Shown here: positions 1-19,646 of the stretch, piece by piece | Layout of the letters: each line of letters opens with the position of its first letter | Position numbering within the stretch: position 1 is the first letter of the stretch | Source: a virus | Lineage: Duplodnaviria > Heunggongvirae > Uroviricota > Caudoviricetes | Length of the DNA: 19,646 nucleotides | Direction: 5' to 3' (one strand) | IMG/VR virus record: IMGVR_UViG_3300030444_000128 | The notes under the pieces: generated by a model | Databases searched by the model: none | What the model was told of the DNA's origin: nothing | What the model saw: the letters and a program-made list of their open reading frames with translations, nothing else | Program-made: the position numbers and the translations under genes

Positions 1-89
1 TAGCGCTGATGTCCGGCAGTGCTTTTGCCGTTACGCACCACCCCGTCAGTAGCTGAACAGGAGGGACAGCTGATAGAAACAGAAGCCAC
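1..89 (-). CDS. insA: IS1 InsA, N-terminal part (partial, runs off window start)
   Basis: Minus-strand reading from the GTG at 89-87 gives (M)[28 protein letters not shown], the known InsA N-terminus with its CxxC zinc-finger motif. Shorter than the ORF-track cutoff so not listed there. Confidence 0.7.
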
Positions 90-144
90 TGGAGCACCTC
101 AAAAACACCATCATACACTAAATCAGTAAGTTGGCAGCATCACC
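1..144 (-). mobile_element. IS1 left end (partial; element continues beyond window start)
   Basis: Reverse complement of 122-144 is GGTGATGCTGCCAACTTACTGAT, which I recognise as the IS1 terminal inverted repeat. Positions 1-144 read as the first ~144 nt of IS1 in reverse orientation, including the InsA N-terminus. From memory, not searched. Confidence 0.85.
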
Positions 145-363
145 TATCACGGCATGCGAATTGAGCTTAAAGAACCAAATGGTAAAGCCCCGACGAAAGA
201 GCAGATCGCCTGGATGCGCAGGCTTAGAGAGGAAGGTTACTACGTCGTTCTTGCGTATGGTGCAGAACAAGCGATAACCGCCATCCTGGAATACATAAGC
301 CTTAAAAAGGGTGAGGCTATTGAGCATGTATTGAACGGCGACAAGTGGTTGTATGCTGCTTAA
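145..363 (+). pseudogene. VRR-NUC domain nuclease gene, 3' portion only, interrupted by IS1
   Basis: ORF 154-363 encodes IELKEP...PTKEQIAWMRRLREEGYYVVLAYGAEQAITAILEY, resembling the C-terminal half of a VRR-NUC (PD-(D/E)xK) domain with the ExK motif but not the upstream PD motif. The reading frame runs back into IS1 and hits a stop at 127-129. No convincing SD precedes ATG 154. Confidence 0.45.
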
Positions 364-429
364 AATAATAAATTAATTAGTGCATATGTGCTCTTTGATA
401 TAGCGCACATTAACATCGGGAGAATAATC

Positions 430-585
430 GTGTCATTCAAGGCTAATTATGAATCGCTGGCATCGATCATGCCGCGTAATGAACAGGAAGCAGATGCTGT
501 AGTGGACCCGGTAATCGCTGAAATGAATGCTCGCCTGGAGGCTGAATTTGCAGCTGAGAATGAACATACCACCCAGGGCGACTAG
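430..585 (+). CDS. small hypothetical protein (~51 aa from GTG 430)
   Basis: ORF 388-585. The GTG at 430 is preceded by GGGAGA (417-422) at good spacing. No recognisable domain. The start is uncertain (GTG 388 is the alternative). Confidence 0.3.
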   Translation: MSFKANYESLASIMPRNEQEADAVVDPVIAEMNARLEAEFAAENEHTTQGD

Positions 586-1189
586 GACTGTTTTTTGTGT
601 CGGTAGCGGTCCGTCACTCACTCGTGAGGACTGTGCTGCTATAGAAAAAACTGGCTGTTCAATCATCGCGGTTAACAATTCCTGGCAGATGTTCGATGAC
701 ATTTATGCCTTATACGCCGGTGATTTGTCATGGTGGAAGCAATACGGATCCACCATACCGGGAGGGAGATTCCGCAAAGTGACAGCCAACCTGGCGGCGG
801 CGAAATCATTTTCGTTGGAGTACAGGCGATATTGTGGACCGGCGGAAGGGGTAAATAGCGGCGCGCAGGCTATCAGTCTGGCTGCTGAATCAGGGGCTGA
901 AGTAGTGGTATTAGTCGGCTATGACTGTTCTCTGCAAAACGGCCTTCATTGGCATGGCGCGCACCCTCAAGCCCTACGGAATCCAACGCAGGTGTCTATT
1001 TCAAAATGGCAACAGCAGTTCCTGGATACCCGCAAAAAACACGCAGATTTACATATTTTGAATGCAAGTAGGAGCAGTGCAATTCAATGTTTCCCAAGAA
1101 TAAATTTAGAGGCAGTGATCGCGTTATTATCGTCGGCAGTGGCCCAAGCGCCGCAAACTTTGTTGCGCCGCGCGGAGTGCCGATTATAG
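560..1189 (+). CDS. GT42/DUF115-like Rossmann protein (putative glycosyltransferase-like), paralog 1
   Basis: ORF 527-1189. N-terminal FCVGSGPSL...IIAVNN, then VVVLVGYDCS and LHWHG, resemble the GNGPSL / GID / catalytic-His layout of Cst-II-type (GT42) and DUF115/Maf proteins. Start placed at ATG 560, which puts the GSGPS motif at residues 14-19 as in paralog 2; the ATG at 527 overlaps the upstream ORF. Confidence 0.5.
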   Translation: MNIPPRATRTVFCVGSGPSLTREDCAAIEKTGCSIIAVNNSWQMFDDIYALYAGDLSWWKQYGSTIPGGRFRKVTANLAAAKSFSLEYRRYCGPAEGVNSGAQAISLAAESGAEVVVLVGYDCSLQNGLHWHGAHPQALRNPTQVSISKWQQQFLDTRKKHADLHILNASRSSAIQCFPRINLEAVIALLSSAVAQAPQTLLRRAECRL

Positions 1190-1713
1190 CGGTCAATGGG
1201 GCCATCGACTGGCTTAACCGCGCTTCTTATTTTTTCACCCTTGATCCATCGCCAGACAATATGCGGCGCGTTGGTCGTGGCCGCCGTCGCCGTGGTGTTT
1301 GTTATTGCATGGCACTACCCGATGTTAAAGAACGTGAAGTCAGAGATGGCGTTCTGTGCTTCCGTCGTGTGGCTGAGCGCGGCACGGAGCCAAAAAATAC
1401 GAATTCTCCCGAGTGGTGGGCGTGGCGCTGGTCCGCACATTTCGGCCTTTGCGAAGATGAGAATGAAATTGCCAGCGGCAATAGTGCATATGGTGCTCTG
1501 AACCTGGCTTTCCATATCGGATTCAAACATGTCGCCCTGGTGGGCGTTGACGCTACACAAGAACCACGCGTTCACTCCGGCGGCACGCCAAAAAATCTAA
1601 GTCACCTGCCTTTGTTATTCCAGTCTGCGCGTGAACAGATTGACGTTGTTTCATGCGGGAAAATGGGAGGTATTCCGCAGATGACTCTTAAAGAATGGCT
1701 GAAGAATACATGA
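1087..1713 (+). CDS. GT42/DUF115-like Rossmann protein (putative glycosyltransferase-like), paralog 2
   Basis: ORF 1087-1713. IIVGSGPSA...IIAVNG, then VALVGVDAT and RVHSGG, parallel the motifs of the upstream gene (tandem paralogs). AGGAG at 1070-1074. Overlaps the 3' end of the upstream gene by about 100 nt in another frame. Confidence 0.55.
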
Positions 1714-2387
1714 TGGCACCCACAATTTATCACCGTATCGACGGTACCAAATACAGGAATGTCTGGGTTGTTGGTGATCTGCATGGTTGCTACACCAGAC
1801 TGATGTCCGAACTCCATCGTGTGGATTTTGACCCGGCGCAGGATTTACTGATATCGTTCGGCGACCTTATCGATCGCGGTACTGAAAATGTCGAATGTCT
1901 GGAACTATTGCAGATGCCCTGGTTCAGGGCAGTGATGGGGAACCATGAGCGGCTGATGATTGATGCGTTAAGTCCAGATGGCAACGTGAATAACTGGCTA
2001 ATGAATGGCGGACAATGGTTCTTCATGCTGGACACTGATCAGGAAATATTAGCCTGGGCGCTGGTGGAGCTGGTAAAGCGTCTGCCCTATATCATTGAGT
2101 TGAACACCGGGCAAGAAACTATCGTTATAGCCCATGCCGACTATCCGGATAATGAATACCAATTCGGTAAGGAGGTGCCGCTTTTCAACGTTGTCTGGGC
2201 GCGCGAGCGTATCAGTGATTCGATGGATGATATTGGTGGCGAAATTTCGGGCGCAGATCGTTTTATCTTTGGTCACACTCCGGTGAAAAGCCCGAAGACA
2301 TTCTGGAATCAGCATTATATCGACACAGGTGCCGTATTTTGCGGAAACCTGACATTGATGAAAGTGAAAGGTGATGGTGCAGCATGA
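1695..2387 (+). CDS. Ser/Thr protein phosphatase, lambda-PPase-like (calcineurin-like metallophosphoesterase)
   Basis: Motifs in order: GDLHG, GDLIDRG, GNHE, then ...GHTP...IDTGAVF. Strongly resembles phage lambda phosphatase / E. coli PrpA along its whole length. Start could be ATG 1695, 1710 or 1713. Confidence 0.85.
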
Positions 2388-3085
2388 AGATTGCTTTAGT
2401 TCTTCGCTCTGGTGGTGACTATAACGCTTCCGATGTGCAGTGGCTGGTTAATCAACTGCCAAAAGGCTATGAAATTATTTGCCTGACAGACCTGAAGCGT
2501 TTACATGTACCTGGCGTCAAAGTTGTCCCATTGATCAACCAGTGGCAAAAGTGCCGTGGCTGGTGGGCGAAAATCGAGTTGTTCCGACCGGATATAACCG
2601 ATGATCTGTTCTATCTGGATTTGGACACGGTTATTGCCGGTGATATACGCCCAATCCTAGAGAATCCACCAACCAGCTTCACCATGCTTAGGGATTTTTA
2701 CCATCCACAATATCGTGGCAGCGGTGCCCTGTGGATACCAAATAGTGTAAAAGTGCATATCTGGAGTGCATTCTGGCAAGATCCGGAAGGTTGGATTGCT
2801 CGTTGTGTTACTACTGAATGCTGGGGTGAGCAGGGGTTTTTGCGGAAGGTTATGGGTGATGATACACCAGTATTTCAGGATCTGTATCCGGGATGGTTTG
2901 TAAGTTACAAGGCCGATGTTGTGGAACCTGGTTCGAAATATGCGAGCGCGCGTTACTCCAGGGGGAATGGGGCATTACCAAAAGACTGCCGAATAATCTT
3001 TTTCCACGGCAAACCGCGACCTCGCGAAGTGTCAGAGGATTGGCTTCCCCTTATCAGCTCATTTTTTGAGCGAGAATCAGAATAA
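2384..3085 (+). CDS. hypothetical protein, possible nucleotide-sugar (DXD-type) glycosyltransferase
   Basis: ORF 2384-3085, start overlapping the phosphatase stop (ATGA). Contains YLDLDTVI (DXD-like) after a beta-alpha-beta-like N-terminus. Family assignment is weak. Confidence 0.45.
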
Positions 3086-3086
3086 T

Positions 3087-3103
3087 ATTGCTCTAATAAT
3101 TCC
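3087..3103 (+). promoter_or_regulatory. C1-repressor operator-like site
   Basis: ATTGCTCTAATAATTCC versus the P1 C1 operator consensus ATTGCTCTAATAAATTT as I remember it (14/17). Lies immediately after the stop at 3083-3085. Confidence 0.6.
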
Positions 3104-3111
3104 ATATTTTT

Positions 3112-3141
3112 AAAACGTGATGTACACTCATCACGTTTTTT
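3112..3141. terminator. bidirectional rho-independent terminator
   Basis: AAAACGTGATG-TACACT-CATCACGTTTT: perfect 11-bp stem with an A-tract before and a T-tract after, so a hairpin plus U-run forms on either strand. Confidence 0.65.
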
Positions 3142-3152
3142 ATTAGAGCAAT
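3136..3152 (-). promoter_or_regulatory. C1-repressor operator-like site (inverted relative to 3087-3103)
   Basis: Minus strand reads ATTGCTCTAATAAAAAA (14/17 to consensus). Together with 3087-3103 it forms an inverted operator pair around the terminator, directly upstream of the 3167 operon. Confidence 0.55.
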
Positions 3153-3166
3153 CTATAAGGTGCACT

Positions 3167-3385
3167 ATGTGGCCATTCCGACGGAAATATCACTACTGGC
3201 TGATCGCCTTTGTTACGCTGACCGGCGGTATCAGGCATGTCATCACCAGGTATCGCAACAAGAGACTCACCTTAGCCAGAATTTTACAGGCTGCCATAGG
3301 TGAGGGACTGGATACAAATTGCGTAGTCCTTCCACCTTCATACTTAGGAAAAATGACCGAAGCACAAGCTAATACGGAACTTTGA
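3167..3385 (+). CDS. small hypothetical protein, probable single-pass membrane protein
   Basis: ORF 3167-3385 (72 aa). AAGGTG at 3157-3162, 4 nt before the ATG. Hydrophobic stretch YWLIAFVTLTGGI. Stop at 3383-3385 lies 1 nt before the next ATG (coupling). Confidence 0.4.
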   Translation: MWPFRRKYHYWLIAFVTLTGGIRHVITRYRNKRLTLARILQAAIGEGLDTNCVVLPPSYLGKMTEAQANTEL

Positions 3386-3386
3386 A

Positions 3387-4649
3387 ATGAGCACTTCAGC
3401 ACAAAACCAATCAATCGAAAATGTATCTATCCCTGATGTCCTGAATGCCGGTATCCCGGCCATTATCCAGAACATCCGGGCCGCGCAACGCCGCGTTAGT
3501 TGTGATGACCTCACAGCACGTTTTTTTGATAATGCGGTTCAGTCAGCGGAGATGCTTCACGCACAGCTTATTGATGTTTATAACGCAGAAGCTGATAGCC
3601 ATAACTCCCTGGTAGATGCAGCTGAAAATATGCAGTTGGATCTCGGTCTGAAGGGTAAAGAAATTGAAGAGCTTCAGCTGCAAATTGAACATTTGAAACG
3701 CCAGCAACAGGACGCGATCGACGATGCGACGCATGACGCCAACCAGCGTGCTGATAATGCCGAACGTATAAGCATTGAGCTGGAAACAAAACTCAATGAA
3801 ATGACCGCGATGGTTGAACTGCGGAACTCACAGATTTCAACGCTAAAATCTCAATATAAAGAGATCATGAAACTTGATCCTTTTAACCTTGAGAAACGCT
3901 ATAACAAAGCTAAAAGCGAGCGACAGGAACTGCGTAAGCAGGTCGCTGACCTTAACCAACAGCTCAAAAAAACTATTAAAGATGCAAGCGAAGCGCGCGT
4001 GGCATTTGCTAATAAAAAAGCAGAGGTTACCGCGCTGGTTAATGAGAATGCCAAATTTGCGACGCTCAAGAAGGAAATGTATGGCATTACTGAGCGCCGT
4101 TTCCCTGCAAGCAAACTTCATCCGACGTTAGGGCAAATCTCCTTCTTCCCGCGCCTCCTGGCTTATGGGATCTCATCGCCTAAAGAGTTCAATAACGAGC
4201 GTCCTTATATCGTTTCTAAGCTGGACTTTGCTTATCAGTTCTGCTGCGACATGGGCTATGCCATTGATATCCGAATCAACGAATGGTTGATGCCAAACTT
4301 CCAGCCGTTGGCAATTTTCCGCGAGTTCCAGCCGGAAGGTTGGGTAGAGTTCTTCCATGAATTGATCTGTAAAGAGATGGAAAGCCGCCGCCCGGAATTG
4401 GTCCGTCGAGTTGAGTGGGCGCAAGAGGTTATGTTGGCAGATGCAGAGCTGCCGTTCGAACCGGAATTCATTGATGATCTGGCAACTAAAGGGCTGCATA
4501 CCCTGTTTGATGTGGTTACCCGCCGTCATGAGCAGTTGGTTGTCGAATTGGGTTTAGAGGAAACTGCGGCAAGAAGACTTCTCGATGTTTGCTATGCACG
4601 TAGCGATGCATGGGAAAAAGAGAACGGCGGCACTATTTACGTTCGCTGA
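3387..4649 (+). CDS. hypothetical coiled-coil protein (420 aa)
   Basis: Long ORF with a heptad-like, charged Q/E/K-rich segment at roughly residues 90-220 and a globular C-terminal half. No family recognised. Followed by a strong terminator. Confidence 0.7.
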   Translation: MSTSAQNQSIENVSIPDVLNAGIPAIIQNIRAAQRRVSCDDLTARFFDNAVQSAEMLHAQLIDVYNAEADSHNSLVDAAENMQLDLGLKGKEIEELQLQIEHLKRQQQDAIDDATHDANQRADNAERISIELETKLNEMTAMVELRNSQISTLKSQYKEIMKLDPFNLEKRYNKAKSERQELRKQVADLNQQLKKTIKDASEARVAFANKKAEVTALVNENAKFATLKKEMYGITERRFPASKLHPTLGQISFFPRLLAYGISSPKEFNNERPYIVSKLDFAYQFCCDMGYAIDIRINEWLMPNFQPLAIFREFQPEGWVEFFHELICKEMESRRPELVRRVEWAQEVMLADAELPFEPEFIDDLATKGLHTLFDVVTRRHEQLVVELGLEETAARRLLDVCYARSDAWEKENGGTIYVR

Positions 4650-4668
4650 TGGTTACAGTGTCACTTTT

Positions 4669-4703
4669 AATGCTGGTGGAGTGCGCCCACCAGCATTTTT
4701 TTT
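4669..4703 (+). terminator. rho-independent terminator
   Basis: AATGCTGGTGG-AGTGCGC-CCACCAGCATT followed by TTTTTT: 11-bp GC-rich stem plus T-tract, 20 nt after the stop at 4649. Confidence 0.8.
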
Positions 4704-4722
4704 CGTCCAATGAGGAGGGCAT

Positions 4723-5229
4723 TTGAGTATTTACAATAAACACGCACACCAGGAACGTCCGTACATCGTCATAGTAGATATTGATGGGACGATATCAGAG
4801 GCAACGGAAGACAGGTTGCATTTACTTCCACCACCTGGCAAAGGTGCATTAACAGAGCACTGGAACGAGTTTAACCTTGCCTGTGACACTGATGCTCCCA
4901 TCACTCCAGTTATTGATATGGTGCGCCAGTTGTCCAGCATTTACACGCTCTGGTTTGTAACCGGGCGCTGTGAGATAGCCAGGGATAAAACACGAGCCTG
5001 GTTGCGTAAGCACGTAACAAATGGGGCTGAGCCTTTGCTATCTATGCGTCCTGCCACCGATGACAGAAATGATGGTCCAGCAAAGATTGATCTCCTTAAG
5101 AAAATTGGTCTAAGTAAAATTGCATTCGCGCTGGAAGATAAGATTGAAGTAGCGCGTGTTTTCAGGCATCACGGCGTGCTTACGTTAATGGTCAGAGAGT
5201 ACGAAAATGCGCTTCTTCATCAACAATAA
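4723..5229 (+). CDS. HAD-superfamily hydrolase-like protein (putative phosphatase)
   Basis: TTG start with GAGGAGG at 4712-4718. N-terminal VIVDIDGTIS (HAD motif I, DxDGT), FVTGR (motif II), AKIDLLKK and ALEDK (motifs III/IV-like). Confidence 0.65.
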   Translation: MSIYNKHAHQERPYIVIVDIDGTISEATEDRLHLLPPPGKGALTEHWNEFNLACDTDAPITPVIDMVRQLSSIYTLWFVTGRCEIARDKTRAWLRKHVTNGAEPLLSMRPATDDRNDGPAKIDLLKKIGLSKIAFALEDKIEVARVFRHHGVLTLMVREYENALLHQQ

Positions 5230-5245
5230 TTGCTCTAATAAATCT
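5229..5245 (+). promoter_or_regulatory. C1-repressor operator-like site
   Basis: ATTGCTCTAATAAATCT, 16/17 to the remembered consensus, overlapping the stop codon of the HAD gene. Confidence 0.65.
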
Positions 5246-5327
5246 TGATTTTTAAAACGGAGAAAGTGAAAATAAAAACATGCCGCAAGGCGCGGCATGT
5301 ATCCAATCAATCACAGGAGCTGAAAAT

Positions 5328-5414
5328 ATGAACACGGCATTCAAAATCATTATGGCCGCGATCTATTTCTGGCTGTTCTCTATCACTTTTGGCGGCATCG
5401 TCGCGCATGGGTAA
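5328..5414 (+). CDS. possible 28-aa hydrophobic peptide
   Basis: ATG 5328 preceded by AGGAG (5315-5319). Encodes MNTAFKIIMAAIYFWLFSITFGGIVAHG, essentially one transmembrane helix. Below the ORF-track cutoff; the call rests on the RBS and hydrophobicity only. Confidence 0.3.
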   Translation: MNTAFKIIMAAIYFWLFSITFGGIVAHG

Positions 5415-5493
5415 GGGGAGTATATTAGCCATTTGGAACCCCACGAGCTCTTGCGGGTTTAATTAAGAACCCGCAAGAAAAACACGAATTGGG

Positions 5494-8400
5494 CTATATT
5501 TTTCCGCCTACGCCTTTAAACTTCTCAATAAACGAGACGATTTTCTGGAAAACTGCCTGTTTTTTCGTTTTATATTGCGGATTCAACGGACTAAGTTTTG
5601 GTAATGTTTCGTTTAATTCTGTGCCATTTTCGGTGGCGTATTCGCGTTTTAAAGACGTGCGAATATAGCGTTTTGCTGCATCTTCATTGAGATTTTCTTC
5701 TTTTATCAATGCTTCTGCTTCACGTTGCTGTTCGCGTTGAGCAAACGTAAAGAATGCCTCAATGATACTGGCTTTGTCTGGTAAATCATCCAGGTTCGTT
5801 TGCTGAATAAAATCGACCACCAGGCCCTCTTTCGCCCGGTTCCCCAGGCTTGAACGAATTAAGCGTTTGACCTCTTCGATCATTTCGCCCTTGCCTTTAT
5901 TTTGTCTGTTGTGTTCGAAAATCAGTCCAAGGATATAATCCAGGTTTATTTCCTGAGACTTCAGCAAATCGACCTCAAAAACCACGTCATCCCAGTCAGT
6001 GGTTGATTTCTCTTTTTTCTCAGCTTCTTTCTCACGGCGCTGCCAGTCGCGAATATCGTTATAGGCAGAACGATAATCCTGAATCTTGCGATCAGCAGGG
6101 AGACGAATTGTTTGCAATTCAGCGAACTTTTCATCATCCACATAATGTTCTGCTTTGAATTTTTCTACCGCAACAGGATCGCTAAGATCGATTTGTTGCA
6201 GGGCTTTTAGCGTGGCAAATTCATCATAGTTTTGCAGGATGTTCTCGGCACGCAGGTATTCGCCAAACAGTTTAACGAAGTCTTTCTTCTCTTTTTCACT
6301 TTCAATACTGGCAGGGTCAGGGAACCGTTGTTCCAGTTCTGAAACTACTGCCATAAAGCCGCGTTTGGCTTCACCGGTGGCAGCATCAGTAAAACCTTCC
6401 ATATACTCTGCATAACTCTTTTCTAACACCACATTTTTGGTATTTTTATCACCAAACAGCGTTATGGCATCAATGGTTGAGCGTTCCAGATCCCGAAAAG
6501 TGACAATGTTACCGAAGGTTTTAGTGGCGTTATAAATGCGGTTGGTGCGGGAAAATGCCTGCATCAGGCCGTGAAAACGCAAGTTTTTATCGACGAATAG
6601 CGTGTTCAATGTTGGAGCGTCGAAGCCGGTTAAAAACATCCCAACGACAATTAACAGATCGATATCCTGATTTTTAACCCGTTGGGCTAAATCGCGATAG
6701 TAGTTCTGAAAACCGTTACCGTCGGTGCTGAAGTTAGTTTTAAAATAGCTGTTATACTCACGAATTGCAGCGTCAAGAAACTCTTTAGCACTGCTGTCCA
6801 TTGCGCTGGTATCAAAAGTTTCATCGGAAATTTCACCAATGGCATTTTGTTCTTCATTAGCGGCAAAGGAGAAGATTGTCGCAACACGCAGCGGTTTATA
6901 AGTTGCAGATTTATTAGCGGCTTCCTCTTGTAACCGTTTAAACGCCGCGTAATAGGCTTTTGCAGCATCCACGCTGCTCACTGCCAACATAGCATTAAAA
7001 CCTTTTGCGCCAGGGAAAGTACGGTGCGTCTTCTGGCGGAAGTTATTCAGAATATATTGCGTAATTTCCTGTATACGCATGGGATGAAGAAACGCCTGCT
7101 GATTTTCAGCCGCACTTAGTTTTTTCTCGTCAGTTTCTGTCTCTAAAGACTTAAACTGTGGCCGCACATCGTTGTAGTCCACCTTGAATTTGAGCACTTT
7201 TTCATCACGAATCGCATCGGTAATTACATACGAATGCAATTCACGACCAAATACGCTGGCGGTCGTTTCTGAGCCTAAGGCGTTTTCCGGGAAAATAGGT
7301 GTGCCGGTAAAACCAAACTGATAATAGCGTTTGAATTTCTTCTTCAGGTTTTTCTGCGCTTCTCCAAACTGGCTGCGGTGGCATTCATCAAATATAAACA
7401 CCACTTGCTGATTATATACAGGCAGGTCGCTTTCTGCTTTCATCAGGTTATTGAGTTTCTGAATAGTAGTGACGATAATTTTGTTATCGTCCTTATCCAG
7501 ATTTCGTTTAAGGCCTGCGGTATTTTCCGAGCCGTTGACGCTGTCTGGCGAAAAACGCTGATATTCCTTCATGGTCTGGTAATCGAGGTCTTTCCTGTCG
7601 ACCACAAAGAAGACTTTATCAATAAAGTCCAGCTCTGTTGCCAGACGCGCGGCTTTAAAGCTGGTGAGGGTTTTACCAGAACCGGTAGTGTGCCAGATAT
7701 ACCCACCGCTTTCCGGTTTTGACCAGTTCTTCGCTGTAAAGGAACTCTTAATTTTCCACAGAATGCGCTCGGTGGCGGCAATCTGGTACGGTCGCATCAC
7801 CAGTAGCGTCTGACTACTGTCAAAAACGCTGTAGTTCACCAGAACATTCAGCAGAGTATGTTTCTGGAAAAAGGTAGCGGTAAAGTCTTTGAGGTCTTTA
7901 ATCAGCGTGTTGTCTGATTTCGCCCAATTCATGGTGAAGTCAAAACTGTTTTTATCGCGCTTTGTCGTGTTGGCAAAATAACGGGTATCGGTGCCGTTAG
8001 AAATGACAAACAGTTGCAGATACTTAAACAGGGAATTTTCGCTGTTAAAACTCTCTTTACTGTAACGATGTATCTGGTTGAAAGCCTCACGAATCGCCAC
8101 CCCGCGTTTTTTTAGTTCGATTTGCACCAGCGGTAAACCATTAACCAGGATCGTGACGTCATAACGGTTAGCATGAGAACCCGTCTGTTCAAACTGCTGG
8201 ATAATCTGCACCTTATTGCGCATGAGATTCTTTTTATCTATCAAATAGATGTTCTCAAGTCGCCCGTCATCAAAAATAAAGTCGCAGATATAGTCGATAT
8301 GGATTTTACGGGTTTTATCCAGAATACCATCGCTGGGGTTGTCCAGATACTGCTCCGTGAAGCGCCGCCACTCGCTGTCATTAAACATCACACCATTGAG

Positions 8401-8610
8401 GCTCTGAAGCTGTTCCCGAACATTGGACAGCATTGCCGACTGTGATTTTACGGAAATAAATTCATAACCCTGATTTTGCAGGTCCTGAATCAGTTCACGT
8501 TCCAGGTCCGATTCGCTCTGGTAGCTGTCGCCTGTTGGCTCAGCTTTGATGTACTTATCAAGAACGATAAAGTTATTGGATTCAGCAATGGTGTGTGTCT
8601 GATGAGTCAT
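5494..8610 (-). CDS. hsdR: type I restriction enzyme R subunit (HsdR), EcoR124-like (type IC)
   Basis: 1038-aa ORF with helicase motifs ([12 protein letters not shown] Walker A; [14 protein letters not shown]-box-like) and the type I HsdR architecture. Length and N-terminus match my memory of EcoR124 HsdR. Lies downstream of hsdM-hsdS on the same strand. Confidence 0.93.
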
Positions 8611-8731
8611 AGCGCATCCTTTGTGCCGTCTGGCAAGGGCCGGAAGGGGGGTAATGGTGACTTCCGGCGCGTAAAAAATAGTCTATATACTGACCGGGTG
8701 TTAAGGTGGTCCGATCGGTAGCAATGATCAA

Positions 8732-9949
8732 TTAATTACTGGCAGTTTCAGGTTTCGGGAAACTGAACAGTAAATCACGGTAGTATTCGTATTGTTTCTG
8801 GCGCAACTCGATTTCACGCGGGAGACCTTCGGTGATAGAGTTGGTCAGGGTGTCGAATTTATCGAGTATTTCGACAATGCGAGCTTGTTCCTTAAGTGAT
8901 TTTTCGTGATCTTTAGGATATGGAACCGGAATCATAATTTTTGAAAAACCATTAATGAGTAGTGTATTAACTTTTGTTCTGGCTACATACTTTGCTTTTT
9001 CAGAAATAAACGAATCGGTTTGCATGTAATAGGAAATAAATTTTGGATTCAAAGAATGTCGAAAAGCATAACAGTGATCATGAATAGCGATATCGTCATC
9101 CCCAAGCCATGCCACTGCTTTACCAACGTCTTCTACAGTCTCCCCCACGTCAGTTATCACGACATCTCCATGTTTGGCATAGCGTAATGACGCTGCCATA
9201 TCAGCTCTAACCTGTGATAACGAATGAGTTGTGTAAACACCATATCGTGTATATATCTCACCATAATGGATTACACTGATACCACCATCTTCTACATAAT
9301 CTGCTTTAGTAAAACGTTTTCCACGAATAAACTCACCAATTTCCCCCAAAGTCTTCCACTCAACCTCACCATCTTTAAAACTCAACAACTGGTCGCGATA
9401 GTAGTTGTACTGTTTTTTACGCATGTTAAGCTCAGCGGTAAGCTCAGCGGTAAGTGCAGTAAATTTATCCAGAATCCGAACGATTTCAGACTGGATGGCA
9501 AGGGATTTTTCCGGATTATCCGGGCAGGGGATGGGGATAGGGAAATTCTCTAAGGTTGATAGCACGATATATGTCATTGCCGCGCTATTTGTTCTTTCCT
9601 CGAGATATTTCTTCAGGCTATGGCTAAGCACAAAATACAAAAATCTAACACTTACATTTTCGTCGAAATTTGTCAGAACATAGGTGCGCTGATAAGCCTC
9701 AAACTTGCCGATGTAATGCTTCACCTCACCAACATTCGCATTGCCTGCAATCAGCAATGCCTCTGTATCCCAGCGGAATTTATCAATTTTGCTTGTCTCT
9801 TTGGCTGTCGTGAAGAACATATACTCTCCATCATCAACAGCCGCATTCGCATTAAGCTTTCCTGTTTCAATTTTGCAAGTTTGCCCAAGTGTCTTCCACT
9901 CAACCTCAACCCCATCCAGCAATTTTTCCAGATAACTCATCTCGCTCAT
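8732..9949 (-). CDS. hsdS: type I restriction-modification specificity subunit (HsdS), type IC with TAEL x2 central repeat
   Basis: 405-aa ORF with two target-recognition halves (EVEWKTLG occurs twice) and the central conserved region ...[29 protein letters not shown]. Start ATG overlaps the hsdM stop (ATGA). Confidence 0.92.
9429..9452 (-). repeat. 12-bp tandem repeat (2 copies) encoding TAEL-TAEL in the HsdS central spacer
   Basis: Plus strand GCTCAGCGGTAA GCTCAGCGGTAA. On the coding strand this is the LTAELTAEL segment whose copy number is known to set the spacer length of type IC recognition sites. Confidence 0.9.
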
Positions 9950-11508
9950 TTCTGCACCTCGCAGCCTTCAATTTCAGCCACAATTGCATCAATATCTTTA
10001 CGCAACTGGTCGATTTTGCTGACCGTGGTTTTCAGCTCTGCATTCAGCTCACCGATATCGATAATTTCGCGGTTATCTTTCGCTTCCACATAGCTGCTCA
10101 CCGACAGGTTATAGTCATTCGCGACAACAGTCTCAAACGCAACAGATTTCGCCAGATGAGCAACATCTTCCTTGCTGGCAAATACCTGCATAATCTGTTC
10201 GATATGGGCATCGGTCAGGATATTGTTGTTGGTTTCTTTTTTGAACAGTTCGCTGGCATCAATAAACTGAACTTTGGTATCCGTTTTATGTTTAGACAGC
10301 ACCAGAATGTTTACAGCAATAGTGGTGCCAAAGAACAGGTTCGGTGCCAGTGAAATCACGGTTTCGACATAGTTATTATCGACCAGATACTGACGGATTT
10401 TCTGCTCCGCGCCGCCACGGTAAAAAATACCCGGGAAGCAGACAATCGCAGCACGACCTTTGGCCGAAAGATAGTTCAGCGCATGTAGTACAAACGCAAA
10501 GTCAGCTTTGGATTTGGGGGCCAGGACGCCAGCCGGGGCAAAACGTTCATCGTTAATCAGCGTCGGGTCATCGCTGCCAATCCATTTCACCGAATACGGC
10601 GGGTTAGAAACGATGGCATCAAACGGTTTTTCATCTCTGAAGTGTGGCTCAGTCAGTGTATTACCCAGCTTGATATCAAACTTGTCGTAGTTGATGTTGT
10701 GCAAAAACATGTTCATACGTGCCAGGTTATAGGTTGTATGGTTGATTTCCTGACCAAAAAAGCCTTCTTCGATGATATGGTTATCAAACTGCTTTTTAGC
10801 CTGCAACAACAGTGAGCCGGAACCCGCTGCCGGGTCGTAGATTTTGTTAACGTTGGTCTGCCCGTGCATAGCCAGTTGTGCAATCAGCTTGGAGACGTGC
10901 TGCGGTGTAAAGAACTCACCGCCTGACTTACCGGCATTTGCCGCATAGTTAGAAATCAGGAACTCATAGGCATCACCGAACAGGTCAATCTGATGTTCGT
11001 TGAAGTCACCAAGTTTTAACCCTTCAACCCCTTTCAGAACCGCAGCCAGGCGGGCATTTTTATCTTTAACGGTGTTACCCAGGCGGTTACTGGTGGTATC
11101 GAAATCAGCAAACAAACCTTTGATGTCTGCTTCTGAAGGGTAGCCGTAAGCAGAACTTTCGATAGCAACGAAGATGCTGTTTAAATCTGCGTTCAGTCTG
11201 TCATTGGTATTTGCTTTCGCAGCTACGTTGCAGAAAAGCTGACTGGGGTAGATGAAGTAGCCTTTAGTTTTGATGGCATCGTCTTTAATGTCATCAGTAA
11301 TTACGCTGTCATCCAGTTTCGCATAACAGATACTGTCATCACCGGCTTCAATATAACTGGAAAAATTTTCGCTGATAAAACGGTAGAAAAGTGCGCCCAG
11401 AACGTATTGCTTAAAATCCCATCCATCGACCGAACCCCTGACATCGTTAGCAATTTGCCAGATTTGACGATGAAGCTCTGCACGTTGTTGAATACTTGTC
11501 ATTTTCAT
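9946..11508 (-). CDS. hsdM: type I restriction-modification N6-adenine DNA methyltransferase subunit (HsdM)
   Basis: 520-aa ORF with the catalytic NPPY motif ([10 protein letters not shown]) and an AdoMet-binding region ([10 protein letters not shown]). Confidence 0.95.
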
Positions 11509-11647
11509 CCACTTATTTCAGGCTTATGTAATTGGCGGTGATTCTACAGCAACTTGGATGCTTTAGCAGTTCGGACATTAGGCTACGAATGACCTGCCTA
11601 GAGGTTTGTTAAGCCGCAAAGTGCTGGTGCTTTATGTCTGTGAAGTT

Positions 11648-11678
11648 TATAATTGTGTACACATAACGAGTACACGAG
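11648..11678 (+). promoter_or_regulatory. phd-doc promoter -10 (TATAAT) and Phd/Doc operator palindromes
   Basis: TATAAT at 11648-11653, then TGTGTACACATAACGAGTACACGAG containing GTGTACAC-type palindromic half-sites, then GAGGT SD 4 nt before the phd ATG. Consistent with the autoregulated P1 addiction operator. Confidence 0.7.
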
Positions 11679-11684
11679 GTATTT

Positions 11685-11906
11685 ATGCAATCCATTAACT
11701 TCCGTACCGCGCGCGGCAACCTTTCTGAAGTGCTCAACAATGTTGAGGCCGGGGAAGAGGTTGAAATCACCCGCAGAGGCCGTGAGCCAGCAGTAATTGT
11801 CAGCAAGGCTACTTTCGAAGCCTACAAAAAAGCGGCGCTGGATGCTGAATTTGCATCCCTGTTTGACACCCTGGACTCCACCAACAAGGAACTGGTTAAC
11901 CGATAA
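11685..11906 (+). CDS. phd: Phd antitoxin (prevent host death)
   Basis: 73 aa, [40 protein letters not shown]...; matches P1 Phd as I remember it. Stop overlaps the doc start (TAATG). Confidence 0.95.
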
Positions 11907-12286
11907 TGAGGCATATATCACCGGAAGAACTTATTGCGCTTCATGATGCGAATATAAACCGCTACGGCGGCCTGCCGGGAATGTCTGATCCGGGTAGGGC
12001 AGAGGCCATTATCGGGAGAGTTCAGGCCAGAGTTGCCTACGAAGAGATCACCGACCTTTTCGAAGTCTCCGCCACCTACCTGGTGGCTACAGCGAGAGGG
12101 CATATATTCAATGATGCCAATAAGCGTACCGCGCTAAACAGTGCGCTGCTATTTCTACGCCGTAACGGGGTGCAGGTATTTGATTCACCTGAACTGGCAG
12201 ACCTTACCGTAGGGACTGCGACTGGCGAGATATCTGTATCTACTGTCGCCGCCACGTTACGTAGATTGTATGGTTCTGCGGAGTAG
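11906..12286 (+). CDS. doc: Doc toxin (death on curing; Fic-fold kinase)
   Basis: 126 aa with the Fic-type motif [11 protein letters not shown]; matches P1 Doc as I remember it. Confidence 0.95.
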
Positions 12287-12290
12287 ATTA

Positions 12291-12470
12291 ATGGCACGCA
12301 AATGCAACAAATTGTCCCATAAAGCGTTAAAGATGCTTCTTGATGGTGTGAGTCGCCGCGAGGTAAAGCAATACCTGGTTGGTAAGCAAATTGGTGCCAG
12401 GACCGCTATTGCTGTGTTATGCCGTCAGGAAATGGTTGTGCTTAAACAGAGAATGCCGGGCAGCAGATAA
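12291..12470 (+). CDS. pdcA: small protein downstream of doc (pdcA position in P1)
   Basis: ORF 12270-12470. I place the start at ATG 12291 (MARKCNKLSHK...) just after the doc stop, with GGAG upstream. Named by synteny only. Confidence 0.4.
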   Translation: MARKCNKLSHKALKMLLDGVSRREVKQYLVGKQIGARTAIAVLCRQEMVVLKQRMPGSR

Positions 12471-12497
12471 AGCCCAATCAGTGATGAAAGGTGTGAT

Positions 12498-13541
12498 GTG
12501 AAAGCCATTATTACTCCCTTTGTACAAAAAGAGCTTGGCGTCGCCACATTCAAAGTGGATCAGGAAGTCAGAAAGCTGGTGGAGGCTGGCCGTAAATTTA
12601 TTATGGAGCCGGTGCCGCGTGAGTTAATCGAGCACATGGAAGACGGCCTCGTTGTTACCGAGCAAACCATGGCAACAAATGAGGCGTTGCAGCCGTTTTT
12701 TAACAGCGATGAACTGTTTCGCCGTATTGGTGGAATTGACTCGCTGATGGCGTGGTTGCGCAGGAAAGAGGGGCAATGCCAGGCCGCAGATCGTAGTTGG
12801 TGTGACAACCATATTGTCCACGCTGAACGAGACAATAGCGCGGTGTTGTTGTGCTGGCATCACGATAACCATTACCGGATGCGTGGTTTTAATGAGCTGA
12901 AAGAAACGCTGCATAATAATCGCGTTAACTGGATACTGGATGTCGCCCGTCAGGAAATGGGGCTTTCAGATGGCCATGATTTAAGTATTCAGGAACTGTG
13001 CTGGTGGGCTTTCATGCGCAACATGATGCACCTGATGCCGGAAGAAGTTTGCCGTATATCAATAAATAAGATGAAAGCCGCAACGCAGGATAGCGGACCT
13101 CTGAAAGAGGCGGATATTCGTCCGTATGACGATCGCGCTACAGCATATGTTCAGATGATGGAAGAACGCGCTGCGCCGATGCGTGCAAAAGTATGCCCTG
13201 TGGATGTTGACTCCGACCCTGGCATGGCGCATTTCAAAATACCAAAACTGCAATCGCTAAAATTACCTGAGTACATGGACTTTGTTGCTTCCCGTCCATG
13301 CTGTGGGTGTGGAGCGGCGGGAGCTGGCGCTCACATTACGCCTTATATAGTTCGTCATAGTCGATTATGCGCGCATGACATTTATGCTATTCCTCTGTGC
13401 CAGTCATGCCAGCGTGATATTGAGCGTGACCGCGATAATTGGGAGAAAACACACGGCAGGCTGGCGATGCATCAACGATTGTTCTTTGATTACGCGCTTG
13501 GAGTCGGCGTTATCACAAGTCATTCGTCGAGCGTTAGATAA
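12498..13541 (+). CDS. pdcB: PdcB-position protein with C-terminal Cys cluster (347 aa)
   Basis: GTG start with AAAGG upstream. C-terminal [14 protein letters not shown]...C...CQSCQ looks like a zinc-binding cluster. Named by synteny (between doc and lpa). Confidence 0.55.
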
Positions 13542-13542
13542 A

Positions 13543-13584
13543 ATTGCTCTAATGTGTTGCTATTTCTTTAATCGAGGGTATTAT
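13543..13584 (+). promoter_or_regulatory. C1 operator-like site overlapping a candidate sigma70 promoter for lpa
   Basis: ATTGCTCTAATGTGTTG (13543-13559, about 13/17 to consensus) overlaps a -35-like TTGCTA (13557-13562); 16-bp spacer; -10 TATTAT (13579-13584). Fits C1 repression of lpa. Confidence 0.5.
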
Positions 13585-13629
13585 ATTCCACGTTGATTAG
13601 TTGACATGGGCTAATCAGTAGGTGACAGG

Positions 13630-14082
13630 ATGTTACTTAACTGGCAGGGACGCCACTTCATGGAAATAAATCACTCACGAATAACATCGTACGAGATTGC
13701 GGATTACATGATCCGCACTAAATCTCTTCTATCAGCGAAAGAACTCGCAGCAATTCTTGAAAAGGAATACCCGCATCTGGATGTCGATAAGCGCGACGTT
13801 TATCTGCGCTTAAAGGCTATCGCTGTGTCTAAGTATTCGTCTGTTTTGATTGATGACAGTACACGCCCACGTAGATTTCAGATCCACTCTCTGAATCCTG
13901 AATTCTTTCGCCGCAGCCGCGCGCCGCGCCGGTTTGATGAAAAACTCCAGAACGAACTCTATATGACGCAGGACGAAAAGGAACGCCGGGAACACCAGCC
14001 TTGGGTAATGGCGCGTCAACTTTTCAATAAGGTAGCCCGTCAGCACCGTCATTACGGTAATGCCACATCCGCACGTATCTGA
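13630..14082 (+). CDS. lpa: late promoter activator Lpa (by position and size)
   Basis: 150-aa basic protein lying between pdcB and pacA as in P1, with a C1 operator-like site upstream. Assignment by synteny; no motif verified. Confidence 0.6.
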   Translation: MLLNWQGRHFMEINHSRITSYEIADYMIRTKSLLSAKELAAILEKEYPHLDVDKRDVYLRLKAIAVSKYSSVLIDDSTRPRRFQIHSLNPEFFRRSRAPRRFDEKLQNELYMTQDEKERREHQPWVMARQLFNKVARQHRHYGNATSARI

Positions 14083-14167
14083 TTGATTGCTTGCCCGTTC
14101 CGGGCCTTTTGACATGTGACTTTCGTTACCCTCGCGTCAAAAAGAGTTTTTACGAAAGGAAGCATAA

Positions 14168-15361
14168 GTGACCTGGGACGATCACAAGAAGAATTTTGCT
14201 CGCCTGGCGCGAGATGGTGGTTACACCATCGCACAGTATGCCGCCGAGTTTAATCTTAACCCTAATACCGCACGTCGTTATCTCCGTGCCTTCAAAGAAG
14301 ACACCAGGACAGCGGACAGCCGCAAGCCAAATAAGCCAGTCAGGAAGCCACTAAAAAGCATGATCATTGATCACTCTAATGATCAACATGCAGGTGATCA
14401 CATTGCGGCTGAAACAGCGGAAAAACAAAGAGTTAATGCCGTTGTCAGTGCCGCAGTCGAGAATGCGAAGCGCCAAAATAAGCGCATAAATGATCGTTCA
14501 GATGATCATGACGTGATCACCCGCGCCCACCGGACCTTACGTGATCGCCTGGAACGCGACACCCTGGATGATGATGGTGAACGCTTTGAATTCGAAGCTG
14601 GCGATTACCTGATAGATAACGTTGAAGCGCGGAAGGCCGCGCGCGCTATGTTGCGTCGGTCCGGGGCCGATGTTCTGGAAACCACTCTTCTGGAAAAGTC
14701 TCTTTCTCATCTCCTTATGCTGGAGAACGCCAGGGATACGTGTATTCGCCTGGTGCAGGAAATGCGCGATCAGCAAAAAGACGATGATGAAGGTACTCCG
14801 CCTGAATACCGTATCGCGAGCATGCTAAACAGCTGTTCCGCGCAGATAAGCAGTCTGATCAACACCATTTACAGCATCCGGAATAACTATCGAAAAGAAA
14901 GCCGGGAGGCGGAAAAGCACGCTTTGTCTATGGGGCAAGCTGGCATTGTTAAGCTGGCATATGAACGAAAGCGTGAAAATAACTGGTCAGTGCTGGAAGC
15001 AGCTGAATTCATCGAGGCGCATGGTGGGAAAGTTCCGCCCCTGATGCTGGAGCAAATCAAAGCCGATCTGCGTGCTCCTAAGACCAATACCGATGATGAG
15101 GAAAGGCAAACAGCCGTCGGTGGCCCTTCTCTTGACGATCTGGACAAAGTTGCGCGAGAACGGGCCGCCAACCGCCGCGCCGATGCCGCATTGTGGATTG
15201 AGCAGCGTAGGGAAGAAATCGCCGATATCGTTGATACAGGCGGTTATGGAGATGTTGATACTGAAGGTGTATCAAACGACCCATGGCTGGAACAAGACCT
15301 GGACGAAGACGAGGAGGAAGACGAAGAAGTTACCCGCAAGCTATACGGGGATGATGATTAA
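14168..15361 (+). CDS. pacA: P1 PacA (pacase / terminase small component)
   Basis: 397-aa ORF from GTG 14168 (GGAAG SD). Contains the characteristic pac hexanucleotide cluster near its 5' end and an acidic C-terminal tail. Stop overlaps the next start (ATGA). Confidence 0.9.
14361..14519. other. P1 pac packaging site (4 + 3 TGATCA/G hexanucleotide repeats with Dam GATC sites)
   Basis: TGATCA at 14361, 14368, 14380 and 14395; TGATCG at 14491; TGATCA at 14503 and 14514. Two clusters about 90 bp apart inside pacA, matching the described roughly 160-bp pac architecture. Confidence 0.9.
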
Positions 15362-16340
15362 TGGCCAGAAGTTGCGTAACGGATCCTCGTTGGCGCGAGC
15401 TGGTGGCGCTATATCGTTATGACTGGATTGCTGCCGCTGATGTTTTGTTCGGCAAAACACCTACCTGGCAGCAGGATCTGATTATTGAGTCTGTGCAGGA
15501 ACAGGGTAGCAAGACATCTGTTTCGTCTGGTCACGGTACCGGGAAATCAGACATGACTTCTATCATGATCATGTTGTTCATAATCATGTATCCCGGTGCC
15601 CGCGCCATTATCGTTGCGAACAAAATTCAGCAGGTAATGACCGGTATATTCAAGTACATCAAGATAAACTGGGCTACTGCCACCAGCCGTTTTCCATGGC
15701 TTGCTGATTATTTTGTTCTGACAGAAACCGCTTTCTATGAGGTTACTGGTAAAGGTGTATGGACTGTATCAATATCATGATGGTGTCCGGCCAGCGAAAT
15801 AAACGCCGTGTAATCAACTATCGAATGCTGGAATACACAGACGTTACAGAAACGCAGCTTGCCGCCAAAATTTTCGCAGAATGTAATCCTGAGCGATTCC
15901 CCAATATCACCATAGCGATAGATGGCGATGGCCTGGGTAAAGCAACAGCGGATCTGATGTACGAGTATTATGGTATTACCGTACAGCGTATACGCTGGGG
16001 TAAAAAGATGCATAGCCGTGAAGATAAGAGCCTGTACTTTGATAAACGTGCTTATGCCAACGTTCAAGCCGCAGAGGCCGTAAAATCTGGTCGTATGAGA
16101 CTGGATAAGGGTAATGAAACTATTGAGGAAGCGTCGAAAATCCCTGTAGGGATTAACTCCGCAGGTCAATGGAAGGTGATGAGTAAGGAGGATATGAAGA
16201 AAAAACTCAACCTGCACTCACCAGACCATTGGGATACATATTGTTTCGCTATGCTGGCGGATTATGTTCCCCAGGATGAAGTGCTTAGCGTCGAAGACGA
16301 AGCGCAGGTTGATGAAGCTCTGGCATGGCTTAATGAATGA
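15361..16340 (+). pseudogene. pacB: pacB (terminase large component), apparently internally deleted and frameshifted
   Basis: Two ORFs in different frames: 15361-15780 carries the Walker A (SGHGTGKSD) and 15759-16340 carries a nuclease-domain-like segment ([11 protein letters not shown]...HSPDHWD). No Walker B anywhere. The combined length (~326 codons) is well below the ~494 aa I recall for P1 PacB. A TAA at 15750-15752 blocks the frame of the second ORF upstream. Confidence 0.6.
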
Positions 16341-16343
16341 ACA

Positions 16344-16360
16344 TTTGCTCTAATAAATTG
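16344..16360 (+). promoter_or_regulatory. C1-repressor operator-like site
   Basis: TTTGCTCTAATAAATTG, 15/17 to consensus, immediately after the pacB stop. Confidence 0.6.
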
Positions 16361-16490
16361 TGTTTTTTAGCTACCGATGTTACATTGAACCTGACCTCTT
16401 GCGCCTTGAGGCATTTTCGGTTTATGCTTATCAGGCACCTCATTAAAACGGGTGCCGGGATTGGCCTCCCGCTTAAGTCTAAGGCGATAC

Positions 16491-16514
16491 AGACGCCGCT
16501 CGCGTCTTTTTTTT
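16491..16514 (+). terminator. probable rho-independent terminator
   Basis: AGACGC-CGCTC-GCGTCT followed by seven T: short GC-rich stem plus T-tract, downstream of pacB. Confidence 0.5.
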
Positions 16515-16679
16515 GTATCGGCGTACACGCACACCTCTACAATGGTGGGCTGTATGGGGCTACCTTCGGGTAGGCTGGTTACCTTGGACGCCAGTAAGGC
16601 CAACTCCGTACAGTCCACCGCCAGCAAGATTGGTCTCTTCTGCGGTGGTTACATACCAACGTCTAAGGAGGCTGCCAAT

Positions 16680-16901
16680 ATGGCTACTATCCCTACCCCA
16701 ACTCATCCTGAATTTATCTGGCGCTTTTACTCCTGCCAAAAACGTCACTATCACTTCGTTATTGCACCAACAGAAGATGAGGCCCGCTCTCAGCTTCCTG
16801 ACGCCCCATGTATTTTCTCTGCCCGTTTTTCCACTGATTCACGCAATTCTCTCAGTTACTGGTGCCTCCCTGTTAACGCTTCTGTTCAGGAGGGGCTATG
16901 A
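16680..16901 (+). CDS. small hypothetical protein (73 aa)
   Basis: ATG 16680 preceded by AAGGAGG (16665-16671). Stop TGA overlaps the ATG of the next gene (ATGA at 16898), suggesting coupling. It is the inner part of ORF 16452-16901. Confidence 0.45.
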   Translation: MATIPTPTHPEFIWRFYSCQKRHYHFVIAPTEDEARSQLPDAPCIFSARFSTDSRNSLSYWCLPVNASVQEGL

Positions 16902-18016
16902 GAACGTCATTAGTCACCCGTGAAGAGATGATCGAGGCAATTGAACAGCACACTGCCTGTATCAGCACCAGGGATATTCCCAGTGTTATAGCCAACTACT
17001 TCATGATCACTAAACAACTTTACCGGAGAAAGGACAAGAACGCGGTTCACCGTATCCTGCTGTCTGATATTCGCGAATACCTGCTCGAACAGGGTCATCT
17101 GAATTACGCAACCGTCGCAGCCGAAGCACGCAAGGAGGCACACAGAATGAAAGCAACTAACGTTAAATCAGAAAAAATTCATGCACCTTCAGTTCAGGAA
17201 TCGGAGCTGGTGGTTGTTCAGAATCAGTCTGATGAAATTCCCGTTCTGGAATGGCAGGGAGTGCGTGTAGTGACAACCGAGACTCTTGCTAGAGGGTATG
17301 GGACAGAAACAATCCGTATTCGCCAAAATCATCATGAGAACAAAGTACGCTTTGTTGAAGGGAAGCACTTTTTCAAAGTTGAAGGAGAATCATTGCGCGA
17401 GTTGAAGCACAGAGTAGCTTTAAACTACTCTGTAAAAATTGCTCGCAATGTTCGCTCACTCACCCTCTGGACAGAACGCGGCGCAGCCCGCCACGCTAAA
17501 ATGCTCGAAACCGATCAGGCATGGGCATTCTTTGAAAAACTGGAAGACAGCTACTTCCGACAAAAAGAACAGCAACCGATCGCAATCCCCCAGACGCTTC
17601 CTGAAGCCCTACGCCTGGCTGCCGAACTGGCTGAACAAAAGCAACTTCTGGAACAGAAAGCCCACCAGCTAAATCAGCAGCTGGTGGCCGCCGCTCCTAA
17701 AGTCGATTTTGCCGACCGGGTATCAGTAGCTAAAGGGATCCTGATTGGGAATTTTGCAAAGGTTGTTGGACTTAAGCAAAACGCGCTGTTTGTCTGGTTA
17801 CGGGAGAACGGCATCCTGATAGCGTCCGGTGGACGTAAAAATGTGCCGTTCCAGCAGTACATCAACGCGGGGTATTTCACGGTGAAAGAAGTGGTGCTGG
17901 ATGATGAAGATGGCTACCAGATACGGTTGACGCCTCAATTAACGGGTAAAGGCCAGCAGTGGTTGACGCGTAAACTGCTCGATGCTGGCTTGTTAAAACC
18001 GGTGGCAGCTGAATAA
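16898..18016 (+). CDS. antirepressor-like protein (ORF6N-type N-terminal domain + KilA-C/Ant C-terminal domain)
   Basis: Middle region VRVVTTETLARGYGTETIRIRQNHHENKVRFVEGKHFFKVEGESLRELK resembles the ORF6N domain; the C-terminal part (...LFVWLRENGILIASGG...QQYINAGYFTVKE) resembles the phage antirepressor C-terminal domain. AGGAGG 4 nt before ATG 16898. An internal ATG at 17147 also has a strong AGGAGG SD, so a shorter 289-aa product is possible. Confidence 0.7.
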   Translation: MRTSLVTREEMIEAIEQHTACISTRDIPSVIANYFMITKQLYRRKDKNAVHRILLSDIREYLLEQGHLNYATVAAEARKEAHRMKATNVKSEKIHAPSVQESELVVVQNQSDEIPVLEWQGVRVVTTETLARGYGTETIRIRQNHHENKVRFVEGKHFFKVEGESLRELKHRVALNYSVKIARNVRSLTLWTERGAARHAKMLETDQAWAFFEKLEDSYFRQKEQQPIAIPQTLPEALRLAAELAEQKQLLEQKAHQLNQQLVAAAPKVDFADRVSVAKGILIGNFAKVVGLKQNALFVWLRENGILIASGGRKNVPFQQYINAGYFTVKEVVLDDEDGYQIRLTPQLTGKGQQWLTRKLLDAGLLKPVAAE

Positions 18017-18048
18017 TGGAAGAATGCCCGGTTGATGCCGGGCATAAT

Positions 18049-18900
18049 TTATTGCGCGCTTTCGGGGTTGTCGTTTACTGGCTGCCCCTTCTTGGTTTTA
18101 CGACTGCGCGTAACTGATGCGGCTGACTTAACCTTTTTCTCTTCGCGAGTGATGGCAATTTGTTTTTTTACATTTTCAATATCTGCCAGGCGATATATTT
18201 TTGCTTGCGGCCAGCGGTCGCAGATGATCGGTTCTATGGAGTCATAAAGGCTAAATTTTGCTTTTTCGAATTCACCGTTGATGATAATTCCATCACGGAG
18301 AGTTTCATCGCAGATAAACACGCCACACAGTGGCACATGGTAACTAACTGATTTACCATCATTGTAGTTAGGGCTACTGGAAATGTAGTGGACGCGCAGC
18401 ATTGTTTCGCTAAAGCCGTGTACGCGCATACGGAATTTTTCATCCTCCGGGTACTGCCTCATTAGCTCTTTTGTTGCTTCCAGGTTCTCTATGTATTTCG
18501 CACTGTGCTCATTGATCCCCGCGCTTTTTTGGATGCGAATGTCCTTATCAATCAGATGAATAATGCGGCCAGCGGTCATGTTGACGCTGTTCACAGCTTC
18601 TGTCTGATAAGTTGTAACCTTGCGCACACCGCGAAGGATGTTAGGCACTGGATATAAAATAGTCTTTGGGATATTGAGGTCTGGGTACTGTTCCAGTTCC
18701 CGCGCCATTAAAGTCCATTTATCAATTTCAGCCTGAATGCTGTCAGTTTCTTTGAACGGTAGAACGACAACCGGGCGTACAGGACGACCGTCGCTGGCTG
18801 TATCAACGTGTTGGGCGCGTGCAACAGCTTTTTTTAGAAAGAGATCCCTGAAGCTGACGAACTCCTGGTACAGTTGTTCGCCGTAGACATAATTTATCAT
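18049..18900 (-). CDS. c1: P1 C1 repressor
   Basis: 283-aa minus-strand ORF with GGAGGAGG SD. Size, position downstream of coi and adjacent operator-like sites match P1 c1. Sequence recognised from memory, not aligned. Confidence 0.9.
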   Translation of the reverse strand: MINYVYGEQLYQEFVSFRDLFLKKAVARAQHVDTASDGRPVRPVVVLPFKETDSIQAEIDKWTLMARELEQYPDLNIPKTILYPVPNILRGVRKVTTYQTEAVNSVNMTAGRIIHLIDKDIRIQKSAGINEHSAKYIENLEATKELMRQYPEDEKFRMRVHGFSETMLRVHYISSSPNYNDGKSVSYHVPLCGVFICDETLRDGIIINGEFEKAKFSLYDSIEPIICDRWPQAKIYRLADIENVKKQIAITREEKKVKSAASVTRSRKTKKGQPVNDNPESAQ

Positions 18901-18993
18901 TGATCCTCCTCCAGAATTGACATGGTCAATAACGCCCGGCTGAGAAAACCGGTCATTACTGACCTATATTATAGAGGGATCAAACAAAAATAA

Positions 18994-19010
18994 TAGATTT
19001 ATTAGTGCAT
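18994..19010 (-). promoter_or_regulatory. C1 operator-like site between coi and c1
   Basis: Minus strand ATGCACTAATAAATCTA, an operator-like variant with the CTAATAAAT core, directly after the coi stop and about 95 bp upstream of the c1 start. Confidence 0.5.
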
Positions 19011-19220
19011 TTATTGTGAGTCTAACTGGTTAGTTGCCATGAGATATTCGATTGTGTCAGTGAGGTCATCCAGGTCGTCTTGGGTGATGCGGTACTCCTG
19101 ATTGGATATCTTTGAGTAGTGTTCAGCAATGGCGCGGGCTGCGTCGGTTTCGGCAGGGTCTACAGATAAAGCGTTAGAGCAATGTCTAACGTCGTCGATG
19201 GTTGGTTGAATGAAAGCCAT
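19011..19220 (-). CDS. coi: Coi (C1 inactivator)
   Basis: 69-aa acidic protein immediately upstream of c1 on the same strand, with GAGG SD. Matches the P1 coi-c1 arrangement. Confidence 0.85.
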   Translation of the reverse strand: MAFIQPTIDDVRHCSNALSVDPAETDAARAIAEHYSKISNQEYRITQDDLDDLTDTIEYLMATNQLDSQ

Positions 19221-19339
19221 AATTATGCCTCACTGTATTGACAACACAGAGCCTGAAGCTCTGACCTACTGTTTCACCCATGATCCATGCTGGGGTAATC
19301 TAACAACATTGCGCTGTGTGTAAGATGAGCAATGCATAG

Positions 19340-19646
<307 letters not shown>

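What the first reader, a model, noticed from the sequence alone, without database searches (positions are those of the whole stretch)
1..363. IS1 end abuts a truncated VRR-NUC gene; the window is bracketed by IS1 and IS5
The IS1 inverted repeat ends at 144, exactly where the VRR-NUC-like reading frame loses its N-terminal half (the catalytic PD motif would lie beyond the IS). With IS5 at the other edge, the whole 19-kb segment could move or rearrange by IS-mediated recombination. P1 itself carries an IS1 that splits a gene (isaA/isaB in my recollection), so this may be that same junction in a different neighbourhood.
Basis: partly seen in the sequence, partly recalled or inferred. Interest (0 to 1): 0.4.

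Follow-up and report, generated by a model that had tools for sequence, protein, structure and literature searches.

The report
IS1-truncated P1 pmgM nuclease pseudogene
An IS1 insertion sequence cuts off the first 120 of 192 codons of the phage P1 gene pmgM in a decayed, IS-riddled P1-derived plasmid; this is an ordinary rearrangement scar that public genome records already annotate as a pseudogene.

Summary
Window 1-144 is the insA-proximal (IRL) end of IS1. From base 145 the sequence is the last 219 nt of phage P1 pmgM, a VRR-NUC nuclease. The break falls between the catalytic GYPD and IELK motifs, so Asp111 is lost and Glu127/Lys129 remain. An IS5-family element (ISKpn26) starts at 19340.

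- This is not P1's own IS1 junction. That IS1 lies 55 kb away between isaA and isaB, has its own 9-bp duplication TGCCCTCTG, and leaves P1 pmgM intact.
In the three complete E. coli records with the identical junction, the far side of IS1 holds an 850-bp remnant, a second inverted IS1 and a MobI/MobH mobilisation module.
- There is no pmgM 5' half and no second TATCACGGC.

The junction is therefore an IS1-mediated deletion or recombination end-point, not a simple insertion. The ISKpn26 at the other edge is, in relatives, an unrelated simple insertion in imcA with a 4-bp duplication. The two ISs belong to different families and do not define a mobile 19-kb unit. The setting is a P1-like phage-plasmid decaying into a mobilisable plasmid, a published phenomenon. 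Low interest; already known.

The parts
1..144 (-). Left (IRL, insA-proximal) 144 nt of IS1. IRL is at 122-144. The first 29 codons of insA lie at 89-3 on the minus strand. The IS1 body runs off the window's left edge.
   Evidence: 99.3% identity to IS1; IRL read directly; InsA N-terminus; promoter-like site at 137-110 on the minus strand, consistent with the insA promoter in IRL.
145..363 (+). 3' remnant of P1 pmgM (VRR-NUC nuclease): codons 121-192 plus stop. It keeps E127-x-K129 and lacks D111 (GYPD) and everything upstream. Pseudogene.
   Evidence: 98.5% nt identity to P1 79210-79428; protein identical to PmgM 121-192; full PmgM vs PDB 4qbl E 3.5e-17; RefSeq annotates the identical remnant as 'VRR-NUC domain-containing protein, incomplete, missing N-terminus'.
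145..153 (.). It is ordinary pmgM sequence and is not duplicated.
   Evidence: Present once in P1 pmgM at this site. In relatives there is no second copy beside any IS1 end. The only other occurrence in NZ_LT883139 lies at 16984, inside the 2-dehydro-3-deoxygalactonokinase gene and next to no IS1.
331..386 (+). Retained regulatory elements: predicted promoter PpmgN (331-357) and C1 operator Oppp (370-386). These are mapped from the P1 annotation. Downstream pmgN-pmgQ keep their own C1-controlled promoter despite loss of the upstream pmgL promoters.
   Evidence: P1 annotation; sequence comparison shows 1 mismatch in each element; overlapping promoter-like site at 338-366.
430..585 (+). pmgN, the first intact gene after the junction.
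19336..19339 (.). ATAG, the 4-bp ISKpn26 target site inside imcA. It is duplicated on the far side of the IS in relatives.
   Evidence: L008...GCATAG|GGAAGGTGCG...CGCACCTTCC|ATAGCTGTAATG; P1 empty site ...GTATAGCTGTAATG.
19340..19646 (+). Left 307 nt of an IS5-family element (ISKpn26-like): IR GGAAGGTGCGAATAAG, with the transposase ORF starting at 19408.
   Evidence: RefSeq naming.

Best explanation
The window comes from a decayed P1-like (IncY-type) phage-plasmid. At its left edge an IS1 element abuts codon 121 of pmgM, the P1 VRR-NUC (PD-(D/E)xK) nuclease gene. That leaves a catalytically dead 72-codon pseudogene.

The junction is not a simple IS1 insertion. It is the end-point of an IS1-mediated rearrangement. 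Two routes fit: an adjacent deletion by intramolecular transposition from the IRL end, or homologous recombination between two IS1 copies. Either route removed pmgM 5', pmgL and the upstream tail/baseplate genes, and joined the P1 remnant to an IS1-flanked scrap and a MobI/MobH mobilisation module. The event is inferred to have happened once and been inherited (see the For line).

The ISKpn26 at the right edge is a separate, simple insertion in imcA. The two ISs do not form a transposable unit.

Shown: the IS1 end, the pmgM break point and the lost PD motif. Also shown in relatives: the missing duplication, the absence of pmgM 5', and the simple ISKpn26 insertion.

Inferred: that the window's own unseen far side looks like that of the three relatives, and which of the two IS1 mechanisms acted.
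For: - IS1 end and pmgM break.
- VRR-NUC homology of PmgM.
- The identical junction (121/121 nt) occurs in NZ_CP086387, NZ_LT883139 and NZ_LR134247, that is 3 of 5,426 complete E. coli genomes. It also occurs in one IMG/VR contig and one human-gut contig.
- These share the same junction, and the three complete records also share the same far side, which is the basis for inferring a single inherited event.
- In all three complete records the far side is an 850-bp remnant, an inverted second IS1, then trhR, mobI and mobH.
- The flanking 9-mers of both IS1 copies (TAGTGAGGG / GCTTCGATG / AACTGCGGG / TATCACGGC) match in no pairing.
- No pmgL/pmgM 5' sequence exists anywhere in the 118.7-kb NZ_LT883139.
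- The reciprocal junction is absent from all complete E. coli genomes.
- Positive control: in the same plasmid family a 3,597-bp IS1 composite sits at the window-equivalent site 13621-13629 with a perfect 9-bp duplication GGTGACAGG. P1's own IS1 has TGCCCTCTG on both sides. Genuine IS1 insertions are therefore recognisable with this method.
- Other relatives truncate pmgM at different points against different ISs: nt 266, about 324-327, and 539. This shows ongoing IS-driven erosion of this boundary.
- ISKpn26 is a simple insertion with a 4-bp duplication in L008.
- Conversion of P1-like phage-plasmids into mobilisable plasmids by gene loss plus gain of mob/oriT is published (PMC10879196).
- pmgM is non-essential for P1 lytic growth (PMC10695390).
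Against: - The window starts inside IS1, so its own far side is unseen.
- The window is not identical to any of the three records (98.4-99.6% identity, mosaic). The far side is therefore extrapolated from relatives.
- Adjacent deletion and IS1 x IS1 homologous recombination cannot be told apart with the data in hand.
- Pfam's VRR_NUC model does not reach its gathering score, even for full-length PmgM.
Confidence: 0.85

Rival explanations
1. Simple IS1 transposition into an intact pmgM. In this reading the missing 5' part of the gene and a 9-bp duplication TATCACGGC lie just beyond the IS1, outside the window.
For: IS1 normally makes 9-bp duplications, as seen at two other sites. The window's own far side is not visible.
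Against: All three complete records with the identical junction lack pmgM 5' and the duplication. No complete E. coli genome holds the reciprocal junction. The window's pacB is also broken, which points to a decayed element.
Confidence: 0.07
2. The junction was made by P1's own resident IS1 (the isaA/isaB copy), through an adjacent deletion from its IRL end into pmgM. That would remove isaB...pmgM 5' (about 56 kb).
For: The orientation fits: in P1 the IRL also faces rightwards on the map. The 144 nt in the window are 99.3% identical to P1's IS1.
Against: In relatives the far flank is not isaA (no P1 19-24 kb homology outside IS1). The full IS1 there is only 97.0% identical to P1's copy. It carries a different IRR (GGTAATGACTCCAACTTACTGAT vs P1's GGTAATGACTCAAACTTATTGAT). 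P1's copy is annotated as 'mutant' and possibly transposition-defective.
Confidence: 0.04
3. Assembly artefact: a chimeric join at a repeated IS1.
For: IS copies are classic mis-join points. One of the three records (NCTC9040) places the plasmid-like DNA in the 'chromosome'.
Against: The identical junction appears in three independent complete assemblies and in two independent short contigs that read through it.
Confidence: 0.01

Closest known systems
Phage P1 pmgM (P1_gp086, YP_006552; VRR-NUC domain protein)
   Same: Window 145-363 is 98.5% identical in nucleotides to its 3' end and 100% identical in protein to residues 121-192. The downstream synteny is the same: pmgN-pmgO-pmgP-ppp-pmgQ.
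   Different: Codons 1-120 (including GYPD/D111), pmgL and the pmgL promoters are missing and replaced by IS1.
Identical annotated pseudogene junction in E. coli plasmids p1585m1_C (NZ_CP086387) and 'plasmid I' of isolate 1094 (NZ_LT883139), and in NCTC9040 (NZ_LR134247)
   Same: 121/121 nt across the IS1|pmgM junction. RefSeq annotates 'IS1 family transposase' next to 'VRR-NUC domain-containing protein, incomplete, missing N-terminus'.
   Different: The rest of the window is a mosaic, 97-99.6% identical to them. It differs in indels: pmgS is present or absent, an IS1 composite sits at 13621-13629 in LT883139, there is an icd/ant module, and pacB carries a deletion.
P1's resident IS1 between isaA and isaB
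   Same: Same IS family and the same orientation relative to the P1 map.
   Different: Different locus (22.6 kb vs 79.2 kb). P1's copy has an intact 9-bp duplication TGCCCTCTG and splits no annotated gene. The copy studied here has no duplication and a different IRR.
P1-like phage-plasmids converted to mobilisable plasmids (Pfeifer & Rocha 2024, PMC10879196)
   Same: Loss of phage structural genes. A relaxase/mob module (MobH, MobI) lies next to the junction in relatives. MOB-suite types NZ_CP099352, a related plasmid that truncates pmgM at a different point, as IncY and mobilizable.
   Different: Nothing substantive. This is one concrete junction in that process.
Stand-alone prokaryotic/viral VRR-NUC nuclease (PDB 4qbl)
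   Same: PmgM 77-180 aligns at E 3.5e-17, with conserved GYPD...YHG(M/L)RIE(L/I)K.
   Different: The window retains only the part from YHG onwards. No nuclease activity can be expected from it.

Membership tests
IS1 (IS1 family insertion sequence) | 23-bp terminal inverted repeat GGTGATGCTGCCAACTTACTGAT at the end | tested here: met
   Window 122-144 is its exact reverse complement.
IS1 (IS1 family insertion sequence) | insA reading frame starting about 55 nt inside IRL | tested here: met
   Minus strand 89-3 translates to [29 protein letters not shown]; 99.3% nt identity to IS1.
IS1 (IS1 family insertion sequence) | Complete 768-bp element with insA-insB' and both IRs | not testable with these tools
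   Only 144 nt lie in the window. In relatives with the same junction the element is 768 bp with an annotated frameshifted transposase.
Simple IS1 insertion event | 9-bp direct duplication of the target on both sides, with the interrupted gene continuing on the far side | tested here: not met
   Tested in relatives carrying the identical junction. The far flank is AACTGCGGG, not TATCACGGC. There is no pmgM 5' in the whole of NZ_LT883139, and no reciprocal junction in 5,426 genomes. The window's own far side is unseen.
VRR-NUC / PD-(D/E)xK nuclease (Pfam PF08774) | Score above the Pfam gathering threshold | tested here: not met
   Fragment 16.5 bits and full-length P1 PmgM 21.2 bits, against a threshold of 23.8.
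VRR-NUC / PD-(D/E)xK nuclease (Pfam PF08774) | Significant sequence homology to a solved VRR-NUC protein | tested here: met
   Full-length PmgM vs 4qbl_A 'VRR-NUC', E 3.5e-17 over residues 77-180. The window fragment is identical to PmgM 121-192.
VRR-NUC / PD-(D/E)xK nuclease (Pfam PF08774) | Complete catalytic motif: PD ... (D/E)xK | tested here: not met
   The window keeps E127-L-K129 but lacks GYPD (D111). The break is at residue 120/121. It is a remnant of a family member, not a functional member.
IS5 family (ISKpn26-like) | Terminal IR GGAAGGTGCG..., IS5-type transposase N-terminus, and a 4-bp target duplication | tested here: met
   IR at 19340; [12 protein letters not shown]...; 97.4-99.7% identity to copies annotated ISKpn26; ATAG duplicated in L008. 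The duplication was seen only in relatives.
Composite transposon bracketing the 19-kb segment | Two copies of the same IS at both ends, and a target duplication outside them | tested here: not met
   The ends are IS1 and ISKpn26, which are different families. In relatives the P1 backbone continues past ISKpn26, and the IS1 side has no duplication.
P1 resident IS1 locus (isaA-IS1-isaB) | IS1 flanked by isaA and isaB with TSD TGCCCTCTG | tested here: not met
   The window flank is pmgM, and in relatives the far flank is not isaA.

The most novel reading that the evidence does not exclude
In different P1-derived plasmids the pmgM boundary has been cut at four or more different points: nt 266, about 324-327, 360 and 539. 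The first three of these cuts keep the predicted PpmgN promoter, the C1 operator Oppp and the pmgN-pmgQ genes; the nt-539 cut lies downstream of the mapped PpmgN. This could reflect selection rather than neutral decay. One option is selection to keep a C1-controlled pmgN-pmgO-pmgP-ppp-pmgQ module (glycosyltransferase-like and phosphatase genes) in plasmid-only descendants. The other is selection against an active VRR-NUC nuclease once the phage cycle is lost.
Probability: 0.07. Interest if true: 0.3.

Novelty: already known. Interest (0 to 1): 0.08.

Why it matters
It matters little beyond annotation. The junction marks where a P1-like phage-plasmid lost its morphogenesis genes and, in relatives, was joined to a conjugative-mobilisation module. 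It is one concrete, datable scar of the published phage-plasmid-to-plasmid conversion. It can serve as a lineage marker, being an identical junction in 3 of 5,426 complete E. coli genomes. It does not reveal a new element, mechanism or gene.

Tried and rejected
1. Far side and TSD. I searched relatives for the missing pmgM 5' half and for TATCACGGC. Neither was found beside any IS1.
2. Composite transposon. I tested whether the two inverted IS1 copies plus the 850-bp insert moved as a unit into pmgM. The outer flanks TAGTGAGGG and TATCACGGC differ, so this is rejected.
3. P1's resident IS1 as the source. The far flank is not isaA and the IRR differs, so this is rejected.
4. Reciprocal junction. 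I searched all complete E. coli genomes for pmgM 5'-TATCACGGC|IS1-IRR. No place covered 80% or more of the query.
5. More far-side sequence. I scanned genome, viral and metagenome collections for the junction. There were 0, 1 and 1 hits, and both contigs end inside IS1, so they add nothing on the far side.
6. NCBIfam gave no hit for PmgM or for the fragment.
7. CP098985 (L012) as a possible precursor. It has an IS1 270 bp upstream of the window's junction, in the same orientation, inside an IS3-family end. Its IS1 far flank differs from that of the junction-bearing records and it also lacks a duplication. The link is suggestive only.
8. The literature search on 'pmgM' alone returned only unrelated hits.

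Full report
**Observation**

Window 1-144 is the insA-proximal end of IS1. It is 99.3% identical to IS1 copies, including the one in P1 (E 2e-67). Bases 122-144 are the exact reverse complement of the 23-bp IRL. The minus strand of 89-3 encodes the first 29 residues of InsA.

From base 145 the sequence is collinear with phage P1 (98.5% over 145-1500). It starts at P1 position 79210, inside pmgM (78850-79428, 192 aa). So 120 codons are missing and 72 are retained. The retained protein sequence is identical to PmgM 121-192.

PmgM is a genuine VRR-NUC-type PD-(D/E)xK protein. Full-length PmgM aligns with PDB 4qbl ('VRR-NUC') at E 3.5e-17, with conserved GYPD ... YHGxRIExK. The Pfam model stays just below its gathering score: 21.2 bits for the full protein and 16.5 for the fragment, against a threshold of 23.8. 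NCBIfam has no model for it.

The break lies between GYPD (D111) and I-E127-L-K129.

At the other edge, 19340-19646 is the left end of an IS5-family element. It has the IR GGAAGGTGCG and the transposase start [12 protein letters not shown]. It is 97.4-99.7% identical to copies that RefSeq names ISKpn26.

**Is it P1's own IS1 junction?**

No. P1's IS1 lies at 22626-23393 between isaA and isaB and is flanked on both sides by TGCCCTCTG. P1's pmgM is intact. Of 575 E. coli records that hold this region, 487 have it essentially complete.

The window begins inside IS1, so I used records that carry the identical junction. A 121-nt probe across it matches 100% in only three of 5,426 complete E. coli genomes:
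- plasmid p1585m1_C (NZ_CP086387)
- 'plasmid I' of isolate 1094 (NZ_LT883139)
- the NCTC9040 'chromosome' (NZ_LR134247)

. One IMG/VR contig and one human-gut contig also match, but both end inside IS1.

In all three complete records RefSeq already annotates 'IS1 family transposase' next to 'VRR-NUC domain-containing protein; incomplete; missing N-terminus'. The far side of the IS1 has three parts:
- an 850-bp scrap (a partial phosphorothioate-DNA-binding restriction endonuclease plus a 61-aa ORF)
- a second, inverted IS1
- trhR, mobI(A/C) and a MobH relaxase

.

The 9-mers flanking the four IS1 ends are TAGTGAGGG, GCTTCGATG, AACTGCGGG and TATCACGGC. No pair matches. No pmgL or pmgM 5' sequence exists anywhere in the 118.7-kb NZ_LT883139. 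The only other TATCACGGC there lies at 16984, inside the 2-dehydro-3-deoxygalactonokinase gene and next to no IS1. A synthetic probe for the reciprocal junction (pmgM 5'-TATCACGGC|IRR) finds nothing in any complete E. coli genome.

The method does detect real insertions. P1's IS1 has its duplication. In NZ_LT883139 a 3,597-bp IS1 composite sits at the window-equivalent site 13621-13629 with a perfect GGTGACAGG duplication, while the window has the empty site.

**What it is**

This is an IS1-mediated rearrangement end-point in a decayed P1-derived plasmid. Relatives are riddled with IS1, ISKpn26, IS26, IS30, IS110-family and IS3-family copies, and they retain only fragments of P1.

Other relatives cut pmgM elsewhere:
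- at nt 266, against an IS3-family end next to a group II intron (many records)
- at about nt 324-327, against an IS110-like sequence
- at nt 539

. This boundary has therefore been eroded repeatedly.

Two mechanisms fit the missing duplication and cannot be separated here:
- intramolecular IS1 transposition from the IRL end (adjacent deletion)
- homologous recombination between two IS1 copies, for example after cointegration with a MobH-type plasmid

CP098985 has an IS1 in the same orientation 270 bp upstream of the window's junction. That shows the kind of precursor an adjacent deletion would need, but it is not demonstrably ancestral.

**Consequences**

The pmgM remnant lacks D111 and any recognisable ribosome-binding site before its first ATG at 154. 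It is a pseudogene. pmgM is dispensable for P1 lytic growth anyway (PMC10695390).

The late and sigma-70 promoters of pmgL are gone. The predicted PpmgN (331-357) and the C1 operator Oppp (370-386) are retained with one mismatch each. So pmgN-pmgQ may still be expressed under C1 control. This is an inference.

**The 'bracketing' idea**

In NZ_CP099352 (L008) the ISKpn26 is a simple insertion in imcA with a 4-bp ATAG duplication, and P1 sequence (lox/cre side) resumes directly beyond it. IS1 and ISKpn26 are different families and cannot mobilise the 19 kb as one composite. No record shows this block moved as a unit.

Rearrangement through the many dispersed copies of each IS is plausible and is visible among relatives, as inversions of the mob region and as tandem ISKpn26 copies. 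But it is generic.

**Comparison with what is known**

Conversion of P1-like phage-plasmids into non-phage, often mobilisable, plasmids through gene loss and gain of mob/oriT functions has been described systematically (PMC10879196). The junction studied here is one scar of that process, and RefSeq already annotates it. The verdict is 'already known', with low interest.

Noticed in passing
window 15361-16340 (junction at 15767/15768): pacB (terminase large subunit) carries an internal deletion of about 505 bp with a frameshift, relative to the intact pacB of NZ_CP099352. It is split into two ORFs in different frames. The element in the window probably cannot package DNA.
   Followed up: partly
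window 5494-11508 (minus strand): A complete type I restriction-modification operon (hsdM 9946-11508, hsdS 8732-9949, hsdR 5494-8610) lies between pap and phd/doc. Many P1-like plasmids share this arrangement. The hsdS region (about 8870-9896) is the most divergent part between relatives.
   Followed up: partly
window 16452-18016: An icd-like gene plus an antirepressor (ant, 372 aa) lies between pacB and c1. It is absent at this place in P1 and in NZ_LT883139, and present in NZ_CP099352 and NZ_CP060066.
   Followed up: partly
window 13621-13629; NZ_LT883139 86246-89842: NZ_LT883139 carries a 3,597-bp composite of two inverted IS1 copies (IS1X2 ... IS1, with an HTH protein and a GyrI-like protein inside). 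It is inserted between pdcB and lpa with a perfect 9-bp duplication GGTGACAGG. The window has the empty site.
   Followed up: yes
L004/L015/L016 (NZ_LR134247, about 2.118-2.158 Mb): In NCTC9040 the same P1-plasmid remnant (repA/parAB, mobH, IS1|pmgM) is assembled into the chromosome. It is joined to a resident prophage through cin-like recombinase and tail-fibre invertible segments. Whether this is a real integration or a mis-assembly was not resolved.
   Followed up: partly
L008 5906, L012 4236, L009 5967; E. coli records: pmgM is truncated at other positions in related plasmids: nt 266 against an IS3-family end (recurrent, many records), about nt 324-327 against an IS110-like sequence, and nt 539. 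The 456 nt downstream of window base 145 are 100% identical between the window, L008 and L009.
   Followed up: partly
L006 44451-46638 (NZ_LT883139 94451-96638): At the imcA insertion site NZ_LT883139 has two tandem ISKpn26 copies where NZ_CP099352 has one.
   Followed up: no

What the first reader, a model, noticed from the sequence alone, without database searches (positions are those of the whole stretch)
388..3085. Tight operon of two GT42/DUF115-like paralogs, a lambda-type Ser/Thr phosphatase and a DXD glycosyltransferase-like gene
Four overlapping or coupled genes (560-1189, 1087-1713, 1695-2387, 2384-3085) form one transcription unit that ends at a bidirectional terminator. Two are tandem paralogs with a GSGPS...AVN N-terminus and G(Y/V)D plus His motifs reminiscent of Cst-II/Maf-type sugar transferases; a third has a DXD-like motif. 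Pairing sugar-transferase-like proteins with a metallophosphatase in a phage-plasmid suggests a glycosylation module (DNA, virion or host-surface modification), which could matter for restriction evasion or superinfection exclusion. I cannot place these genes in the P1 map from memory.
Basis: partly seen in the sequence, partly recalled or inferred. Interest (0 to 1): 0.6.

Follow-up and report, generated by a model that had tools for sequence, protein, structure and literature searches.

The report
Phage P1 sugar-transferase operon (pmgN–pmgQ)
This is the long-known but functionally uncharacterised pmgN-pmgO-pmgP-ppp-pmgQ operon of phage P1; three of its genes form a sugar-attaching enzyme cassette shared by many phages of Gram-negative bacteria, most likely decorating a protein (perhaps the virus particle), with a lambda-type phosphatase inserted only in the P1 lineage.

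Summary
Window 388-3165 is the C1-repressed pmgN-pmgO-pmgP-ppp-pmgQ operon of a P1-like phage-plasmid, 97-100% identical in protein to P1. It is backbone: at least 541 PLSDB plasmids carry it intact.

- **Ppp** is a lambda phosphatase homolog (E 1e-93).

New here: PmgO, PmgP and PmgQ, without Ppp, form a cassette found across several bacterial phyla. Natural fusions occur (O-P, P-Q, Q-P-methyltransferase). The cassette sits inside head-gene clusters or just after lysis genes in unrelated prophages. In some enterobacterial chromosomes it is interleaved with invasin-type Big_1 adhesins.

Best reading: a cytoplasmic protein O-glycosylation cassette, with virion proteins as the probable target in phages. 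The donors (CMP-Kdo-type and UDP-hexose) are inferred.

Published knockouts show no plaque or antirestriction phenotype. LPS remodelling remains a rival; DNA modification is unlikely. The genes are known; the function is not.

The parts
331..366 (+). Promoter region of the operon. It contains P1's predicted sigma-70 promoter PpmgN (-35 TTGAAC at 331-336, -10 at 352-357) and an alternative promoter-like site at 338-366.
   Evidence: Coordinates transferred from the P1 annotation (window = P1 - 79065). The sequence is nearly identical to P1. The scan found GCGACA-17-TAAAAT at 338-366. Both are predictions only.
370..386 (-). C1 repressor operator Oppp (former Op83). It places the operon under prophage repression.
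   Evidence: P1 annotation. These 17 bases are identical between the window and P1.
430..585 (+). pmgN, a small acidic 51-aa protein of unknown function and the first gene of the operon. A GTG-extended ORF starts at 388.
   Evidence: ORF list, P1 annotation, and PHROG 2350 of unknown function. 47/51 residues are identical to P1.
527..1189 (+). pmgO, a Maf/MptE/GT42-fold transferase and paralog of PmgP. An alternative start at 560 fits homolog lengths better.
1087..1713 (+). pmgP, the second Maf/MptE-fold paralog and the most conserved member of the cassette.
   Evidence: hhalign against the PmgO profile: 97.7%, E 2.4e-12. 328 word-indexed homologs at more than 50% identity reach Pseudomonas, Ochrobactrum and Alloalcanivorax. 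A full profile search finds 601 clusters at 50% identity. Natural fusions to PmgO, PmgQ and methyltransferases exist.
1695..2387 (+). ppp, a lambda-PPase-type metallophosphatase. It is an insertion into the cassette specific to the P1 lineage.
   Evidence: Pfam Metallophos 57 bits against a cut-off of 21.5. Full-length match to lambda phosphatase 1G5B, E 1.3e-93. Absent from all non-P1 cassettes. Present without the glycosyltransferase genes in phage D6.
2384..3085 (+). pmgQ, a GT8/GT77-like retaining GT-A glycosyltransferase with a DLD motif at residues 79-81. This allele has E149 where the family has a near-invariant Asp.
3087..3152 (.). End of the operon. The inverted C1 operators OpmgRa (3087-3103) and OpmgRb (3136-3152) bracket a terminator-like hairpin (3112-3139), and the predicted promoter PpmgR (3088-3116) overlaps the element.
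   Evidence: P1 annotation, sequence, and fold at -26.9 kcal/mol with z -6.1. Identical to P1 over 3083-3155.

Best explanation
The region is the C1-repressed pmgN-pmgO-pmgP-ppp-pmgQ operon of a P1-type phage-plasmid.

Shown:
- PmgO and PmgP are paralogous enzymes of the Maf/MptE/GT42 fold.
- PmgQ is a GT8/GT77-like retaining GT-A glycosyltransferase.
- The three genes travel together as a cassette across phages and bacteria of several phyla, and occur as natural fusions with one another and with methyltransferases.
- Ppp is a lambda-type phosphatase found in the cassette only in the P1 lineage.

Inferred:
- The cassette builds a short O-linked glycan on a protein in the cytoplasm.
- PmgO and PmgP act as a pair, possibly a heteromer. 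They transfer a CMP-activated ulosonic acid; in E. coli K-12 this would be Kdo, because P1 encodes no nonulosonic-acid synthesis genes.
- PmgQ adds an alpha-linked hexose from a UDP-sugar.
- In phages the acceptor is most likely a virion protein made at the same time. In a few enterobacterial chromosomes it is probably a set of invasin-type Big_1 adhesins.
- The modification is dispensable for plaque formation in the laboratory.
- Ppp is probably a functionally independent passenger in the same transcript.
For: - **Identity with the P1 operon and its regulation:**
- **Paralogy:**
- **PmgQ fold and motif:**
- **Cassette conservation:** all 15 PmgP-containing genome loci not cut by a contig end also carry PmgQ, and 14 of the 19 PmgP loci carry PmgO. 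They span Gamma-, Alpha- and Betaproteobacteria, Bacteroidota and Gemmatimonadota. Ppp appears only in the P1-like loci.
- **Fusions:** O-P (P0051), P-Q (P0298, P0364), Q-P (P0382), Q-P-methyltransferase (P0349) and methyltransferase-P (P0384).
- **Extra glycan-tailoring genes in cassettes:** a second GT-A enzyme, SAM or FkbM methyltransferases, and a GT-B enzyme.
- **Position in head-gene clusters:** the cassette lies tightly packed between the major capsid gene and the head-completion genes in Pseudomonas, Ochrobactrum and Zhongshania prophages.
- **Position after lysis genes:** it lies between the lysis genes and the terminase gene in C. rodentium phiNP and an Alloalcanivorax prophage, and directly after the lysis genes in a podovirus-like contig.
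- **Chromosomal islands:** O, P and Q are interleaved with an inverse-autotransporter invasin and four more Big_1 proteins.
- **Precedent for the chemistry:** Maf enzymes expressed in E. coli put Kdo on Ser/Thr using the host's donor (bioRxiv 10.1101/2020.06.03.131540).
- **Soluble, non-structural proteins:** no hydrophobic segment is present, and PmgO, PmgP, PmgQ and Ppp are not named anywhere in the P1 virion proteome paper.
Against: - No glycan on P1 virions has been reported. Two recent P1 cryo-EM papers do not mention one.
- Knockouts and CRISPRi show no phenotype.
- In P1 the operon is driven by a C1-controlled sigma-70 promoter rather than a late promoter.
- PmgO and PmgP score below Pfam's cut-off for MptE-like. 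The same fold includes pyrophosphokinases, so glycosyltransferase chemistry is inferred, not shown.
- The donor sugars and the acceptor are entirely inferred.
- The position after lysis genes is also the classical site for lysogenic-conversion morons.
- Known homologs occur only in diderm bacteria. This fits an LPS target as well as a Kdo donor.
Confidence: 0.45

Rival explanations
1. The cassette remodels LPS or another envelope glycolipid. PmgO and PmgP would act like WaaZ-type Kdo transferases on the inner core. PmgQ would act like the GT8 outer-core transferases (WaaO/WaaJ/LgtC). The result would mask the core-glucose receptor of P1, giving superinfection exclusion or protecting progeny from adsorbing to debris.
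For: - There are faint hits to WaaZ_KDO_III on the fusion protein and on PmgP.
- All homologs found are in diderm bacteria or their phages.
- P1 adsorbs to LPS core glucose (established knowledge, not tested here).
- In several lambdoid prophages the cassette sits in the moron position after the lysis genes.
Against: - Similarity to WaaZ is not significant: TIGR04437 scores 11.8 bits against a cut-off of 200, and hhalign probabilities are 17% and 7%.
- In P1 the operon is repressed in the lysogen, so it cannot give lysogenic conversion.
- In three prophages it is packed within the head-gene cluster, between the major capsid gene and the head-completion genes.
- LPS made late in infection cannot replace the existing outer-membrane receptors.
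- The chromosomal copies are linked to adhesin genes, not to waa or O-antigen clusters.
Confidence: 0.2
2. PmgO and PmgP are not glycosyltransferases but MptE/thiamin-pyrophosphokinase-like pyrophosphokinases. They would activate a small molecule or a sugar, which PmgQ then uses or modifies.
For: - The only Pfam family hit is MptE-like.
Against: - The conserved GPS / N / NSG / G-x-D motif series lines up with the CMP-binding motifs of Cst-II (and reading).
- No pterin, folate or thiamin genes are nearby.
- Fusions and synteny involve glycosyltransferases and methyltransferases.
Confidence: 0.1
3. The cassette glycosylates a host protein rather than a virion protein. Candidates are a surface receptor, flagellin, a pilin or a defence protein. 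The effect would be host takeover, counter-defence or exclusion of other phages. Ppp might cooperate by removing phosphate from the same Ser/Thr sites.
For: - The chromosomal islands link the cassette to surface adhesins.
- Maf's natural substrates are bacterial surface proteins.
- P1 expresses the operon from an early, C1-controlled promoter together with a protein phosphatase.
Against: - Embedding in head operons without regulatory space.
- Ppp is absent from every non-P1 cassette.
- No phenotype was seen in the standard hosts tested.
Confidence: 0.15
4. The cassette glycosylates phage DNA to evade restriction. This was one of the first reader's options.
For: Phage-encoded glycosyltransferases that modify DNA are a known class (general knowledge). 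Nothing found here points specifically to DNA.
Against: - The pmg/upf knockouts did not change antirestriction.
- No hydroxymethyl-base or other hypermodification genes accompany the cassette in any locus.
- The cassette sits in structural or late modules, not in replication modules.
- P1 DNA is routinely cut by ordinary restriction enzymes (general knowledge).
Confidence: 0.04

Closest known systems
Phage P1 / P7 operon pmgN-pmgO-pmgP-ppp-pmgQ (P7: hdmB-hdmC-ppp-hdmD), Lobocka et al. 2004 annotation
   Same: It is the same locus. Gene order, C1 operators and promoter are the same, and proteins are 97-100% identical. RefSeq already labels PmgO 'alpha-2,3-sialyltransferase', PmgQ 'glycosyltransferase' and Ppp 'metallophosphoesterase'.
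   Different: In this window an IS1 end truncates the upstream gene pmgM. There are a few substitutions, including D149E in PmgQ. No experimental function has been published. The genes are classed as non-essential with unknown function.
Maf (motility-associated factor) flagellin nonulosonic-acid O-glycosyltransferases, e.g. Magnetospirillum Maf 5MU5
   Different: Maf proteins are about 600 aa with extra N- and C-terminal domains, whereas PmgO and PmgP are about 200-aa single domains present as a paralogous pair. There is no linkage to flagellin or to CMP-Pse/Leg synthesis genes. Sequence similarity is only at the motif level.
GT42 sialyltransferases Cst-I / Cst-II of Campylobacter
   Different: There is no significant sequence match (E 0.13-0.9). 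The acceptor in GT42 is lipooligosaccharide. The region after G-x-D differs: PmgO has CS...HWHGxH and PmgP has LSHLP.
GT8/GT77 retaining glycosyltransferases: glycogenin, AgtA (Skp1 glycan), GlyE (PsrP adhesin glycan), LgtC
   Different: PmgQ is shorter (233 aa), matches no Pfam family and belongs to no curated GT family tested here. Donor and acceptor are unknown.
Virion glycosylation by phage-encoded glycosyltransferases in mycobacteriophages, and PBCV-1 A64R capsid glycosylation
   Different: The enzyme families differ, with no Maf-like pair in those systems. The hosts here are diderm. No glycan has yet been demonstrated on P1 or any cassette-bearing phage.
Adhesin-dedicated cytoplasmic glycosyltransferases (Aah/TibC for AIDA-I/TibA; GtfA/B-GlyE for serine-rich repeat adhesins)
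   Same: The chromosomal version of the cassette is interleaved with an inverse-autotransporter invasin and other Big_1 proteins. This parallels adhesin-plus-glycosyltransferase loci. The parallel rests on general knowledge of those systems.
   Different: The enzyme folds differ: Aah and TibC are GT-B-like heptosyltransferases. Glycosylation of the Big_1 proteins is untested.
Lambda protein phosphatase (NinI, PDB 1G5B)
   Same: Ppp aligns end to end with it (E 1.3e-93) and has all the metallophosphoesterase motifs.
   Different: Ppp is embedded by translational coupling between two glycosyltransferase genes under C1 control, instead of lying in a nin region. The D6 copy does lie among nin-like genes.

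Membership tests
P1 C1-controlled ppp operon | Gene order pmgN-pmgO-pmgP-ppp-pmgQ, with operator Oppp upstream and operators OpmgRa/b downstream | tested here: met
   Megablast gives 98.4% identity to P1 over 145-4000. Annotation transferred. Operators are identical to P1.
Pfam PF01973 MptE-like (former DUF115) | Score at or above the gathering threshold (34.6 bits) | tested here: inconclusive
Maf flagellin glycosyltransferases | Central GT domain fold | tested here: met
Maf flagellin glycosyltransferases | Three-domain architecture of about 600 aa, with linkage to flagellin and CMP-nonulosonic-acid synthesis genes | tested here: not met
   PmgO is 209-220 aa and PmgP is 208 aa. No flagellin or neu/pse/leg genes were found in the window or in any related locus examined.
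Maf flagellin glycosyltransferases | Transfer of a CMP-activated ulosonic acid to Ser/Thr of a protein | not testable with these tools
   Requires enzyme assays or glycoproteomics.
CAZy GT42 (Cst-I/Cst-II) | Significant sequence similarity to family members | tested here: not met
WaaZ KdoIII transferase (TIGR04437 / PF27901, GT73) | Model score above the cut-off, or a confident profile match to E. coli WaaZ | tested here: not met
   TIGR04437 scores 11.8 bits against a cut-off of 200. hhalign probabilities are 16.8% for PmgP and 7.4% for PmgO. Only a 'faint' precomputed hit exists on the fusion protein.
MptE 6-hydroxymethyl-dihydropterin pyrophosphokinase | Fold, plus a pterin/folate pathway context | tested here: inconclusive
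GT8/GT77-like retaining GT-A glycosyltransferases (PmgQ) | GT-A fold with a DxD metal/nucleotide-sugar motif | tested here: met
GT8/GT77-like retaining GT-A glycosyltransferases (PmgQ) | Curated family model hit (Pfam Glyco_transf_8 or equivalent) | tested here: not met
   PmgQ has no hit in Pfam or NCBIfam. Only a profile search against PDB sequences reaches AgtA (E 2.6e-7) and glycogenin (E 1.9e-5).
GT8/GT77-like retaining GT-A glycosyltransferases (PmgQ) | Acidic residue of the G-D-Q-G motif, aligned with the glycogenin GGDQG motif | tested here: inconclusive
   The family has Asp in 60/62 sequences. This window has Glu149, whereas P1 has Asp. The alignment to glycogenin is shown.
PPP-family metallophosphatase, lambda PPase type (Ppp) | Full-length similarity to lambda PPase and a Metallophos domain above the cut-off | tested here: met
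   1G5B at E 1.3e-93, query residues 11-229 against chain residues 3-221. Metallophos scores 57 bits against a cut-off of 21.5. The GDLHG, GDLIDRG, GNHE and GHTP motifs are visible.
Rho-independent (bidirectional) terminator | GC-containing hairpin followed by a T-run on both strands | tested here: inconclusive
   An 11-bp stem at 3112-3139 is flanked by A- and T-runs, with z -6.1 for the composite fold. The consensus scan did not call it and P1 does not annotate it.

The most novel reading that the evidence does not exclude
P1, and many unrelated phages of Gram-negative bacteria, carry a previously unrecognised protein O-glycosylation system. A Maf-like PmgO/PmgP pair would place Kdo, or another CMP-ulosonic acid, on Ser/Thr of virion proteins. 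A GT8-like enzyme, and sometimes methyltransferases, would extend and cap the glycan. This would be the first natural Ser/Thr-O-Kdo glycoprotein and the first virion glycosylation system described for phages of diderm bacteria. The same cassette would have been co-opted by some enterobacteria to glycosylate invasin-type adhesins.
Probability: 0.25. Interest if true: 0.75.

Novelty: new variant of a known kind. Interest (0 to 1): 0.45.

Why it matters
P1 is a classic model and transduction tool, and P1-like phage-plasmids are common in clinical and livestock Enterobacteriaceae. The operon is intact in at least 541 PLSDB plasmids.

If the cassette glycosylates virions, it could affect particle stability, immune recognition and adsorption. 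It could also explain why these genes are kept although they are dispensable in the laboratory.

The cassette is small, soluble and active in E. coli-type cytoplasm. It could therefore become a tool for protein glyco-engineering, as has been proposed for Maf enzymes.

The analysis also separates the phosphatase from the sugar enzymes. This corrects the impression that the four genes form one functional module.

Tried and rejected
1. **WaaZ/KdoIII link.** This was prompted by a faint PF27901 label. I fetched E. coli K-12 WaaZ and compared it with the PmgO and PmgP profiles. The probabilities were 7% and 17%, and TIGR04437 scored 11.8 bits against a cut-off of 200. Rejected as a family assignment.
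2. **First PmgO-versus-PmgP profile comparison.** This was an artefact, because the PmgO alignment contained the O-P fusion protein. It was redone without that sequence.
3. **AlphaFold-database fold search.** The library was not available, so WaaZ and other unsolved relatives could not be compared by structure.
4. **IMG/VR scan with the PmgP profile.** It returned only P1-like contigs and added no diversity. Diversity came from the genome scan and from contig look-ups.
5. **Literature searches.** Searches on the gene names, on 'norphogenetic', and on MptE-like plus phage found no functional study. Two P1 cryo-EM papers have no mention of glycans. A search for Kdo or O-glycosylated phage capsids found nothing relevant.
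6. **Composition.** GC content does not mark ppp as foreign (0.48, against 0.48-0.52 for its neighbours), so this gave no evidence on its origin.
7. **Greedy ORF picking.** It worked poorly in high-GC loci. Only Pfam-checked neighbours are cited.
Full report
**1. What the region is**

Megablast of window 1-4000 finds phage P1, P7, RCS47, SJ46 and relatives at 98-99% identity from position 145 onward. With the offset window = P1 - 79065, the P1 annotation maps as follows:

| Feature | Window coordinates |
|---|---|
| Predicted promoter PpmgN | 331-357 |
| C1 operator Oppp | 370-386 |
| pmgN | 430-585 |
| pmgO | 527-1189 |
| pmgP | 1087-1713 |
| ppp | 1695-2387 |
| pmgQ | 2384-3085 |
| C1 operator OpmgRa | 3087-3103 |
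| Predicted promoter PpmgR | 3088-3116 |
| C1 operator OpmgRb | 3136-3152 |
| pmgR | 3167-3385 |

The ORFs are all present. Protein identity to P1 is 220/220 (PmgO), 206/208 (PmgP), 225/230 (Ppp) and 225/233 (PmgQ). The operators are identical to P1.

They are a named, C1-repressed operon that has been annotated 'putative morphogenetic function' since the P1 genome paper. It is backbone, not cargo: at least 541 PLSDB plasmids, mostly Escherichia and Salmonella, carry at least 80% of 388-3165 at 95% identity or more.

**2. Checking the observation**

- **Gene coupling.** The overlaps are 103 nt (pmgO/pmgP), 19 nt (pmgP/ppp) and 4 nt (ppp/pmgQ).
- **Paralogy.** BLASTP sees only the N-terminal motif (E 0.003). 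After removing a fusion protein that had contaminated the first attempt, profile-profile alignment gives 97.7% probability and E 2.4e-12 over 163 columns. The shared motif series is GSGPS, AVN, (G/L)D, NS(G/A), G(Y/V)D, then His.
- **DXD motif.** PmgQ's D79-L80-D81 is invariant in 62 homologs.
- **Terminator.** The terminator-like hairpin (3112-3139) has an 11-bp stem between an A-run and a T-run. It lies inside the two inverted C1 operators, and the composite folds at -26.9 kcal/mol with z -6.1. The scan tool did not list it and P1 does not annotate it.
- **An inference on read-through.** The predicted -10 of PpmgR ends at 3116. Transcripts starting there would lack the left arm of the hairpin and would read through, whereas operon transcripts would contain the whole hairpin. 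This is not shown.

**3. The proteins**

Foldseek's only convincing hit is again Maf. That fold contains both CMP-sugar transferases and pyrophosphokinases.

*PmgP.* It is the better conserved paralog, at more than 50% identity even in Pseudomonas, Ochrobactrum and Alloalcanivorax. A full profile search of 1.84 billion representatives finds only 601 clusters, so the family is small.

*Ppp.* It is a full-length homolog of lambda phosphatase 1G5B (E 1.3e-93).

None of the proteins has a hydrophobic segment.

**4. Evidence from elsewhere: a three-gene cassette**

- **Co-occurrence.** A genome scan with the PmgP profile gave 24 loci from different species. Local HMM searches found PmgQ next to PmgP in all 15 loci not cut by a contig end, and PmgO in 14 of 19. 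The hosts are Enterobacterales, Zhongshania, Commensalibacter, Methylophilaceae, Brevundimonas, Sinomicrobium (Bacteroidota) and a Longimicrobiales MAG.
- **Ppp is separate.** It occurs only in the three P1-like loci. Phage D6 has ppp among nin-like genes with no cassette. In isolated phages, PmgP homologs occur in the P1 group, Citrobacter phiNP, two 111-116-kb coliphages, and jumbo phages of Xanthomonas and Stenotrophomonas.
- **Natural fusions.** These tie the three proteins to one pathway: O-P (P0051), P-Q (P0298, P0364), Q-P (P0382), Q-P-methyltransferase (P0349) and methyltransferase-P (P0384).
- **Extra tailoring genes.** Cassettes often add a second small GT-A enzyme, a SAM or FkbM methyltransferase, or a GT-B enzyme. 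This is what a glycan-building set looks like, and it argues against a pterin or thiamin kinase role.

**5. Where the cassette sits**

- **Within head-gene clusters.** In HK97-type prophages of Pseudomonas, Ochrobactrum and Zhongshania, it lies between the major capsid gene and the head-completion genes. In two of these there is almost no intergenic space.
- **After the lysis genes.** In C. rodentium phiNP and an Alloalcanivorax prophage, it lies between the lysis genes and the terminase gene. In a podovirus-like contig it follows the lysis genes and precedes oppositely oriented tail genes.
- **Outside phages.** In five Pseudescherichia-like genomes, the three genes are interleaved with an inverse-autotransporter invasin (IAT_beta plus seven Big_1 domains) and four further Big_1 proteins. 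No phage genes are present there. In Serratia plymuthica, PmgO sits beside Big_1 proteins, while PmgQ and PmgP sit between a holin and a lysozyme gene.

**6. Most likely mechanism**

Shown:
- the folds;
- the paralogy;
- the conserved cassette;
- the fusions;
- the positions;
- the independence of Ppp.

Inferred: the cassette O-glycosylates a protein in the cytoplasm.

The Maf relatives do exactly this for flagellin. When expressed in E. coli they can use the host's CMP-Kdo to make Ser/Thr-O-Kdo. P1 carries no ulosonic-acid synthesis genes, and every host found so far is a diderm, so CMP-Kdo is always available. PmgQ would add an alpha-linked hexose from a UDP-sugar.

Co-expression with head genes in three prophages points to virion proteins as acceptors. 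The chromosomal islands point to Big_1 adhesins.

PmgO, PmgP, PmgQ and Ppp are not named anywhere in the P1 virion proteome paper, as expected for enzymes rather than structural proteins.

I put about 0.75 on 'one glycan-building pathway'. I put about 0.45 on the full statement, including a protein acceptor.

**7. Rivals**

- **LPS or envelope remodelling (0.2).** This is attractive because P1 binds core glucose, because GT8 includes LPS core enzymes, and because all hosts are diderm. But the WaaZ link fails every test. The operon is off in the lysogen, and head-operon embedding does not fit.
- **Pyrophosphokinase chemistry (0.1).** It is allowed by the fold but disfavoured by the ranking of matches, the fusions and the synteny.
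- **A host-protein target, possibly with Ppp cooperating (0.15).** This cannot be excluded.
- **DNA glycosylation (0.04).** It is disfavoured by the knockout data and by the genomic context.

**8. What is known and what is new**

The genes and their fold-level labels are already in RefSeq and PHROGs. Deletions and CRISPRi show they are dispensable for plaque formation, and deletions leave antirestriction unchanged. No paper in the searchable library assigns a function.

New here:
- the proof of paralogy;
- the definition of a cross-phylum O-P-Q cassette with fusions;
- the exclusion of Ppp from that cassette;
- the links to capsid-adjacent positions and to adhesin genes.

I rate this a new variant of a known kind (virus- or adhesin-dedicated glycosyltransferase sets), with moderate interest.

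**9. Limits**

- The AFDB fold library was unavailable.
- The pattern-seeded genome scan favours close relatives, so 'diderm only' is a lower-confidence statement.
- Neighbour functions rest on Pfam hits for a limited number of loci.

Noticed in passing
window 1-144: Homology to P1 starts only at base 145, inside pmgM (VRR-NUC). The first 144 bases look like the terminal inverted repeat end of IS1 (ending ...GGCAGCATCACC at 133-144). The only phage record matching from base 1 (phi456) has InsB annotated there. pmgM is therefore truncated by an IS1 insertion about 190 bp upstream of the operon promoter.
   Followed up: partly
window 2828-2830 (PmgQ residue 149): This allele of PmgQ has Glu149. 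P1 and 60 of 62 family members have Asp in the G-D-Q-G motif, which aligns with the GGDQG motif of glycogenin. It is a conservative change at a probable catalytic position, so this copy may have altered or reduced activity.
   Followed up: partly
window 5494-11508, minus strand: A complete type I restriction-modification system sits between pap and the pmgT region: hsdR (1038 aa), hsdS (405 aa) and hsdM (520 aa) ORFs. The annotation comes from matching plasmids. P1 itself carries only remnants that its annotation compares with EcoDXXI/R124 hsd flanks.
   Followed up: no
window 3087-3152: The terminator-like hairpin is nested between two inverted C1 operators and overlaps the predicted promoter PpmgR. 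Transcripts starting at PpmgR would lack the left arm of the hairpin. The same element could therefore stop the upstream operon while letting pmgR-pmgS transcripts through. Untested.
   Followed up: partly
window 430-585 (pmgN): A published CRISPRi knock-down of pmgN lowered P1 plating to 1.4e-2, although the pmgN deletion is viable. Knock-downs of the downstream genes had no effect (PMC10695390). The discrepancy is unexplained. The target lies close to the promoter and operator.
   Followed up: no
window 527-585 and 1087-1189: pmgO overlaps pmgN by 59 nt if it starts at 527; the internal ATG at 560 fits homolog lengths better. pmgO overlaps pmgP by 103 nt. The overlapped C-terminal tail of PmgO, about 30 aa, is not conserved in homologs.
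   Followed up: partly
L116 2236-18532 (Pseudescherichia MAG), also L091-L095 and L005: This is a chromosomal island with no phage genes. PmgO, PmgP and PmgQ homologs are interleaved with an inverse-autotransporter invasin (1169 aa, IAT_beta plus Big_1 repeats) and four other Big_1 proteins, one of which has RCC1 repeats. It is a possible dedicated adhesin-glycosylation locus.
   Followed up: partly
proteins P0051, P0298, P0349, P0364, P0382, P0384: These are natural fusion proteins joining PmgO-PmgP, PmgP-PmgQ, PmgQ-PmgP, PmgQ-PmgP-methyltransferase and methyltransferase-PmgP.
   Followed up: yes
L114 (phage D6) 3447-4139: D6 carries a ppp gene 90% identical in DNA to the window's. It lies among lambdoid nin-like small genes and has no glycosyltransferase genes nearby. 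This points to mosaic exchange of ppp alone between P1-like and lambdoid phages.
   Followed up: partly

What the first reader, a model, noticed from the sequence alone, without database searches (positions are those of the whole stretch)
3087..5245. C1-operator-flanked unit encoding a small membrane protein, a 420-aa coiled-coil protein and a HAD-like hydrolase
The unit starts just downstream of an inverted operator pair and ends at another operator (5229-5245), with an internal strong terminator and a strong RBS before the HAD gene. This implies prophage-repressed genes of unknown function. Neither the coiled-coil protein nor the small membrane protein has a recognisable family by eye.
Basis: inference. 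Interest (0 to 1): 0.4.

Follow-up and report, generated by a model that had tools for sequence, protein, structure and literature searches.

The report
Phage P1 pmgR–pmgS–pap early operon
This stretch is the already annotated, repressor-controlled pmgR–pmgS–pap operon of phage P1, so it is not a discovery, although the middle gene looks like a DNA-binding early protein, not the "head morphogenesis" protein its database label says.

Summary
Window 3087-5245 is 98% identical to P1 (AF234172 82152-84309). That record annotates the three C1 operators at exactly these positions: Op86a, Op86b and Op88. It also annotates the promoter PpmgR and the genes pmgR, pmgS and pap.

- **Published genetics:** deleting pmgR abolishes infectious phage and leaves unjoined heads and tails. 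Deleting pmgS or pap has no plating or antirestriction defect.
- **PmgR:** the P1 protein is not predicted to span the membrane. D6-type relatives do carry a C-terminal membrane anchor.
- **PmgS:** it has a long coiled coil, a domain with no detectable fold relative, and a C-terminal (HhH)2 DNA-binding domain like the Rad51 N-terminal domain. Outside P1-like phages, its homologues sit in early regions beside RecT/exonuclease genes, DNA methylases or integrases. The label "head morphogenesis/scaffold/sheath" is therefore probably wrong.
- **Pap:** it is a stand-alone copy of the T4 Pnk 3'-phosphatase domain. Catalytic residues are conserved or conservatively replaced, and there is no kinase domain.
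- **Architecture:** operators, the internal terminator and the TTG start of pap are conserved in a P1-like lineage with only 70% PmgS identity. Only the operators are kept in one with 53%.

Interest is low.

The parts
3087..3103 (+). C1 operator Op86a (OpmgRa). It overlaps the -35 of the predicted promoter PpmgR.
   Evidence: Consensus match. Annotated at the homologous position in P1 and P7. Present in 79 of 80 P1-like IMG/VR loci and in the diverged lineages JK004 and L098.
3088..3116 (+). Predicted sigma-70 promoter PpmgR: -35 TTGCTC at 3088-3093, a 17-nt spacer, and -10 TAAAAC at 3111-3116.
   Evidence: Transferred from the P1 annotation; sequence read. It is weak by consensus and was not picked up by the generic scan. 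The transcription start has not been mapped here.
3112..3145 (+). An 11-bp hairpin (3112-3122 / 3129-3139) plus a U-run, nested between the two operators. Probably the intrinsic terminator of the upstream ppp-pmgQ operon.
   Evidence: -13.4 kcal/mol, z = -5.2. The JK004 equivalent has a different stem sequence but the same structure, -14.0 kcal/mol. The terminator function is inferred.
3136..3152 (-). C1 operator Op86b (OpmgRb), downstream of the predicted transcription start.
3167..3385 (+). pmgR (72 aa; called shtA in P7). Essential for producing infectious P1.
   Evidence: 98% nucleotide identity to P1. The knockout phenotype comes from PMC9024508. phrog_3177 matches at 9e-46. The family is confined to P1/D6-like elements.
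3387..4649 (+). pmgS (420 aa; called shtB in P7). Its start lies 1 nt after the pmgR stop codon. Non-essential.
   Evidence: phrog_1660 matches at 1e-195. The knockout is viable. The family has 123 cluster representatives.
3510..4082 (+). PmgS residues 42-232: two long helices (42-160 and 165-232), read as a coiled coil. A conserved LDP turn motif sits around residues 158-168.
   Evidence: AF2 model with pLDDT 71. Conserved columns K158, E159, M161, L163, D164, P165 and L168. Only compositional hits to SMC/Rad50/LmuB coiled coils.
4089..4436 (+). PmgS residues ~235-350: an alpha/beta domain with no detectable fold relative and no conserved catalytic-type residues.
4449..4631 (+). PmgS residues ~355-415: an (HhH)2 domain of the Rad51 N-terminal / RNAP alpha-CTD / NusA-AR type.
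4669..4705 (+). Intrinsic terminator between pmgS and pap: an 11-bp stem with 6 G-C pairs, followed by T8.
   Evidence: The segment holding this terminator (4651-4722) is found by blastn in 79 of 80 P1-like loci. JK004 has a different stem at the same place, -17.3 kcal/mol. L098 has no clear equivalent.
4712..4719 (+). Shine-Dalgarno sequence GAGGAGGG of pap.
   Evidence: Read directly from the sequence. JK004 has GGAGGG before a TTG at the same position.
4723..5229 (+). pap (168 aa, TTG start). A stand-alone HAD phosphatase of the T4 Pnk 3'-phosphatase type. Non-essential.
   Evidence: Pfam HAD_PNKP at 1.4e-11. phrog_415 at 2e-55. 29% identity to T4 Pnk residues 158-296 with catalytic motifs aligned. 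The knockout is viable.
5229..5245 (+). C1 operator Op88 (OpmgT). It overlaps the pap stop codon and controls the promoters of the next, variable, operon.
   Evidence: Conserved in JK004 and L098 at the same place relative to the pap stop codon.

Best explanation
This is the early pmgR-pmgS-pap operon of a P1-like phage-plasmid.

**Regulation.** In the lysogen, C1 repressor occupies Op86a, which overlaps the -35 of PpmgR, and Op86b, which lies just downstream of the start site. This keeps the operon off. The operators and genes are annotated in P1; C1 binding was not tested here. After C1 is inactivated, transcription starts inside the small hairpin that sits between the operators. The new transcript therefore lacks the 5' arm of the hairpin. 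The hairpin probably serves only to terminate the upstream ppp-pmgQ operon (inferred).

**Products.**
1. PmgR is a 72-aa soluble protein confined to P1/D6-like phages. P1 needs it to get from proheads plus tails to complete virions (published knockout). I take it to be a non-structural head-maturation or packaging cofactor, not a virion part (inferred, about 0.5).
2. PmgS is probably translationally coupled to pmgR. It is a coiled-coil protein with a C-terminal (HhH)2 DNA-binding domain (inferred from models and profiles built here). It is dispensable in the laboratory. I take it to be an early DNA-binding accessory protein acting on recombination or replication intermediates or DNA ends, not a head, scaffold or sheath protein (inferred from domain and gene context, about 0.35-0.4).
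3. Pap lies behind an intrinsic terminator and has a TTG start, so it is probably made at a lower level (inferred). It is a stand-alone T4-Pnk-type 3'-phosphatase, most likely removing 3'-phosphate or 2',3'-cyclic-phosphate ends from nucleic acids. The fold and motifs were checked here; the substrate is inferred, about 0.4.

**Op88.** It belongs to the promoter of the next, hypervariable, region.

The confidence of 0.85 applies to the identity and regulation of the operon; the three functional assignments carry the lower probabilities given above.
For: **Identity**
- 98.1-98.5% nucleotide identity over the whole 2159 bp to P1. The same operators, promoter and genes are annotated there.

**Architecture under selection**
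- The operator pair is present in 79 of 80 P1-like loci.
- Across those 80 loci, pmgR is present in 80, the terminator in 79 and pap in 78.
- JK004 (PmgS 70% identical) keeps both operators, both hairpins with different stem sequences, GGAGGG plus TTG, and Op88 on the pap stop codon.
- L098 (53% identical) keeps the operator pair and Op88.
- A more distant P1-like phage, L003 (PmgS 27% identical), has an inverted repeat of a different sequence at the same place.

**PmgR**
- The knockout gives fewer than 100 PFU/ml and shows tails plus incomplete heads. It is rescued in trans, and PmgR was not detected in the virion proteome.
- D6-type homologues carry a C-terminal membrane anchor. That is hard to reconcile with a virion component.

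**PmgS**
- The (HhH)2 domain is supported.
- Homologues outside P1-like phages lie directly after an exonuclease and RecT (L100), after RecT and Gp157 (L087), and near exoVIII, RecT, integrase and Dam (phiARM81mr).
- Others lie next to DNA methylases or an integrase.
- PmgS is never mentioned in the main text of the virion-proteome paper, which includes the table of detected virion proteins. The knockout is viable and so is the CRISPRi knockdown.

**Pap**
- Alignment to T4 Pnk pairs D19/D21 with D165/D167, T80-G-R82 with S211-G-R213, D117 with D254, K121 with K258, and E138-D139 with D277-D278.
- The family occurs as a ~150-170-aa stand-alone protein in 1159 phage records.
Against: - No experiment here shows C1 binding, the transcription start, or termination and read-through.
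- PpmgR is weak by consensus and escaped the generic promoter scan.
[quoted passage not shown] A small protein can be missed by mass spectrometry, so a structural role is not excluded.
- The P1 PmgS sequence alone does not reach any Pfam HhH model. The (HhH)2 call rests on the family profile and on a predicted structure.
- (HhH)2-like folds can also be protein-protein modules, such as NusA-AR and SAM domains.
- Gene neighbourhood is suggestive only. It rests on about ten contexts, and early regions of temperate phages are mixed bags.
- Pap carries K for T4 R176 and E for T4 D277. No stand-alone member has a known substrate to my knowledge.
Confidence: 0.85

Rival explanations
1. The database-label reading. 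All three genes are virion morphogenesis genes: PmgS is a prohead scaffolding or head-morphogenesis protein (D6 and PHROG labels), or ShtA/ShtB are sheath assembly and contraction proteins (P7 labels).
For: - Labels in P1 ('putative morphogenetic function'), P7 (shtA/shtB, 'sheath') and D6 ('putative prohead scaffolding protein'), and in phrog_1660 ('head and packaging').
- Long coiled coils are common in scaffolding proteins.
- pmgR really is needed for virion completion.
Against: - The in-frame pmgS deletion gives normal plaques and CRISPRi scores it non-essential.
- PmgS is absent from the main text of the virion-proteome paper.
- The operon has a C1-controlled early promoter, and no late promoter is annotated for it.
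- Homologues in unrelated temperate phages sit in recombination, methylase or integrase regions, not in head or tail modules.
- The C-terminal (HhH)2 domain points to nucleic-acid work.
- The pmgR knockout makes complete tails, which contradicts a sheath role.
Confidence: 0.08
2. Counter-defence module. PmgS and/or Pap protect incoming or replicating P1 DNA or RNA against host defence systems. For example, Pap would heal tRNA or DNA ends cut by defence nucleases, and PmgS would mask DNA ends or inhibit a nuclease such as RecBCD or SbcCD. They would be dispensable on laboratory K-12 hosts.
For: - In D6-like elements, pmgR-pmgS follow directly after the darB-ulx antirestriction genes.
- Elsewhere PmgS homologues neighbour DNA methylases.
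- In three phages PmgS homologues lie just after an exonuclease-RecT or RecT module, directly in one and one or two genes away in the others. From my own knowledge, Gam lies next to exo and bet in lambda.
- Pap is homologous to the T4 Pnk phosphatase domain, whose known role, from my own knowledge, is to repair tRNA cut by the PrrC anticodon nuclease.
- Both genes are non-essential, yet pmgS is among the 21 most conserved genes of 77 P1-like plasmids.
Against: - pmgS and pap deletions show normal antirestriction against EcoA, EcoB and EcoK.
- Neither protein matches the PADLOC models beyond coiled-coil noise.
- Pap lacks the kinase half needed for the T4-type heal-and-seal pathway.
- No direct evidence of any kind exists.
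Confidence: 0.2
3. A cassette of uncharacterised prophage-repressed genes whose first product is a small membrane protein, possibly with a host-killing or lysis-related role.
For: - The operators are real.
- D6-type PmgR homologues do have a C-terminal hydrophobic anchor, with 19-residue hydropathy of 1.75-2.5.
Against: - P1-type PmgR has maximum hydropathy of 0.95 here and 0.39-1.25 in its 70-75-aa relatives.
- Its N-terminal hydrophobic stretch aligns with polar residues in homologues, for example FMTENGPRS and FADDAGRTRS.
- The genes are named. One has a morphogenesis phenotype, not a killing phenotype.
Confidence: 0.05

Closest known systems
Phage P1 pmgR-pmgS-pap operon with operators Op86a/Op86b and Op88 (GenBank AF234172; P7 shtA-shtB-pap, AF503408)
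   Same: 98% nucleotide identity over the full 2159 bp. Same gene order and same operator positions to the base. PmgS is 99.8% identical at the protein level.
   Different: Only the flank differs. After Op88 and a conserved 28-codon ORF, this element carries a type I hsdR-S-M locus where P1 has pmgT to humD. Its pacB is broken.
T4 polynucleotide kinase/3'-phosphatase (Pnk, pseT), C-terminal HAD phosphatase domain; Pfam PF25109 HAD_PNKP
   Same: Pap aligns with T4 Pnk residues 158-296 at 29% identity. The DxDGT nucleophile motif, the S/T-G-R motif, the conserved Asp and Lys, and the (D/E)D motif are all in register. It passes the Pfam cut-off.
   Different: There is no P-loop kinase domain: 168 aa against 301 aa. 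K stands in for R176 and E for D277. The substrate is unknown. Database names such as 'polynucleotide kinase' or 'acid phosphatase' are not supported for the kinase part.
(HhH)2 domains: Rad51/RadA/RAD51C N-terminal domain, RNA polymerase alpha C-terminal domain, NusA AR repeats
   Different: It is attached to a ~190-residue coiled coil and an unmatched alpha/beta domain, not to an ATPase core or a polymerase subunit. The P1 sequence alone is below the Pfam thresholds.
Other C1-controlled early operons of P1 (for example the neighbouring Oppp/Op83-controlled pmgN-ppp-pmgQ operon)
   Same: A 17-bp asymmetric operator overlaps a sigma-70 promoter, with the TTGCTC of the operator serving as the -35.
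   Different: Here two monovalent operators in inverted orientation bracket the promoter, and a terminator hairpin for the upstream operon is nested between them.

Membership tests
P1 C1-repressor operator | Match to the 17-bp asymmetric consensus ATTGCTCTAATAAATTT | tested here: met
   3087-3103 and 3136-3152 each have 3 mismatches, all in the 3' tail. 5229-5245 has 1 mismatch. 0 of 200 shuffles gave as many matches.
P1 C1-repressor operator | Positional identity with operators annotated or described in P1 | tested here: met
   The sites coincide with OpmgRa/Op86a, OpmgRb/Op86b and OpmgT/Op88 in AF234172 and with the P7 equivalents. An Op88 paper is listed.
P1 C1-repressor operator | Binding by C1 protein and repression in the lysogen | not testable with these tools
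   This needs a footprint, ChIP or RNA-seq. I rely on the GenBank annotation and the older literature, which I could not read here.
Punavirus (P1) pmgR-pmgS-pap operon | High nucleotide identity and synteny with P1 | tested here: met
   98.1-98.5% identity over 100% of the query in P1 records. ppp and pmgQ lie upstream as in P1.
HAD phosphatase, T4 Pnk 3'-phosphatase type (PF25109) | Score above the curated Pfam cut-off | tested here: met
   45.1 bits against a cut-off of 27.6, E = 1.4e-11.
HAD phosphatase, T4 Pnk 3'-phosphatase type (PF25109) | HAD motifs: I DxDxT; II S/T; III K; IV (D/E)D | tested here: met
   D19-I-D21-G-T23; T80; K121; E138-D139. These align with T4 D165/D167, S211, K258 and D277-D278. 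E replaces D277.
HAD phosphatase, T4 Pnk 3'-phosphatase type (PF25109) | 3'-phosphatase activity on nucleic-acid ends | not testable with these tools
   An enzyme assay is needed.
Bifunctional polynucleotide kinase/phosphatase (the label given to Pap in many records) | N-terminal P-loop 5'-kinase domain | tested here: not met
   Pap is 168 aa and aligns only with T4 Pnk residues 158-296. No kinase family is hit. It should not be filed as a polynucleotide kinase.
(HhH)2 DNA-binding domain (PmgS C-terminus) | Two helix-hairpin-helix motifs in a five-helix fold; profile or structure match to known members | tested here: met
(HhH)2 DNA-binding domain (PmgS C-terminus) | The P1 sequence itself reaches a Pfam HhH model | tested here: not met
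   No HhH family was listed for P1 PmgS at E <= 0.1. Membership rests on the family profile and the predicted fold.
Integral membrane protein (PmgR) | A hydrophobic segment of about 19 residues with mean Kyte-Doolittle hydropathy of at least 1.6, conserved in homologues | tested here: not met
   The maximum is 0.95 for P1 PmgR, and 0.39-1.25 for the other 70-75-aa members and one 91-aa N-terminally extended form. D6-type members (93-103 aa) reach 1.75-2.5 in a C-terminal extension that P1 lacks, except the 103-aa P0177, which reaches only 1.0.
Phage prohead scaffolding / head morphogenesis protein (PmgS label) | Required for head assembly; encoded in the head module; present in proheads | tested here: not met
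   The knockout plates normally. The gene lies in a C1-controlled early operon. Homologues in other phages lie in early recombination or methylase regions. Presence in proheads has not been tested.
Intrinsic (Rho-independent) terminator between pmgS and pap | G+C-rich hairpin followed by a U-run, conserved in relatives | tested here: met
   An 11-bp stem with 6 G-C pairs plus U8, -18.1 kcal/mol, z = -4.8. JK004 has a different stem and the same structure. Efficiency in vivo has not been tested.

The most novel reading that the evidence does not exclude
PmgS defines an unrecognised family of early phage proteins, with about 120 clusters at 50% identity. The architecture is a coiled coil, an orphan domain and a Rad51-N-terminal-like (HhH)2 domain. 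The family would work with RecT/exonuclease recombination modules or at DNA ends, for example as a recombination mediator or a host-nuclease antagonist analogous to lambda Gam, and not in head assembly. By extension, the essential partner PmgR would be needed because packaging substrates or filled heads fail without it, not because it is part of the neck.
Probability: 0.3. Interest if true: 0.45.

Novelty: already known. Interest (0 to 1): 0.2.

Why it matters
As a genome feature it adds nothing new: the operators, promoter and genes have been in the P1 record since 2004, and the knockouts were published in 2022.

The modest value lies in correcting annotation.
- 'PmgS-like head morphogenesis', 'prohead scaffolding protein', 'sheath contraction' and 'polynucleotide kinase' are propagated labels that the evidence here does not support.
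- P1 is still the standard transducing phage, and P1-like phage-plasmids spread resistance genes.
- pmgR is an essential gene without a mechanism, and pmgS is one of the most conserved P1-like genes without a phenotype.
- The (HhH)2 domain and the RecT-module neighbourhood give a concrete, testable direction for PmgS.

Tried and rejected
- **Single-sequence searches.** Pfam, NCBIfam and PADLOC scans of PmgR and PmgS gave nothing, or only coiled-coil noise such as SMC, Rad50, LmuB and TPR. I rejected these as compositional.
- **PDB by sequence.** PmgS and the PmgR family profile found no relative. So no PDB chain in this copy is a detectable sequence relative of either.
- **Unavailable library.** The afdb50 library was not available.
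- **Locus searches.** The search for related loci with the broad PmgS alignments failed for lack of a conserved stretch. The P1-like alignment returned only near-identical P1 loci. P0076 found nothing.
- **PmgR outside P1/D6-like phages.** The small proteins upstream of PmgS homologues in phiARM81mr, L092 and L094 are not PmgR relatives.
- **Separate pap promoter.** None is apparent between 4650 and 4722 and none is annotated in P1.
- **RNA genes.** Rfam and tRNA scans found nothing inside 3087-5245 on either strand.
- **Literature.** The P1 genome paper (PMC523184) is not held, so I used its GenBank record instead.


Full report
**1. The observation**

- The P1 C1 operator consensus matches at 3087-3103 (+), 3136-3152 (-) and 5229-5245 (+). 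The window holds five matches with at most 3 mismatches, against 0.15 expected, and none of 200 shuffles reached five.
- The first two sites are a perfect 13-nt inverted repeat.
- ORFs of 72, 420 and 168 codons fill the space between them.
- A strong hairpin plus T8 lies between the second and third ORF: -18.1 kcal/mol, z = -4.8.
- GAGGAGGG precedes the TTG start of the third ORF.

**2. What it is**

The 2159 bp are 98.1-98.5% identical to phage P1 and 97% identical to P7. The P1 record AF234172 annotates, at the homologous bases:
- operator OpmgRa (former Op86a), 'controls expression of pmgR and pmgS';
- the predicted promoter PpmgR;
- operator OpmgRb (Op86b);
- the genes pmgR, pmgS and pap;
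- operator OpmgT (Op88), with the promoters P1/P2pmgT of the next operon.

P7 calls the same genes shtA, shtB and pap. Op88 is the subject of Citron, Velleman and Schuster 1989, as listed in the references of PMC1934351. I could not read the P1 genome paper itself.

**3. What is published about the genes**

- Gonzales et al. 2022 (PMC9024508) made in-frame deletions.
- The pmgR deletion gives fewer than 100 PFU/ml. [quoted passage not shown] Plaque formation is restored in trans.
- PmgR was not detected in the virion proteome, and HHpred found nothing.
- The pmgS and pap deletions plate normally and show normal antirestriction against EcoA, EcoB and EcoK.
- PmgS does not occur anywhere in the main text, which includes the table of virion proteins.
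- A CRISPRi screen scored all three genes non-essential and lists pmgR as a known essential gene that the screen missed (PMC10695390).
- pmgR and pmgS are among the 21 most conserved genes of 77 P1-like phage-plasmids (PMC9603915).

**4. Is the architecture under selection?**

- Among 80 P1-like IMG/VR loci, the inverted operator pair is present in 79.
- In the same set, pmgR is present in 80, the pmgS|pap terminator in 79 and pap in 78.
- In Cronobacter phage JK004, PmgS is only 70% identical. Both operators, Op88 on the pap stop codon, GGAGGG plus TTG, and both hairpins are kept. The hairpin stems have different sequences, so the structure and not the sequence is conserved.
- In a third lineage (L098, PmgS 53% identical), the operator pair and Op88 are kept. 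An extra 101-codon gene separates pmgS and pap, and no clear terminator is seen.
- In a far more distant P1-like phage (L003, PmgS 27% and PmgR 36% identical), an 18-nt inverted repeat of a different sequence sits in the same place upstream of the pmgR homologue. It probably serves that phage's own repressor.

**5. The nested hairpin**

- Between Op86a and Op86b lies an 11-bp hairpin (3112-3122 / 3129-3139) followed by U6: -13.4 kcal/mol, z = -5.2.
- JK004 has a compensated equivalent.
- The annotated -10 of PpmgR (3111-3116) lies at the 5' foot of this hairpin. A transcript started from PpmgR would therefore begin in the loop and could not form the hairpin.
- I infer that the hairpin terminates the upstream ppp-pmgQ operon and that the operators were built around it. 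This is inference; no terminator is annotated there in the P1 record.

**6. PmgR**

Its best 19-residue hydropathy is 0.95.
- In homologues, the N-terminal hydrophobic stretch alternates with polar residues and is followed by a polar turn: FMTENGPRS in L003 and FADDAGRTRS in D6. That looks like a beta-hairpin, not a helix through a membrane.
- The conserved core ends in an SYLGKMTE motif.
- The family is confined to P1/D6-like elements of about 90-100 kb.
- D6-type members (93-103 aa) add a C-terminal segment. In all but one of them its sequence varies but its hydropathy is always 1.75-2.5, which marks a tail anchor. P1-type members (70-75 aa) lack it.
- A membrane-tethered form is hard to reconcile with a neck or head-completion subunit.
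- Together with early expression and absence from the proteome, I favour a non-structural cofactor of head maturation or packaging, at about 0.5. The published phenotype does not distinguish the two options.

**7. PmgS**

- Single-sequence searches give nothing except coiled-coil noise.
- An exhaustive profile search found 123 cluster representatives, mostly full-length proteins of 360-470 aa.
- Of 42 aligned members, 14 hit Pfam HHH_5 and 12 hit RNA_pol_A_CTD at the C-terminus.
- The family profile hits the Rad51 N-terminal domain at E = 1.1e-7 and the RNAP alpha-CTD at 4.4e-7.
- AlphaFold2 with the family alignment gives pLDDT 93 and pTM 0.87 for residues 232-420.
- The full-length model (pLDDT 71) has helices 42-160 and 165-232, joined at a conserved K-E-x-M-x-L-D-P motif.
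- No acidic or histidine constellation is conserved across the family, so it looks like a binding protein and not an enzyme.

Gene context of PmgS homologues:
- In D6-like elements the order is darB, ulx, intervening small genes, then the pmgR-like gene and pmgS. L092 has the same darB-ulx flank, but the small gene before its PmgS homologue is not a recognisable PmgR relative.
- In other temperate phages, homologues lie directly after a PD-(D/E)XK exonuclease and RecT (L100).
- One lies after RecT and Gp157 in a lambdoid early-left operon (L087).
- One lies beside exoVIII, RecT, integrase and Dam (Aeromonas phiARM81mr).
- One lies after YfdP/YfdQ and before a methylase (Vibrio phage).
- Others lie next to DNA methylases or near an integrase.
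- None of these contexts contains head or tail genes apart from a large-terminase-like gene about 3.5 kb downstream in L090; in D6-like and P1-like elements the flanking genes are darB/ulx or other pmg genes.

I conclude that PmgS is an early, non-essential, probably DNA-binding accessory protein. Its most likely field of action is recombination or replication intermediates or DNA ends, at about 0.35-0.4. The labels 'head morphogenesis', 'scaffolding' and 'sheath contraction' are unsupported.

**8. Pap**

- Pfam HAD_PNKP scores 45.1 bits against a cut-off of 27.6, and phrog_415 matches at 2e-55.
- I recalled the T4 Pnk sequence from memory. I verified that it is 100% identical to T4 records.
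- Aligned with it, Pap covers only the phosphatase half, residues 158-296, at 29% identity.
- The aligned pairs are D19/D21 with D165/D167, K40 with R176, T80-G-R82 with S211-G-R213, D117 with D254, K121 with K258, and E138-D139 with D277-D278.
- That these T4 residues are the catalytic ones is from my own knowledge of the T4 Pnk literature, not from a tool.
- There is no kinase domain, so 'polynucleotide kinase' is a mislabel.
- The same stand-alone protein occurs in 1159 phage records from many genera.
- In one non-P1 phage it occurs in the same operon as a PmgS homologue (L091).
- The terminator upstream and the TTG start suggest lower expression than pmgR and pmgS (inference).
- The most likely activity is 3'-end healing of nucleic acids. 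The substrate and its purpose are unknown.

**9. Both strands and RNA**

Rfam and tRNA scans find nothing within the unit. The antisense ORFs inside pmgS have no support, and none is annotated in P1.

**10. This particular element**

- It is a P1-like phage-plasmid variant.
- Homology with P1 ends just after a conserved 28-codon ORF downstream of Op88. A type I hsdR-S-M locus of the EcoR124 kind then replaces pmgT to humD.
- 18 of the 80 loci share this arrangement, 29 have pmgT, and 33 have something else.
- Its pacB carries a 503-nt internal deletion with a frameshift. The element may therefore be unable to package DNA.

**11. Verdict**

The feature is already known, and interest is low at 0.2. 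The remaining open points are the mechanism of PmgR and the function of the PmgS family. They are real but modest. The most novel reading not excluded is that PmgS is a recombination-module or DNA-end accessory protein, with probability about 0.3.

Noticed in passing
window 3112-3145: An 11-bp hairpin plus U-run is nested exactly between the inverted operators Op86a and Op86b. It is conserved with a different stem sequence in Cronobacter phage JK004 (L093 3225-3255). It is probably the terminator of the upstream ppp-pmgQ operon, and no terminator is annotated there in the P1 record.
   Followed up: partly
window 5278-5300 (hairpin) and 5329-5415 (ORF): An unannotated 28-codon hydrophobic ORF (MNTAFKIIMAAIYFWLFSITFGGIVAHG) with its own ribosome-binding site lies just downstream of the Op88-controlled promoters, preceded by a conserved hairpin. 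Its protein is identical in P1 and P7; in JK004 the sequence has diverged but an ORF starting at the same place still begins with a hydrophobic stretch; and the segment is present in 77 of 80 P1-like loci. Homology with P1 ends about 10 nt after its stop codon.
   Followed up: partly
window 5494-11508 (minus strand): A type I restriction-modification locus replaces P1's pmgT to humD region: hsdR with the EcoR124 C-terminal domain, then hsdS and hsdM. 18 of 80 IMG/VR P1-like loci and hundreds of plasmids share this arrangement. The P1 record already notes that the sequence after Op88 also occurs downstream of the EcoDXXI and R124/3 hsd loci. No prrC gene lies between hsdS and hsdR.
   Followed up: partly
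window 15361-16340: pacB, the large terminase subunit, is broken. Residues 1-136 are encoded in frame 1 (15361-15768) and residues 288-494 in frame 3 (15747-16337). This is a 503-nt internal deletion relative to phage RCS47. The element may be packaging-defective, unless this is an assembly error.
   Followed up: partly
window 16344-18016: Between pacB and c1 there is an extra immunity-type module, as in phage RCS47: a C1-operator-like site (16344-16360), isrK-like RNA (16435-16512), C4 antisense RNA (16538-16625) and an antirepressor gene with ORF6N and KilAC domains (16898-18016).
   Followed up: no
proteins P0170, P0174, P0178-P0193 (D6-type PmgR homologues); L086 3603-3899: All but one of the D6-type PmgR homologues of 93-103 aa (the exception is the 103-aa P0177, hydropathy 1.0) end in a hydrophobic, transmembrane-like segment with 19-residue hydropathy of 1.75-2.5. 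The 70-75-aa P1-type proteins lack it.
   Followed up: partly
L003 9701-9753: In a distant P1-like phage, an 18-nt inverted repeat of a different sequence (CAAAAGATACTAATTTAT / ATAAATTAGTATCTTATG) occupies the position of the Op86a/b pair upstream of the pmgR homologue. This suggests an operator pair for a repressor of different specificity.
   Followed up: no
window 2384-3085 (pmgQ) and 1695-2387 (ppp): The upstream operon encodes a lambda-type Ser/Thr phosphatase (Metallophos) and PmgQ. PmgQ matches a PHROG family labelled glycosyltransferase at 2e-126 but matches no Pfam family. P1 therefore carries two unrelated phosphatases, Ppp and Pap, in adjacent early operons.
   Followed up: no
L091 888-1478 and 3468-4679; L098 5360-5665: In a non-P1 phage contig (L091), a HAD_PNKP phosphatase gene lies in the same operon as a PmgS homologue. 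In L098, an extra 101-codon gene sits between pmgS and pap.
   Followed up: no
GenBank MH160767 / NC_050153 (hits H14, H15): In phage vB_EcoM-Ro157c2YLVW, one of the three features under the pmgR-pmgS-pap match is annotated 'L: RNA-directed RNA polymerase L', an evident annotation error. Many other records call Pap a polynucleotide kinase although it has no kinase domain.
   Followed up: no

What the first reader, a model, noticed from the sequence alone, without database searches (positions are those of the whole stretch)
3087..3152. Inverted pair of C1 operator-like sites bracketing a bidirectional terminator
ATTGCTCTAATAATTCC (plus strand) and ATTGCTCTAATAAAAAA (minus strand) flank a perfect 11-bp hairpin with A- and T-tracts on both sides. 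Operator-like 17-mers also sit directly after stop codons at 5229, 13543 and 16344. The recurring arrangement of stop codon, operator, then promoter of the next unit is a compact regulatory layout, and the inverted pair could allow C1-mediated looping or roadblocking at an operon junction.
Basis: partly seen in the sequence, partly recalled or inferred. Interest (0 to 1): 0.4.

Follow-up and report, generated by a model that had tools for sequence, protein, structure and literature searches.

The report
Known P1 repressor operator pair Op86a/b
The two inverted repressor-binding sites are the already annotated operators Op86a/Op86b of phage P1, which control the pmgR-pmgS genes and enclose the transcription terminator of the preceding operon, so this is a compact but known regulatory junction.

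Summary
Window 3087-3103 (+) and 3136-3152 (-) are C1-operator 17-mers with identical 13-bp cores. They surround a perfect 11-bp hairpin at 3112-3122/3129-3139.

It is not new. The window is P1-family DNA, and the 66 bp are identical to P1 82152-82217. GenBank annotates these as C1 operators OpmgRa/OpmgRb (former Op86a/b), with a predicted promoter PpmgR. P7 annotates them as Op(sht[a])/Op(sht[b]).

What I add:
- The hairpin is a conserved rightward intrinsic terminator ending the pmgN-pmgQ operon. Diverged relatives keep it through two compensated base pairs and many G·U-compatible changes. These pair only in the + strand RNA, so "bidirectional" is not supported.
The promoter must lie inside the bracket, so its transcripts lack the left hairpin arm and escape the terminator.
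- Published P1vir RNA-seq shows a 2-3 log-unit rise from pmgQ to pmgR at 10 min, which fits a separate early unit.
- A crude σ70 scan favours a -10 in the hairpin loop (3123-3128) over the annotated TAAAAC in all five lineages. This is unproven.

Operators abutting stop codons at 5229, 13543 and 16344 are confirmed. Looping or roadblock is untested.

The parts
2384..3085 (+). pmgQ (hdmD in P7), last gene of the upstream pmgN-pmgQ operon; stop codon TAA at 3083-3085
   Evidence: ORF list; P1 annotation; P7 annotation
3087..3103 (+). C1 operator Op86a = OpmgRa, ATTGCTCTAATAATTCC. It is co-oriented with pmgR and carries the T-run/TA extension seen at most P1 operators.
   Evidence: 21.4 bits on a leave-out matrix; annotated protein_bind 'phage repressor C1' in AF234172 and AF503408; 13-bp core intact in 79/80 protein-anchored relatives
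3088..3116 (+). Annotated predicted σ70 promoter PpmgR (candidate A): -35 TTGCTC at 3088-3093, 17-bp spacer, -10 TAAAAC at 3111-3116. The inferred start is near 3123.
   Evidence: AF234172 annotation, marked 'predicted'; crude score 4.5; the -10 is not conserved (TGAAGC in JK004, TAAAGC in L133); the same TTGCTC-17-TAAAAC design occurs at Op88
3100..3128 (+). Alternative σ70 promoter (candidate B): -35 TTCCAT at 3100-3105, 17-bp spacer, -10 TACACT at 3123-3128, which is the hairpin loop. The inferred start is near 3135, so operator b would cover about +1 to +17.
   Evidence: Top-scoring candidate in all 5 lineages: 5.7, 7.7, 7.7, 7.7 and 9.5. Loop positions T37, A38 and T42 are invariant in 23 distinct variants while the three other loop positions vary. 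This is inference only.
3112..3144 (+). Intrinsic terminator of the upstream operon: stem 3112-3122/3129-3139 (7-bp G/C-containing core CGTGATG/CATCACG plus 4 A-U pairs), loop TACACT, U-tract TTTTTTATT at 3136-3144
   Evidence: Sequence; folds (-12.9 kcal/mol); covariation count of 97.2% paired, 2 compensated pairs, 15 G·U cells; RNA-seq discontinuity between pmgQ and pmgR
3136..3152 (-). C1 operator Op86b = OpmgRb, ATTGCTCTAATAAAAAA. It is oriented opposite to pmgR. Its non-consensus A-rich tail is the terminator's T-tract on the + strand.
   Evidence: 19.9 bits; annotated in P1 and P7; core intact in 79/80 protein-anchored relatives
3157..3162 (+). Shine-Dalgarno AAGGTG of pmgR, 4 nt before the ATG at 3167
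   Evidence: Sequence; AAGG/AGG kept in relatives
3167..4649 (+). Controlled operon pmgR (3167-3385, 72 aa) and pmgS (3387-4649, 420 aa)
   Evidence: ORFs; P1 annotation; pmgR reported essential
4669..4697 (+). Strong intrinsic terminator closing the pmgR-pmgS unit (11-bp stem followed by TTTTTTT)
   Evidence: Terminator scan; the repeat finder I5
370..386 (-). C1 operator Oppp (Op83), controlling the upstream operon. It is reverse-oriented and lies downstream of the predicted PpmgN.
   Evidence: 20.0 bits; P1 annotation
5229..5245 (+). C1 operator OpmgT (Op88); its first base is the last base of the pap stop codon
   Evidence: 25.9 bits; P1 annotation; sequence
13543..13559 (+). C1 operator Olpa (Op94), 1 nt after the pdcB stop, overlapping the -35 of Plpa
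   Evidence: 15.4 bits; P1 annotation; sequence; promoter scan TTGCTA-16-TATTAT
16344..16360 (+). C1 operator 3 nt after the pacB stop. It heads an immI-like module (isrK-like RNA, C4 RNA, icd/ant homologue) that is not at this place in reference P1.
   Evidence: 22.0 bits; Rfam isrK at 16435-16512 and C4 at 16538-16625; blastn to P1 icd/ant
18049..18900 (-). c1 repressor gene (283 aa), the cognate binding protein encoded in the same window
   Evidence: ORF; 95.3% DNA identity to P1 93232-94521, which contains c1 at 93231-94082

Best explanation
Window 3087-3152 is the P1-family operator pair Op86a/Op86b, with the intrinsic terminator of the upstream pmgN-ppp-pmgQ operon nested between the two operators. 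The pair is named OpmgRa/OpmgRb in P1 and Op(sht[a])/Op(sht[b]) in P7.

Proposed mechanism:
1. Rightward transcripts arriving from pmgQ form the hairpin 3112-3139 and stop in the U-tract at 3136-3144.
2. A separate σ70 promoter for pmgR-pmgS lies inside the bracket. It is either the annotated TTGCTC-17-TAAAAC, starting near 3123, or a promoter whose -10 is the hairpin loop TACACT, starting near 3135.
3. In either case its transcripts lack the left hairpin arm and so escape the terminator.
4. In a lysogen, monomeric C1 binds operator a, which covers the -35, and the reverse-oriented operator b, which lies at or just after the start site. This shuts the promoter.
5. When C1 is inactivated, pmgR-pmgS are expressed early.

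Shown here: operator-grade sequence, identity to annotated operators, conservation of both cores, conservation of the + strand hairpin with compensated changes, and a transcript-level step in published RNA-seq.

Inferred: the exact -10 and start site, C1 occupancy of both sites, and any cooperative, looping or roadblock effect.
For: - Identity: the window is 98% identical to P1 over 2000-5419. The 66-bp element is identical to P1 82152-82217. P1 annotates both 17-mers as C1 operators and PpmgR as a predicted promoter. P7 annotates the same pair.
- Operator quality: 21.4 and 19.9 bits on a matrix that excludes them. The 13-mer is enriched: 6 observed against 0.59 expected. The c1 gene is in the window.
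- Selection on both operators: in 80 loci collected through the PmgS protein, and so unbiased for operators, 78 keep both 13-bp cores, while the adjacent bases 3153-3156 are hypervariable. Lineages with only about 69-75% PmgS identity (JK004, pCVMN1543, L132, L133) keep both operators at the same spacing, although the spacer and 5'UTR have diverged.
- Terminator: a 7-bp G/C-containing core plus 4 A-U pairs, a 6-nt loop and UUUUUUAUU. On 23 distinct variants, 97.2% of cells are paired, two pairs are compensated (G-C to A-U, A-U to G-C), and 15 one-sided changes remain G·U. Pairing is 246/253 on the + RNA against 234/253 on the - RNA. The + strand energy holds at -12.9 to -13.5 kcal/mol while the - strand falls to -5.8.
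- Separate early unit: P1vir RNA-seq log fold change at 10 min is 7.05 for pmgQ, 9.02 for pmgR and 9.99 for pmgS in wild type, and 6.23, 9.00 and 9.09 in dksA.
- Promoter inside the bracket.
- Precedents for a reverse-oriented operator downstream of, or over, a promoter: Obanb and Oppp.
Against: - No direct binding, 5'-end or 3'-end data for this junction could be retrieved. The primary P1 genome paper is not held, and no P1 start-site map was found.
- Both promoter candidates are weak: 4.5 and 5.7 on a crude scale where named P1 promoters score 0-14.7. About 0.66% of all positions reach 5.7.
- The simple terminator scan did not list this hairpin. I attribute that to the scan extending the stem through the A-U pairs, which leaves only 4 T in its tail window.
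- The RNA-seq values are fold changes against uninfected cells and are not length-normalised. At 30 min pmgR is only 0.85 below pmgQ.
- The two compensated pairs trace to a single deep split, so they are one or two events rather than many.
- Seven cells in singleton variants break the stem.
Confidence: 0.8

Rival explanations
1. The two operators bracket a bidirectional terminator at an operon junction, the promoter of the 3167 operon lies downstream at 3140-3166, and C1 acts by looping or roadblock rather than by promoter occlusion.
For: A-tracts and T-tracts lie on both sides of the stem. The - strand fold is as stable as the + strand fold in P1-type sequence: -27.0 against -26.9 kcal/mol for the 86-mer, and -12.4 against -12.9 for the hairpin. 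TATAAG at 3154-3159 in this window resembles a -10.
Against: On the - strand the stem is followed by only UUUU and then AAAAAUAUGG. No convergent gene is present. G·U-only changes weaken the - strand hairpin to -5.8 kcal/mol in JK004 and L133, while the + strand hairpin is held near -13. TATAAG is TACAAG in P1 and most relatives, and the 3153-3156 bases are the most variable of the junction. A -10 at 3154-3159 would start transcription at about 3166, leaving no Shine-Dalgarno in the mRNA.
Confidence: 0.08
2. Only operator a is a working operator. The right-hand copy is kept because it helps the terminator or the RNA. It would supply the U-tract and, in read-through RNA, pair with the left copy to form a long interrupted 24-bp hairpin, for example a processing or stability element. 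Alternatively it is a relic of a palindromic duplication.
For: The predicted RNA fold pairs 3087-3099 with 3140-3152 around the inner hairpin. Operator b lacks the consensus ATTT tail and the T-run extension that most operators carry. It has the lower score of the two.
Against: The 13-mer equals the genome-wide C1 core exactly, which an RNA stem would not require. The terminal pair (columns 1 and 66) is not kept in JK004 or pCVMN1543, and L152 has an A-C mismatch. Terminated RNAs end before the right arm is made, and promoter-derived RNAs lack the left arm, so the outer stem could form only in read-through RNA. Reverse-oriented partner or downstream operators are an established P1 pattern (Obanb, Oppp). 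Both P1 and P7 annotate b as a C1 operator.
Confidence: 0.1
3. The element works at the DNA level. The inverted repeat would extrude as a cruciform, or bend, bringing two C1-bound operators together into a repression loop.
For: The inverted repeat is perfect, and the operator spacing is strictly conserved at 66 bp (67 bp in two variant sequences). C1-mediated looping at the c1 operators is something I recall from the older P1 literature. I did not verify it here.
Against: Several natural variants carry T·G or G·T oppositions in the stem, which are pairs in RNA but mismatches in a DNA cruciform. An 11-bp arm with a 6-nt loop is short for extrusion. A centre-to-centre distance of 49 bp is very short for a protein-mediated loop. 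The spacing conservation is already explained by the terminator and promoter nested inside.
Confidence: 0.04

Closest known systems
Phage P1 operators OpmgRa/OpmgRb (former Op86a/Op86b) with predicted promoter PpmgR, GenBank AF234172 82152-82217; P7 Op(sht[a])/Op(sht[b]), AF503408 84533-84598
   Same: Identical 66-bp sequence to P1. Same flanking genes: pmgQ/hdmD upstream and pmgR-pmgS/shtA-shtB downstream. Same orientation and spacing.
   Different: Nothing differs in the element itself. The window differs from P1 by one base just outside it (3156 T against C). Neither record annotates the hairpin as a terminator. This window's phage-plasmid also differs elsewhere, with an hsd cassette, an extra immI-like module and a deleted pacB.
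P1 divalent operator Obanab (Op72ab) at the ban promoter
   Same: Two C1 17-mers in convergent (tail-to-tail) orientation. The co-oriented copy supplies TTGCTC as the -35, and the reverse copy lies further downstream over the promoter.
   Different: In Op72ab the two 17-mers overlap by 6 bp to form a 28-bp palindrome. Here they are separated by 32 bp, and that gap holds a terminator hairpin. P1 annotates them as two monovalent operators.
Canonical Rho-independent (intrinsic) terminators with an upstream A-tract
   Same: A G/C-containing stem, a short loop, a U-tract of 8 U in 9 nt, an A-tract that can extend the stem, and a position 27 nt after a stop codon.
   Different: It is embedded between, and overlapped by, two repressor operators and the next promoter. 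The U-tract doubles as the tail of operator b. The stem is modest, with a 7-bp core and -12.9 kcal/mol.

Membership tests
P1/P7 C1-controlled operator | Asymmetric 17-bp match to the consensus ATTGCTCTAATAAATTT | tested here: met
   21.4 and 19.9 bits on a matrix built from 17 other P1 operators; training range 15.1-27.4. Both have 13/13 core matches.
P1/P7 C1-controlled operator | Lies at, or just downstream of, the promoter of a gene kept silent in the lysogen. The operator is usually co-oriented with the gene. | tested here: met
   Operator a is co-oriented with pmgR and overlaps both promoter candidates. Operator b is reverse-oriented, like Obanb and Oppp. The promoter itself is only predicted.
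P1/P7 C1-controlled operator | The cognate c1 repressor gene is present in the same element | tested here: met
   283-aa ORF at 18049-18900 (-), 95.3% DNA identity to the P1 c1 region.
P1/P7 C1-controlled operator | Physical binding of C1 (footprint or EMSA) and derepression when C1 is inactivated | not testable with these tools
   It is annotated as protein_bind 'phage repressor C1' in P1 and P7, but I could not read the experimental basis. Early expression of pmgR/pmgS during P1vir infection is consistent.
P1/P7 C1-controlled operator | Conserved relative to its surroundings in diverged relatives | tested here: met
   Both cores are intact in 78/80 protein-anchored loci and in lineages with 69-75% PmgS identity, whereas the spacer and 5'UTR diverge.
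Intrinsic (Rho-independent) terminator, rightward | Stable stem-loop immediately followed by a U-tract, downstream of a stop codon | tested here: met
   Stem 3112-3122/3129-3139, 6-nt loop, -12.9 kcal/mol, then TTTTTTATT counted from the 7-bp core. The simple scan did not list it. I attribute that to its tail rule.
Intrinsic (Rho-independent) terminator, rightward | Structure maintained in evolution (covariation) | tested here: met
   97.2% paired, 2 compensated pairs, 15 G·U-compatible one-sided cells; slid controls give 38-72%. The caveat is few independent events.
Intrinsic (Rho-independent) terminator, rightward | RNA 3' ends or a drop in read-through in vivo | tested here: inconclusive
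   Published RNA-seq shows a discontinuity at the junction: +2 to +2.9 log units at 10 min and -0.8 at 30 min. There are no 3'-end data.
Bidirectional intrinsic terminator | Functional U-tract after the hairpin on both strands, and convergent transcription units | tested here: not met
   The - strand tail is UUUU followed by AAAAAUAUGG. All genes from 527 to 5229 are on the + strand.
Bidirectional intrinsic terminator | Hairpin conserved on both RNA strands | tested here: not met
   Pairing is 246/253 on + RNA against 234/253 on - RNA. The - strand energy falls to -5.8 kcal/mol in JK004 and L133 while the + strand stays near -13.
Divalent (overlapping) C1 operator of the Op72ab type | Two inverted 17-mers that overlap to form one palindrome | tested here: not met
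   The 17-mers are separated by 32 bp (3104-3135). P1 annotates each as monovalent.

The most novel reading that the evidence does not exclude
The 66-bp cassette is a three-in-one element. The loop of the upstream operon's terminator hairpin (TACACT, 3123-3128; TATCAT or TATTAT in relatives) is the real -10 of the C1-controlled pmgR promoter, and the two operators bracket that promoter exactly: operator a over the -35, operator b from +1 to +17. The same DNA would then terminate incoming transcripts, launch transcripts immune to that terminator, and be shut by two repressor monomers. C1 bound on the U-tract might also strengthen termination in the lysogen. The annotated PpmgR -10 (TAAAAC) would then be wrong or secondary.
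Probability: 0.35. Interest if true: 0.35.

Novelty: already known. Interest (0 to 1): 0.2.

Why it matters
It matters little for discovery. These operators have been in the P1 and P7 GenBank records since the early 2000s, and the C1 operator network is textbook phage biology.

The modest value is in refinement:
- The junction shows how tightly P1 packs a terminator, a promoter and two operators into the 81 bp between two genes.
- The hairpin, which neither record annotates, is under + strand RNA-level selection.
- The predicted PpmgR -10 may be misplaced.

This could help anyone engineering P1-derived phage-plasmids or re-annotating the many P1-like plasmids, where this region is labelled only 'hypothetical protein'.

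Tried and rejected
- The primary P1 genome paper (PMC523184) is not held, so the experimental basis of Op86 and any published terminator table could not be read. A search for 'Op86' found no paper containing the term.
- No start-site or Cappable-seq study of P1 turned up.
- Rfam gave no family at 2950-3300 even at E ≤ 1, so a known structured RNA is rejected.
- DNA-level relatives in plasmids are nearly all above 95% identical and useless for covariation: 687 records in total, of which only 5 fall in the 60-80% identity band.
- The genome-contig scan with PmgS returned only two near-identical E. coli loci.
- A distant PmgS homologue on Citrobacter plasmid pCfr13-1 (20% identity) has no P1-type operators upstream, only an unrelated terminator, so it is not comparable.
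- The operator-pair pattern scan of viral contigs is biased toward intact operators. I therefore used it only for hairpin variants, and used the protein-anchored set for operator conservation.
- The built-in promoter/terminator scan found neither a promoter nor this terminator at the junction. I treated that as a limit of its thresholds.
- I considered a -10 at TATAAG (3154-3159) and rejected it, because it is not conserved and leaves no 5'UTR.
- I considered cruciform or looping models and rated them low, because natural variants keep RNA-only wobble pairs.

Full report
**What is there**

The sequence at 3080-3166 reads GAATAAT-ATTGCTCTAATAATTCC-ATATTTTT-AAAACGTGATG-TACACT-CATCACGTTTT-TTATTAGAGCAAT-CTATAAGGTGCACT-ATG. 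The repeat finder reports two nested perfect inverted repeats:
- 13-nt arms at 3087-3099/3140-3152.
- 11-nt arms at 3112-3122/3129-3139, with a 6-nt loop.

The 13-mer ATTGCTCTAATAA, allowing up to 2 mismatches, occurs six times in the window against 0.59 expected. None of 200 shuffles reaches six. The 86-nt stretch folds to -26.9 kcal/mol on the + strand (z = -6.1) and -27.0 on the - strand. One refinement: the right-hand 17-mer (3136-3152, - strand) overlaps the last 4 bp of the stem and the whole T-tract, rather than merely flanking the hairpin.

**Where the window comes from**

Window 2000-5419 is about 98% identical to phage P1 and its relatives P7, SJ46, RCS47 and phi456. In the richly annotated P1 record AF234172:
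- The left 17-mer is [quoted passage not shown].
- The right one is "OpmgRb; former Op86b".
- A predicted σ70 promoter, PpmgR, is drawn with its -35 on TTGCTC inside operator a and its -10 at the TAAAAC that forms the left foot of the hairpin.

P7 annotates the same pair as Op(sht[a]) and Op(sht[b]), "controls expression of sht operon". The 66 bp are identical between the window and P1. The first difference is one base further on, at 3156. Neither record annotates the hairpin.

**Are they operator-grade?**

I extracted the 17 other C1 operators of P1: 13 annotated, and 4 Op99-type sites located by pattern. I built a matrix without the two sites under test and scanned the window. Op86a scores 21.4 bits and Op86b 19.9. 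The training sites score 15.1-27.4. Eight sites in the window reach 15 bits, against 0.1 in shuffles:

| Position | Identity |
|---|---|
| 370-386 (-) | Oppp / Op83 |
| 3087 (+), 3136 (-) | the two Op86 sites |
| 5229 (+) | OpmgT / Op88 |
| 13543 (+) | Olpa / Op94 |
| 16344 (+) | heads the extra immI-like module |
| 18995 (-), 19167 (-) | Op99-type sites next to c1 |

The repressor gene c1 itself is in the window at 18049-18900 on the - strand.

**Conservation of the operators**

DNA searches mostly return relatives above 95% identity, so I collected relatives through the downstream protein PmgS. That route is blind to the operators. In 80 viral contigs, 78 keep both 13-bp cores intact. L133 has one change in operator a and L152 one change in operator b. 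The three or four bases just after operator b are hypervariable: CTAC, ATAC, CCAT, TTAC, CCAA, CTGC, TCAT, CAAA.

Four diverged lineages, with PmgS only 69-75% identical, keep both operators at the same 66-bp span although the spacer and 5'UTR have diverged:
- Cronobacter phage JK004.
- Salmonella plasmid pCVMN1543 and its viral-contig relatives.
- L132.
- L133.

Both operators are therefore under purifying selection.

**The hairpin is a rightward terminator**

The stem core is CGTGATG/CATCACG, extended by four A-U pairs. The loop is 6 nt. On the + strand the core is followed by TTTTTTATT. The element sits 27 nt after the pmgQ stop.

In the diverged lineages the stem is CATGGTG/CACCATG, or CATGGTG/CGCCATG. 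Two pairs have changed on both sides (G-C to A-U, and A-U to G-C), and one T-A has become T·G.

On an alignment of 23 distinct variants (A1), the named structure gives these counts:
- 97.2% of cells are paired, against 38-72% for slid controls.
- Two pairs are compensated.
- 15 one-sided changes remain G·U pairs.
- Seven cells, all in rare variants, are unpaired.

Those G·U pairs become C·A mismatches on the other strand. Pairing is 246/253 on the + RNA against 234/253 on the - RNA. The + strand hairpin stays at -12.9 to -13.5 kcal/mol in every major lineage. The - strand version drops to -9.7 in pCVMN1543 and -5.8 in JK004 and L133. On the - strand the stem is followed by only UUUU and then an A-run, and no gene converges on the site.

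So selection acts on the + strand RNA. The element is the terminator of the pmgN-pmgQ operon and is not demonstrably bidirectional. One caveat applies: the compensated pairs stem from one deep split, so the number of independent events is small. No Rfam family matches the region.

**Where the promoter is**

The -10-like TATAAG of this window is TACAAG in P1 and most relatives. That location is not supported.

Published P1vir RNA-seq does indicate a separate early unit beginning at this junction. Values are log fold change in wild type, with the dksA mutant in brackets (PMC8201110 Table S1):

| Gene | 10 min | 30 min |
|---|---|---|
| pmgO | 7.39 (6.63) | |
| pmgP | 6.99 (6.52) | |
| ppp | 6.95 (6.09) | |
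| pmgQ | 7.05 (6.23) | 11.66 |
| pmgR | 9.02 (9.00) | 10.81 |
| pmgS | 9.99 (9.09) | |

These values are not length-normalised. Normalising would only enlarge the 10-min step, because pmgR is short.

Two candidates lie inside the bracket:
- **A**, the annotated TTGCTC-17-TAAAAC. The same design follows Op88.
- **B**, TTCCAT-17-TACACT, whose -10 is the hairpin loop.

I scored them with a crude σ70 matrix whose base frequencies I recalled from the classic promoter compilations. B is the top candidate in all five lineages, at 5.7 in P1-type, 7.7 in three lineages and 9.5 in JK004. A scores 4.5 and drops out of the top five outside P1-type. Its "-11 A" is G in JK004 and in a common P1-type variant.

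In the loop, T37, A38 and T42 are invariant across all 23 variants. These correspond to -12, -11 and -7 of a -10 hexamer. The other three loop positions vary.

For calibration, named P1 promoters score 0-14.7, and 0.66% of all window positions reach 5.7. B is therefore plausible but unproven.

With either candidate, the transcript starts inside or after the hairpin, near 3123 or near 3135. It then cannot form the terminator.

With B, the two operators bracket the core promoter exactly. Operator a overlaps the -35, and operator b covers +1 to +17.

**Mechanism proposed**

- Incoming transcription from pmgQ terminates at the hairpin.
- A weak σ70 promoter nested in the same DNA launches pmgR-pmgS, which ends at the strong terminator 4669-4697.
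- In the lysogen, C1 monomers on operators a and b block the promoter.

Operator b is reverse-oriented, as are Obanb over the ban promoter and Oppp downstream of the predicted PpmgN. Its non-consensus AAAA tail is explained by double duty as the terminator's U-tract. That last point is my inference from the sequence. [quoted passage not shown]

**The "recurring layout"**

Operators do abut stop codons, with gaps of +1, -1, +1 and +3 nt at 3087, 5229, 13543 and 16344. In P1 the same is seen at Orlf after repL and at Obana over the end of dmt. I read this as genome compaction, with intergenic regions about as long as the regulatory module they hold. The inverted pair with an enclosed terminator occurs only at this junction.

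**Verdict**

This is a correct re-discovery of an annotated element of a classic phage. The additions are small:
- An unannotated, + strand-selected terminator nested in the promoter-operator.
- A possibly misplaced -10 in the existing annotation.
- No support for bidirectionality or for a promoter downstream of the pair.

Novelty: already known. Interest: low.

Noticed in passing
window 15361-16340: pacB (terminase large subunit) is broken. An internal deletion of about 507 bp plus a frameshift joins P1 92125 to 92633 at window 15764/15767. This leaves two ORFs of 139 and 193 aa. The close relative vB_EcoM-673R5 has the intact 1485-bp gene. The element may be packaging-defective, or the assembly may be wrong here.
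   Followed up: partly
window 16341-18049: A 1.7-kb module lies between the pacB stop and c1 and is absent from this place in reference P1. It holds a C1 operator (16344-16360, 22 bits), an isrK-like sRNA (Rfam RF01394, 16435-16512, 60.8 bits), a C4 antisense RNA (RF01695, 16538-16625, 75.9 bits), and a 372-aa ORF (16898-18016) with 70-81% DNA identity to P1 icd/ant1. It looks like a second or relocated immI-type antirepressor module under C1 control. Relatives annotate it as Icd/Roi/Ant.
   Followed up: partly
window 5419-11609: A type I restriction-modification cassette on the - strand replaces P1 84483-87969 (pmgT through humD). It comprises hsdR 5494-8610, hsdS 8732-9949 and hsdM 9946-11508. 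The C1-controlled Op88 promoter (5229-5275) now points into the 3' end of hsdR. The hairpin at 5278-5300 looks like a terminator only for the - strand. After derepression, transcription from Op88 could therefore run antisense into hsdR.
   Followed up: no
P1 record (L002/L003) and window operators, positions 19-28 downstream of each 17-mer: Most C1 operators share a conserved extension beyond the 17-bp consensus, roughly nT(A/T)TTTTTA(A/T)G. Examples are Oc4, OrepL, Odmt, Oppp, Omat, Op86a, Op88 and the 16344 site. Op86b, Obanb, Orlf and Oref lack it. It is present whatever the annotated promoter geometry, so it may belong to the C1 (or Lxc) contact or bending region rather than to a -10.
   Followed up: partly
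window 3087-3118 and 5229-5260: The Op86a and Op88 modules share ATTGCTCTAATAA-N6-ATTTTTAAAACG at identical spacing. This suggests a duplicated or convergently kept operator-promoter module.
   Followed up: no
P1 AF234172 2628-2645 (L002): The operator Omat is annotated on the - strand, but the operator-like sequence CATGCACTAATAAATAT reads on the + strand, co-oriented with mat. This is probably a strand slip in the record.
   Followed up: no
window 13543-13629: No + strand terminator separates the pdcB stop from Olpa/Plpa, although phd-doc-pdcAB upstream is a plasmid-maintenance operon. C1 bound at Olpa may therefore also have to stop read-through into lpa. Published RNA-seq at 10 min shows pdcB at 9.57 and lpa at 6.62.
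   Followed up: no
window 19337-19646: The last 310 bp match P1 8849-8540 (the IS5 region of the mod749::IS5 record, 88.7% identity) in inverted orientation, right after the coi side of the immunity region. This suggests an IS element next to the c1/coi region in this element.
   Followed up: no

What the first reader, a model, noticed from the sequence alone, without database searches (positions are those of the whole stretch)
5494..11508. Complete type IC (EcoR124-like) hsdM-hsdS-hsdR operon sitting directly upstream of phd-doc
In the P1 gene order as I remember it, phd-doc is preceded by humD/lxr/hot-type genes, and P1's own restriction system (type III res/mod) is at a distant locus. Here a 6-kb type I operon occupies the position immediately upstream of phd, separated from it by only about 175 bp of divergent promoter region. 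That suggests either cargo replacement at this site or a rearranged backbone, and places a restriction-modification system next to an addiction module.
Basis: partly seen in the sequence, partly recalled or inferred. Interest (0 to 1): 0.5.

Follow-up and report, generated by a model that had tools for sequence, protein, structure and literature searches.

The report
EcoR124-type restriction cassette in P1-like plasmid
A complete, apparently intact EcoR124-type (type IC) restriction-modification operon replaces the pmgT-to-humD genes of a P1-like phage-plasmid right next to the phd-doc addiction genes. The arrangement is real, but it was described in 1997 and is present in hundreds of sequenced E. 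coli plasmids.

Summary
Intact hsdM (9946-11508), hsdS (8732-9949) and hsdR (5494-8610) lie on the minus strand, 176 bp upstream of and divergent from phd-doc.

- **Family:** HsdM is 99.4% and HsdR about 98% identical to EcoR124I. HsdS keeps the type IC conserved regions and two TAEL repeats, but both of its DNA-recognition domains differ from EcoR124I.
- **Replacement:** Compared with P1, a 6,190-bp cassette (5419-11608) precisely replaces the 3.5-kb pmgT-pmgU-pmgV-upfMNO-hot-lxr-humD block. Both flanks are collinear with P1, and no repeats mark the cassette ends. This is cargo replacement, not a backbone rearrangement.
- **Already known:** The two junctions are the P1 coordinates that the P1 GenBank record already marks as homologous to the flanks of the EcoDXXI and R124/3 hsd loci (Tyndall et al. 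1997). The replaced block is a published variable region of P1-like phage-plasmids.
- **Frequency:** The left junction occurs in 221 of 5,426 complete E. coli genomes. The hsdM-phd junction occurs in 699, because an hsd-phd-doc fragment bounded by insertion sequences also sits in IncF plasmids.

Verdict: real, correctly read, already known, low interest. In passing: pacB carries a frameshifting internal deletion that recurs in independent samples.

The parts
5229..5245 (+). C1 repressor operator OpmgT (Op88), with the predicted PpmgT promoters just downstream (to about 5273). It lies in the P1-homologous left flank and now points toward the 3' end of hsdR.
   Evidence: Mapped from the P1 annotation (L001 6084-6128, offset 855) within a 98.2% identical alignment. 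The sequence ATTGCTCTAATAAATCT was read.
5278..5300 (-). Terminator-like hairpin with a T-run on the minus strand, in the P1 flank. It is positioned to stop hsdR read-through.
   Evidence: Consensus scan only; function not tested.
5329..5413 (+). Small hydrophobic 28-codon ORF at the end of the P1-homologous left flank. The left junction follows it at 5418/5419.
   Evidence: Sequence read. This stretch is annotated as a membrane protein or hypothetical protein in SJ46 and phi456.
5419..5493 (-). Cassette-specific tail downstream of hsdR, with an 11-bp-stem hairpin at 5449-5478.
   Evidence: Homology to P1 stops at 5418. This stretch is continuous with hsdR in the IncF plasmid copy L003.
5494..8610 (-). 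hsdR, the type IC restriction/translocase subunit (1038 aa), intact.
   Evidence: Full-length match to EcoR124I HsdR (PDB 2w00) with 18 substitutions in the about 968 residues displayed. The nuclease D..ELK, Walker A GSGKT and DECH motifs are retained.
8611..8731 (-). hsdS-hsdR intergenic region with a promoter-like site (8704-8675, TTAACA-18-TATTTT). This is consistent with a separate hsdR promoter.
   Evidence: Consensus scan. That it corresponds to PRES of EcoR124I is inferred from prior knowledge, not tested.
8732..9949 (-). hsdS, the specificity subunit (405 aa). It has type IC conserved N-terminal, central (two TAEL repeats) and C-terminal regions, and two recognition domains unlike those of EcoR124I.
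   Evidence: The start overlaps the hsdM stop by 4 nt (ATGA).
9946..11508 (-). hsdM, the N6-adenine methyltransferase subunit (520 aa), intact.
   Evidence: There are 3 substitutions in 520 residues against EcoR124 HsdM (PDB 7bst_D), and the NPPY motif is present.
11509..11608 (-). Cassette-specific leader upstream of hsdM, with a candidate -10 (TAGAAT, about 11533-11538) for the hsdMS promoter. The right junction is at 11608/11609.
   Evidence: Homology to P1 begins at 11609, at the humD stop codon. The candidate -10 was read by eye; the scan did not call a promoter here.
11625..11653 (+). Pphd promoter (-35 TGGTGC, -10 TATAAT), followed by the Phd/Doc operator palindromes. All of it lies inside P1-homologous DNA.
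   Evidence: Mapped from the P1 annotation (L001 9777-9805) onto the alignment.
11685..12286 (+). phd-doc toxin-antitoxin operon.
   Evidence: Pfam PhdYeFM_antitox and Fic/DOC. The products are 100% and 96.8% identical to P1 Phd and Doc.

Best explanation
The window is a stretch of a P1-like (Punavirus) phage-plasmid carrying the common 'hsd allele' of a known variable region. [quoted passage not shown] It therefore lies back to back with phd-doc.

By homology to EcoR124I, the products should assemble into an M2S1 methyltransferase. This enzyme would N6-methylate adenines in a bipartite target; a 6-bp spacer is predicted from the two TAEL repeats. They should also form an R2M2S1 complex that translocates and cuts unmodified incoming DNA. 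The lysogen would thereby gain defence against foreign phages and plasmids, and the element's own DNA would carry the matching modification.

The cassette has its own leader on the hsdM side, a promoter-like site in front of hsdR, and its own 3' tail. Pphd and its operators lie wholly in the P1 part, so the two divergent units are probably regulated independently.

The cassette ends carry no transposon or integrase signatures. Spread between P1-like backbones is therefore best explained by homologous recombination in the conserved flanks. Insertion-sequence (IS) capture of an hsd-phd-doc-pdcA-pdcB' fragment explains the copies in IncF plasmids such as R124.

Shown here: gene content, integrity, near-identity to EcoR124I, exact junctions, recurrence. 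Inferred: enzymatic activity, spacer length, promoter use, mode of transfer.
For: - **Genes and domains:**
- **Near-identity to solved EcoR124I subunits:**
- **Collinearity with P1 and base-exact junctions:**
- **Prior annotation:** P1's own record marks 84263-84482 and 87969-88647 as homologous to DNA downstream and upstream of the EcoDXXI and R124/3 hsd loci. The Tyndall et al. 1997 title is cited in PMC12707154 and PMC2853133.
- **Known variable region:** pmgT..humD is 'variable region 8' of P1-like phage-plasmids (PMC9603915).
- **Same arrangement in phages:** vB_EcoM-673R5 and phi456.
- **Recurrence:** up to 224 PLSDB plasmids against 617 carrying the pmgS-pap backbone; left junction in 221 and right junction in 699 of 5,426 complete E. 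coli genomes.
- **IncF copy:** an ST131 IncF plasmid carries IS1 | 84 bp of P1 | hsdRSM | phd doc pdcA pdcB' | IS, equal to window 5335-12775.
- **Cassette ends and composition:** no direct or inverted repeats at the ends; GC 43.9% against 47.7-48.9% in the flanks.
- **Ancestral order:** the distant relative D6 has a umuD-like gene next to phd-doc, suggesting humD-phd-doc is the older arrangement.
Against: No activity data exist for this allele, and the recognition sequence is unknown. The hsdM promoter was not detected by the consensus scan. The direction of the replacement, hsd displacing pmgT-humD rather than the reverse, rests on GC content and on D6, not on a phylogeny. Homologous recombination as the transfer mechanism is inferred from the absence of mobility signatures. 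The plasmid frequency is approximate, because some IncF modules with the same TRD1 could exceed the 80% coverage threshold.
Confidence: 0.93

Rival explanations
1. The direction is reversed: hsd next to phd-doc is the ancestral state of the P1 lineage, and the pmgT-humD block of P1 and P7 is the later acquisition.
For: Both states are common, with roughly a third to 40% of P1-like plasmids carrying hsd. The site also holds yet other cargo, for example in JL22, so no state is obviously original.
Against: The hsd GC (43.9%) is lower than both flanks, whereas the P1 block (46.5%) is closer to them. The more distant phage-plasmid D6 has a umuD-like gene beside phd-doc. The right junction falls exactly at the humD stop codon and the left exactly before the pmgT start, which fits replacement of an operon-shaped unit.
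Confidence: 0.08
2. The backbone was rearranged: hsd was brought next to phd by an inversion or translocation within the P1-like genome.
Against: Both flanks are collinear and co-oriented with P1 over 5.3 kb and 4.2 kb. P1 has no type I hsd elsewhere that could have moved. The same junctions occur in hundreds of records.
Confidence: 0.01
3. The junction is an assembly chimera between a P1-like plasmid and an hsd-bearing plasmid.
For: The window ends in IS1 and IS5 fragments, which is typical of a short-read contig.
Against: Identical junctions occur in closed, complete plasmids, in isolated phage genomes, and in eight independent contigs.
Confidence: 0.01
4. The cassette is present but functionally silent in this element, with restriction not expressed or alleviated, so it acts only as a methyltransferase or as a passenger.
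For: Relatives show frequent decay: hsdS or hsdR is interrupted by IS elements in phi456 and in plasmid L006, and the hsd genes are annotated in fragments in 673R5. The C1-controlled PpmgT promoters face hsdR convergently.
Against: Here all three ORFs are full length with catalytic motifs intact. The exact HsdS sequence is kept in at least 23 contigs (the index lists it in 54 blocks of the collection).
Confidence: 0.1

Closest known systems
EcoR124I / EcoR124II (plasmid R124 and R124/3), the type IC prototype
   Same: Same hsdM-hsdS-hsdR order. HsdM is 99.4% and HsdR about 98% identical. HsdS has identical N-terminal, central and C-terminal conserved regions and two TAEL repeats, as in EcoR124I. 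The same 84 bp of P1 DNA lies downstream of hsdR.
   Different: Both target-recognition domains of HsdS differ, so the recognition sequence is not GAA(N6)RTCG. Here the locus sits in a P1-like backbone with full P1 flanks, not in an IncF plasmid.
EcoDXXI hsd locus (plasmid pDXX1), as described by Tyndall et al. 1997
   Same: A type IC hsd flanked by P1 DNA at the same P1 coordinates: 84263-84482 downstream, and 87969-88647 (phd-doc) upstream (P1 annotation).
   Different: EcoDXXI has three TAEL repeats (N7 spacer) and the specificity TCA(N7)RTTC (table in PMC12707154). I could not obtain its sequence, so its recognition domains were not compared directly.
P1-like phage-plasmids carrying the hsd allele (phi456, vB_EcoM-673R5, pD72-type plasmids of about 96 kb)
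   Same: Same junctions and gene order at 96-99% identity.
   Different: TRD1 of HsdS differs in many of them. phi456 has an IS in hsdS and also keeps the P1 type III res gene, whereas 673R5 lacks P1 res. The window lineage has a pacB deletion.
EcoprrI (chromosomal type IC with the prrC anticodon nuclease)
   Same: Same type IC family.
   Different: There is no prrC here. The hsdS-hsdR gap is only 121 bp. Chromosomal E. coli hits to the hsdM 5' end are only 82-92% identical and lack the phd junction.

Membership tests
Type IC restriction-modification (EcoR124 family) | Three genes in the order hsdM-hsdS-hsdR, with hsdR last and set apart by an intergenic region | tested here: met
   The genes lie at 11508->9946, 9949->8732 and 8610->5494 on the minus strand. 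hsdM and hsdS overlap by 4 nt, and a 121-bp gap precedes hsdR.
Type IC restriction-modification (EcoR124 family) | HsdM and HsdR closely related to the family prototype (sequence used as a proxy for cross-hybridisation and complementation) | tested here: met
   HsdM has 517 of 520 residues identical. HsdR has about 18 substitutions in the first 968 residues against EcoR124I PDB chains. The Pfam EcoR124_C domain scores E=2e-71.
Type IC restriction-modification (EcoR124 family) | HsdS with type IC conserved regions and TAEL repeats in the central region, flanking two variable recognition domains | tested here: met
   The conserved regions are identical to EcoR124 HsdS, the central region reads LTAELTAEL, and both recognition domains diverge. 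Relatives show swapping of these domains.
Type IC restriction-modification (EcoR124 family) | Catalytic motifs intact: NPPY in HsdM; PD-(D/E)xK nuclease, Walker A and DEAD-like box in HsdR | tested here: met
   SNPPYS; D..ELK; TTGSGKT; FDECH. All were seen in the alignments.
Type IC restriction-modification (EcoR124 family) | Subunit complementation with EcoR124I, and ATP-dependent restriction and modification in vivo | not testable with these tools
   Needs genetics or biochemistry.
P1-like phage-plasmid (Punavirus) backbone | Collinear nucleotide homology to P1 on both sides of the locus | tested here: met
   98.2% over 5,274 bp on the left and 95.1% over 4,159 bp on the right; the C1 repressor product matches NCBIfam phage_rep_C1.
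P1-like phage-plasmid (Punavirus) backbone | Intact packaging genes pacA and pacB, needed for a functional phage | tested here: not met
   pacA is intact. pacB has an internal deletion of about 505 bp with a frameshift, giving a 139-aa product. The same deletion occurs in four independent contigs. The rest of the element lies outside the window.
phd-doc type II toxin-antitoxin | Phd/YefM antitoxin gene followed by an overlapping Fic/Doc toxin gene, behind the Pphd promoter and operator | tested here: met
   Pfam hits. The products are 100% and 96.8% identical to those of P1. The promoter and palindromes are conserved.

The most novel reading that the evidence does not exclude
In the hsd allele, the C1-repressed promoters that drive pmgT in P1 (operator Op88 at 5229-5245) fire convergently into the 3' end of hsdR. 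Prophage induction could therefore lower HsdR by transcriptional interference or antisense RNA. That would be a restriction alleviation coupled to the lytic cycle, selected together with the neighbouring phd-doc as one defence-plus-addiction module. Nothing here tests this; it rests only on the geometry of the conserved flank.
Probability: 0.05. Interest if true: 0.5.

Novelty: already known. Interest (0 to 1): 0.15.

Why it matters
It matters little as a discovery. It is a clean example of a known fact: EcoR124-family type I systems travel inside P1-like phage-plasmids at the pmgT-humD hotspot. From there, fragments that still include phd-doc have been captured by IS elements into IncF plasmids. 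The useful outputs are base-exact junctions, an estimate that roughly a third to 40% of P1-like plasmids carry this allele, and the observation that about 13% of complete E. coli genomes carry the hsdM-phd junction. These figures may help annotate defence systems and P1 remnants in plasmids.

Tried and rejected
- **Mobility signatures:** I looked for direct or inverted repeats at the cassette ends and found none.
- **Naming the specificity:** A search of 5.8 billion proteins returned only generic names, 'restriction endonuclease subunit S', so the recognition sequence stays unknown.
- **Reading the primary papers:** The P1 genome paper is not held in the library, and a copy of Tyndall et al. 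1997 was never looked up. I relied on the P1 GenBank annotation and on the 1997 title as cited elsewhere.
- **Literature search:** Searches for P1-like plus hsdR/hsdM, and for type IC plus phd/doc, gave nothing more specific.
- **hsdM promoter:** The consensus scan found none in 11509-11684. Only a candidate -10 was seen by eye.
- **Exclusion of P1's type III system:** I checked whether hsd excludes P1's own type III system. It does not: phi456 has both, and 673R5 has only hsd.
- **hsd-phd/doc link outside P1-derived DNA:** It does not hold. A Klebsiella phage-plasmid has an 83%-identical hsd next to a GmrSD-like gene instead.
- **Source of the window:** The exact source is not in the complete-genome collections, where the best match is 98.8% identical. 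Near-identical contigs exist in public assemblies.
Full report
**Observation.** The window holds three intact minus-strand ORFs: hsdR at 5494-8610 (1038 aa), hsdS at 8732-9949 (405 aa) and hsdM at 9946-11508 (520 aa).
- Pfam assigns HSDR_N, SWI2_SNF2/ResIII, T1R_D3-like and EcoR124_C to the first ORF, Methylase_S (two stretches) to the second, and HsdM_N plus N6_Mtase to the third.
- NCBIfam and PADLOC agree.
- phd (11685-11906) and doc (11906-12286) follow on the plus strand after a 176-bp gap. Their products are 100% and 96.8% identical to P1 Phd and Doc.

**What the system is.**
- HsdM differs from the EcoR124 HsdM chain of PDB 7bst at 3 of 520 residues, and the NPPY motif is present.
- HsdR differs from EcoR124I HsdR (PDB 2w00) at 18 positions in the roughly 968 residues displayed. 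The D..ELK nuclease motif, the GSGKT Walker A and the DECH box are retained.
- HsdS is identical to EcoR124 HsdS in the N-terminal, central and C-terminal conserved regions. It has two TAEL repeats (LTAELTAEL), but both target-recognition domains (TRDs) are unrelated to those of EcoR124I.
- In the family table of PMC12707154, the two-repeat enzyme EcoR124I has an N6 spacer, and members with four extra central residues have N7. I therefore predict an N6 bipartite target, but the bases recognised are unknown.
- Relatives show the usual domain shuffling. The window's TRD2 is joined to at least seven other TRD1s, including that of EcoR124I, and its TRD1 is joined to another TRD2.
- hsdS starts 4 nt inside the end of hsdM (ATGA). 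The 121-bp gap before hsdR contains a promoter-like site.

**Where it sits.**
- The window is a P1-like backbone. Window 145-5418 aligns to P1 79210-84482 at 98.2%, and window 11609-15764 aligns to P1 87970-92125 at 95.1%, collinear and co-oriented.
- The breaks are sharp. On the left, identity ends just after a small hydrophobic ORF and the pmgT ribosome-binding site. On the right, identity begins at the humD stop codon.
- No direct or inverted repeats mark the ends.
- The cassette GC is 43.9%, against 47.7% and 48.9% in the flanks and 46.5% for the displaced P1 block.
'Rearranged backbone' is excluded.

**Already known.**
- The P1 reference record annotates 84263-84482 as 96% identical to DNA downstream of the EcoDXXI hsd locus. 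It annotates 84399-84482 as 98% identical to DNA downstream of hsdR in R124/3, and 87969-88647 (phd-doc) as 98% identical to DNA upstream of the EcoDXXI hsd locus. These end points coincide with my junctions.
[quoted passage not shown] That paper is cited in PMC12707154 and PMC2853133. I could not read it directly.
- A survey of P1-like phage-plasmids lists pmgT-pmgU-pmgV-upfMNO-hot-lxr-humD as one of eight highly variable regions (PMC9603915).

**How common.**
- Phages vB_EcoM-673R5 and phi456 have hsd at the same place.
- In PLSDB, 224 plasmids hold at least 80% of window 4000-13000 in one place, against 617 holding the pmgS-pap backbone. The ratio is approximate.
- Among 5,426 complete E. 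coli genomes, 221 carry the full left junction of P1 flank plus hsdR end. The hsdM-phd junction is carried by 699.
- The excess is explained by IncF plasmids. In ST131 plasmid pMB9877_1, the order is IS1, 84 bp of P1 DNA, hsdR-hsdS-hsdM, phd, doc, pdcA, a truncated pdcB, then another IS. This equals window 5335-12775. The same 84-bp relic is the one annotated for R124/3.
- The truncated P1 genes argue that these modules are fragments of P1-like elements captured by IS elements.

**Mechanism.**
- By near-identity with EcoR124I, I infer an M2S1 methyltransferase and an R2M2S1 ATP-dependent restriction enzyme. These would defend the lysogen and imprint the element's DNA.
- The 100 bp upstream of hsdM (11509-11608) belong to the cassette and hold only a candidate -10.
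- Pphd and its operators (11625-11677) lie wholly in P1 DNA. The two divergent units are thus about 90 bp apart and probably independent.
- Adjacency to phd-doc looks like a consequence of which block was replaced, not a designed coupling. A Klebsiella phage-plasmid has an 83%-identical hsd beside a GmrSD-like gene and no phd-doc.
- P1's own type III res is present with hsd in phi456 and absent in 673R5. The two systems therefore neither require nor exclude each other.

**Rivals.**
- A reversed direction of replacement is possible but disfavoured by GC content and by D6, which has a umuD-like gene next to phd-doc.
- An assembly chimera is excluded by hundreds of closed records.
- Silence of the system cannot be excluded without experiments. 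IS-disrupted copies are frequent in relatives, but this copy is intact.

**Other things seen.**
- pacB has an internal deletion of about 505 bp with a frameshift. The deletion is shared at 99.6-99.99% identity by four independent contigs, while other contigs with the same HsdS have intact pacB.
- The window ends in IS1 (1-144, inside pmgM) and IS5 (19337-19646, inside imcA).
- An Icd-like ORF and an ORF6N/KilAC antirepressor sit between pacB and c1.

**Verdict.** The finding is real and correctly interpreted, but it is a well-documented and common allele. Novelty: already known. Interest: 0.15.

Noticed in passing
window 15361-16342: pacB (terminase subunit) has an internal deletion of about 505 bp relative to P1 (P1 92126-92632 missing) plus a frameshift. 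This leaves a 139-aa N-terminal ORF. The same deletion is present in four independent public contigs at 99.6-99.99% identity, while other contigs with the identical HsdS have an intact 494-aa pacB. This suggests a circulating, packaging-defective P1-like plasmid lineage.
   Followed up: partly
window 1-144 and 19337-19646: An IS1 end abuts the interior of pmgM (P1 79210), and an IS5 end abuts imcA (P1 94521). Related contigs stop at the same places, so these are probably real IS insertions at which short-read assemblies break. What lies beyond them is unknown.
   Followed up: partly
window 16343-18049: An insert absent from P1 lies between pacB and c1. It holds a 78-aa ORF (at the position where related records annotate a 73-aa Icd-like protein) and a 372-aa ORF6N + KilAC antirepressor. 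It is shared with vB_EcoM-673R5, and related antirepressor genes are annotated in RCS47.
   Followed up: partly
window 5229-5300: The C1 operator Op88/OpmgT and the predicted PpmgT promoters, which drive pmgT in P1, are retained and now point at the 3' end of hsdR. A minus-strand terminator-like hairpin (5300-5278) lies between them and the cassette. Convergent transcription on induction is conceivable but untested.
   Followed up: no
L003 (NZ_CP103466.1, ST131 IncF plasmid) 5491-13128: A 7.4-kb P1-derived module (84 bp of P1, hsdRSM, phd, doc, pdcA, truncated pdcB) is bounded by IS1 and another IS remnant. Many human-isolate IncF-type plasmids share the same 84-bp end point, implying one ancestral capture event. 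R124/3 shares that end point too.
   Followed up: partly
L007 (PQ492289.1, Klebsiella phage vB_KpnS_p4727) 3493-11515: A type IC hsdMSR 83% identical to the window's sits without any P1 flanks. It lies next to a 625-aa GmrSD_N (type IV restriction-like) gene, in an unannotated phage-plasmid-sized genome.
   Followed up: partly
window 8732-9949 and proteins P0021-P0119: HsdS recognition domains are shuffled among E. coli type IC alleles. The window's TRD2 occurs with at least seven other TRD1s. One allele (P0119) joins the EcoR124I TRD1 to this TRD2 with only a single TAEL repeat, which would predict a shorter spacer.
   Followed up: no

What the first reader, a model, noticed from the sequence alone, without database searches (positions are those of the whole stretch)
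9429..9452. HsdS central 12-bp repeat present in two copies (TAEL-TAEL): a built-in specificity-switch hotspot
In type IC HsdS, the copy number of this 12-bp repeat (2 versus 3) changes the spacing between the two target-recognition domains, and hence the length of the non-specific spacer in the recognition site (the EcoR124I / EcoR124II pair). Two perfect tandem copies are directly visible here. Unequal crossing-over or slippage would toggle the specificity of the whole system.
Basis: partly seen in the sequence, partly recalled or inferred. Interest (0 to 1): 0.5.

Follow-up and report, generated by a model that had tools for sequence, protein, structure and literature searches.

The report
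EcoR124-type HsdS spacer repeat, two copies
The 12-bp tandem repeat is real and is the well-known TAEL "ruler" in the specificity subunit of an EcoR124-family type IC restriction system, here on a P1-like phage-plasmid; it is a textbook feature in a new combination of DNA-recognition domains.

Summary
Observation confirmed. Window 9427-9454 holds a perfect period-12 tract of 2.3 copies. On the minus strand it encodes TAEL-TAEL, residues 167-174 of a 405-aa HsdS (8732-9949), between hsdM (9946-11508) and hsdR (5494-8610).

HsdM and HsdR are 99% and 98% identical to those of an EcoR124I-type locus. The three conserved HsdS regions, including the repeat DNA, match EcoR124I almost exactly; both target-recognition domains (TRDs) differ.

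New support from natural alleles:
- Two metagenome contigs differ by only the 12-bp unit across 1,594 aligned bases.
- At least eight other allele pairs differ by one TAEL unit plus 0-3 substitutions.
- Copy numbers of 1, 2, 3 and 4 all occur.

pIP1206 HsdS carries an identical TRD2 with three TAEL, and its published site is CCAGN6RTTG. I therefore predict [unknown TRD1 half-site]...RTTG here, with one base less between the methylated bases.

Caveat: all 16 distinct database sequences with this TRD pair (about 170 contigs) have two copies. This is an evolutionary-scale polymorphism, not a shown fast switch. Known mechanism, new member, low-to-moderate interest.

The parts
9428..9451 (-). Two in-frame copies of ACC GCT GAG CTT = TAEL-TAEL (HsdS residues 167-174).
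9427..9454 (.). Full period-12 tract: 2.3 copies, 100% match.
8732..9949 (-). hsdS, 405 aa, type IC specificity subunit (Pfam Methylase_S, two stretches). Its start overlaps the hsdM stop by 4 nt.
9896..9949 (-). HsdS N-terminal conserved region (aa 1-18), identical to EcoR124I.
9545..9895 (-). TRD1 (aa 19-135). Unrelated to the EcoR124I TRD1. 100% identical to TRD1 of the 401-aa HsdS of P1-like plasmid pD72-mcr1 and of Salmonella phage SJ1. Present in 62 of 5426 complete E. coli genomes. Half-site unknown.
9341..9544 (-). Central conserved region (aa 136-203), a coiled-coil helix that contains the TAEL repeat. One residue differs from EcoR124I across the region (D193 versus E).
8894..9340 (-). 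TRD2 (aa 204-352). 100% identical to TRD2 of pIP1206 HsdS (published site CCAGN6RTTG); inferred half-site RTTG. The DNA cassette that differs from pD72-mcr1 is 8905-9327.
   Evidence: papers
8735..8893 (-). Distal conserved region (aa 353-405), the partner helix of the coiled coil. It has 19 aa between ILDKF and KQY, against 15 aa in the central helix.
9946..11508 (-). hsdM, 520 aa. 99.0% identical to the HsdM of an EcoR124I-type locus; full-length match to PDB 7bst_D.
5494..8610 (-). hsdR, 1038 aa, intact. 98.4% identical to the HsdR of an EcoR124I-type locus; full-length match to PDB 2w00_A. It lies 121 bp downstream of the hsdS stop codon.

Best explanation
The repeat is the spacer-length determinant of an EcoR124-family (type IC) HsdS. 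Each 12-bp unit adds four residues (TAEL, about one helical turn) to the central helix of the antiparallel coiled coil that holds the two TRDs apart. The copy number therefore sets the distance between the two half-sites and between the two methylated adenines. With two copies this enzyme should use EcoR124I-type spacing, with 7 nt between the methylated bases. Its site is predicted as [TRD1 half-site, unknown]...RTTG, with one base pair less between the methylated bases than in three-copy enzymes. Gain or loss of one unit, by slippage or unequal recombination between the perfect repeats, would change the spacer by 1 bp and so create a new specificity for the whole methylase/endonuclease. Shown here: the anatomy, family membership, natural copy-number variants in otherwise identical alleles, and identity of TRD2 to that of an enzyme with a published site. 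Inferred: that this particular allele is active, the assignment of RTTG to TRD2, the spacer length, and the mutational mechanism. Switching looks like an occasional evolutionary event. High-frequency phase variation is not indicated.
For: Repeat and reading frame. Family membership: only PDB hit for HsdS is the EcoR124 S subunit; conserved regions match EcoR124I; HsdM and HsdR are 99% and 98% identical to those of an EcoR124I-type locus; Pfam EcoR124_C is found in HsdR. Mechanism in the literature: PMC3874165, PMC7383803, PMC10644984 (deleting one of three TAEL units converts EcoR124II to EcoR124I). Geometry: the central helix has 15 aa between ILDKF and KQY against 19 aa in the partner helix, so three copies make the two helices equal in length, as the review notes. 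Natural variation: flank-anchored scans give 32 loci with two copies, 17 with three and 1 with four. L029 and L036 show 0 mismatches in 1,594 aligned bases and one 12-bp gap. Eight protein pairs differ by one 4-aa indel at the repeat plus 0-3 substitutions. The CCAG/RTTG TRD pair occurs with 1, 2 and 3 copies. pIP1206 HsdS has TRD2 100% identical to the window's and three TAEL. Its site CCAGN6RTTG gives 8 nt between the methylated bases, which fits the three-copy rule described.
Against: No methylome or restriction data exist for this allele. All 16 distinct database sequences with this TRD pair (about 170 contigs) have two copies, and their clusters are singletons that hide no variants. There is therefore no direct sign of switching in this allele. 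The tract is only two units long, so slippage should be far rarer than at classic simple-sequence contingency loci. The TRD1 half-site could not be assigned. The assignment of RTTG to the C-terminal TRD rests on analogy with EcoR124I, EcoDXXI and EcoPrrI.
Confidence: 0.85

Rival explanations
1. The tract is a true high-frequency contingency (phase-variation) locus. It toggles within clonal populations and gives mixed methylomes, as simple-sequence repeats do in Neisseria or Haemophilus hsdS and mod genes.
For: The repeats are perfect and identical in every locus examined. Some alleles that differ in copy number have no other nucleotide or amino-acid difference. The indel therefore arises at least as fast as any single substitution across the whole gene.
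Against: The tract has only two or three units of 12 bp. All 16 distinct sequences and about 170 contigs with this TRD pair have two copies. No 5- or 6-copy tracts turned up in the viral scan, and only one 4-copy tract in the metagenome scan.
Confidence: 0.08
2. The repeat is just a fixed structural part of the coiled coil in this allele. Copy-number change here would give a dead or self-toxic enzyme, so it has no switching role.
For: This TRD pair shows an invariant two copies. The review points out that an extra turn in one helix must shift the coiled-coil register, and that how this is accommodated is unknown.
Against: Other TRD pairs that share the identical conserved helices, including ones with the identical TRD2, exist in nature with 1, 2 and 3 copies. 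Several of these are on tens of contigs (P0123 on 28, P0114 on 47, P0119 on 30). The 2-to-3 change is functional in EcoR124I/II.
Confidence: 0.07
3. The duplication is a chance or assembly artefact with no biological meaning.
For: None found.
Against: The chance expectation is about 5e-6 per window. The tract is in frame, conserved base for base in 50 independent loci, and present in the solved EcoR124 S subunit.
Confidence: 0

Closest known systems
EcoR124I / EcoR124II (type IC restriction-modification, plasmid R124; PDB 7BST, 2W00)
   Same: Gene order hsdM-hsdS-hsdR. HsdM is 99% and HsdR 98% identical to those of an EcoR124I-type locus. The N-terminal, central and distal HsdS conserved regions match almost residue for residue. 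The 12-bp TAEL unit has the same DNA sequence and sits at the same place. Two copies, as in EcoR124I.
   Different: Both TRDs are unrelated in sequence to those of EcoR124I, so the half-sites are not GAA / RTCG. The host replicon is a P1-like phage-plasmid, with the system sitting between pmgS and phd/doc.
RM.EcoST101IX / pIP1206 (Tn6602) type I system, published site CCAGN6RTTG
   Same: TRD2 and the distal conserved region are 100% identical. The pdcA-doc-phd-hsdM-hsdS-hsdR block is collinear at 96-98% nucleotide identity.
   Different: TRD1 is different, and there are three TAEL copies (427 aa) against two here. The block is IS1-flanked on an IncF plasmid.
HsdS of P1-like mcr-1 phage-plasmid pD72-mcr1 (401 aa)
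   Same: Identical TRD1, central region and two TAEL copies. The flanking backbone is 98-99% identical.
   Different: TRD2 cassette differs (window 8905-9327). The window allele looks like a TRD2 swap made by recombination in the conserved regions.
EcoDXXI and EcoPrrI (type IC)
   Same: Same family and the same TAEL tract (review).
   Different: Both have three TAEL copies and N7 spacers.

Membership tests
Type IC (EcoR124 family) restriction-modification system | HsdM and HsdR closely related to EcoR124 subunits. Families are defined by cross-hybridisation, antibody cross-reaction and subunit complementation. | tested here: met
   Full-length PDB matches: HsdR 2277 bits to 2w00_A, HsdM 1159 bits to 7bst_D. 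98.4% and 99.0% identity to the subunits of an EcoR124I-type locus. Complementation itself cannot be tested with these tools.
Type IC (EcoR124 family) restriction-modification system | Operon order hsdM-hsdS with hsdR downstream after a gap. | tested here: met
   hsdM 11508-9946, hsdS 9949-8732 (4-nt overlap with hsdM), then a 121-nt gap before hsdR 8610-5494, all on the minus strand.
Type IC (EcoR124 family) restriction-modification system | HsdS built from two variable TRDs separated by family-specific conserved N-terminal, central and C-terminal regions. | tested here: met
   Global alignment to EcoR124I-type HsdS: aa 1-18, about 136-203 and about 353-405 are nearly identical, and the TRDs are unalignable. 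Pfam Methylase_S matches in two stretches.
Type IC (EcoR124 family) restriction-modification system | Tandem TAEL (12-bp) repeat in the central conserved region. | tested here: met
   TAEL x2 at aa 167-174, window 9428-9451.
EcoR124I/II-type specificity switch | A change of one repeat unit changes the non-specific spacer by 1 bp while the half-sites stay the same. | not testable with these tools
   Evidence here is indirect only. The 3-copy enzyme with the identical TRD2 has a site with 8 nt between methylated bases, as the rule predicts. Methylomes of copy-number variants of this allele are needed.
EcoR124I/II-type specificity switch | Copy-number variants arise naturally in otherwise identical alleles. 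| tested here: met
   Met for the family: L029 versus L036 show 0 mismatches plus one 12-bp gap, eight protein pairs differ only at the repeat, and there is a 1/2/3-copy series for the CCAG/RTTG pair. Not seen for this window's own TRD pair, where 16 of 16 sequences have two copies.
Phase-variable (contingency) type I hsdS loci | Long simple-sequence tract with high-frequency length variation within a population. | tested here: not met
   The tract has only two units of 12 bp. No length variation was found among about 170 contigs carrying this allele. The within-culture switching frequency was not measured.

The most novel reading that the evidence does not exclude
In enterobacterial EcoR124-family hsdS genes carried by P1-like phage-plasmids and IncF plasmids, the TAEL tract forms a recurrent natural allelic series of 1, 2, 3 and 4 copies on identical TRD pairs. 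Each TRD pair would then yield up to four working specificities. The natural 1-copy alleles (on tens of contigs) and the single 4-copy allele would be active enzymes with spacers outside the classic N6/N7 pair. This window's allele would be one slippage step away from two such uncharacterised specificities.
Probability: 0.45. Interest if true: 0.35.

Novelty: new member of a known kind. Interest (0 to 1): 0.25.

Why it matters
The mechanism itself is textbook (EcoR124I/II). The modest added value has four parts:
- This is an uncharacterised TRD combination in that family, on a P1-like phage-plasmid, with a partly predictable site (...RTTG, two-copy spacing).
- Public data hold natural "EcoR124I/II-like" allele pairs that differ only by the 12-bp unit, plus 1-copy and 4-copy alleles. 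Repeat-number change is therefore a recurrent way for these mobile restriction systems to diversify, alongside TRD cassette swapping.
- Such changes alter which incoming DNA (phages, plasmids) is restricted, and they alter the host methylome.
- These elements also carry resistance genes such as mcr-1 and blaNDM.

Tried and rejected
- **TRD1 half-site.** I could not assign it. The PDB holds only EcoR124 as a sequence relative. The 62 complete E. coli genomes that carry TRD1 include no strain whose methylome I could tie to it. A literature search for RTTG motifs yielded only the CCAGN6RTTG papers. The ST131 EC958 methylome paper was not relevant, because pEC958 carries only an orphan methylase.
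- **Primary papers.** Those on repeat-number mutants (Gubler and Bickle 1991, PMC452739; Gubler 1992, PMC556444; Youell and Firman 2008, PMC2415743) are not held. My recollection that engineered 4-copy variants are promiscuous is therefore unverified and is not used.
- **Whole-gene DNA searches.** No PLSDB plasmid, complete E. coli genome or phage record has this full hsdS; the best coverage is 72%. The exact protein is, however, in the protein collection.
- **Species-representative genome scan.** It gave only one locus.
- **Limits of the flank-anchored pattern.** It misses alleles with synonymous changes; pIP1206, for example, has GATAAG where the pattern has GATAAA. The 2/3/4-copy counts are therefore a sample, not a census. 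One-copy alleles were covered only by the viral scan (0 of 20) and the protein search.
- **Antisense ORFs.** The ORFs over the repeat (9224-9553 and 9405-9683, plus strand) were judged spurious: they lie inside a gene with strong homology on the other strand.
- **Structure prediction.** Not run, because the conserved helices are essentially identical to those in the solved EcoR124 complex.

Full report
**Observation**

The sequence at 9429-9452 is AGCTCAGCGGTA twice. Tandem Repeats Finder reports 9427-9454, period 12, 2.3 copies, 100% matches, score 56. It is the only perfect array in the window.

On the minus strand the tract lies in frame in ORF 8732-9949 (405 aa), which reads ...[30 protein letters not shown].... 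By my arithmetic, sixteen consecutive period-12 matches are expected about 5e-6 times in 19.6 kb.

**What the gene and its neighbours are**

- The ORF is a type I specificity subunit (Pfam Methylase_S, two stretches).
- Its only sequence relative in the PDB is the EcoR124 S subunit (7bst_A, E = 1e-76). The alignment is nearly perfect in three blocks and poor in between.
- A global alignment with an EcoR124I-type HsdS from a viral contig (L007) puts the conserved blocks at aa 1-18, about 136-203 and about 353-405. The variable target-recognition domains sit at aa 19-135 (TRD1) and 204-352 (TRD2).
- Upstream, overlapping by 4 nt, is hsdM (9946-11508). Downstream after 121 nt is an intact 1038-aa hsdR (5494-8610).
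- Both genes give full-length matches to the EcoR124 subunits in the PDB. They are 99.0% and 98.4% identical to the subunits of an EcoR124I-type locus.

This is therefore a member of the type IC (EcoR124) family with new TRDs.

**Context**

The window is backbone of a P1-like phage-plasmid (Punavirus):
- 93% of it aligns at 97.8% to phage vB_EcoM-673R5, and 57-68% aligns to P1, RCS47 and SJ46.
- 155 PLSDB plasmids cover at least 80% of it.
- The hsd operon lies between pmgS and phd/doc.

**Mechanism from the literature**

The Loenen et al. review (PMC3874165) states the following:
- The 12-bp sequence is present twice in EcoR124I (GAAN6RTCG) and three times in EcoR124II (GAAN7RTCG).
- Each TAEL adds just over one helical turn, moving the TRDs 0.34 nm apart and rotating them 36 degrees.
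- EcoDXXI and EcoPrrI have three copies.
- Hybrids with altered repeat number change specificity as predicted.

PMC7383803 and a bioRxiv paper repeat this account. PMC10644984 converted EcoR124II to EcoR124I by deleting one unit.

In this protein the central helix has 15 residues between ILDKF and KQY, while the partner (distal) helix has 19. Three copies would make the two helices equal in length, in line with the review's remark that three is the apparent optimum.

**Natural copy-number variation**

I scanned public collections with the conserved flanks and a variable gap.

| Collection | 2 copies | 3 copies | 4 copies | Other |
|---|---|---|---|---|
| Viral contigs | 15 | 5 | 0 | no 1-, 5- or 6-copy tracts |
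| Species-representative genomes | 1 | 0 | 0 | 1-copy not covered |
| Metagenomes | 16 | 12 | 1 (L032, intact 428-aa ORF) | 1-copy not covered |

Every unit in every locus is the identical TACCGCTGAGCT.

A protein search returned 120 close HsdS sequences. I removed the TAEL tract and clustered them at 95% identity or more, which gave several clusters of the same TRD pair with mixed copy number. Pairwise checks show that the members differ by exactly one 4-aa indel at the repeat and 0-3 substitutions elsewhere.

At the DNA level, metagenome contigs L036 (3 copies) and L029 (2 copies) have 0 mismatches over 1,594 aligned bases and a single 12-bp gap. This is a natural counterpart of the EcoR124I/II pair. 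One-copy alleles are not rare; P0114 is on 47 contigs, P0119 on 30 and P0123 on 28.

**This allele in particular**

Sixteen distinct full-length sequences (98-100% identical, about 170 contigs) carry the same TRD pair, and all are 405 aa with two copies. Their database clusters are singletons, so no variant is hidden.

No complete E. coli genome, PLSDB plasmid or phage record carries the whole gene. Nothing therefore shows that this allele itself switches. The repeat is best seen as a site of occasional, evolutionarily recurrent change, and a fast phase-variation tract is not indicated.

**Half-site prediction**

- TRD2 is a widespread module, joined to at least 15 different TRD1s.
- It is 100% identical to TRD2 of the pIP1206 HsdS (427 aa, three TAEL).
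- The ST101 methylome preprint reports that RM.EcoST101IX is 100% nucleotide-identical to the pIP1206 system and methylates CCAGN6RTTG.
- A Nature Communications paper links loss of an IncF plasmid's type I methyltransferase to loss of that same motif.
- In characterised type IC enzymes the N-terminal TRD reads GAA, TCA or CCA and the C-terminal TRD reads RTCG, RTTC or RTGC. By that analogy I infer that TRD2 reads RTTG.
- CCAGN6RTTG has 8 nt between the methylated A and the T opposite the other methylated A. That is the three-copy spacing given in the review. The two-copy window enzyme should therefore have 7.
- The same CCAG/RTTG TRD pair exists with one (419 aa), two (423 aa) and three (427 aa) copies.
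- TRD1 is identical to that of the 401-aa HsdS of pD72-mcr1 and of Salmonella phage SJ1, and it occurs in 62 of 5426 complete E. coli genomes. I could not assign its half-site.

**How the allele arose**

Against pD72-mcr1 the window is 98-99% identical on both sides and through TRD1 and the central region. It differs only in a cassette at 8905-9327, which is TRD2. The family thus diversifies in two ways: TRD cassette exchange through the conserved regions, and TAEL copy-number change.

**Verdict**

The system is a new, uncharacterised member of a very well known family, and the repeat is identical to the textbook one. Interest is low to moderate. The main additions are the natural allelic series and a partial site prediction.

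Noticed in passing
window 1-147 and 19340-19646: Both ends of the window are insertion-sequence fragments. The first 147 nt are 99.3% identical to IS1 ends in pIP1206, and the last 307 nt are 89% identical to sequence next to an IS5 transposase gene there. Phage matches cover only 145-19339. This probably explains why the assembled contig ends at these points.
   Followed up: partly
window about 15361-16340 (pacB): The terminase large-subunit gene pacB has an internal deletion of about 503 bp relative to phage vB_EcoM-673R5 (L001 16147-16649 are missing at window about 15768). This leaves aa 1-136 and 288-494 in different frames (ORFs 15361-15780 and 15759-16340). The element may be packaging-defective, or the deletion may be an assembly error.
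   Followed up: partly
window 5335-12775 versus L054 (pIP1206, NC_010558) 30720-38226: The IS1-flanked transposon Tn6602 of IncF plasmid pIP1206 carries pdcA-doc-phd-hsdM-hsdS-hsdR. This block is collinear with the P1-like window at 96-98% identity. It suggests that the widespread IncF type IC system was captured from a P1-like phage-plasmid together with the phd/doc addiction module.
   Followed up: partly
L032 (metagenome contig OASQ01000144.1) 643-725: A natural hsdS allele with four perfect TAEL units in an intact 428-aa ORF. I found no described natural four-copy type IC enzyme in the papers I could read.
   Followed up: partly
proteins P0069, P0074, P0075, P0107-P0117, P0119, P0123 (and 54 hits): Natural one-copy TAEL alleles occur on many contigs (up to 47 per sequence), paired with two-copy alleles of the same TRDs. 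They predict spacers one bp shorter than EcoR124I-type spacing. They are not discussed in the review I read.
   Followed up: partly
PDB 7bst_A (alignment): The solved chain labelled 'EcoR124II specificity protein' is 404 aa and shows TAELTAEL. That is the two-copy, EcoR124I-type tract, so the database name does not reflect repeat number.
   Followed up: no
L002 (Salmonella phage SJ1, OQ595196) 2873-3613: In this 24.5-kb record filed as a Punavirus, hsdS is cut off after TRD1 and the central region by IS3/IS110 transposase genes and a mer operon. An HsdS truncated in this way could act as a homodimer with a palindromic specificity, as described for EcoR124I and EcoDXXI truncations.
   Followed up: no
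L001 (phage vB_EcoM-673R5, ON470615.2) 5933-11884: In the closest phage record hsdR and hsdM are annotated as several fragments (HsdR1, HsdR2, two methylase pieces). In the window both genes are intact. The fragmentation is either real decay or frameshift errors in that record.
   Followed up: no

What the first reader, a model, noticed from the sequence alone, without database searches (positions are those of the whole stretch)
15361..16340. pacB appears internally deleted and frameshifted while pacA and the pac site are intact
The Walker-A N-terminal segment (15361-15780) and the nuclease-like C-terminal segment (15759-16340) lie in different frames, with a TAA at 15750-15752 blocking the second frame. 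No Walker B motif is present. The locus can encode about 326 aa at most, against the ~494 aa (56 kDa) I recall for P1 PacB. This implies a roughly 0.5-kb deletion with a junction near 15750-15780, leaving an element that keeps pac and PacA but probably cannot cut and package its own DNA. It may therefore persist as a plasmid only, or depend on a helper.
Basis: partly seen in the sequence, partly recalled or inferred. Interest (0 to 1): 0.6.

Follow-up and report, generated by a model that had tools for sequence, protein, structure and literature searches.

The report
Deleted terminase gene, decaying P1 plasmid
The large-terminase gene pacB of a P1-derived E. coli plasmid has lost exactly 505 bp and is a dead gene; the deletion is real and shared by a small natural lineage, but it is ordinary decay in an element that had probably already stopped being a phage.

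Summary
Against intact pacB (1485 nt, 494 aa) in P1 and in a relative identical across pacB, the window lacks exactly 505 bp (pacB nt 409-913). The junction is at 15767-15768, with 2 bp of microhomology and no flanking repeats. The deletion removes residues 137-304 and shifts the frame. The lost residues carry Walker B (LYIIDE), a motif-III-like LLLSQPT and the first nuclease acidic strand (VDVAGGTGRD). pacA, the late promoter, lpa and the pac site are intact. It is not an assembly error: the exact truncated 139-aa product is on 22 public contigs, and all eight loci fetched carry the identical junction with 1-12 differences from the window. The same contigs end at the window's IS1 (in pmgM) and IS5 (in imcA). 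Complete plasmids sharing either IS junction are decayed P1-derived IncY plasmids. They carry cargo and mobilisation genes, and no P1 tail or baseplate DNA was found in the parts examined. pacB is also broken in other independent ways in related elements. The pacB loss is therefore most likely secondary decay in an element that was already only a plasmid. This route is described in the literature. Interest is low.

The parts
15361..15780 (+). pacB 5' remnant. It encodes native PacB residues 1-136 (P-loop GHGTGKS at 56-62), then the frameshifted tail S-I-S and a TGA stop.
   Evidence: PHROG 2 (terminase large subunit) hits residues 32-105.
15767..15768 (+). Deletion junction. The 2-bp TA microhomology joins pacB nt 408 to nt 914. 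The missing 505 bp correspond to pacB nt 409-913, about P1 NC_005856 92130-92634.
   Evidence: No direct or inverted repeat lies at the endpoints in the intact gene.
15759..16340 (+). pacB 3' remnant. It is in the native frame from residue 305 to 494. Gene callers start it at ATG 15777 (187 aa), which overlaps the upstream TGA as ATGA.
   Evidence: PHROG 2 hits the C-terminal part.
14168..15361 (+). pacA, intact at 397 aa.
   Evidence: 100% identical to PacA of NZ_CP145673.1 and 384 of 398 aligned positions (stop included) identical to P1 PacA. PHROG 1711 terminase, E=3e-204.
14361..14519 (+). pac packaging site inside pacA: four TGATCA hexamers at 14361-14400 and three TGATC(A/G) hexamers at 14491-14519, flanking the IHF and cleavage region.
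   Evidence: 230/231 identical to P1 across 14330-14560; hexamer positions; P1 annotation of the IHF and cleavage sites.
14114..14132 (+). Late promoter LPpac.
   Evidence: 19/19 identical to the annotated P1 LPpac.
13630..14082 (+). lpa, the late promoter activator, intact.
   Evidence: All 150 residues identical to P1 Lpa.
1..144 (-). End of an IS1 copy abutting the pmgM remnant.
   Evidence: P1 homology starts at 145. The 52-mer across the junction is identical in NZ_CP086387.1, NZ_LT883139.1 and NZ_LR134247.1, where an IS1 family transposase is annotated directly to the left.
145..363 (+). 3' remnant of pmgM (VRR-NUC protein), from codon 121 of 193.
   Evidence: The truncated 69-aa product is listed in 939 blocks of the collection.
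19340..19646 (+). Start of an IS5-family element (ISKpn26-like) inserted in imcA at about P1 nt 94521.
   Evidence: P1 homology ends at 19339. The identical 52-mer junction occurs in NZ_CP145673.1, L004 and L005. The element is annotated as an ISKpn26 family transposase.

Best explanation
pacB, the large terminase (pacase B) gene of a P1-derived plasmid, has been turned into a pseudogene by one illegitimate 505-bp deletion that used only 2 bp of microhomology. The deletion removes residues 137-304 and shifts the frame. What remains is a 136-residue N-terminal stub with only the P-loop, and a C-terminal piece that lacks the first acidic strand of its nuclease domain. Walker B with its catalytic Glu, the motif-III-like element, the rest of the ATPase domain and the start of the nuclease domain are gone. 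The element therefore cannot make the PacA-PacB enzyme that cuts pac and drives headful packaging. This step is inferred from published P1 genetics, not tested here. The allele is real and marks a young, nearly clonal lineage found in E. coli isolates and human-gut metagenomes. In that lineage the deletion is linked to an IS1 that truncates pmgM and an IS5 inserted in imcA. Complete plasmids sharing either IS junction are P1-derived IncY plasmids that have lost the adjacent tail and baseplate genes and gained cargo and mobilisation genes. The most likely history is that the phage-plasmid had already become a plain plasmid, and pacB then decayed under relaxed selection. pacA, pac, lpa and LPpac simply have not decayed yet.
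For: Deletion mapping: (every relative matches in two pieces spanning 505 bp more than the query; pacB is 100% identical to NZ_CP145673.1 outside the gap). Lost motifs. Intact PacB is a TerL: PHROG 2, E=3.7e-40. Reality and lineage: the exact 139-aa product is on 22 contigs and in 43 index blocks. The eight fetched loci come from eight different sample accessions (ENA, NCBI GCA_004271625.1, Logan), carry the identical junction and are at least 99.9% identical to the window. Linkage to the IS lesions: contigs end at window-equivalent 147..19351, 28..20517 and -243.., that is at or inside the same IS1 and IS5, and the imcA/IS5 junction is present in L004 and L005. Decayed relatives: NZ_CP145673.1 has no P1 70000-79209 DNA anywhere. 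In p1585m1_C and LT883139, mobI, mobH and IS copies lie left of the IS1, and the parts of p1585m1_C examined carry ttr, a heat-resistance island and efflux genes. Recurrent pacB loss. pacB essentiality: EOP <1.2E-7 in PMC10695390. PacA plus PacB are needed for pac cleavage: Skorupski 1994, cited in PMC10028697. Conversion of P1-like phage-plasmids to plasmids by gene loss: PMC10879196.
Against: Only 19.6 kb of the window's replicon is visible, and the longest contig of the lineage is 37 kb, of which about 20 kb was read. Absence of head and tail genes in this exact lineage is therefore inferred from relatives, not shown. No complete record with the deletion junction exists in the E. coli complete genomes, PLSDB, the GTDB representatives, IMG/VR or the JGI metagenomes. 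Loss of function was not measured. The motif assignments (Walker B, motif III, nuclease Asp) rest on sequence patterns and PHROG coverage. Pfam and NCBIfam have no model that hits PacB, and PDB sequence matches are insignificant.
Confidence: 0.85

Rival explanations
1. One reading: an otherwise complete P1-like phage-plasmid in which the pacB deletion is the single disabling lesion. It would survive as a plasmid and could be packaged only when a helper P1-like phage supplies PacB.
For: pac, pacA, lpa, LPpac, c1, coi and ant are intact. pmgM is non-essential and imcA was not tested in P1, so the two IS insertions alone need not disable a phage. Contig L004 continues beyond the IS5 into cre and further P1-like genes.
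Against: In every locus fetched with the same IS1/pmgM junction, the DNA across the IS1 is not P1. The only complete plasmid with the same imcA/IS5 junction and an identical pacAB region has no P1 70000-79209 DNA. All ΔpacB contigs stop at these IS copies.
Confidence: 0.1
2. Sequencing or assembly artefact: the source molecule has an intact pacB and the 505-bp gap is a mis-join.
For: No complete genome or PLSDB record has the junction.
Against: The identical junction was recovered in independent assemblies from different projects, assemblers and sample types. The product is on 22 contigs under several NCBI protein accessions. No repeat at the endpoints could mislead an assembler.
Confidence: 0.02
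3. The two pacB pieces still work together as a split terminase. The C-terminal piece would be translated by coupling through the ATGA stop-start overlap at 15777-15780.
For: The deletion created an ATGA overlap, and gene callers do call a 187-aa product.
Against: 168 residues are missing, not merely split. The missing block holds the only Walker B pattern and the VDVAGG acidic strand. No ATPase can function without Walker B (established knowledge of P-loop and terminase ATPases).
Confidence: 0.01

Closest known systems
Bacteriophage P1 pacase operon (LPpac-pacA-pac-pacB; NC_005856 90475-93206)
   Same: Same gene order and flanks (pdcB, lpa upstream; c1 downstream). LPpac is identical, Lpa is 150/150 aa identical, PacA is 384/398 aligned positions (stop included) identical and pac is 230/231 nt identical. 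The remaining PacB residues are collinear with P1 PacB.
   Different: pacB lacks nt 409-913 and is frameshifted. A c4-icd-ant module sits between pacB and c1, a known variant also found in RCS47 and pTZ20_1P (PMC6906374). A type I hsdRMS block sits where P1 has pmgT-humD.
[quoted passage not shown]
   Same: They share the window's diagnostic IS junctions: imcA/IS5 with NZ_CP145673.1, and IS1/pmgM with the other two. They carry the same P1 block from phd-doc to c1, and the two with the IS1/pmgM junction also carry the pmg and hsd genes. NZ_CP145673.1 and p1585m1_C have IncY repA-parAB. P1 morphogenesis DNA next to pmgM is lost, and cargo, many IS copies and mob genes have been gained.
   Different: pacB is intact in NZ_CP145673.1 and LT883139 and is 5'-truncated next to an IS2 remnant in p1585m1_C. 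None of them has the 505-bp deletion. The window's full replicon is not available for comparison.
Other natural pacB null alleles in E. coli P1-like elements
   Same: They keep the same N-terminal stub of about 130 residues with the P-loop. P0003 (158 aa, 155 contigs including a 2.37-Mb contig) and P0009 (144 aa) are examples.
   Different: Those alleles read into foreign sequence after codons 130 and 129, so they are insertions rather than an internal deletion.

Membership tests
Phage large terminase (TerL) / P1 PacB | Significant homology to the TerL family along the whole length | tested here: met
   Intact PacB of the closest relative hits PHROG 2 'terminase large subunit' at E=3.7e-40 over residues 33-474. 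The window fragments hit the two ends of that profile only. Pfam and NCBIfam have no matching model.
Phage large terminase (TerL) / P1 PacB | P-loop / Walker A | tested here: met
   SGHGTGKS at residues 55-62 of the 5' remnant, a deviant spacing relative to GxxxxGK[ST].
Phage large terminase (TerL) / P1 PacB | Walker B (hhhhDE) with the catalytic Glu | tested here: not met
   No hhhhDE pattern occurs in either window fragment. The only one in intact PacB (LYIIDE, 158-163) lies inside the deleted block.
Phage large terminase (TerL) / P1 PacB | Complete RNase-H-like nuclease domain, including the first acidic strand | tested here: not met
   VDVAGGTGRD (292-301) lies in the deleted block, and the native frame resumes at residue 305. 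Assigning this strand as catalytic is an inference from sequence pattern; no structure was modelled.
Phage large terminase (TerL) / P1 PacB | A single uninterrupted ORF of about 494 aa | tested here: not met
   Two ORFs of 139 and 193 aa in different frames, against 494 aa in P1 and in all close relatives examined.
P1 pac site | 4+3 Dam-methylatable TGATC(A/G) hexamers flanking the IHF site and cleavage region inside pacA | tested here: met
   Hexamers at 14361, 14368, 14380, 14395 and at 14491, 14503, 14514. The region is 230/231 identical to P1, with the single change outside the hexamers and outside the annotated IHF and cleavage sites.
Functional P1-like phage-plasmid | Full set of essential lytic genes (packaging, head, tail, lysis, late activator) | tested here: not met
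   pacB is essential (PMC10695390) and is inactivated here. The other morphogenesis genes lie outside the window. They are absent from the complete relative NZ_CP145673.1 and from the fetched regions of the other relatives that share the IS junctions.
Functional P1-like phage-plasmid | Production of infective or transducing particles on induction | not testable with these tools
   This needs induction, plaque and transduction assays.
P1-derived 'plasmid-only' elements (PMC10879196) | P1 plasmid-maintenance and immunity genes retained while essential phage genes are lost | tested here: inconclusive
   The window keeps phd-doc, c1, coi and ant and has lost pacB function. repA-parAB and the absence of head and tail genes were seen only in relatives sharing the IS junctions, not in this lineage itself.

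The most novel reading that the evidence does not exclude
An intact pac site, PacA, Lpa and the late promoter beside a dead pacB could be more than leftovers. A superinfecting or co-resident P1-like phage supplying PacB would cut this plasmid's pac and package it at high frequency, as happens with a P1 phagemid. The element would then be a helper-dependent, satellite-like mobilisable plasmid. Alternatively, PacA plus the P-loop stub could sequester helper pacase and interfere with the incoming phage.
Probability: 0.05. Interest if true: 0.5.

Novelty: already known. Interest (0 to 1): 0.15.

Why it matters
It matters little beyond annotation. Both ORFs should be marked as one pacB pseudogene rather than as 'large terminase' and 'terminase, partial', which is how public records name them. 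The element should not be counted as an inducible or transducing phage-plasmid in surveys, and the pacAB region is a poor marker of phage competence. The junction (GGACTGTA|TCAATATC) together with the IS1/pmgM and imcA/IS5 junctions gives a precise marker set for tracking this plasmid lineage. The several independent pacB lesions add a small data point to the published picture of P1-like phage-plasmids decaying into plasmids.

Tried and rejected
Exact searches for the junction in complete E. coli genomes, PLSDB, the GTDB species representatives, IMG/VR and the JGI metagenomes all found nothing. An exact-product look-up succeeded instead. The 80-mer junction search was uninformative because two-piece matches to intact genes filled the listing. 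Pfam, NCBIfam and a PDB sequence search gave no usable domain map for PacB, so motifs were read from the sequence and from PHROG coverage. The first literature search was polluted by 'PacBio' matching 'pacB', and one call failed on a term shorter than three characters. I looked for repeats or palindromes that could explain the endpoints and found none. Restriction-site or engineered origins were considered by eye and do not fit the junction. I tested whether the foreign tails of the other short PacB forms came from alternative pacB frames, which would mean further internal deletions; they do not, so those are insertions.

Full report
**1. Observation**

The window has two ORFs in different frames: 15361..15780 (139 aa, containing GHGTGKS) and 15759..16340 (193 aa). 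TAA at 15750-15752 closes the second frame upstream. Megablast of 14100-16700 against phage and plasmid collections matched every relative in two pieces. That includes records 100% identical to the query. Each match spans about 505 bp more in the record than in the query. In P1 (NC_005856), NZ_CP145673.1 and NZ_CP099352.1, pacB is a single 1485-nt ORF of 494 aa.

A base-by-base comparison with NZ_CP145673.1 gives 408 nt of exact left match and 574 nt of exact right match. They overlap by 2 nt (TA at window 15767-15768), and 505 nt are absent. The missing block is pacB nt 409-913, about P1 92130-92634. Because 505 is not a multiple of three, the frame shifts. The 5' ORF encodes native residues 1-136 followed by S-I-S and a stop. 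The native frame resumes at residue 305.

pacA is 100% identical to that of the intact relative. The late promoter LPpac is 19/19 identical to P1, and Lpa matches P1 at all 150 residues. The pac region is 230/231 identical to P1, with the 4+3 TGATC(A/G) hexamers in place.

**2. What was lost**

Intact PacB matches PHROG 2 'terminase large subunit' over residues 33-474 at E=3.7e-40. The two window fragments match only the two ends of that profile. Pfam and NCBIfam have no model that hits PacB, and PDB sequence matches are insignificant.

The deleted residues 137-304 contain three recognisable elements:
- The protein's only hhhhDE pattern, LYIIDE at 158-163. This is Walker B with the catalytic Glu, about 95 residues after the P-loop.
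- LLLSQPT, which resembles terminase motif III.
- ACVDVAGGTGRD (290-301), which has the form of the first acidic strand of terminase nuclease domains.

These assignments are sequence-pattern inferences. Neither remnant can plausibly act as an ATPase or a complete nuclease. The deletion happens to create an ATGA stop-start overlap at 15777-15780, so the 187-aa C-terminal piece may be translated. That does not restore the missing 168 residues.

**3. Real deletion or artefact**

The junction 30- and 36-mers are absent from 5,426 complete E. coli genomes, PLSDB, the GTDB representatives, IMG/VR and the JGI metagenomes. However, the exact 139-aa product, frameshifted tail included, is on record on 22 contigs and in 43 index blocks. 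It carries NCBI protein accessions EAC0076659.1, EGD4989523.1 and EGD5163042.1.

Eight loci were fetched, each from a different sample accession: four ENA metagenome assemblies, NCBI isolate assembly GCA_004271625.1 and three Logan run assemblies. All carry the identical junction and are 99.90-99.99% identical to the window. Differences number 1-12 per locus and fall mostly into three groups:
- one window-specific SNP at 13450;
- a recombination-like patch in hsdR in one contig;
- IS5 sequence variants.

One contig also has a different hsdS segment. No repeat exists at the endpoints that could mislead an assembler or drive slippage. This is therefore a genuine single-origin illegitimate deletion that marks a young natural lineage.

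**4. Context**

Against P1, the window reads as follows (IS identities):

| Window coordinates | Content |
|---|---|
| 1-144 | IS1 end |
| 145-5418 | P1 79210-84482: pmgM from codon 121, then pmgN through pap |
| 5494-11508 | type I hsdRMS block where P1 has pmgT-humD |
| 11609-15764 | phd, doc, pdcA, pdcB, lpa, pacA and the 5' pacB remnant |
| 15767-16338 | 3' pacB remnant |
| 16341-18016 | c4/icd/ant module |
| 18050-19339 | c1, coi, imcB and part of imcA |
| 19340-19646 | IS5-family element inserted in imcA |

The ΔpacB contigs end at or inside the same IS1 and IS5 copies: window-equivalent 147..19351, 28..20517 and -243 onward. L004 and L005 contain the identical imcA/IS5 junction. The three lesions are therefore linked.

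The IS1-truncated pmgM product is listed in 939 index blocks, including contigs of chromosomal size. The exact IS1/pmgM junction occurs in three complete genomes. In all of these loci the DNA across the IS1 is not P1. In most it is further IS copies and IncA/C-type mobI and mobH genes. No P1 70000-79209 DNA was found in any of them. That stretch holds ban, dbn, tail and baseplate genes 5, 6, 24, 7, 25, 26, pmgL and the 5' half of pmgM.

NZ_CP145673.1 has the identical imcA/IS5 junction and a pacAB region identical to the window apart from the deletion. It is an 85-kb IncY+IncX1 plasmid full of IS copies and polysaccharide-synthesis cargo, and it has none of that P1 stretch. The portions of p1585m1_C that were examined carry tetrathionate reductase, a heat-resistance island and efflux genes.

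pacB is also broken independently elsewhere:
- In p1585m1_C it is 5'-truncated next to an IS2 remnant, leaving residues 127-494.
- P0003 carries an insertion after codon 130 and is on 155 contigs; P0009 carries one after codon 129.
- P0025 is a further 5'-replaced form.

**5. Mechanism and consequence**

The following are shown here:
- the deletion itself and the frameshift;
- the loss of the motifs listed above;
- intact pacA, pac, lpa and LPpac;
- recurrence of the same allele in independent samples;
- linkage to the two IS lesions.

From the literature, pacB knock-down abolishes P1 plaque formation (EOP <1.2E-7), and amber mutants are known (PMC10695390). Faithful pac cleavage needs PacA, PacB, IHF and HU (Skorupski et al. 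1994, as cited in PMC10028697).

It is inferred that the element cannot cut pac or package DNA on its own. It is also inferred that the lineage had probably already lost phage morphogenesis genes, so the pacB deletion is secondary decay under relaxed selection rather than the event that ended the phage lifestyle. I could not see the complete replicon of the ΔpacB lineage, so the alternative remains possible at about 10%: an otherwise complete phage-plasmid that is now helper-dependent.

**6. Comparison with what is known, and novelty**

Pfeifer and Rocha (PMC10879196) describe exactly this route. [quoted passage not shown] The relatives seen here, with mobH and mobI, fit that description. The ant module between pacB and c1 is also a known variant (PMC6906374). 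This particular 505-bp allele does not seem to have been discussed in the papers searched, but it is already in public protein databases as 'large terminase' or 'terminase, partial'. It is an ordinary pseudogene of a known kind.

**7. Verdict**

The added value here is fourfold:
- the exact junction;
- proof that the deletion is real and shared by a natural lineage;
- the linked IS lesions;
- the likelihood that the element was already a decayed, plasmid-only P1 derivative.

Interest is low (0.15). The only mildly novel reading not excluded is that retained pac and PacA allow high-frequency helper-mediated packaging, or interference with incoming P1-like phages. I put that at about 5%.

Noticed in passing
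window 16435-16625: Rfam finds isrK (16435-16512, 60.8 bits) and a C4 antisense RNA (16538-16625, 75.9 bits) directly downstream of pacB and upstream of the icd-like ORF and ant (16898-18016). This is a complete immI-like c4-icd-ant module inserted between pacB and c1, where P1 has only 24 bp. The insertion is a known variant in RCS47 and pTZ20_1P (PMC6906374).
   Followed up: partly
window 1-363: An IS1 truncates pmgM (VRR-NUC protein) at codon 120/121. The resulting 69-aa product is listed in 939 index blocks, including chromosomal contigs of 2.4 and 5.0 Mb (e.g. NCTC9040, NZ_LR134247.1). This IS1-bounded P1 fragment is therefore widespread in E. coli on both plasmids and chromosomes.
   Followed up: partly
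window 19340-19646: An IS5-family element (ISKpn26-like) is inserted in imcA at about P1 nt 94521. It separates c1-coi-imcB from the upstream P1coi promoter and the Oc1d operator. The same junction is present in NZ_CP145673.1 and in ΔpacB contigs L004 and L005. Any effect on immunity control was not examined.
   Followed up: partly
window 5494-11508: A type I restriction-modification operon (hsdR 1038 aa, hsdS 405 aa, hsdM 520 aa, minus strand) sits where P1 has pmgT-humD. Among otherwise near-identical ΔpacB contigs, one (L004) has a different hsdS segment (401 aa) and another (L009) has an 8-SNP patch in hsdR. This suggests recombination at the specificity locus.
   Followed up: no
proteins P0003, P0009, P0025; L025 33172-34299: There are at least four other independent pacB lesions in E. 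coli P1-like elements. Two are insertions after codons 130 (158-aa product, 155 contigs) and 129, only 6-7 codons from the window's breakpoint. One is an IS2-associated 5' truncation that leaves aa 127-494. One is a 5'-replaced form starting at aa 360. Whether codons 127-137 are an insertion or deletion hotspot was not tested.
   Followed up: partly
L025 / L026 (NZ_CP086387.1, NZ_LT883139.1), 10-17 kb left of the IS1/pmgM junction: IncA/C-type mobilisation genes (mobI, MobH relaxase) interrupted by IS4321 lie next to the P1 remnant. This matches the published conversion of P1-like phage-plasmids into conjugatively mobilisable plasmids.
   Followed up: no
window 13450: There is a single window-specific base (C) in pdcB. 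All seven ΔpacB contigs covering this position have T.
   Followed up: no

What the first reader, a model, noticed from the sequence alone, without database searches (positions are those of the whole stretch)
16341..18048. Antirepressor-like module (73-aa gene plus ORF6N/KilA-C protein) between pacB and c1, converging on c1
Between the pacB stop and the 3' end of c1 there is 1.7 kb containing a C1 operator-like site (16344-16360), a terminator, and then two coupled genes with strong RBSs. The second has ORF6N-like and Ant C-terminal-like domains. I do not remember any gene between pacB and c1 in P1, so this may be an inserted or lineage-specific module. An antirepressor next to and convergent with the master repressor gene would be a notable wiring of the lysis-lysogeny switch.
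Basis: partly seen in the sequence, partly recalled or inferred. Interest (0 to 1): 0.5.

Follow-up and report, generated by a model that had tools for sequence, protein, structure and literature searches.

The report
Second RNA-gated antirepressor cassette beside c1
The 1.7 kb between pacB and c1 is an extra copy of the phage P1 "immI" immunity cassette (small antisense RNA, Icd, Ant antirepressor) with its own RNA recognition code; it is common in wild P1-like plasmids but missing from laboratory P1 and P7.

Summary
Window 16341-18048 exactly replaces the 24-bp pacB-c1 spacer of P1.

It holds every part of a P1 immI operon:
- a C1 operator-like site and P1-aligned promoters;
- an isrK-type leader RNA (Rfam 60.8 bits) carrying the a1/b1 sites and ending in an intrinsic terminator;
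- a C4 antisense RNA (75.9 bits);
- a2/b2 target sites, with b2 over the Shine-Dalgarno of a 73-aa Icd homologue (82% identical to P1 Icd);
- an ATGA-coupled 372-aa Ant1 homologue with a conserved internal Ant2 start.

The Ant centre is an ORF6N domain. Its N- and C-terminal parts match P1 Ant.

The C4 loops and all four targets co-vary between cassette types. This cassette's code differs from the P1, P7 and sister-phage immI codes. Predicted cross-pairing is weaker than between heteroimmune P1 and P7.

About 41% of c1-bearing plasmids carry such a module at this site. One plasmid has three cassettes.

The insertion is annotated in databases and mentioned in the literature, but I found no functional analysis. 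It is a further member of a known kind, of moderate interest.

The parts
16344..16360 (+). C1 operator-like site (TTTGCTCTAATAAATTG), the counterpart of P1 Oc4/Op51
   Evidence: Two mismatches from the consensus; 5 such sites in the window against 0.15 expected. In the alignment it lies over the P1 run that holds the annotated Oc4 operator, offset by one column. C1 binding was not tested.
16358..16386 (+). Promoter-like element equivalent to P1 P2c4/P51a: TTGTGT, 17 nt, TACATT with a TGn extension; it overlaps the operator
   Evidence: My reading of the sequence after alignment to the annotated P1 promoter. The generic promoter scan did not call it.
16406..16434 (+). Promoter-like element equivalent to P1 P1c4/P51b: TTGAGG, 17 nt, TATCAG. 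The -10 is weak. An alternative -10, TATGCT at 16423-16428, would fit a start at 16435.
   Evidence: Alignment to the annotated P1 promoter. The transcription start is not determined.
16435..16512 (+). isrK-type leader RNA carrying C4-complementary sites a1 (16461-16467, UUGGCCU) and b1 (16477-16484, GUCUAAGG); it ends in an intrinsic terminator (hairpin 16491-16507 plus U8)
   Evidence: Rfam RF01394, 60.8 bits against a gathering score of 50. Terminator scan and fold. Site coordinates. Across 7 leaders most variable columns fall in a1, b1 and the terminator loop.
16538..16625 (+). C4 antisense RNA. The mature form is about 16544-16622 by alignment to the 77-nt P1 C4. Recognition loops: b' 16582-16590 (CCUUGGACG) and a' 16597-16603 (AGGCCAA).
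   Evidence: Rfam RF01695, 75.9 bits against a gathering score of 45. In 10 homologues 94% of cells are paired, 12 pairs change on both sides, and 0 of 500 shuffles reach this. Loop coordinates.
16630..16671 (+). mRNA target region: a2 (16630-16636, UUGGUCU), b2 (16660-16668, CGUCUAAGG), and the icd Shine-Dalgarno AAGGAGG (16665-16671), which overlaps b2
   Evidence: Complementarity search. Same layout as the annotated a2/b2 sites of P1. Cognate duplex energy -24 kcal/mol.
16680..16901 (+). icd homologue, 73 aa, the upstream ORF translationally coupled to ant
   Evidence: 82% identical to P1 Icd, which is also 73 aa. NCBIfam NF033153, 49.8 bits. dN/dS 0.04-0.12. ATGA overlap with ant.
16898..18016 (+). 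ant1 homologue, 372 aa: P1-Ant1-like N-terminus, ORF6N centre, KilAC C-terminus
   Evidence: 56% identical to P1 Ant1 overall. The C-terminal ~140 residues are nearly identical and the centre is unalignable. Pfam ORF6N and ANT. PHROG 63, E 2e-131. dN/dS 0.09-0.31.
17147..18016 (+). In-frame internal start equivalent to P1 ant2 (Met84; AAGGAGG at 17132-17138)
   Evidence: Met84 is invariant in 7 Ant proteins, including P1 and P7, where ant2 is annotated at this codon. Sequence read. Use of this start was not tested.
18024..18045 (.). Hairpin between the ant stop (18016) and the c1 stop (18049); candidate two-way terminator
   Evidence: Stem of 9 pairs. Folds at -19.0 kcal/mol on the + strand and -14.6 on the - strand, z -3.1 and -2.7. 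The U tracts are weak, so termination is inferred only.

Best explanation
This is a self-contained second immI-type immunity cassette. It sits precisely between the pacB and c1 stop codons of a P1-like phage-plasmid.

**Proposed mechanism**
1. Transcription starts at promoters next to a C1 operator.
2. Part of it stops at the leader terminator. This gives a short isrK-type RNA that carries decoy sites a1 and b1.
3. The rest reads through. It yields the C4 antisense RNA and the icd-ant mRNA.
4. The C4 loops a' and b' pair with a2 and b2. Because b2 covers the icd ribosome-binding site, icd is not translated. Because ant is coupled to icd through the ATGA overlap, Ant1/Ant2 are not made either.
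5. Where no matching C4 is present, Icd and Ant are made. Ant then inactivates the conserved C1 repressor and pushes the phage, and any resident relative, into lytic growth.

**What the cassette adds.** Its recognition code differs from that of the canonical immI. It therefore adds a second, independent immunity specificity. A carrier can break the immunity of lysogens that lack the matching C4, and it is itself immune to relatives that use this code.

**Shown here:** the parts, their homology, the complementarity, the covariation, the distinct code, the purifying selection and the prevalence.

**Inferred:** RNA processing, translational repression, C1 binding by Ant, and the ecological role.
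For: **Anatomy**
- Every immI part is present in the P1 order, and the icd ORF has the same length (222 nt) as in P1.
- Icd is 82% identical to P1 Icd. Ant is 56% identical to P1 Ant1 overall and about 93% over the C-terminal domain, with the Ant2 start conserved.

**RNA recognition code**
- a' and b' are complementary to a1, b1, a2 and b2, and b2 overlaps the Shine-Dalgarno.
- The loops and their targets change together in 9 different a'/b' codes from 11 elements.
- They also co-vary in all 38 operator-anchored modules from IMG/VR, which fall into 5 a/b combinations.
- Predicted duplex energies are -22 to -27 kcal/mol for cognate pairs. They are -7 to -8 between this C4 and P1, P7 or 673R5 immI targets. 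P1 against P7, known to be heteroimmune, gives -15 to -18.
- The C4 secondary structure is supported by covariation.

**Selection and distribution**
- dN/dS is 0.04-0.31.
- Phages 673R5, RCS47 and JL22 carry both this module and a canonical immI.
- 290 plasmids carry at least 80% of the module, against 702 that carry c1. The module is also in 279 of 5426 complete E. coli genomes.

**Experimental precedent.** In Gifsy-1, short IsrK pairs with the downstream RNA at positions that by my coordinate mapping correspond to a1 and a' here, and it activates translation of the coupled antirepressor. That antirepressor induces the prophage (PMC4825925).
Against: - Nothing here shows that the RNAs are made or processed, or that this ORF6N-type Ant binds C1.
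- The central third of Ant differs completely from P1 Ant, and which part of P1 Ant contacts C1 is not known to me.
- The P51b-equivalent -10 (TATCAG) is poor, and the generic promoter scan called neither promoter.
- b' pairs with b1/b2 through one G-U wobble, as does a' with a2.
- pacB in this window carries a 503-bp frameshifting deletion. This particular element probably cannot package DNA, so the 'offensive' role cannot operate here.
- Whether this genome also has a canonical immI cannot be seen from the window.
Confidence: 0.78

Rival explanations
1. The Ant protein here does not act on P1 C1. Its swapped ORF6N centre redirects it to another target. That target could be the repressor of a co-resident lambdoid or other prophage, as with the trans-acting Gifsy antirepressors, or DNA, as for Roi/Rha-type regulators. 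The cassette would then be a cross-talk or inter-phage weapon rather than part of P1 immunity.
For: - The central 100-odd residues are unalignable with P1 Ant and form an ORF6N domain.
- This centre is the most divergent part between cassettes: dN 0.17-0.22, against at most 0.03 in the flanks.
- The isrK-C4 RNA pair is about 79-80% identical to one that gates Rha-type regulators in Stx-converting lambdoid phages.
- Some records annotate the protein as 'DNA binding protein Roi'.
Against: - The N-terminal ~90 residues and the C-terminal ~140 residues are conserved with P1 and P7 Ant1. These include the Ant2 start.
- The cassette keeps a C1 operator-like site in the same place as in P1 immI.
- In plasmid p95JB1A the ORF6N-type Ant also occupies the canonical immI site. 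It therefore looks like a common allele of the P1 antirepressor.
- All 29 IMG/VR contigs with this exact C4 code are in P1-like pacB context.
Confidence: 0.1
2. The main effect is the wiring the first reader proposed. Transcription of icd-ant runs into the 3' end of c1 and lowers c1 expression, by convergent transcription or antisense RNA. The position next to c1, rather than the Ant protein, would be the point of the insertion.
For: - Only 32 nt separate the two stop codons.
- On the + strand the hairpin at 18024-18045 is followed by a poor U tract (AAUUUAUU), so read-through is plausible.
- The site is used repeatedly, by at least 5 cassette types and once by a tandem pair.
Against: - The hairpin is stable on both strands.
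- Equivalent cassettes work from two other sites that are not next to c1: the canonical immI site and a ref-side site in p95JB1A.
- The ORFs are under purifying selection, which a purely transcriptional role would not require.
Confidence: 0.07
3. The cassette serves the host or plasmid as an abortive-infection or addiction device. C4 would be a labile antidote and Icd (a division inhibitor) plus Ant the toxic output, released when C4 is lost or titrated.
For: - P1 Icd is annotated as an inhibitor of cell division.
- The cassette persists in an element whose pacB is broken.
- Plasmids carry 1.5 icd loci on average.
Against: - No defence-system library was searched for this, and nothing in the anatomy goes beyond the immI design.
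- C4, the antidote, and its targets lie on one transcript. Loss of the plasmid removes both.
- The C1 operator ties expression to the phage switch.
Confidence: 0.04

Closest known systems
immI operon of phages P1 and P7 (Op51/Oc4, P51a/b, a1/b1, c4, a2/b2, icd, ant1/ant2)
   Same: Same parts in the same order, with the 222-nt icd ORF the same length as in P1. This includes the C1 operator, the ATGA-coupled icd-ant pair and the internal ant2 start. Icd is 82% identical and the Ant ends are conserved.
   Different: - Location: between pacB and c1, not between sim and kilA-repL.
- Leader: isrK type (RF01394), not c4-a1b1 type (RF03163).
- Different a'/b' code.
- ORF6N centre in Ant.
- It is an addition to, not a replacement of, the canonical immI in the three complete phages that have it.
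Gifsy-1 isrK-orf45-anrP locus of Salmonella (Hershko-Shalev et al. 2016, PMC4825925)
   Same: - The leader matches the isrK Rfam model and ends in a terminator with read-through.
- The leader's middle part pairs with the RNA downstream, at positions that I map to a1 and a' here.
- An upstream ORF is translationally coupled to an antirepressor-like gene that induces the prophage.
   Different: - The Gifsy-1 region after isrK is described as a 45-codon ORF and a processed RNA (STnc1160), not as C4.
- There is no icd there. The output acts through the antiterminator AntQ.
- I did not examine the Gifsy-1 sequence itself.
Second c4-icd-antirepressor region of phage D6 and D6-like plasmids
   Same: isrK-type leader, C4 and icd. 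The JL22 variant of the pacB-c1 module has exactly the D6 a'/b' code. A second c4/icd region in one genome has been noted before (PMC6799933).
   Different: D6 couples it to a Rha-type protein and has no P1-type operator at the aligned place. The genomic site is different.
isrK-C4 pair upstream of Rha-family regulators in Stx-converting lambdoid phages
   Same: The leader plus C4 are 79-80% identical over about 260 nt to window 16436-16698. The a/b layout is the same, with their own co-varying codes.
   Different: No icd and no KilAC Ant: the gated gene is a 215-aa Rha-domain protein. The host phage is a different type with a CI repressor.
P4 CI RNA with seqA/seqC, and P22 immI (sar antisense RNA, ant)
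   Same: A small RNA made from the same transcript controls an anti-immunity function. The P4 comparison is made in PMC4825925. The P22 parallel is from my own knowledge.
   Different: No sequence relation was tested here. These are analogies of design only.

Membership tests
P1-type immI cassette (c4-icd-ant) | C4 antisense RNA with the family's fold | tested here: met
   RF01695, 75.9 bits against a gathering score of 45. 94% of cells paired, 12 pairs with changes on both sides, 0 of 500 shuffles reach this.
P1-type immI cassette (c4-icd-ant) | C4 loops a' and b' complementary to a2 and b2 on the downstream mRNA, with b2 over the icd ribosome-binding site | tested here: met
   a' 16597-16603 with a2 16630-16636; b' 16582-16590 with b2 16660-16668; Shine-Dalgarno at 16665-16671. 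The sites co-vary across 9 different codes and 38 contigs.
P1-type immI cassette (c4-icd-ant) | Duplicate target sites a1 and b1 upstream of c4 | tested here: met
   a1 16461-16467 and b1 16477-16484. Most variable columns in the leader fall in these two sites and the terminator loop.
P1-type immI cassette (c4-icd-ant) | icd ORF coupled to ant | tested here: met
   73 aa, 82% identical to P1 Icd. NF033153. ATGA overlap.
P1-type immI cassette (c4-icd-ant) | Ant1 with an in-frame Ant2 start and a KilAC domain | tested here: met
   56% identical to P1 Ant1. PF03374, E 4e-31. Met84 invariant, preceded by AAGGAGG.
P1-type immI cassette (c4-icd-ant) | C1-controlled operator and promoters upstream | tested here: inconclusive
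   The operator-like site matches 15 of 17 positions and lies over P1 Oc4 in the alignment, offset by one column. The promoter hexamers also align. Binding and promoter activity cannot be tested, and the generic scan did not call the promoters.
P1-type immI cassette (c4-icd-ant) | Ant binds and inactivates C1 | not testable with these tools
   Inferred from homology only. No solved structure is related by sequence.
P1-type immI cassette (c4-icd-ant) | Canonical map position between sim and kilA-repL | tested here: not met
   It lies between pacB and c1. Position defines the classical locus, not the kind of cassette.
isrK Hfq-binding RNA (RF01394) | Match to the covariance model, with a terminal intrinsic terminator | tested here: met
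   60.8 bits against a gathering score of 50, full length 1-77. Hairpin plus U8.
isrK Hfq-binding RNA (RF01394) | Short form acts in trans to activate translation of the downstream coupled genes; binds Hfq | not testable with these tools
   Shown for Gifsy-1 only. Here the leader sites are predicted to bind C4 slightly better than the mRNA sites do, -26.0 against -24.0 kcal/mol.
ORF6N / KilAC antirepressor proteins | Both Pfam domains above the gathering score | tested here: met
   PF10543, 70.1 bits (cut-off 27.8). PF03374, 107.9 bits (cut-off 25.3).

The most novel reading that the evidence does not exclude
Wild P1-like phage-plasmids may run a multi-locus, combinatorial RNA lock on their shared C1 repressor.

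- **Design.** One to three orthogonal C4/Icd/Ant cassettes sit at three fixed sites. The a and b recognition loops appear in different combinations between cassettes.
- **Selection.** Frequency-dependent selection would keep the codes diverse. A rare code breaks the immunity of resident relatives, and more codes give broader immunity.
- **Leader role.** The isrK-type leader would act as a sponge for C4 and set the threshold of each lock.
- **Cross-talk.** The same RNA pair in Stx-converting lambdoid prophages would open a route for cross-talk between unrelated prophages.
Probability: 0.4. Interest if true: 0.6.

Novelty: new member of a known kind. Interest (0 to 1): 0.36.

Why it matters
Models of P1 immunity come from laboratory P1 and P7, each with one immI. 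Here about 4 in 10 c1-bearing plasmids carry an extra cassette with its own RNA code at the pacB-c1 site. At least one plasmid carries three.

If the cassettes work as their anatomy implies, two things follow. Which P1-like elements can coexist, exclude or induce each other would depend on a set of short RNA codes that can be read from sequence. That bears on the spread of P1-like plasmids that carry resistance and virulence genes. The cassettes would also supply a natural set of orthogonal antisense-RNA switches.

The finding also links the Gifsy-1 IsrK system to the P1 c4 system. That may explain what the long-puzzling a1/b1 sites are for.

Tried and rejected
- **Source record.** I looked for it without success. 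The records with a 100% identical module either have an intact pacB or a different left flank, so whether this genome has a canonical immI stays open.
- **IMG/VR pattern scan.** A 42-nt exact pattern over the operator and promoter found only 3 contigs because of point variation. A 26-nt pattern worked.
- **JL22 icd.** The dN/dS was meaningless because I took the record's mis-framed 'gp121' ORF, so I dropped it.
- **C4 alignment.** MAFFT shifts hairpin 2 of the P1-type C4 rows by one column. That helix scores only 76% paired. This is an alignment artefact, not evidence against the fold.
- **Generic promoter scan.** It did not call the P1-aligned promoters. I keep them as 'promoter-like by alignment' only.
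- **Structures.** No related solved structure by sequence.
- **'ash family protein'.** NCBIfam gave no model for the ORFs that RefSeq places over C4.
- **Literature.** The original RCS47 paper is not in the library. No search returned a paper analysing a second or third immI in P1-like elements.
- **Spurious ORFs.** I rejected the small ORFs that overlap the RNA region (16337-16573, 16452-16901, 16513-16923 and the minus-strand ones). They are by-products of the RNA genes.
Full report
**Setting.** The window is a P1-like (Punavirus) segment. It runs from morphogenesis genes through lpa, pacA and pacB to c1 and coi. It is 96-98% identical over the shared parts to P1, P7, RCS47 and, best of all, phage vB_EcoM-673R5. 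In P1 the pacB stop and the c1 stop are 24 bp apart. In the window, homology to P1 ends at the pacB stop codon (16340) and resumes at the c1 stop (18049). So 16341-18048 is a precise 1708-bp replacement of that spacer.

- The ORFs are 16680-16901 (73 aa) and 16898-18016 (372 aa). They overlap as ATGA. An AAGGAGG at 16665-16671 precedes the first, and by my reading of the sequence an AGGAGGGG run precedes the second.
- Pfam gives ORF6N (residues 116-202, E 2e-19) and ANT/KilAC (260-361, E 4e-31). PHROGs puts the protein in 'anti-repressor Ant' (E 2e-131).
- The site at 16344-16360 differs from the C1 operator consensus only at its two outermost bases. Such sites are strongly enriched in the window: 5 found against 0.15 expected.
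- A hairpin plus T8 terminator lies at 16491-16507.

- Rfam finds two RNA genes upstream of the ORFs. One is an isrK-type RNA at 16435-16512 (60.8 bits, gathering score 50). The other is a C4 antisense RNA at 16538-16625 (75.9 bits, gathering score 45).
- The 73-aa protein is 82% identical to P1 Icd, which is also 73 aa. It matches NCBIfam 'Icd-like'.
- The 372-aa protein is 56% identical to P1 Ant1. It has a mosaic pattern: the N-terminal ~90 residues are similar, the middle is unalignable, and the last ~140 residues are nearly identical.
- Met84, where P1 and P7 ant2 start, is invariant in seven Ant proteins. Here it is preceded by AAGGAGG.

**Comparison with P1 immI.** The segment aligns with the annotated P1 immI along its whole length. 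The operator lies over the P1 run that holds Oc4/Op51, offset by one column, and the two promoters fall on P2c4 and P1c4. Next come the a1/b1 sites, c4, the a2/b2 sites, icd (the same 222 nt as in P1) and ant. The segment is therefore a full second immI-type operon.

**The RNA code.** In P1, the C4 loops a' and b' pair with a2 and b2 on the icd-ant mRNA. The b2 site lies at the icd ribosome-binding site. Copies a1 and b1 lie upstream (annotation).
- The same holds here. a' is AGGCCAA (16597-16603). It pairs with a1 UUGGCCU (16461-16467) and a2 UUGGUCU (16630-16636).
- b' is CCUUGGACG (16582-16590). It pairs with b1 GUCUAAGG (16477-16484) and b2 CGUCUAAGG (16660-16668). b2 overlaps the Shine-Dalgarno at 16665-16671.
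- The strongest evidence that these pairings matter is covariation. In 9 different a'/b' codes from 11 elements, the loops and all their targets change together. The set is this module, the RCS47 module, the JL22 module (the same code as the second D6 region), two Stx-type phages, P1, P7, 673R5 immI and the first D6 region.
- In the leader, most variable columns fall in a1, b1 and the terminator loop.
- Among 38 modules from IMG/VR anchored on the operator sequence, there are five a/b combinations: 22, 9, 4, 2 and 1 contigs. Targets match in every case, and the a and b classes occur in different combinations.
- The C4 fold itself is supported: 94% of cells paired, 12 pairs changed on both sides, 0 of 500 shuffles as good.

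**The code differs from the canonical immI.** Simple duplex energies for a'+b' against a2+b2 give three groups:

| Pairing | Energy (kcal/mol) |
|---|---|
| Cognate pairs | -22 to -27 |
| This C4 against P1, P7 or 673R5 immI targets | -7 to -8 |
| P1 against P7 | -15 to -18 |

P1 and P7 are the classical heteroimmune pair, and their difference maps to c4 (my own knowledge; Venturini et al. 2019, say the same). The segments for this calculation were chosen by hand, so the numbers are only indicative.

**The cassette is an addition.** The three complete phage genomes that have the module (673R5, RCS47, JL22) also have a canonical immI with a different code.

**The genes are maintained.** dN/dS against other module variants is 0.04-0.12 for icd and 0.09-0.31 for ant. 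The ORF6N centre is the most divergent part in both synonymous and non-synonymous sites. That points to mosaic recombination rather than decay.

**Prevalence.**

| Collection | Count |
|---|---|
| PLSDB plasmids with c1 | 702 |
| PLSDB plasmids with at least 80% of the module | 290 (about 41% of the c1 count) |
| Complete E. coli genomes with at least 80% of the module | 279 of 5426 |
| PLSDB plasmids with an Icd homologue | 676, at 1027 places (about 1.5 per plasmid) |

All 29 IMG/VR contigs that hold this exact C4 code have it next to pacB.

**A plasmid with three cassettes.** Plasmid p95JB1A has three cassettes: at pacB-c1, at a site beside ref, and at the canonical site. Each lies behind a C1 operator-like sequence. 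Each has a different code, and all have ORF6N-type Ant.

**Mechanism proposed.** By homology with P1 immI, C4 made from the same transcript blocks the icd ribosome-binding site. Ant is then not made, because it depends on icd translation (P1 annotation).

The leader is of the isrK type, not the c4-a1b1 type of P1 and P7. For Gifsy-1, Hershko-Shalev et al. showed several things about isrK (PMC4825925):
- Part of the isrK transcripts stop at the terminator and part read through.
- IsrK G28 and G31 pair with C162 and C159 downstream. By my mapping of those positions onto window coordinates they fall in a1 and at the edge of a'; I did not check the Gifsy-1 sequence.
- Short IsrK in trans switches on translation of the coupled antirepressor.
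- That antirepressor induces the prophage.

Two results here fit the leader acting as a competitor for C4. The minimum-energy fold of 16435-16700 pairs a1 with a' and b1 with b' in cis. In isrK-type cassettes the leader sites are predicted to bind C4 a little better than the mRNA sites do, while P1-type cassettes show the reverse. This part is inference.

The biological reading is also inference. C1 is nearly the same in all these elements: 95-100% identical in 697 of 702 plasmids. An incoming relative escapes a resident's repression only if it can make Ant. It can do so only from a cassette whose code the resident's C4 set does not cover. Extra cassettes with rare codes would therefore help both attack and defence, which would explain the code polymorphism.

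**Rivals.**
- The ORF6N centre might retarget Ant away from C1. Against this stand the conserved Ant ends, the retained C1 operator-like site, and the presence of the same Ant type at the canonical site.
The hairpin at 18024-18045 is stable on both strands but has weak U tracts. Against it, equivalent cassettes sit at two sites far from c1.
- An addiction or abortive-infection role has no specific support.

**Known or new.**
- The insertion is annotated as 'ant' in RCS47. RefSeq annotates it as 'Icd-like' and 'antirepressor' in hundreds of plasmids.
- Venturini et al. [quoted passage not shown] RCS47)'. They also note icd-ant homologues at another site in pSvP1.
- A second c4/icd region was noted in D6-like plasmids.
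- I found no paper that treats these as complete, orthogonal, polymorphic immI cassettes, or that links the isrK leader to a1/b1. The library lacks most subscription papers, including the RCS47 and D6 genome papers.
- I file it as a further member of a known kind. The multi-cassette picture is the part worth following up.

**This element looks defective.** Compared with RCS47, pacB here lacks 503 bp at 15767/15768 and is frameshifted. The cassette may here serve immunity only.

Noticed in passing
window 15361-16340 (junction at 15767/15768): pacB carries a 503-bp internal, frameshifting deletion relative to RCS47 and P1 (980 nt instead of 1485). It splits into ORFs 15361-15780 and 15759-16340. 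The element probably cannot package DNA. Only a TA microhomology is visible at the junction.
   Followed up: partly
window 5494-11508 (- strand): A complete type I restriction-modification operon: hsdR 1038 aa (EcoR124-type C-terminal domain), hsdS 405 aa, hsdM 520 aa. P1 covers only 57% of the window, while 673R5 annotates HsdR and S subunits in its match to the window.
   Followed up: partly
window 3087-3103 (+), 3136-3152 (-), 5229-5245 (+), 18995-19011 (-): Four further C1 operator-like sites with 1-3 mismatches. The last lies upstream of c1, where P1 has Oc1. The pair near 3.1 kb is in inverted orientation.
   Followed up: no
window 16542-16901: The reading frame that starts at the AUG inside C4 (16542; a second AUG at 16554) is open and in frame with icd, giving 119 codons. 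These AUGs are at +108 and +120 from the isrK start, about where Gifsy-1 'orf45' starts. RefSeq places small 'ash family protein' ORFs over C4 in related plasmids. In P1 and the RCS47 module, by my hand translation of the sequences, this frame is closed, so the fusion here is probably accidental.
   Followed up: partly
L063 28590-30268 and 36150-37855; L064 29040-30725 (plasmid p95JB1A, NZ_CP021336.1): One natural P1-like plasmid has three c4-icd-ant cassettes at three sites. Each is behind a C1 operator-like sequence, each has a different a'/b' code, and leader types are mixed (isrK, c4-a1b1, isrK). The Icd proteins at sites 1 and 3 are identical.
   Followed up: partly
L024 (IMG/VR UViG_2698536372_000019), reverse-complement coordinates 7740-10540: Two modules lie in tandem at the pacB-c1 site. 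They have the same C4 code but different Ant centres. The first is cut in the KilAC region and is followed by the last 44 nt of pacB, which looks like unequal recombination between elements.
   Followed up: partly
window 17200-17600, and the same part in L016, L019, L023, L024, L026, L040, L041: The ORF6N centre of Ant occurs in at least two alleles that are only 71-78% identical in DNA. The flanks stay at 93-100%. This is a recombination hot spot inside the gene.
   Followed up: partly
isrK-type and c4-a1b1-type cassettes: In isrK-type cassettes the leader sites a1+b1 are predicted to bind C4 more strongly than the mRNA sites a2+b2: -26 to -28 against -22 to -24 kcal/mol. In P1-type cassettes the order is reversed (leader -20 to -24, mRNA about -27). 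This may reflect different roles of the leader.
   Followed up: no
L008 2495-2701 and 2856-3101 (phage JL22); L001 4553-5326 (phage 673R5): Public annotations of the module are inconsistent. In JL22, 'hypothetical proteins' are called over the leader and C4 RNAs and icd is called in the wrong frame. In 673R5, Ant is cut short and named 'DNA binding protein Roi'.
   Followed up: partly
L015 3524-3607 (Shigella phage Ss-VASD): An Rfam sRNA-Xcc1 match (79.6 bits) lies just downstream of the ORF (2605-3390) that follows the isrK-C4 pair in this Stx-type phage.
   Followed up: no
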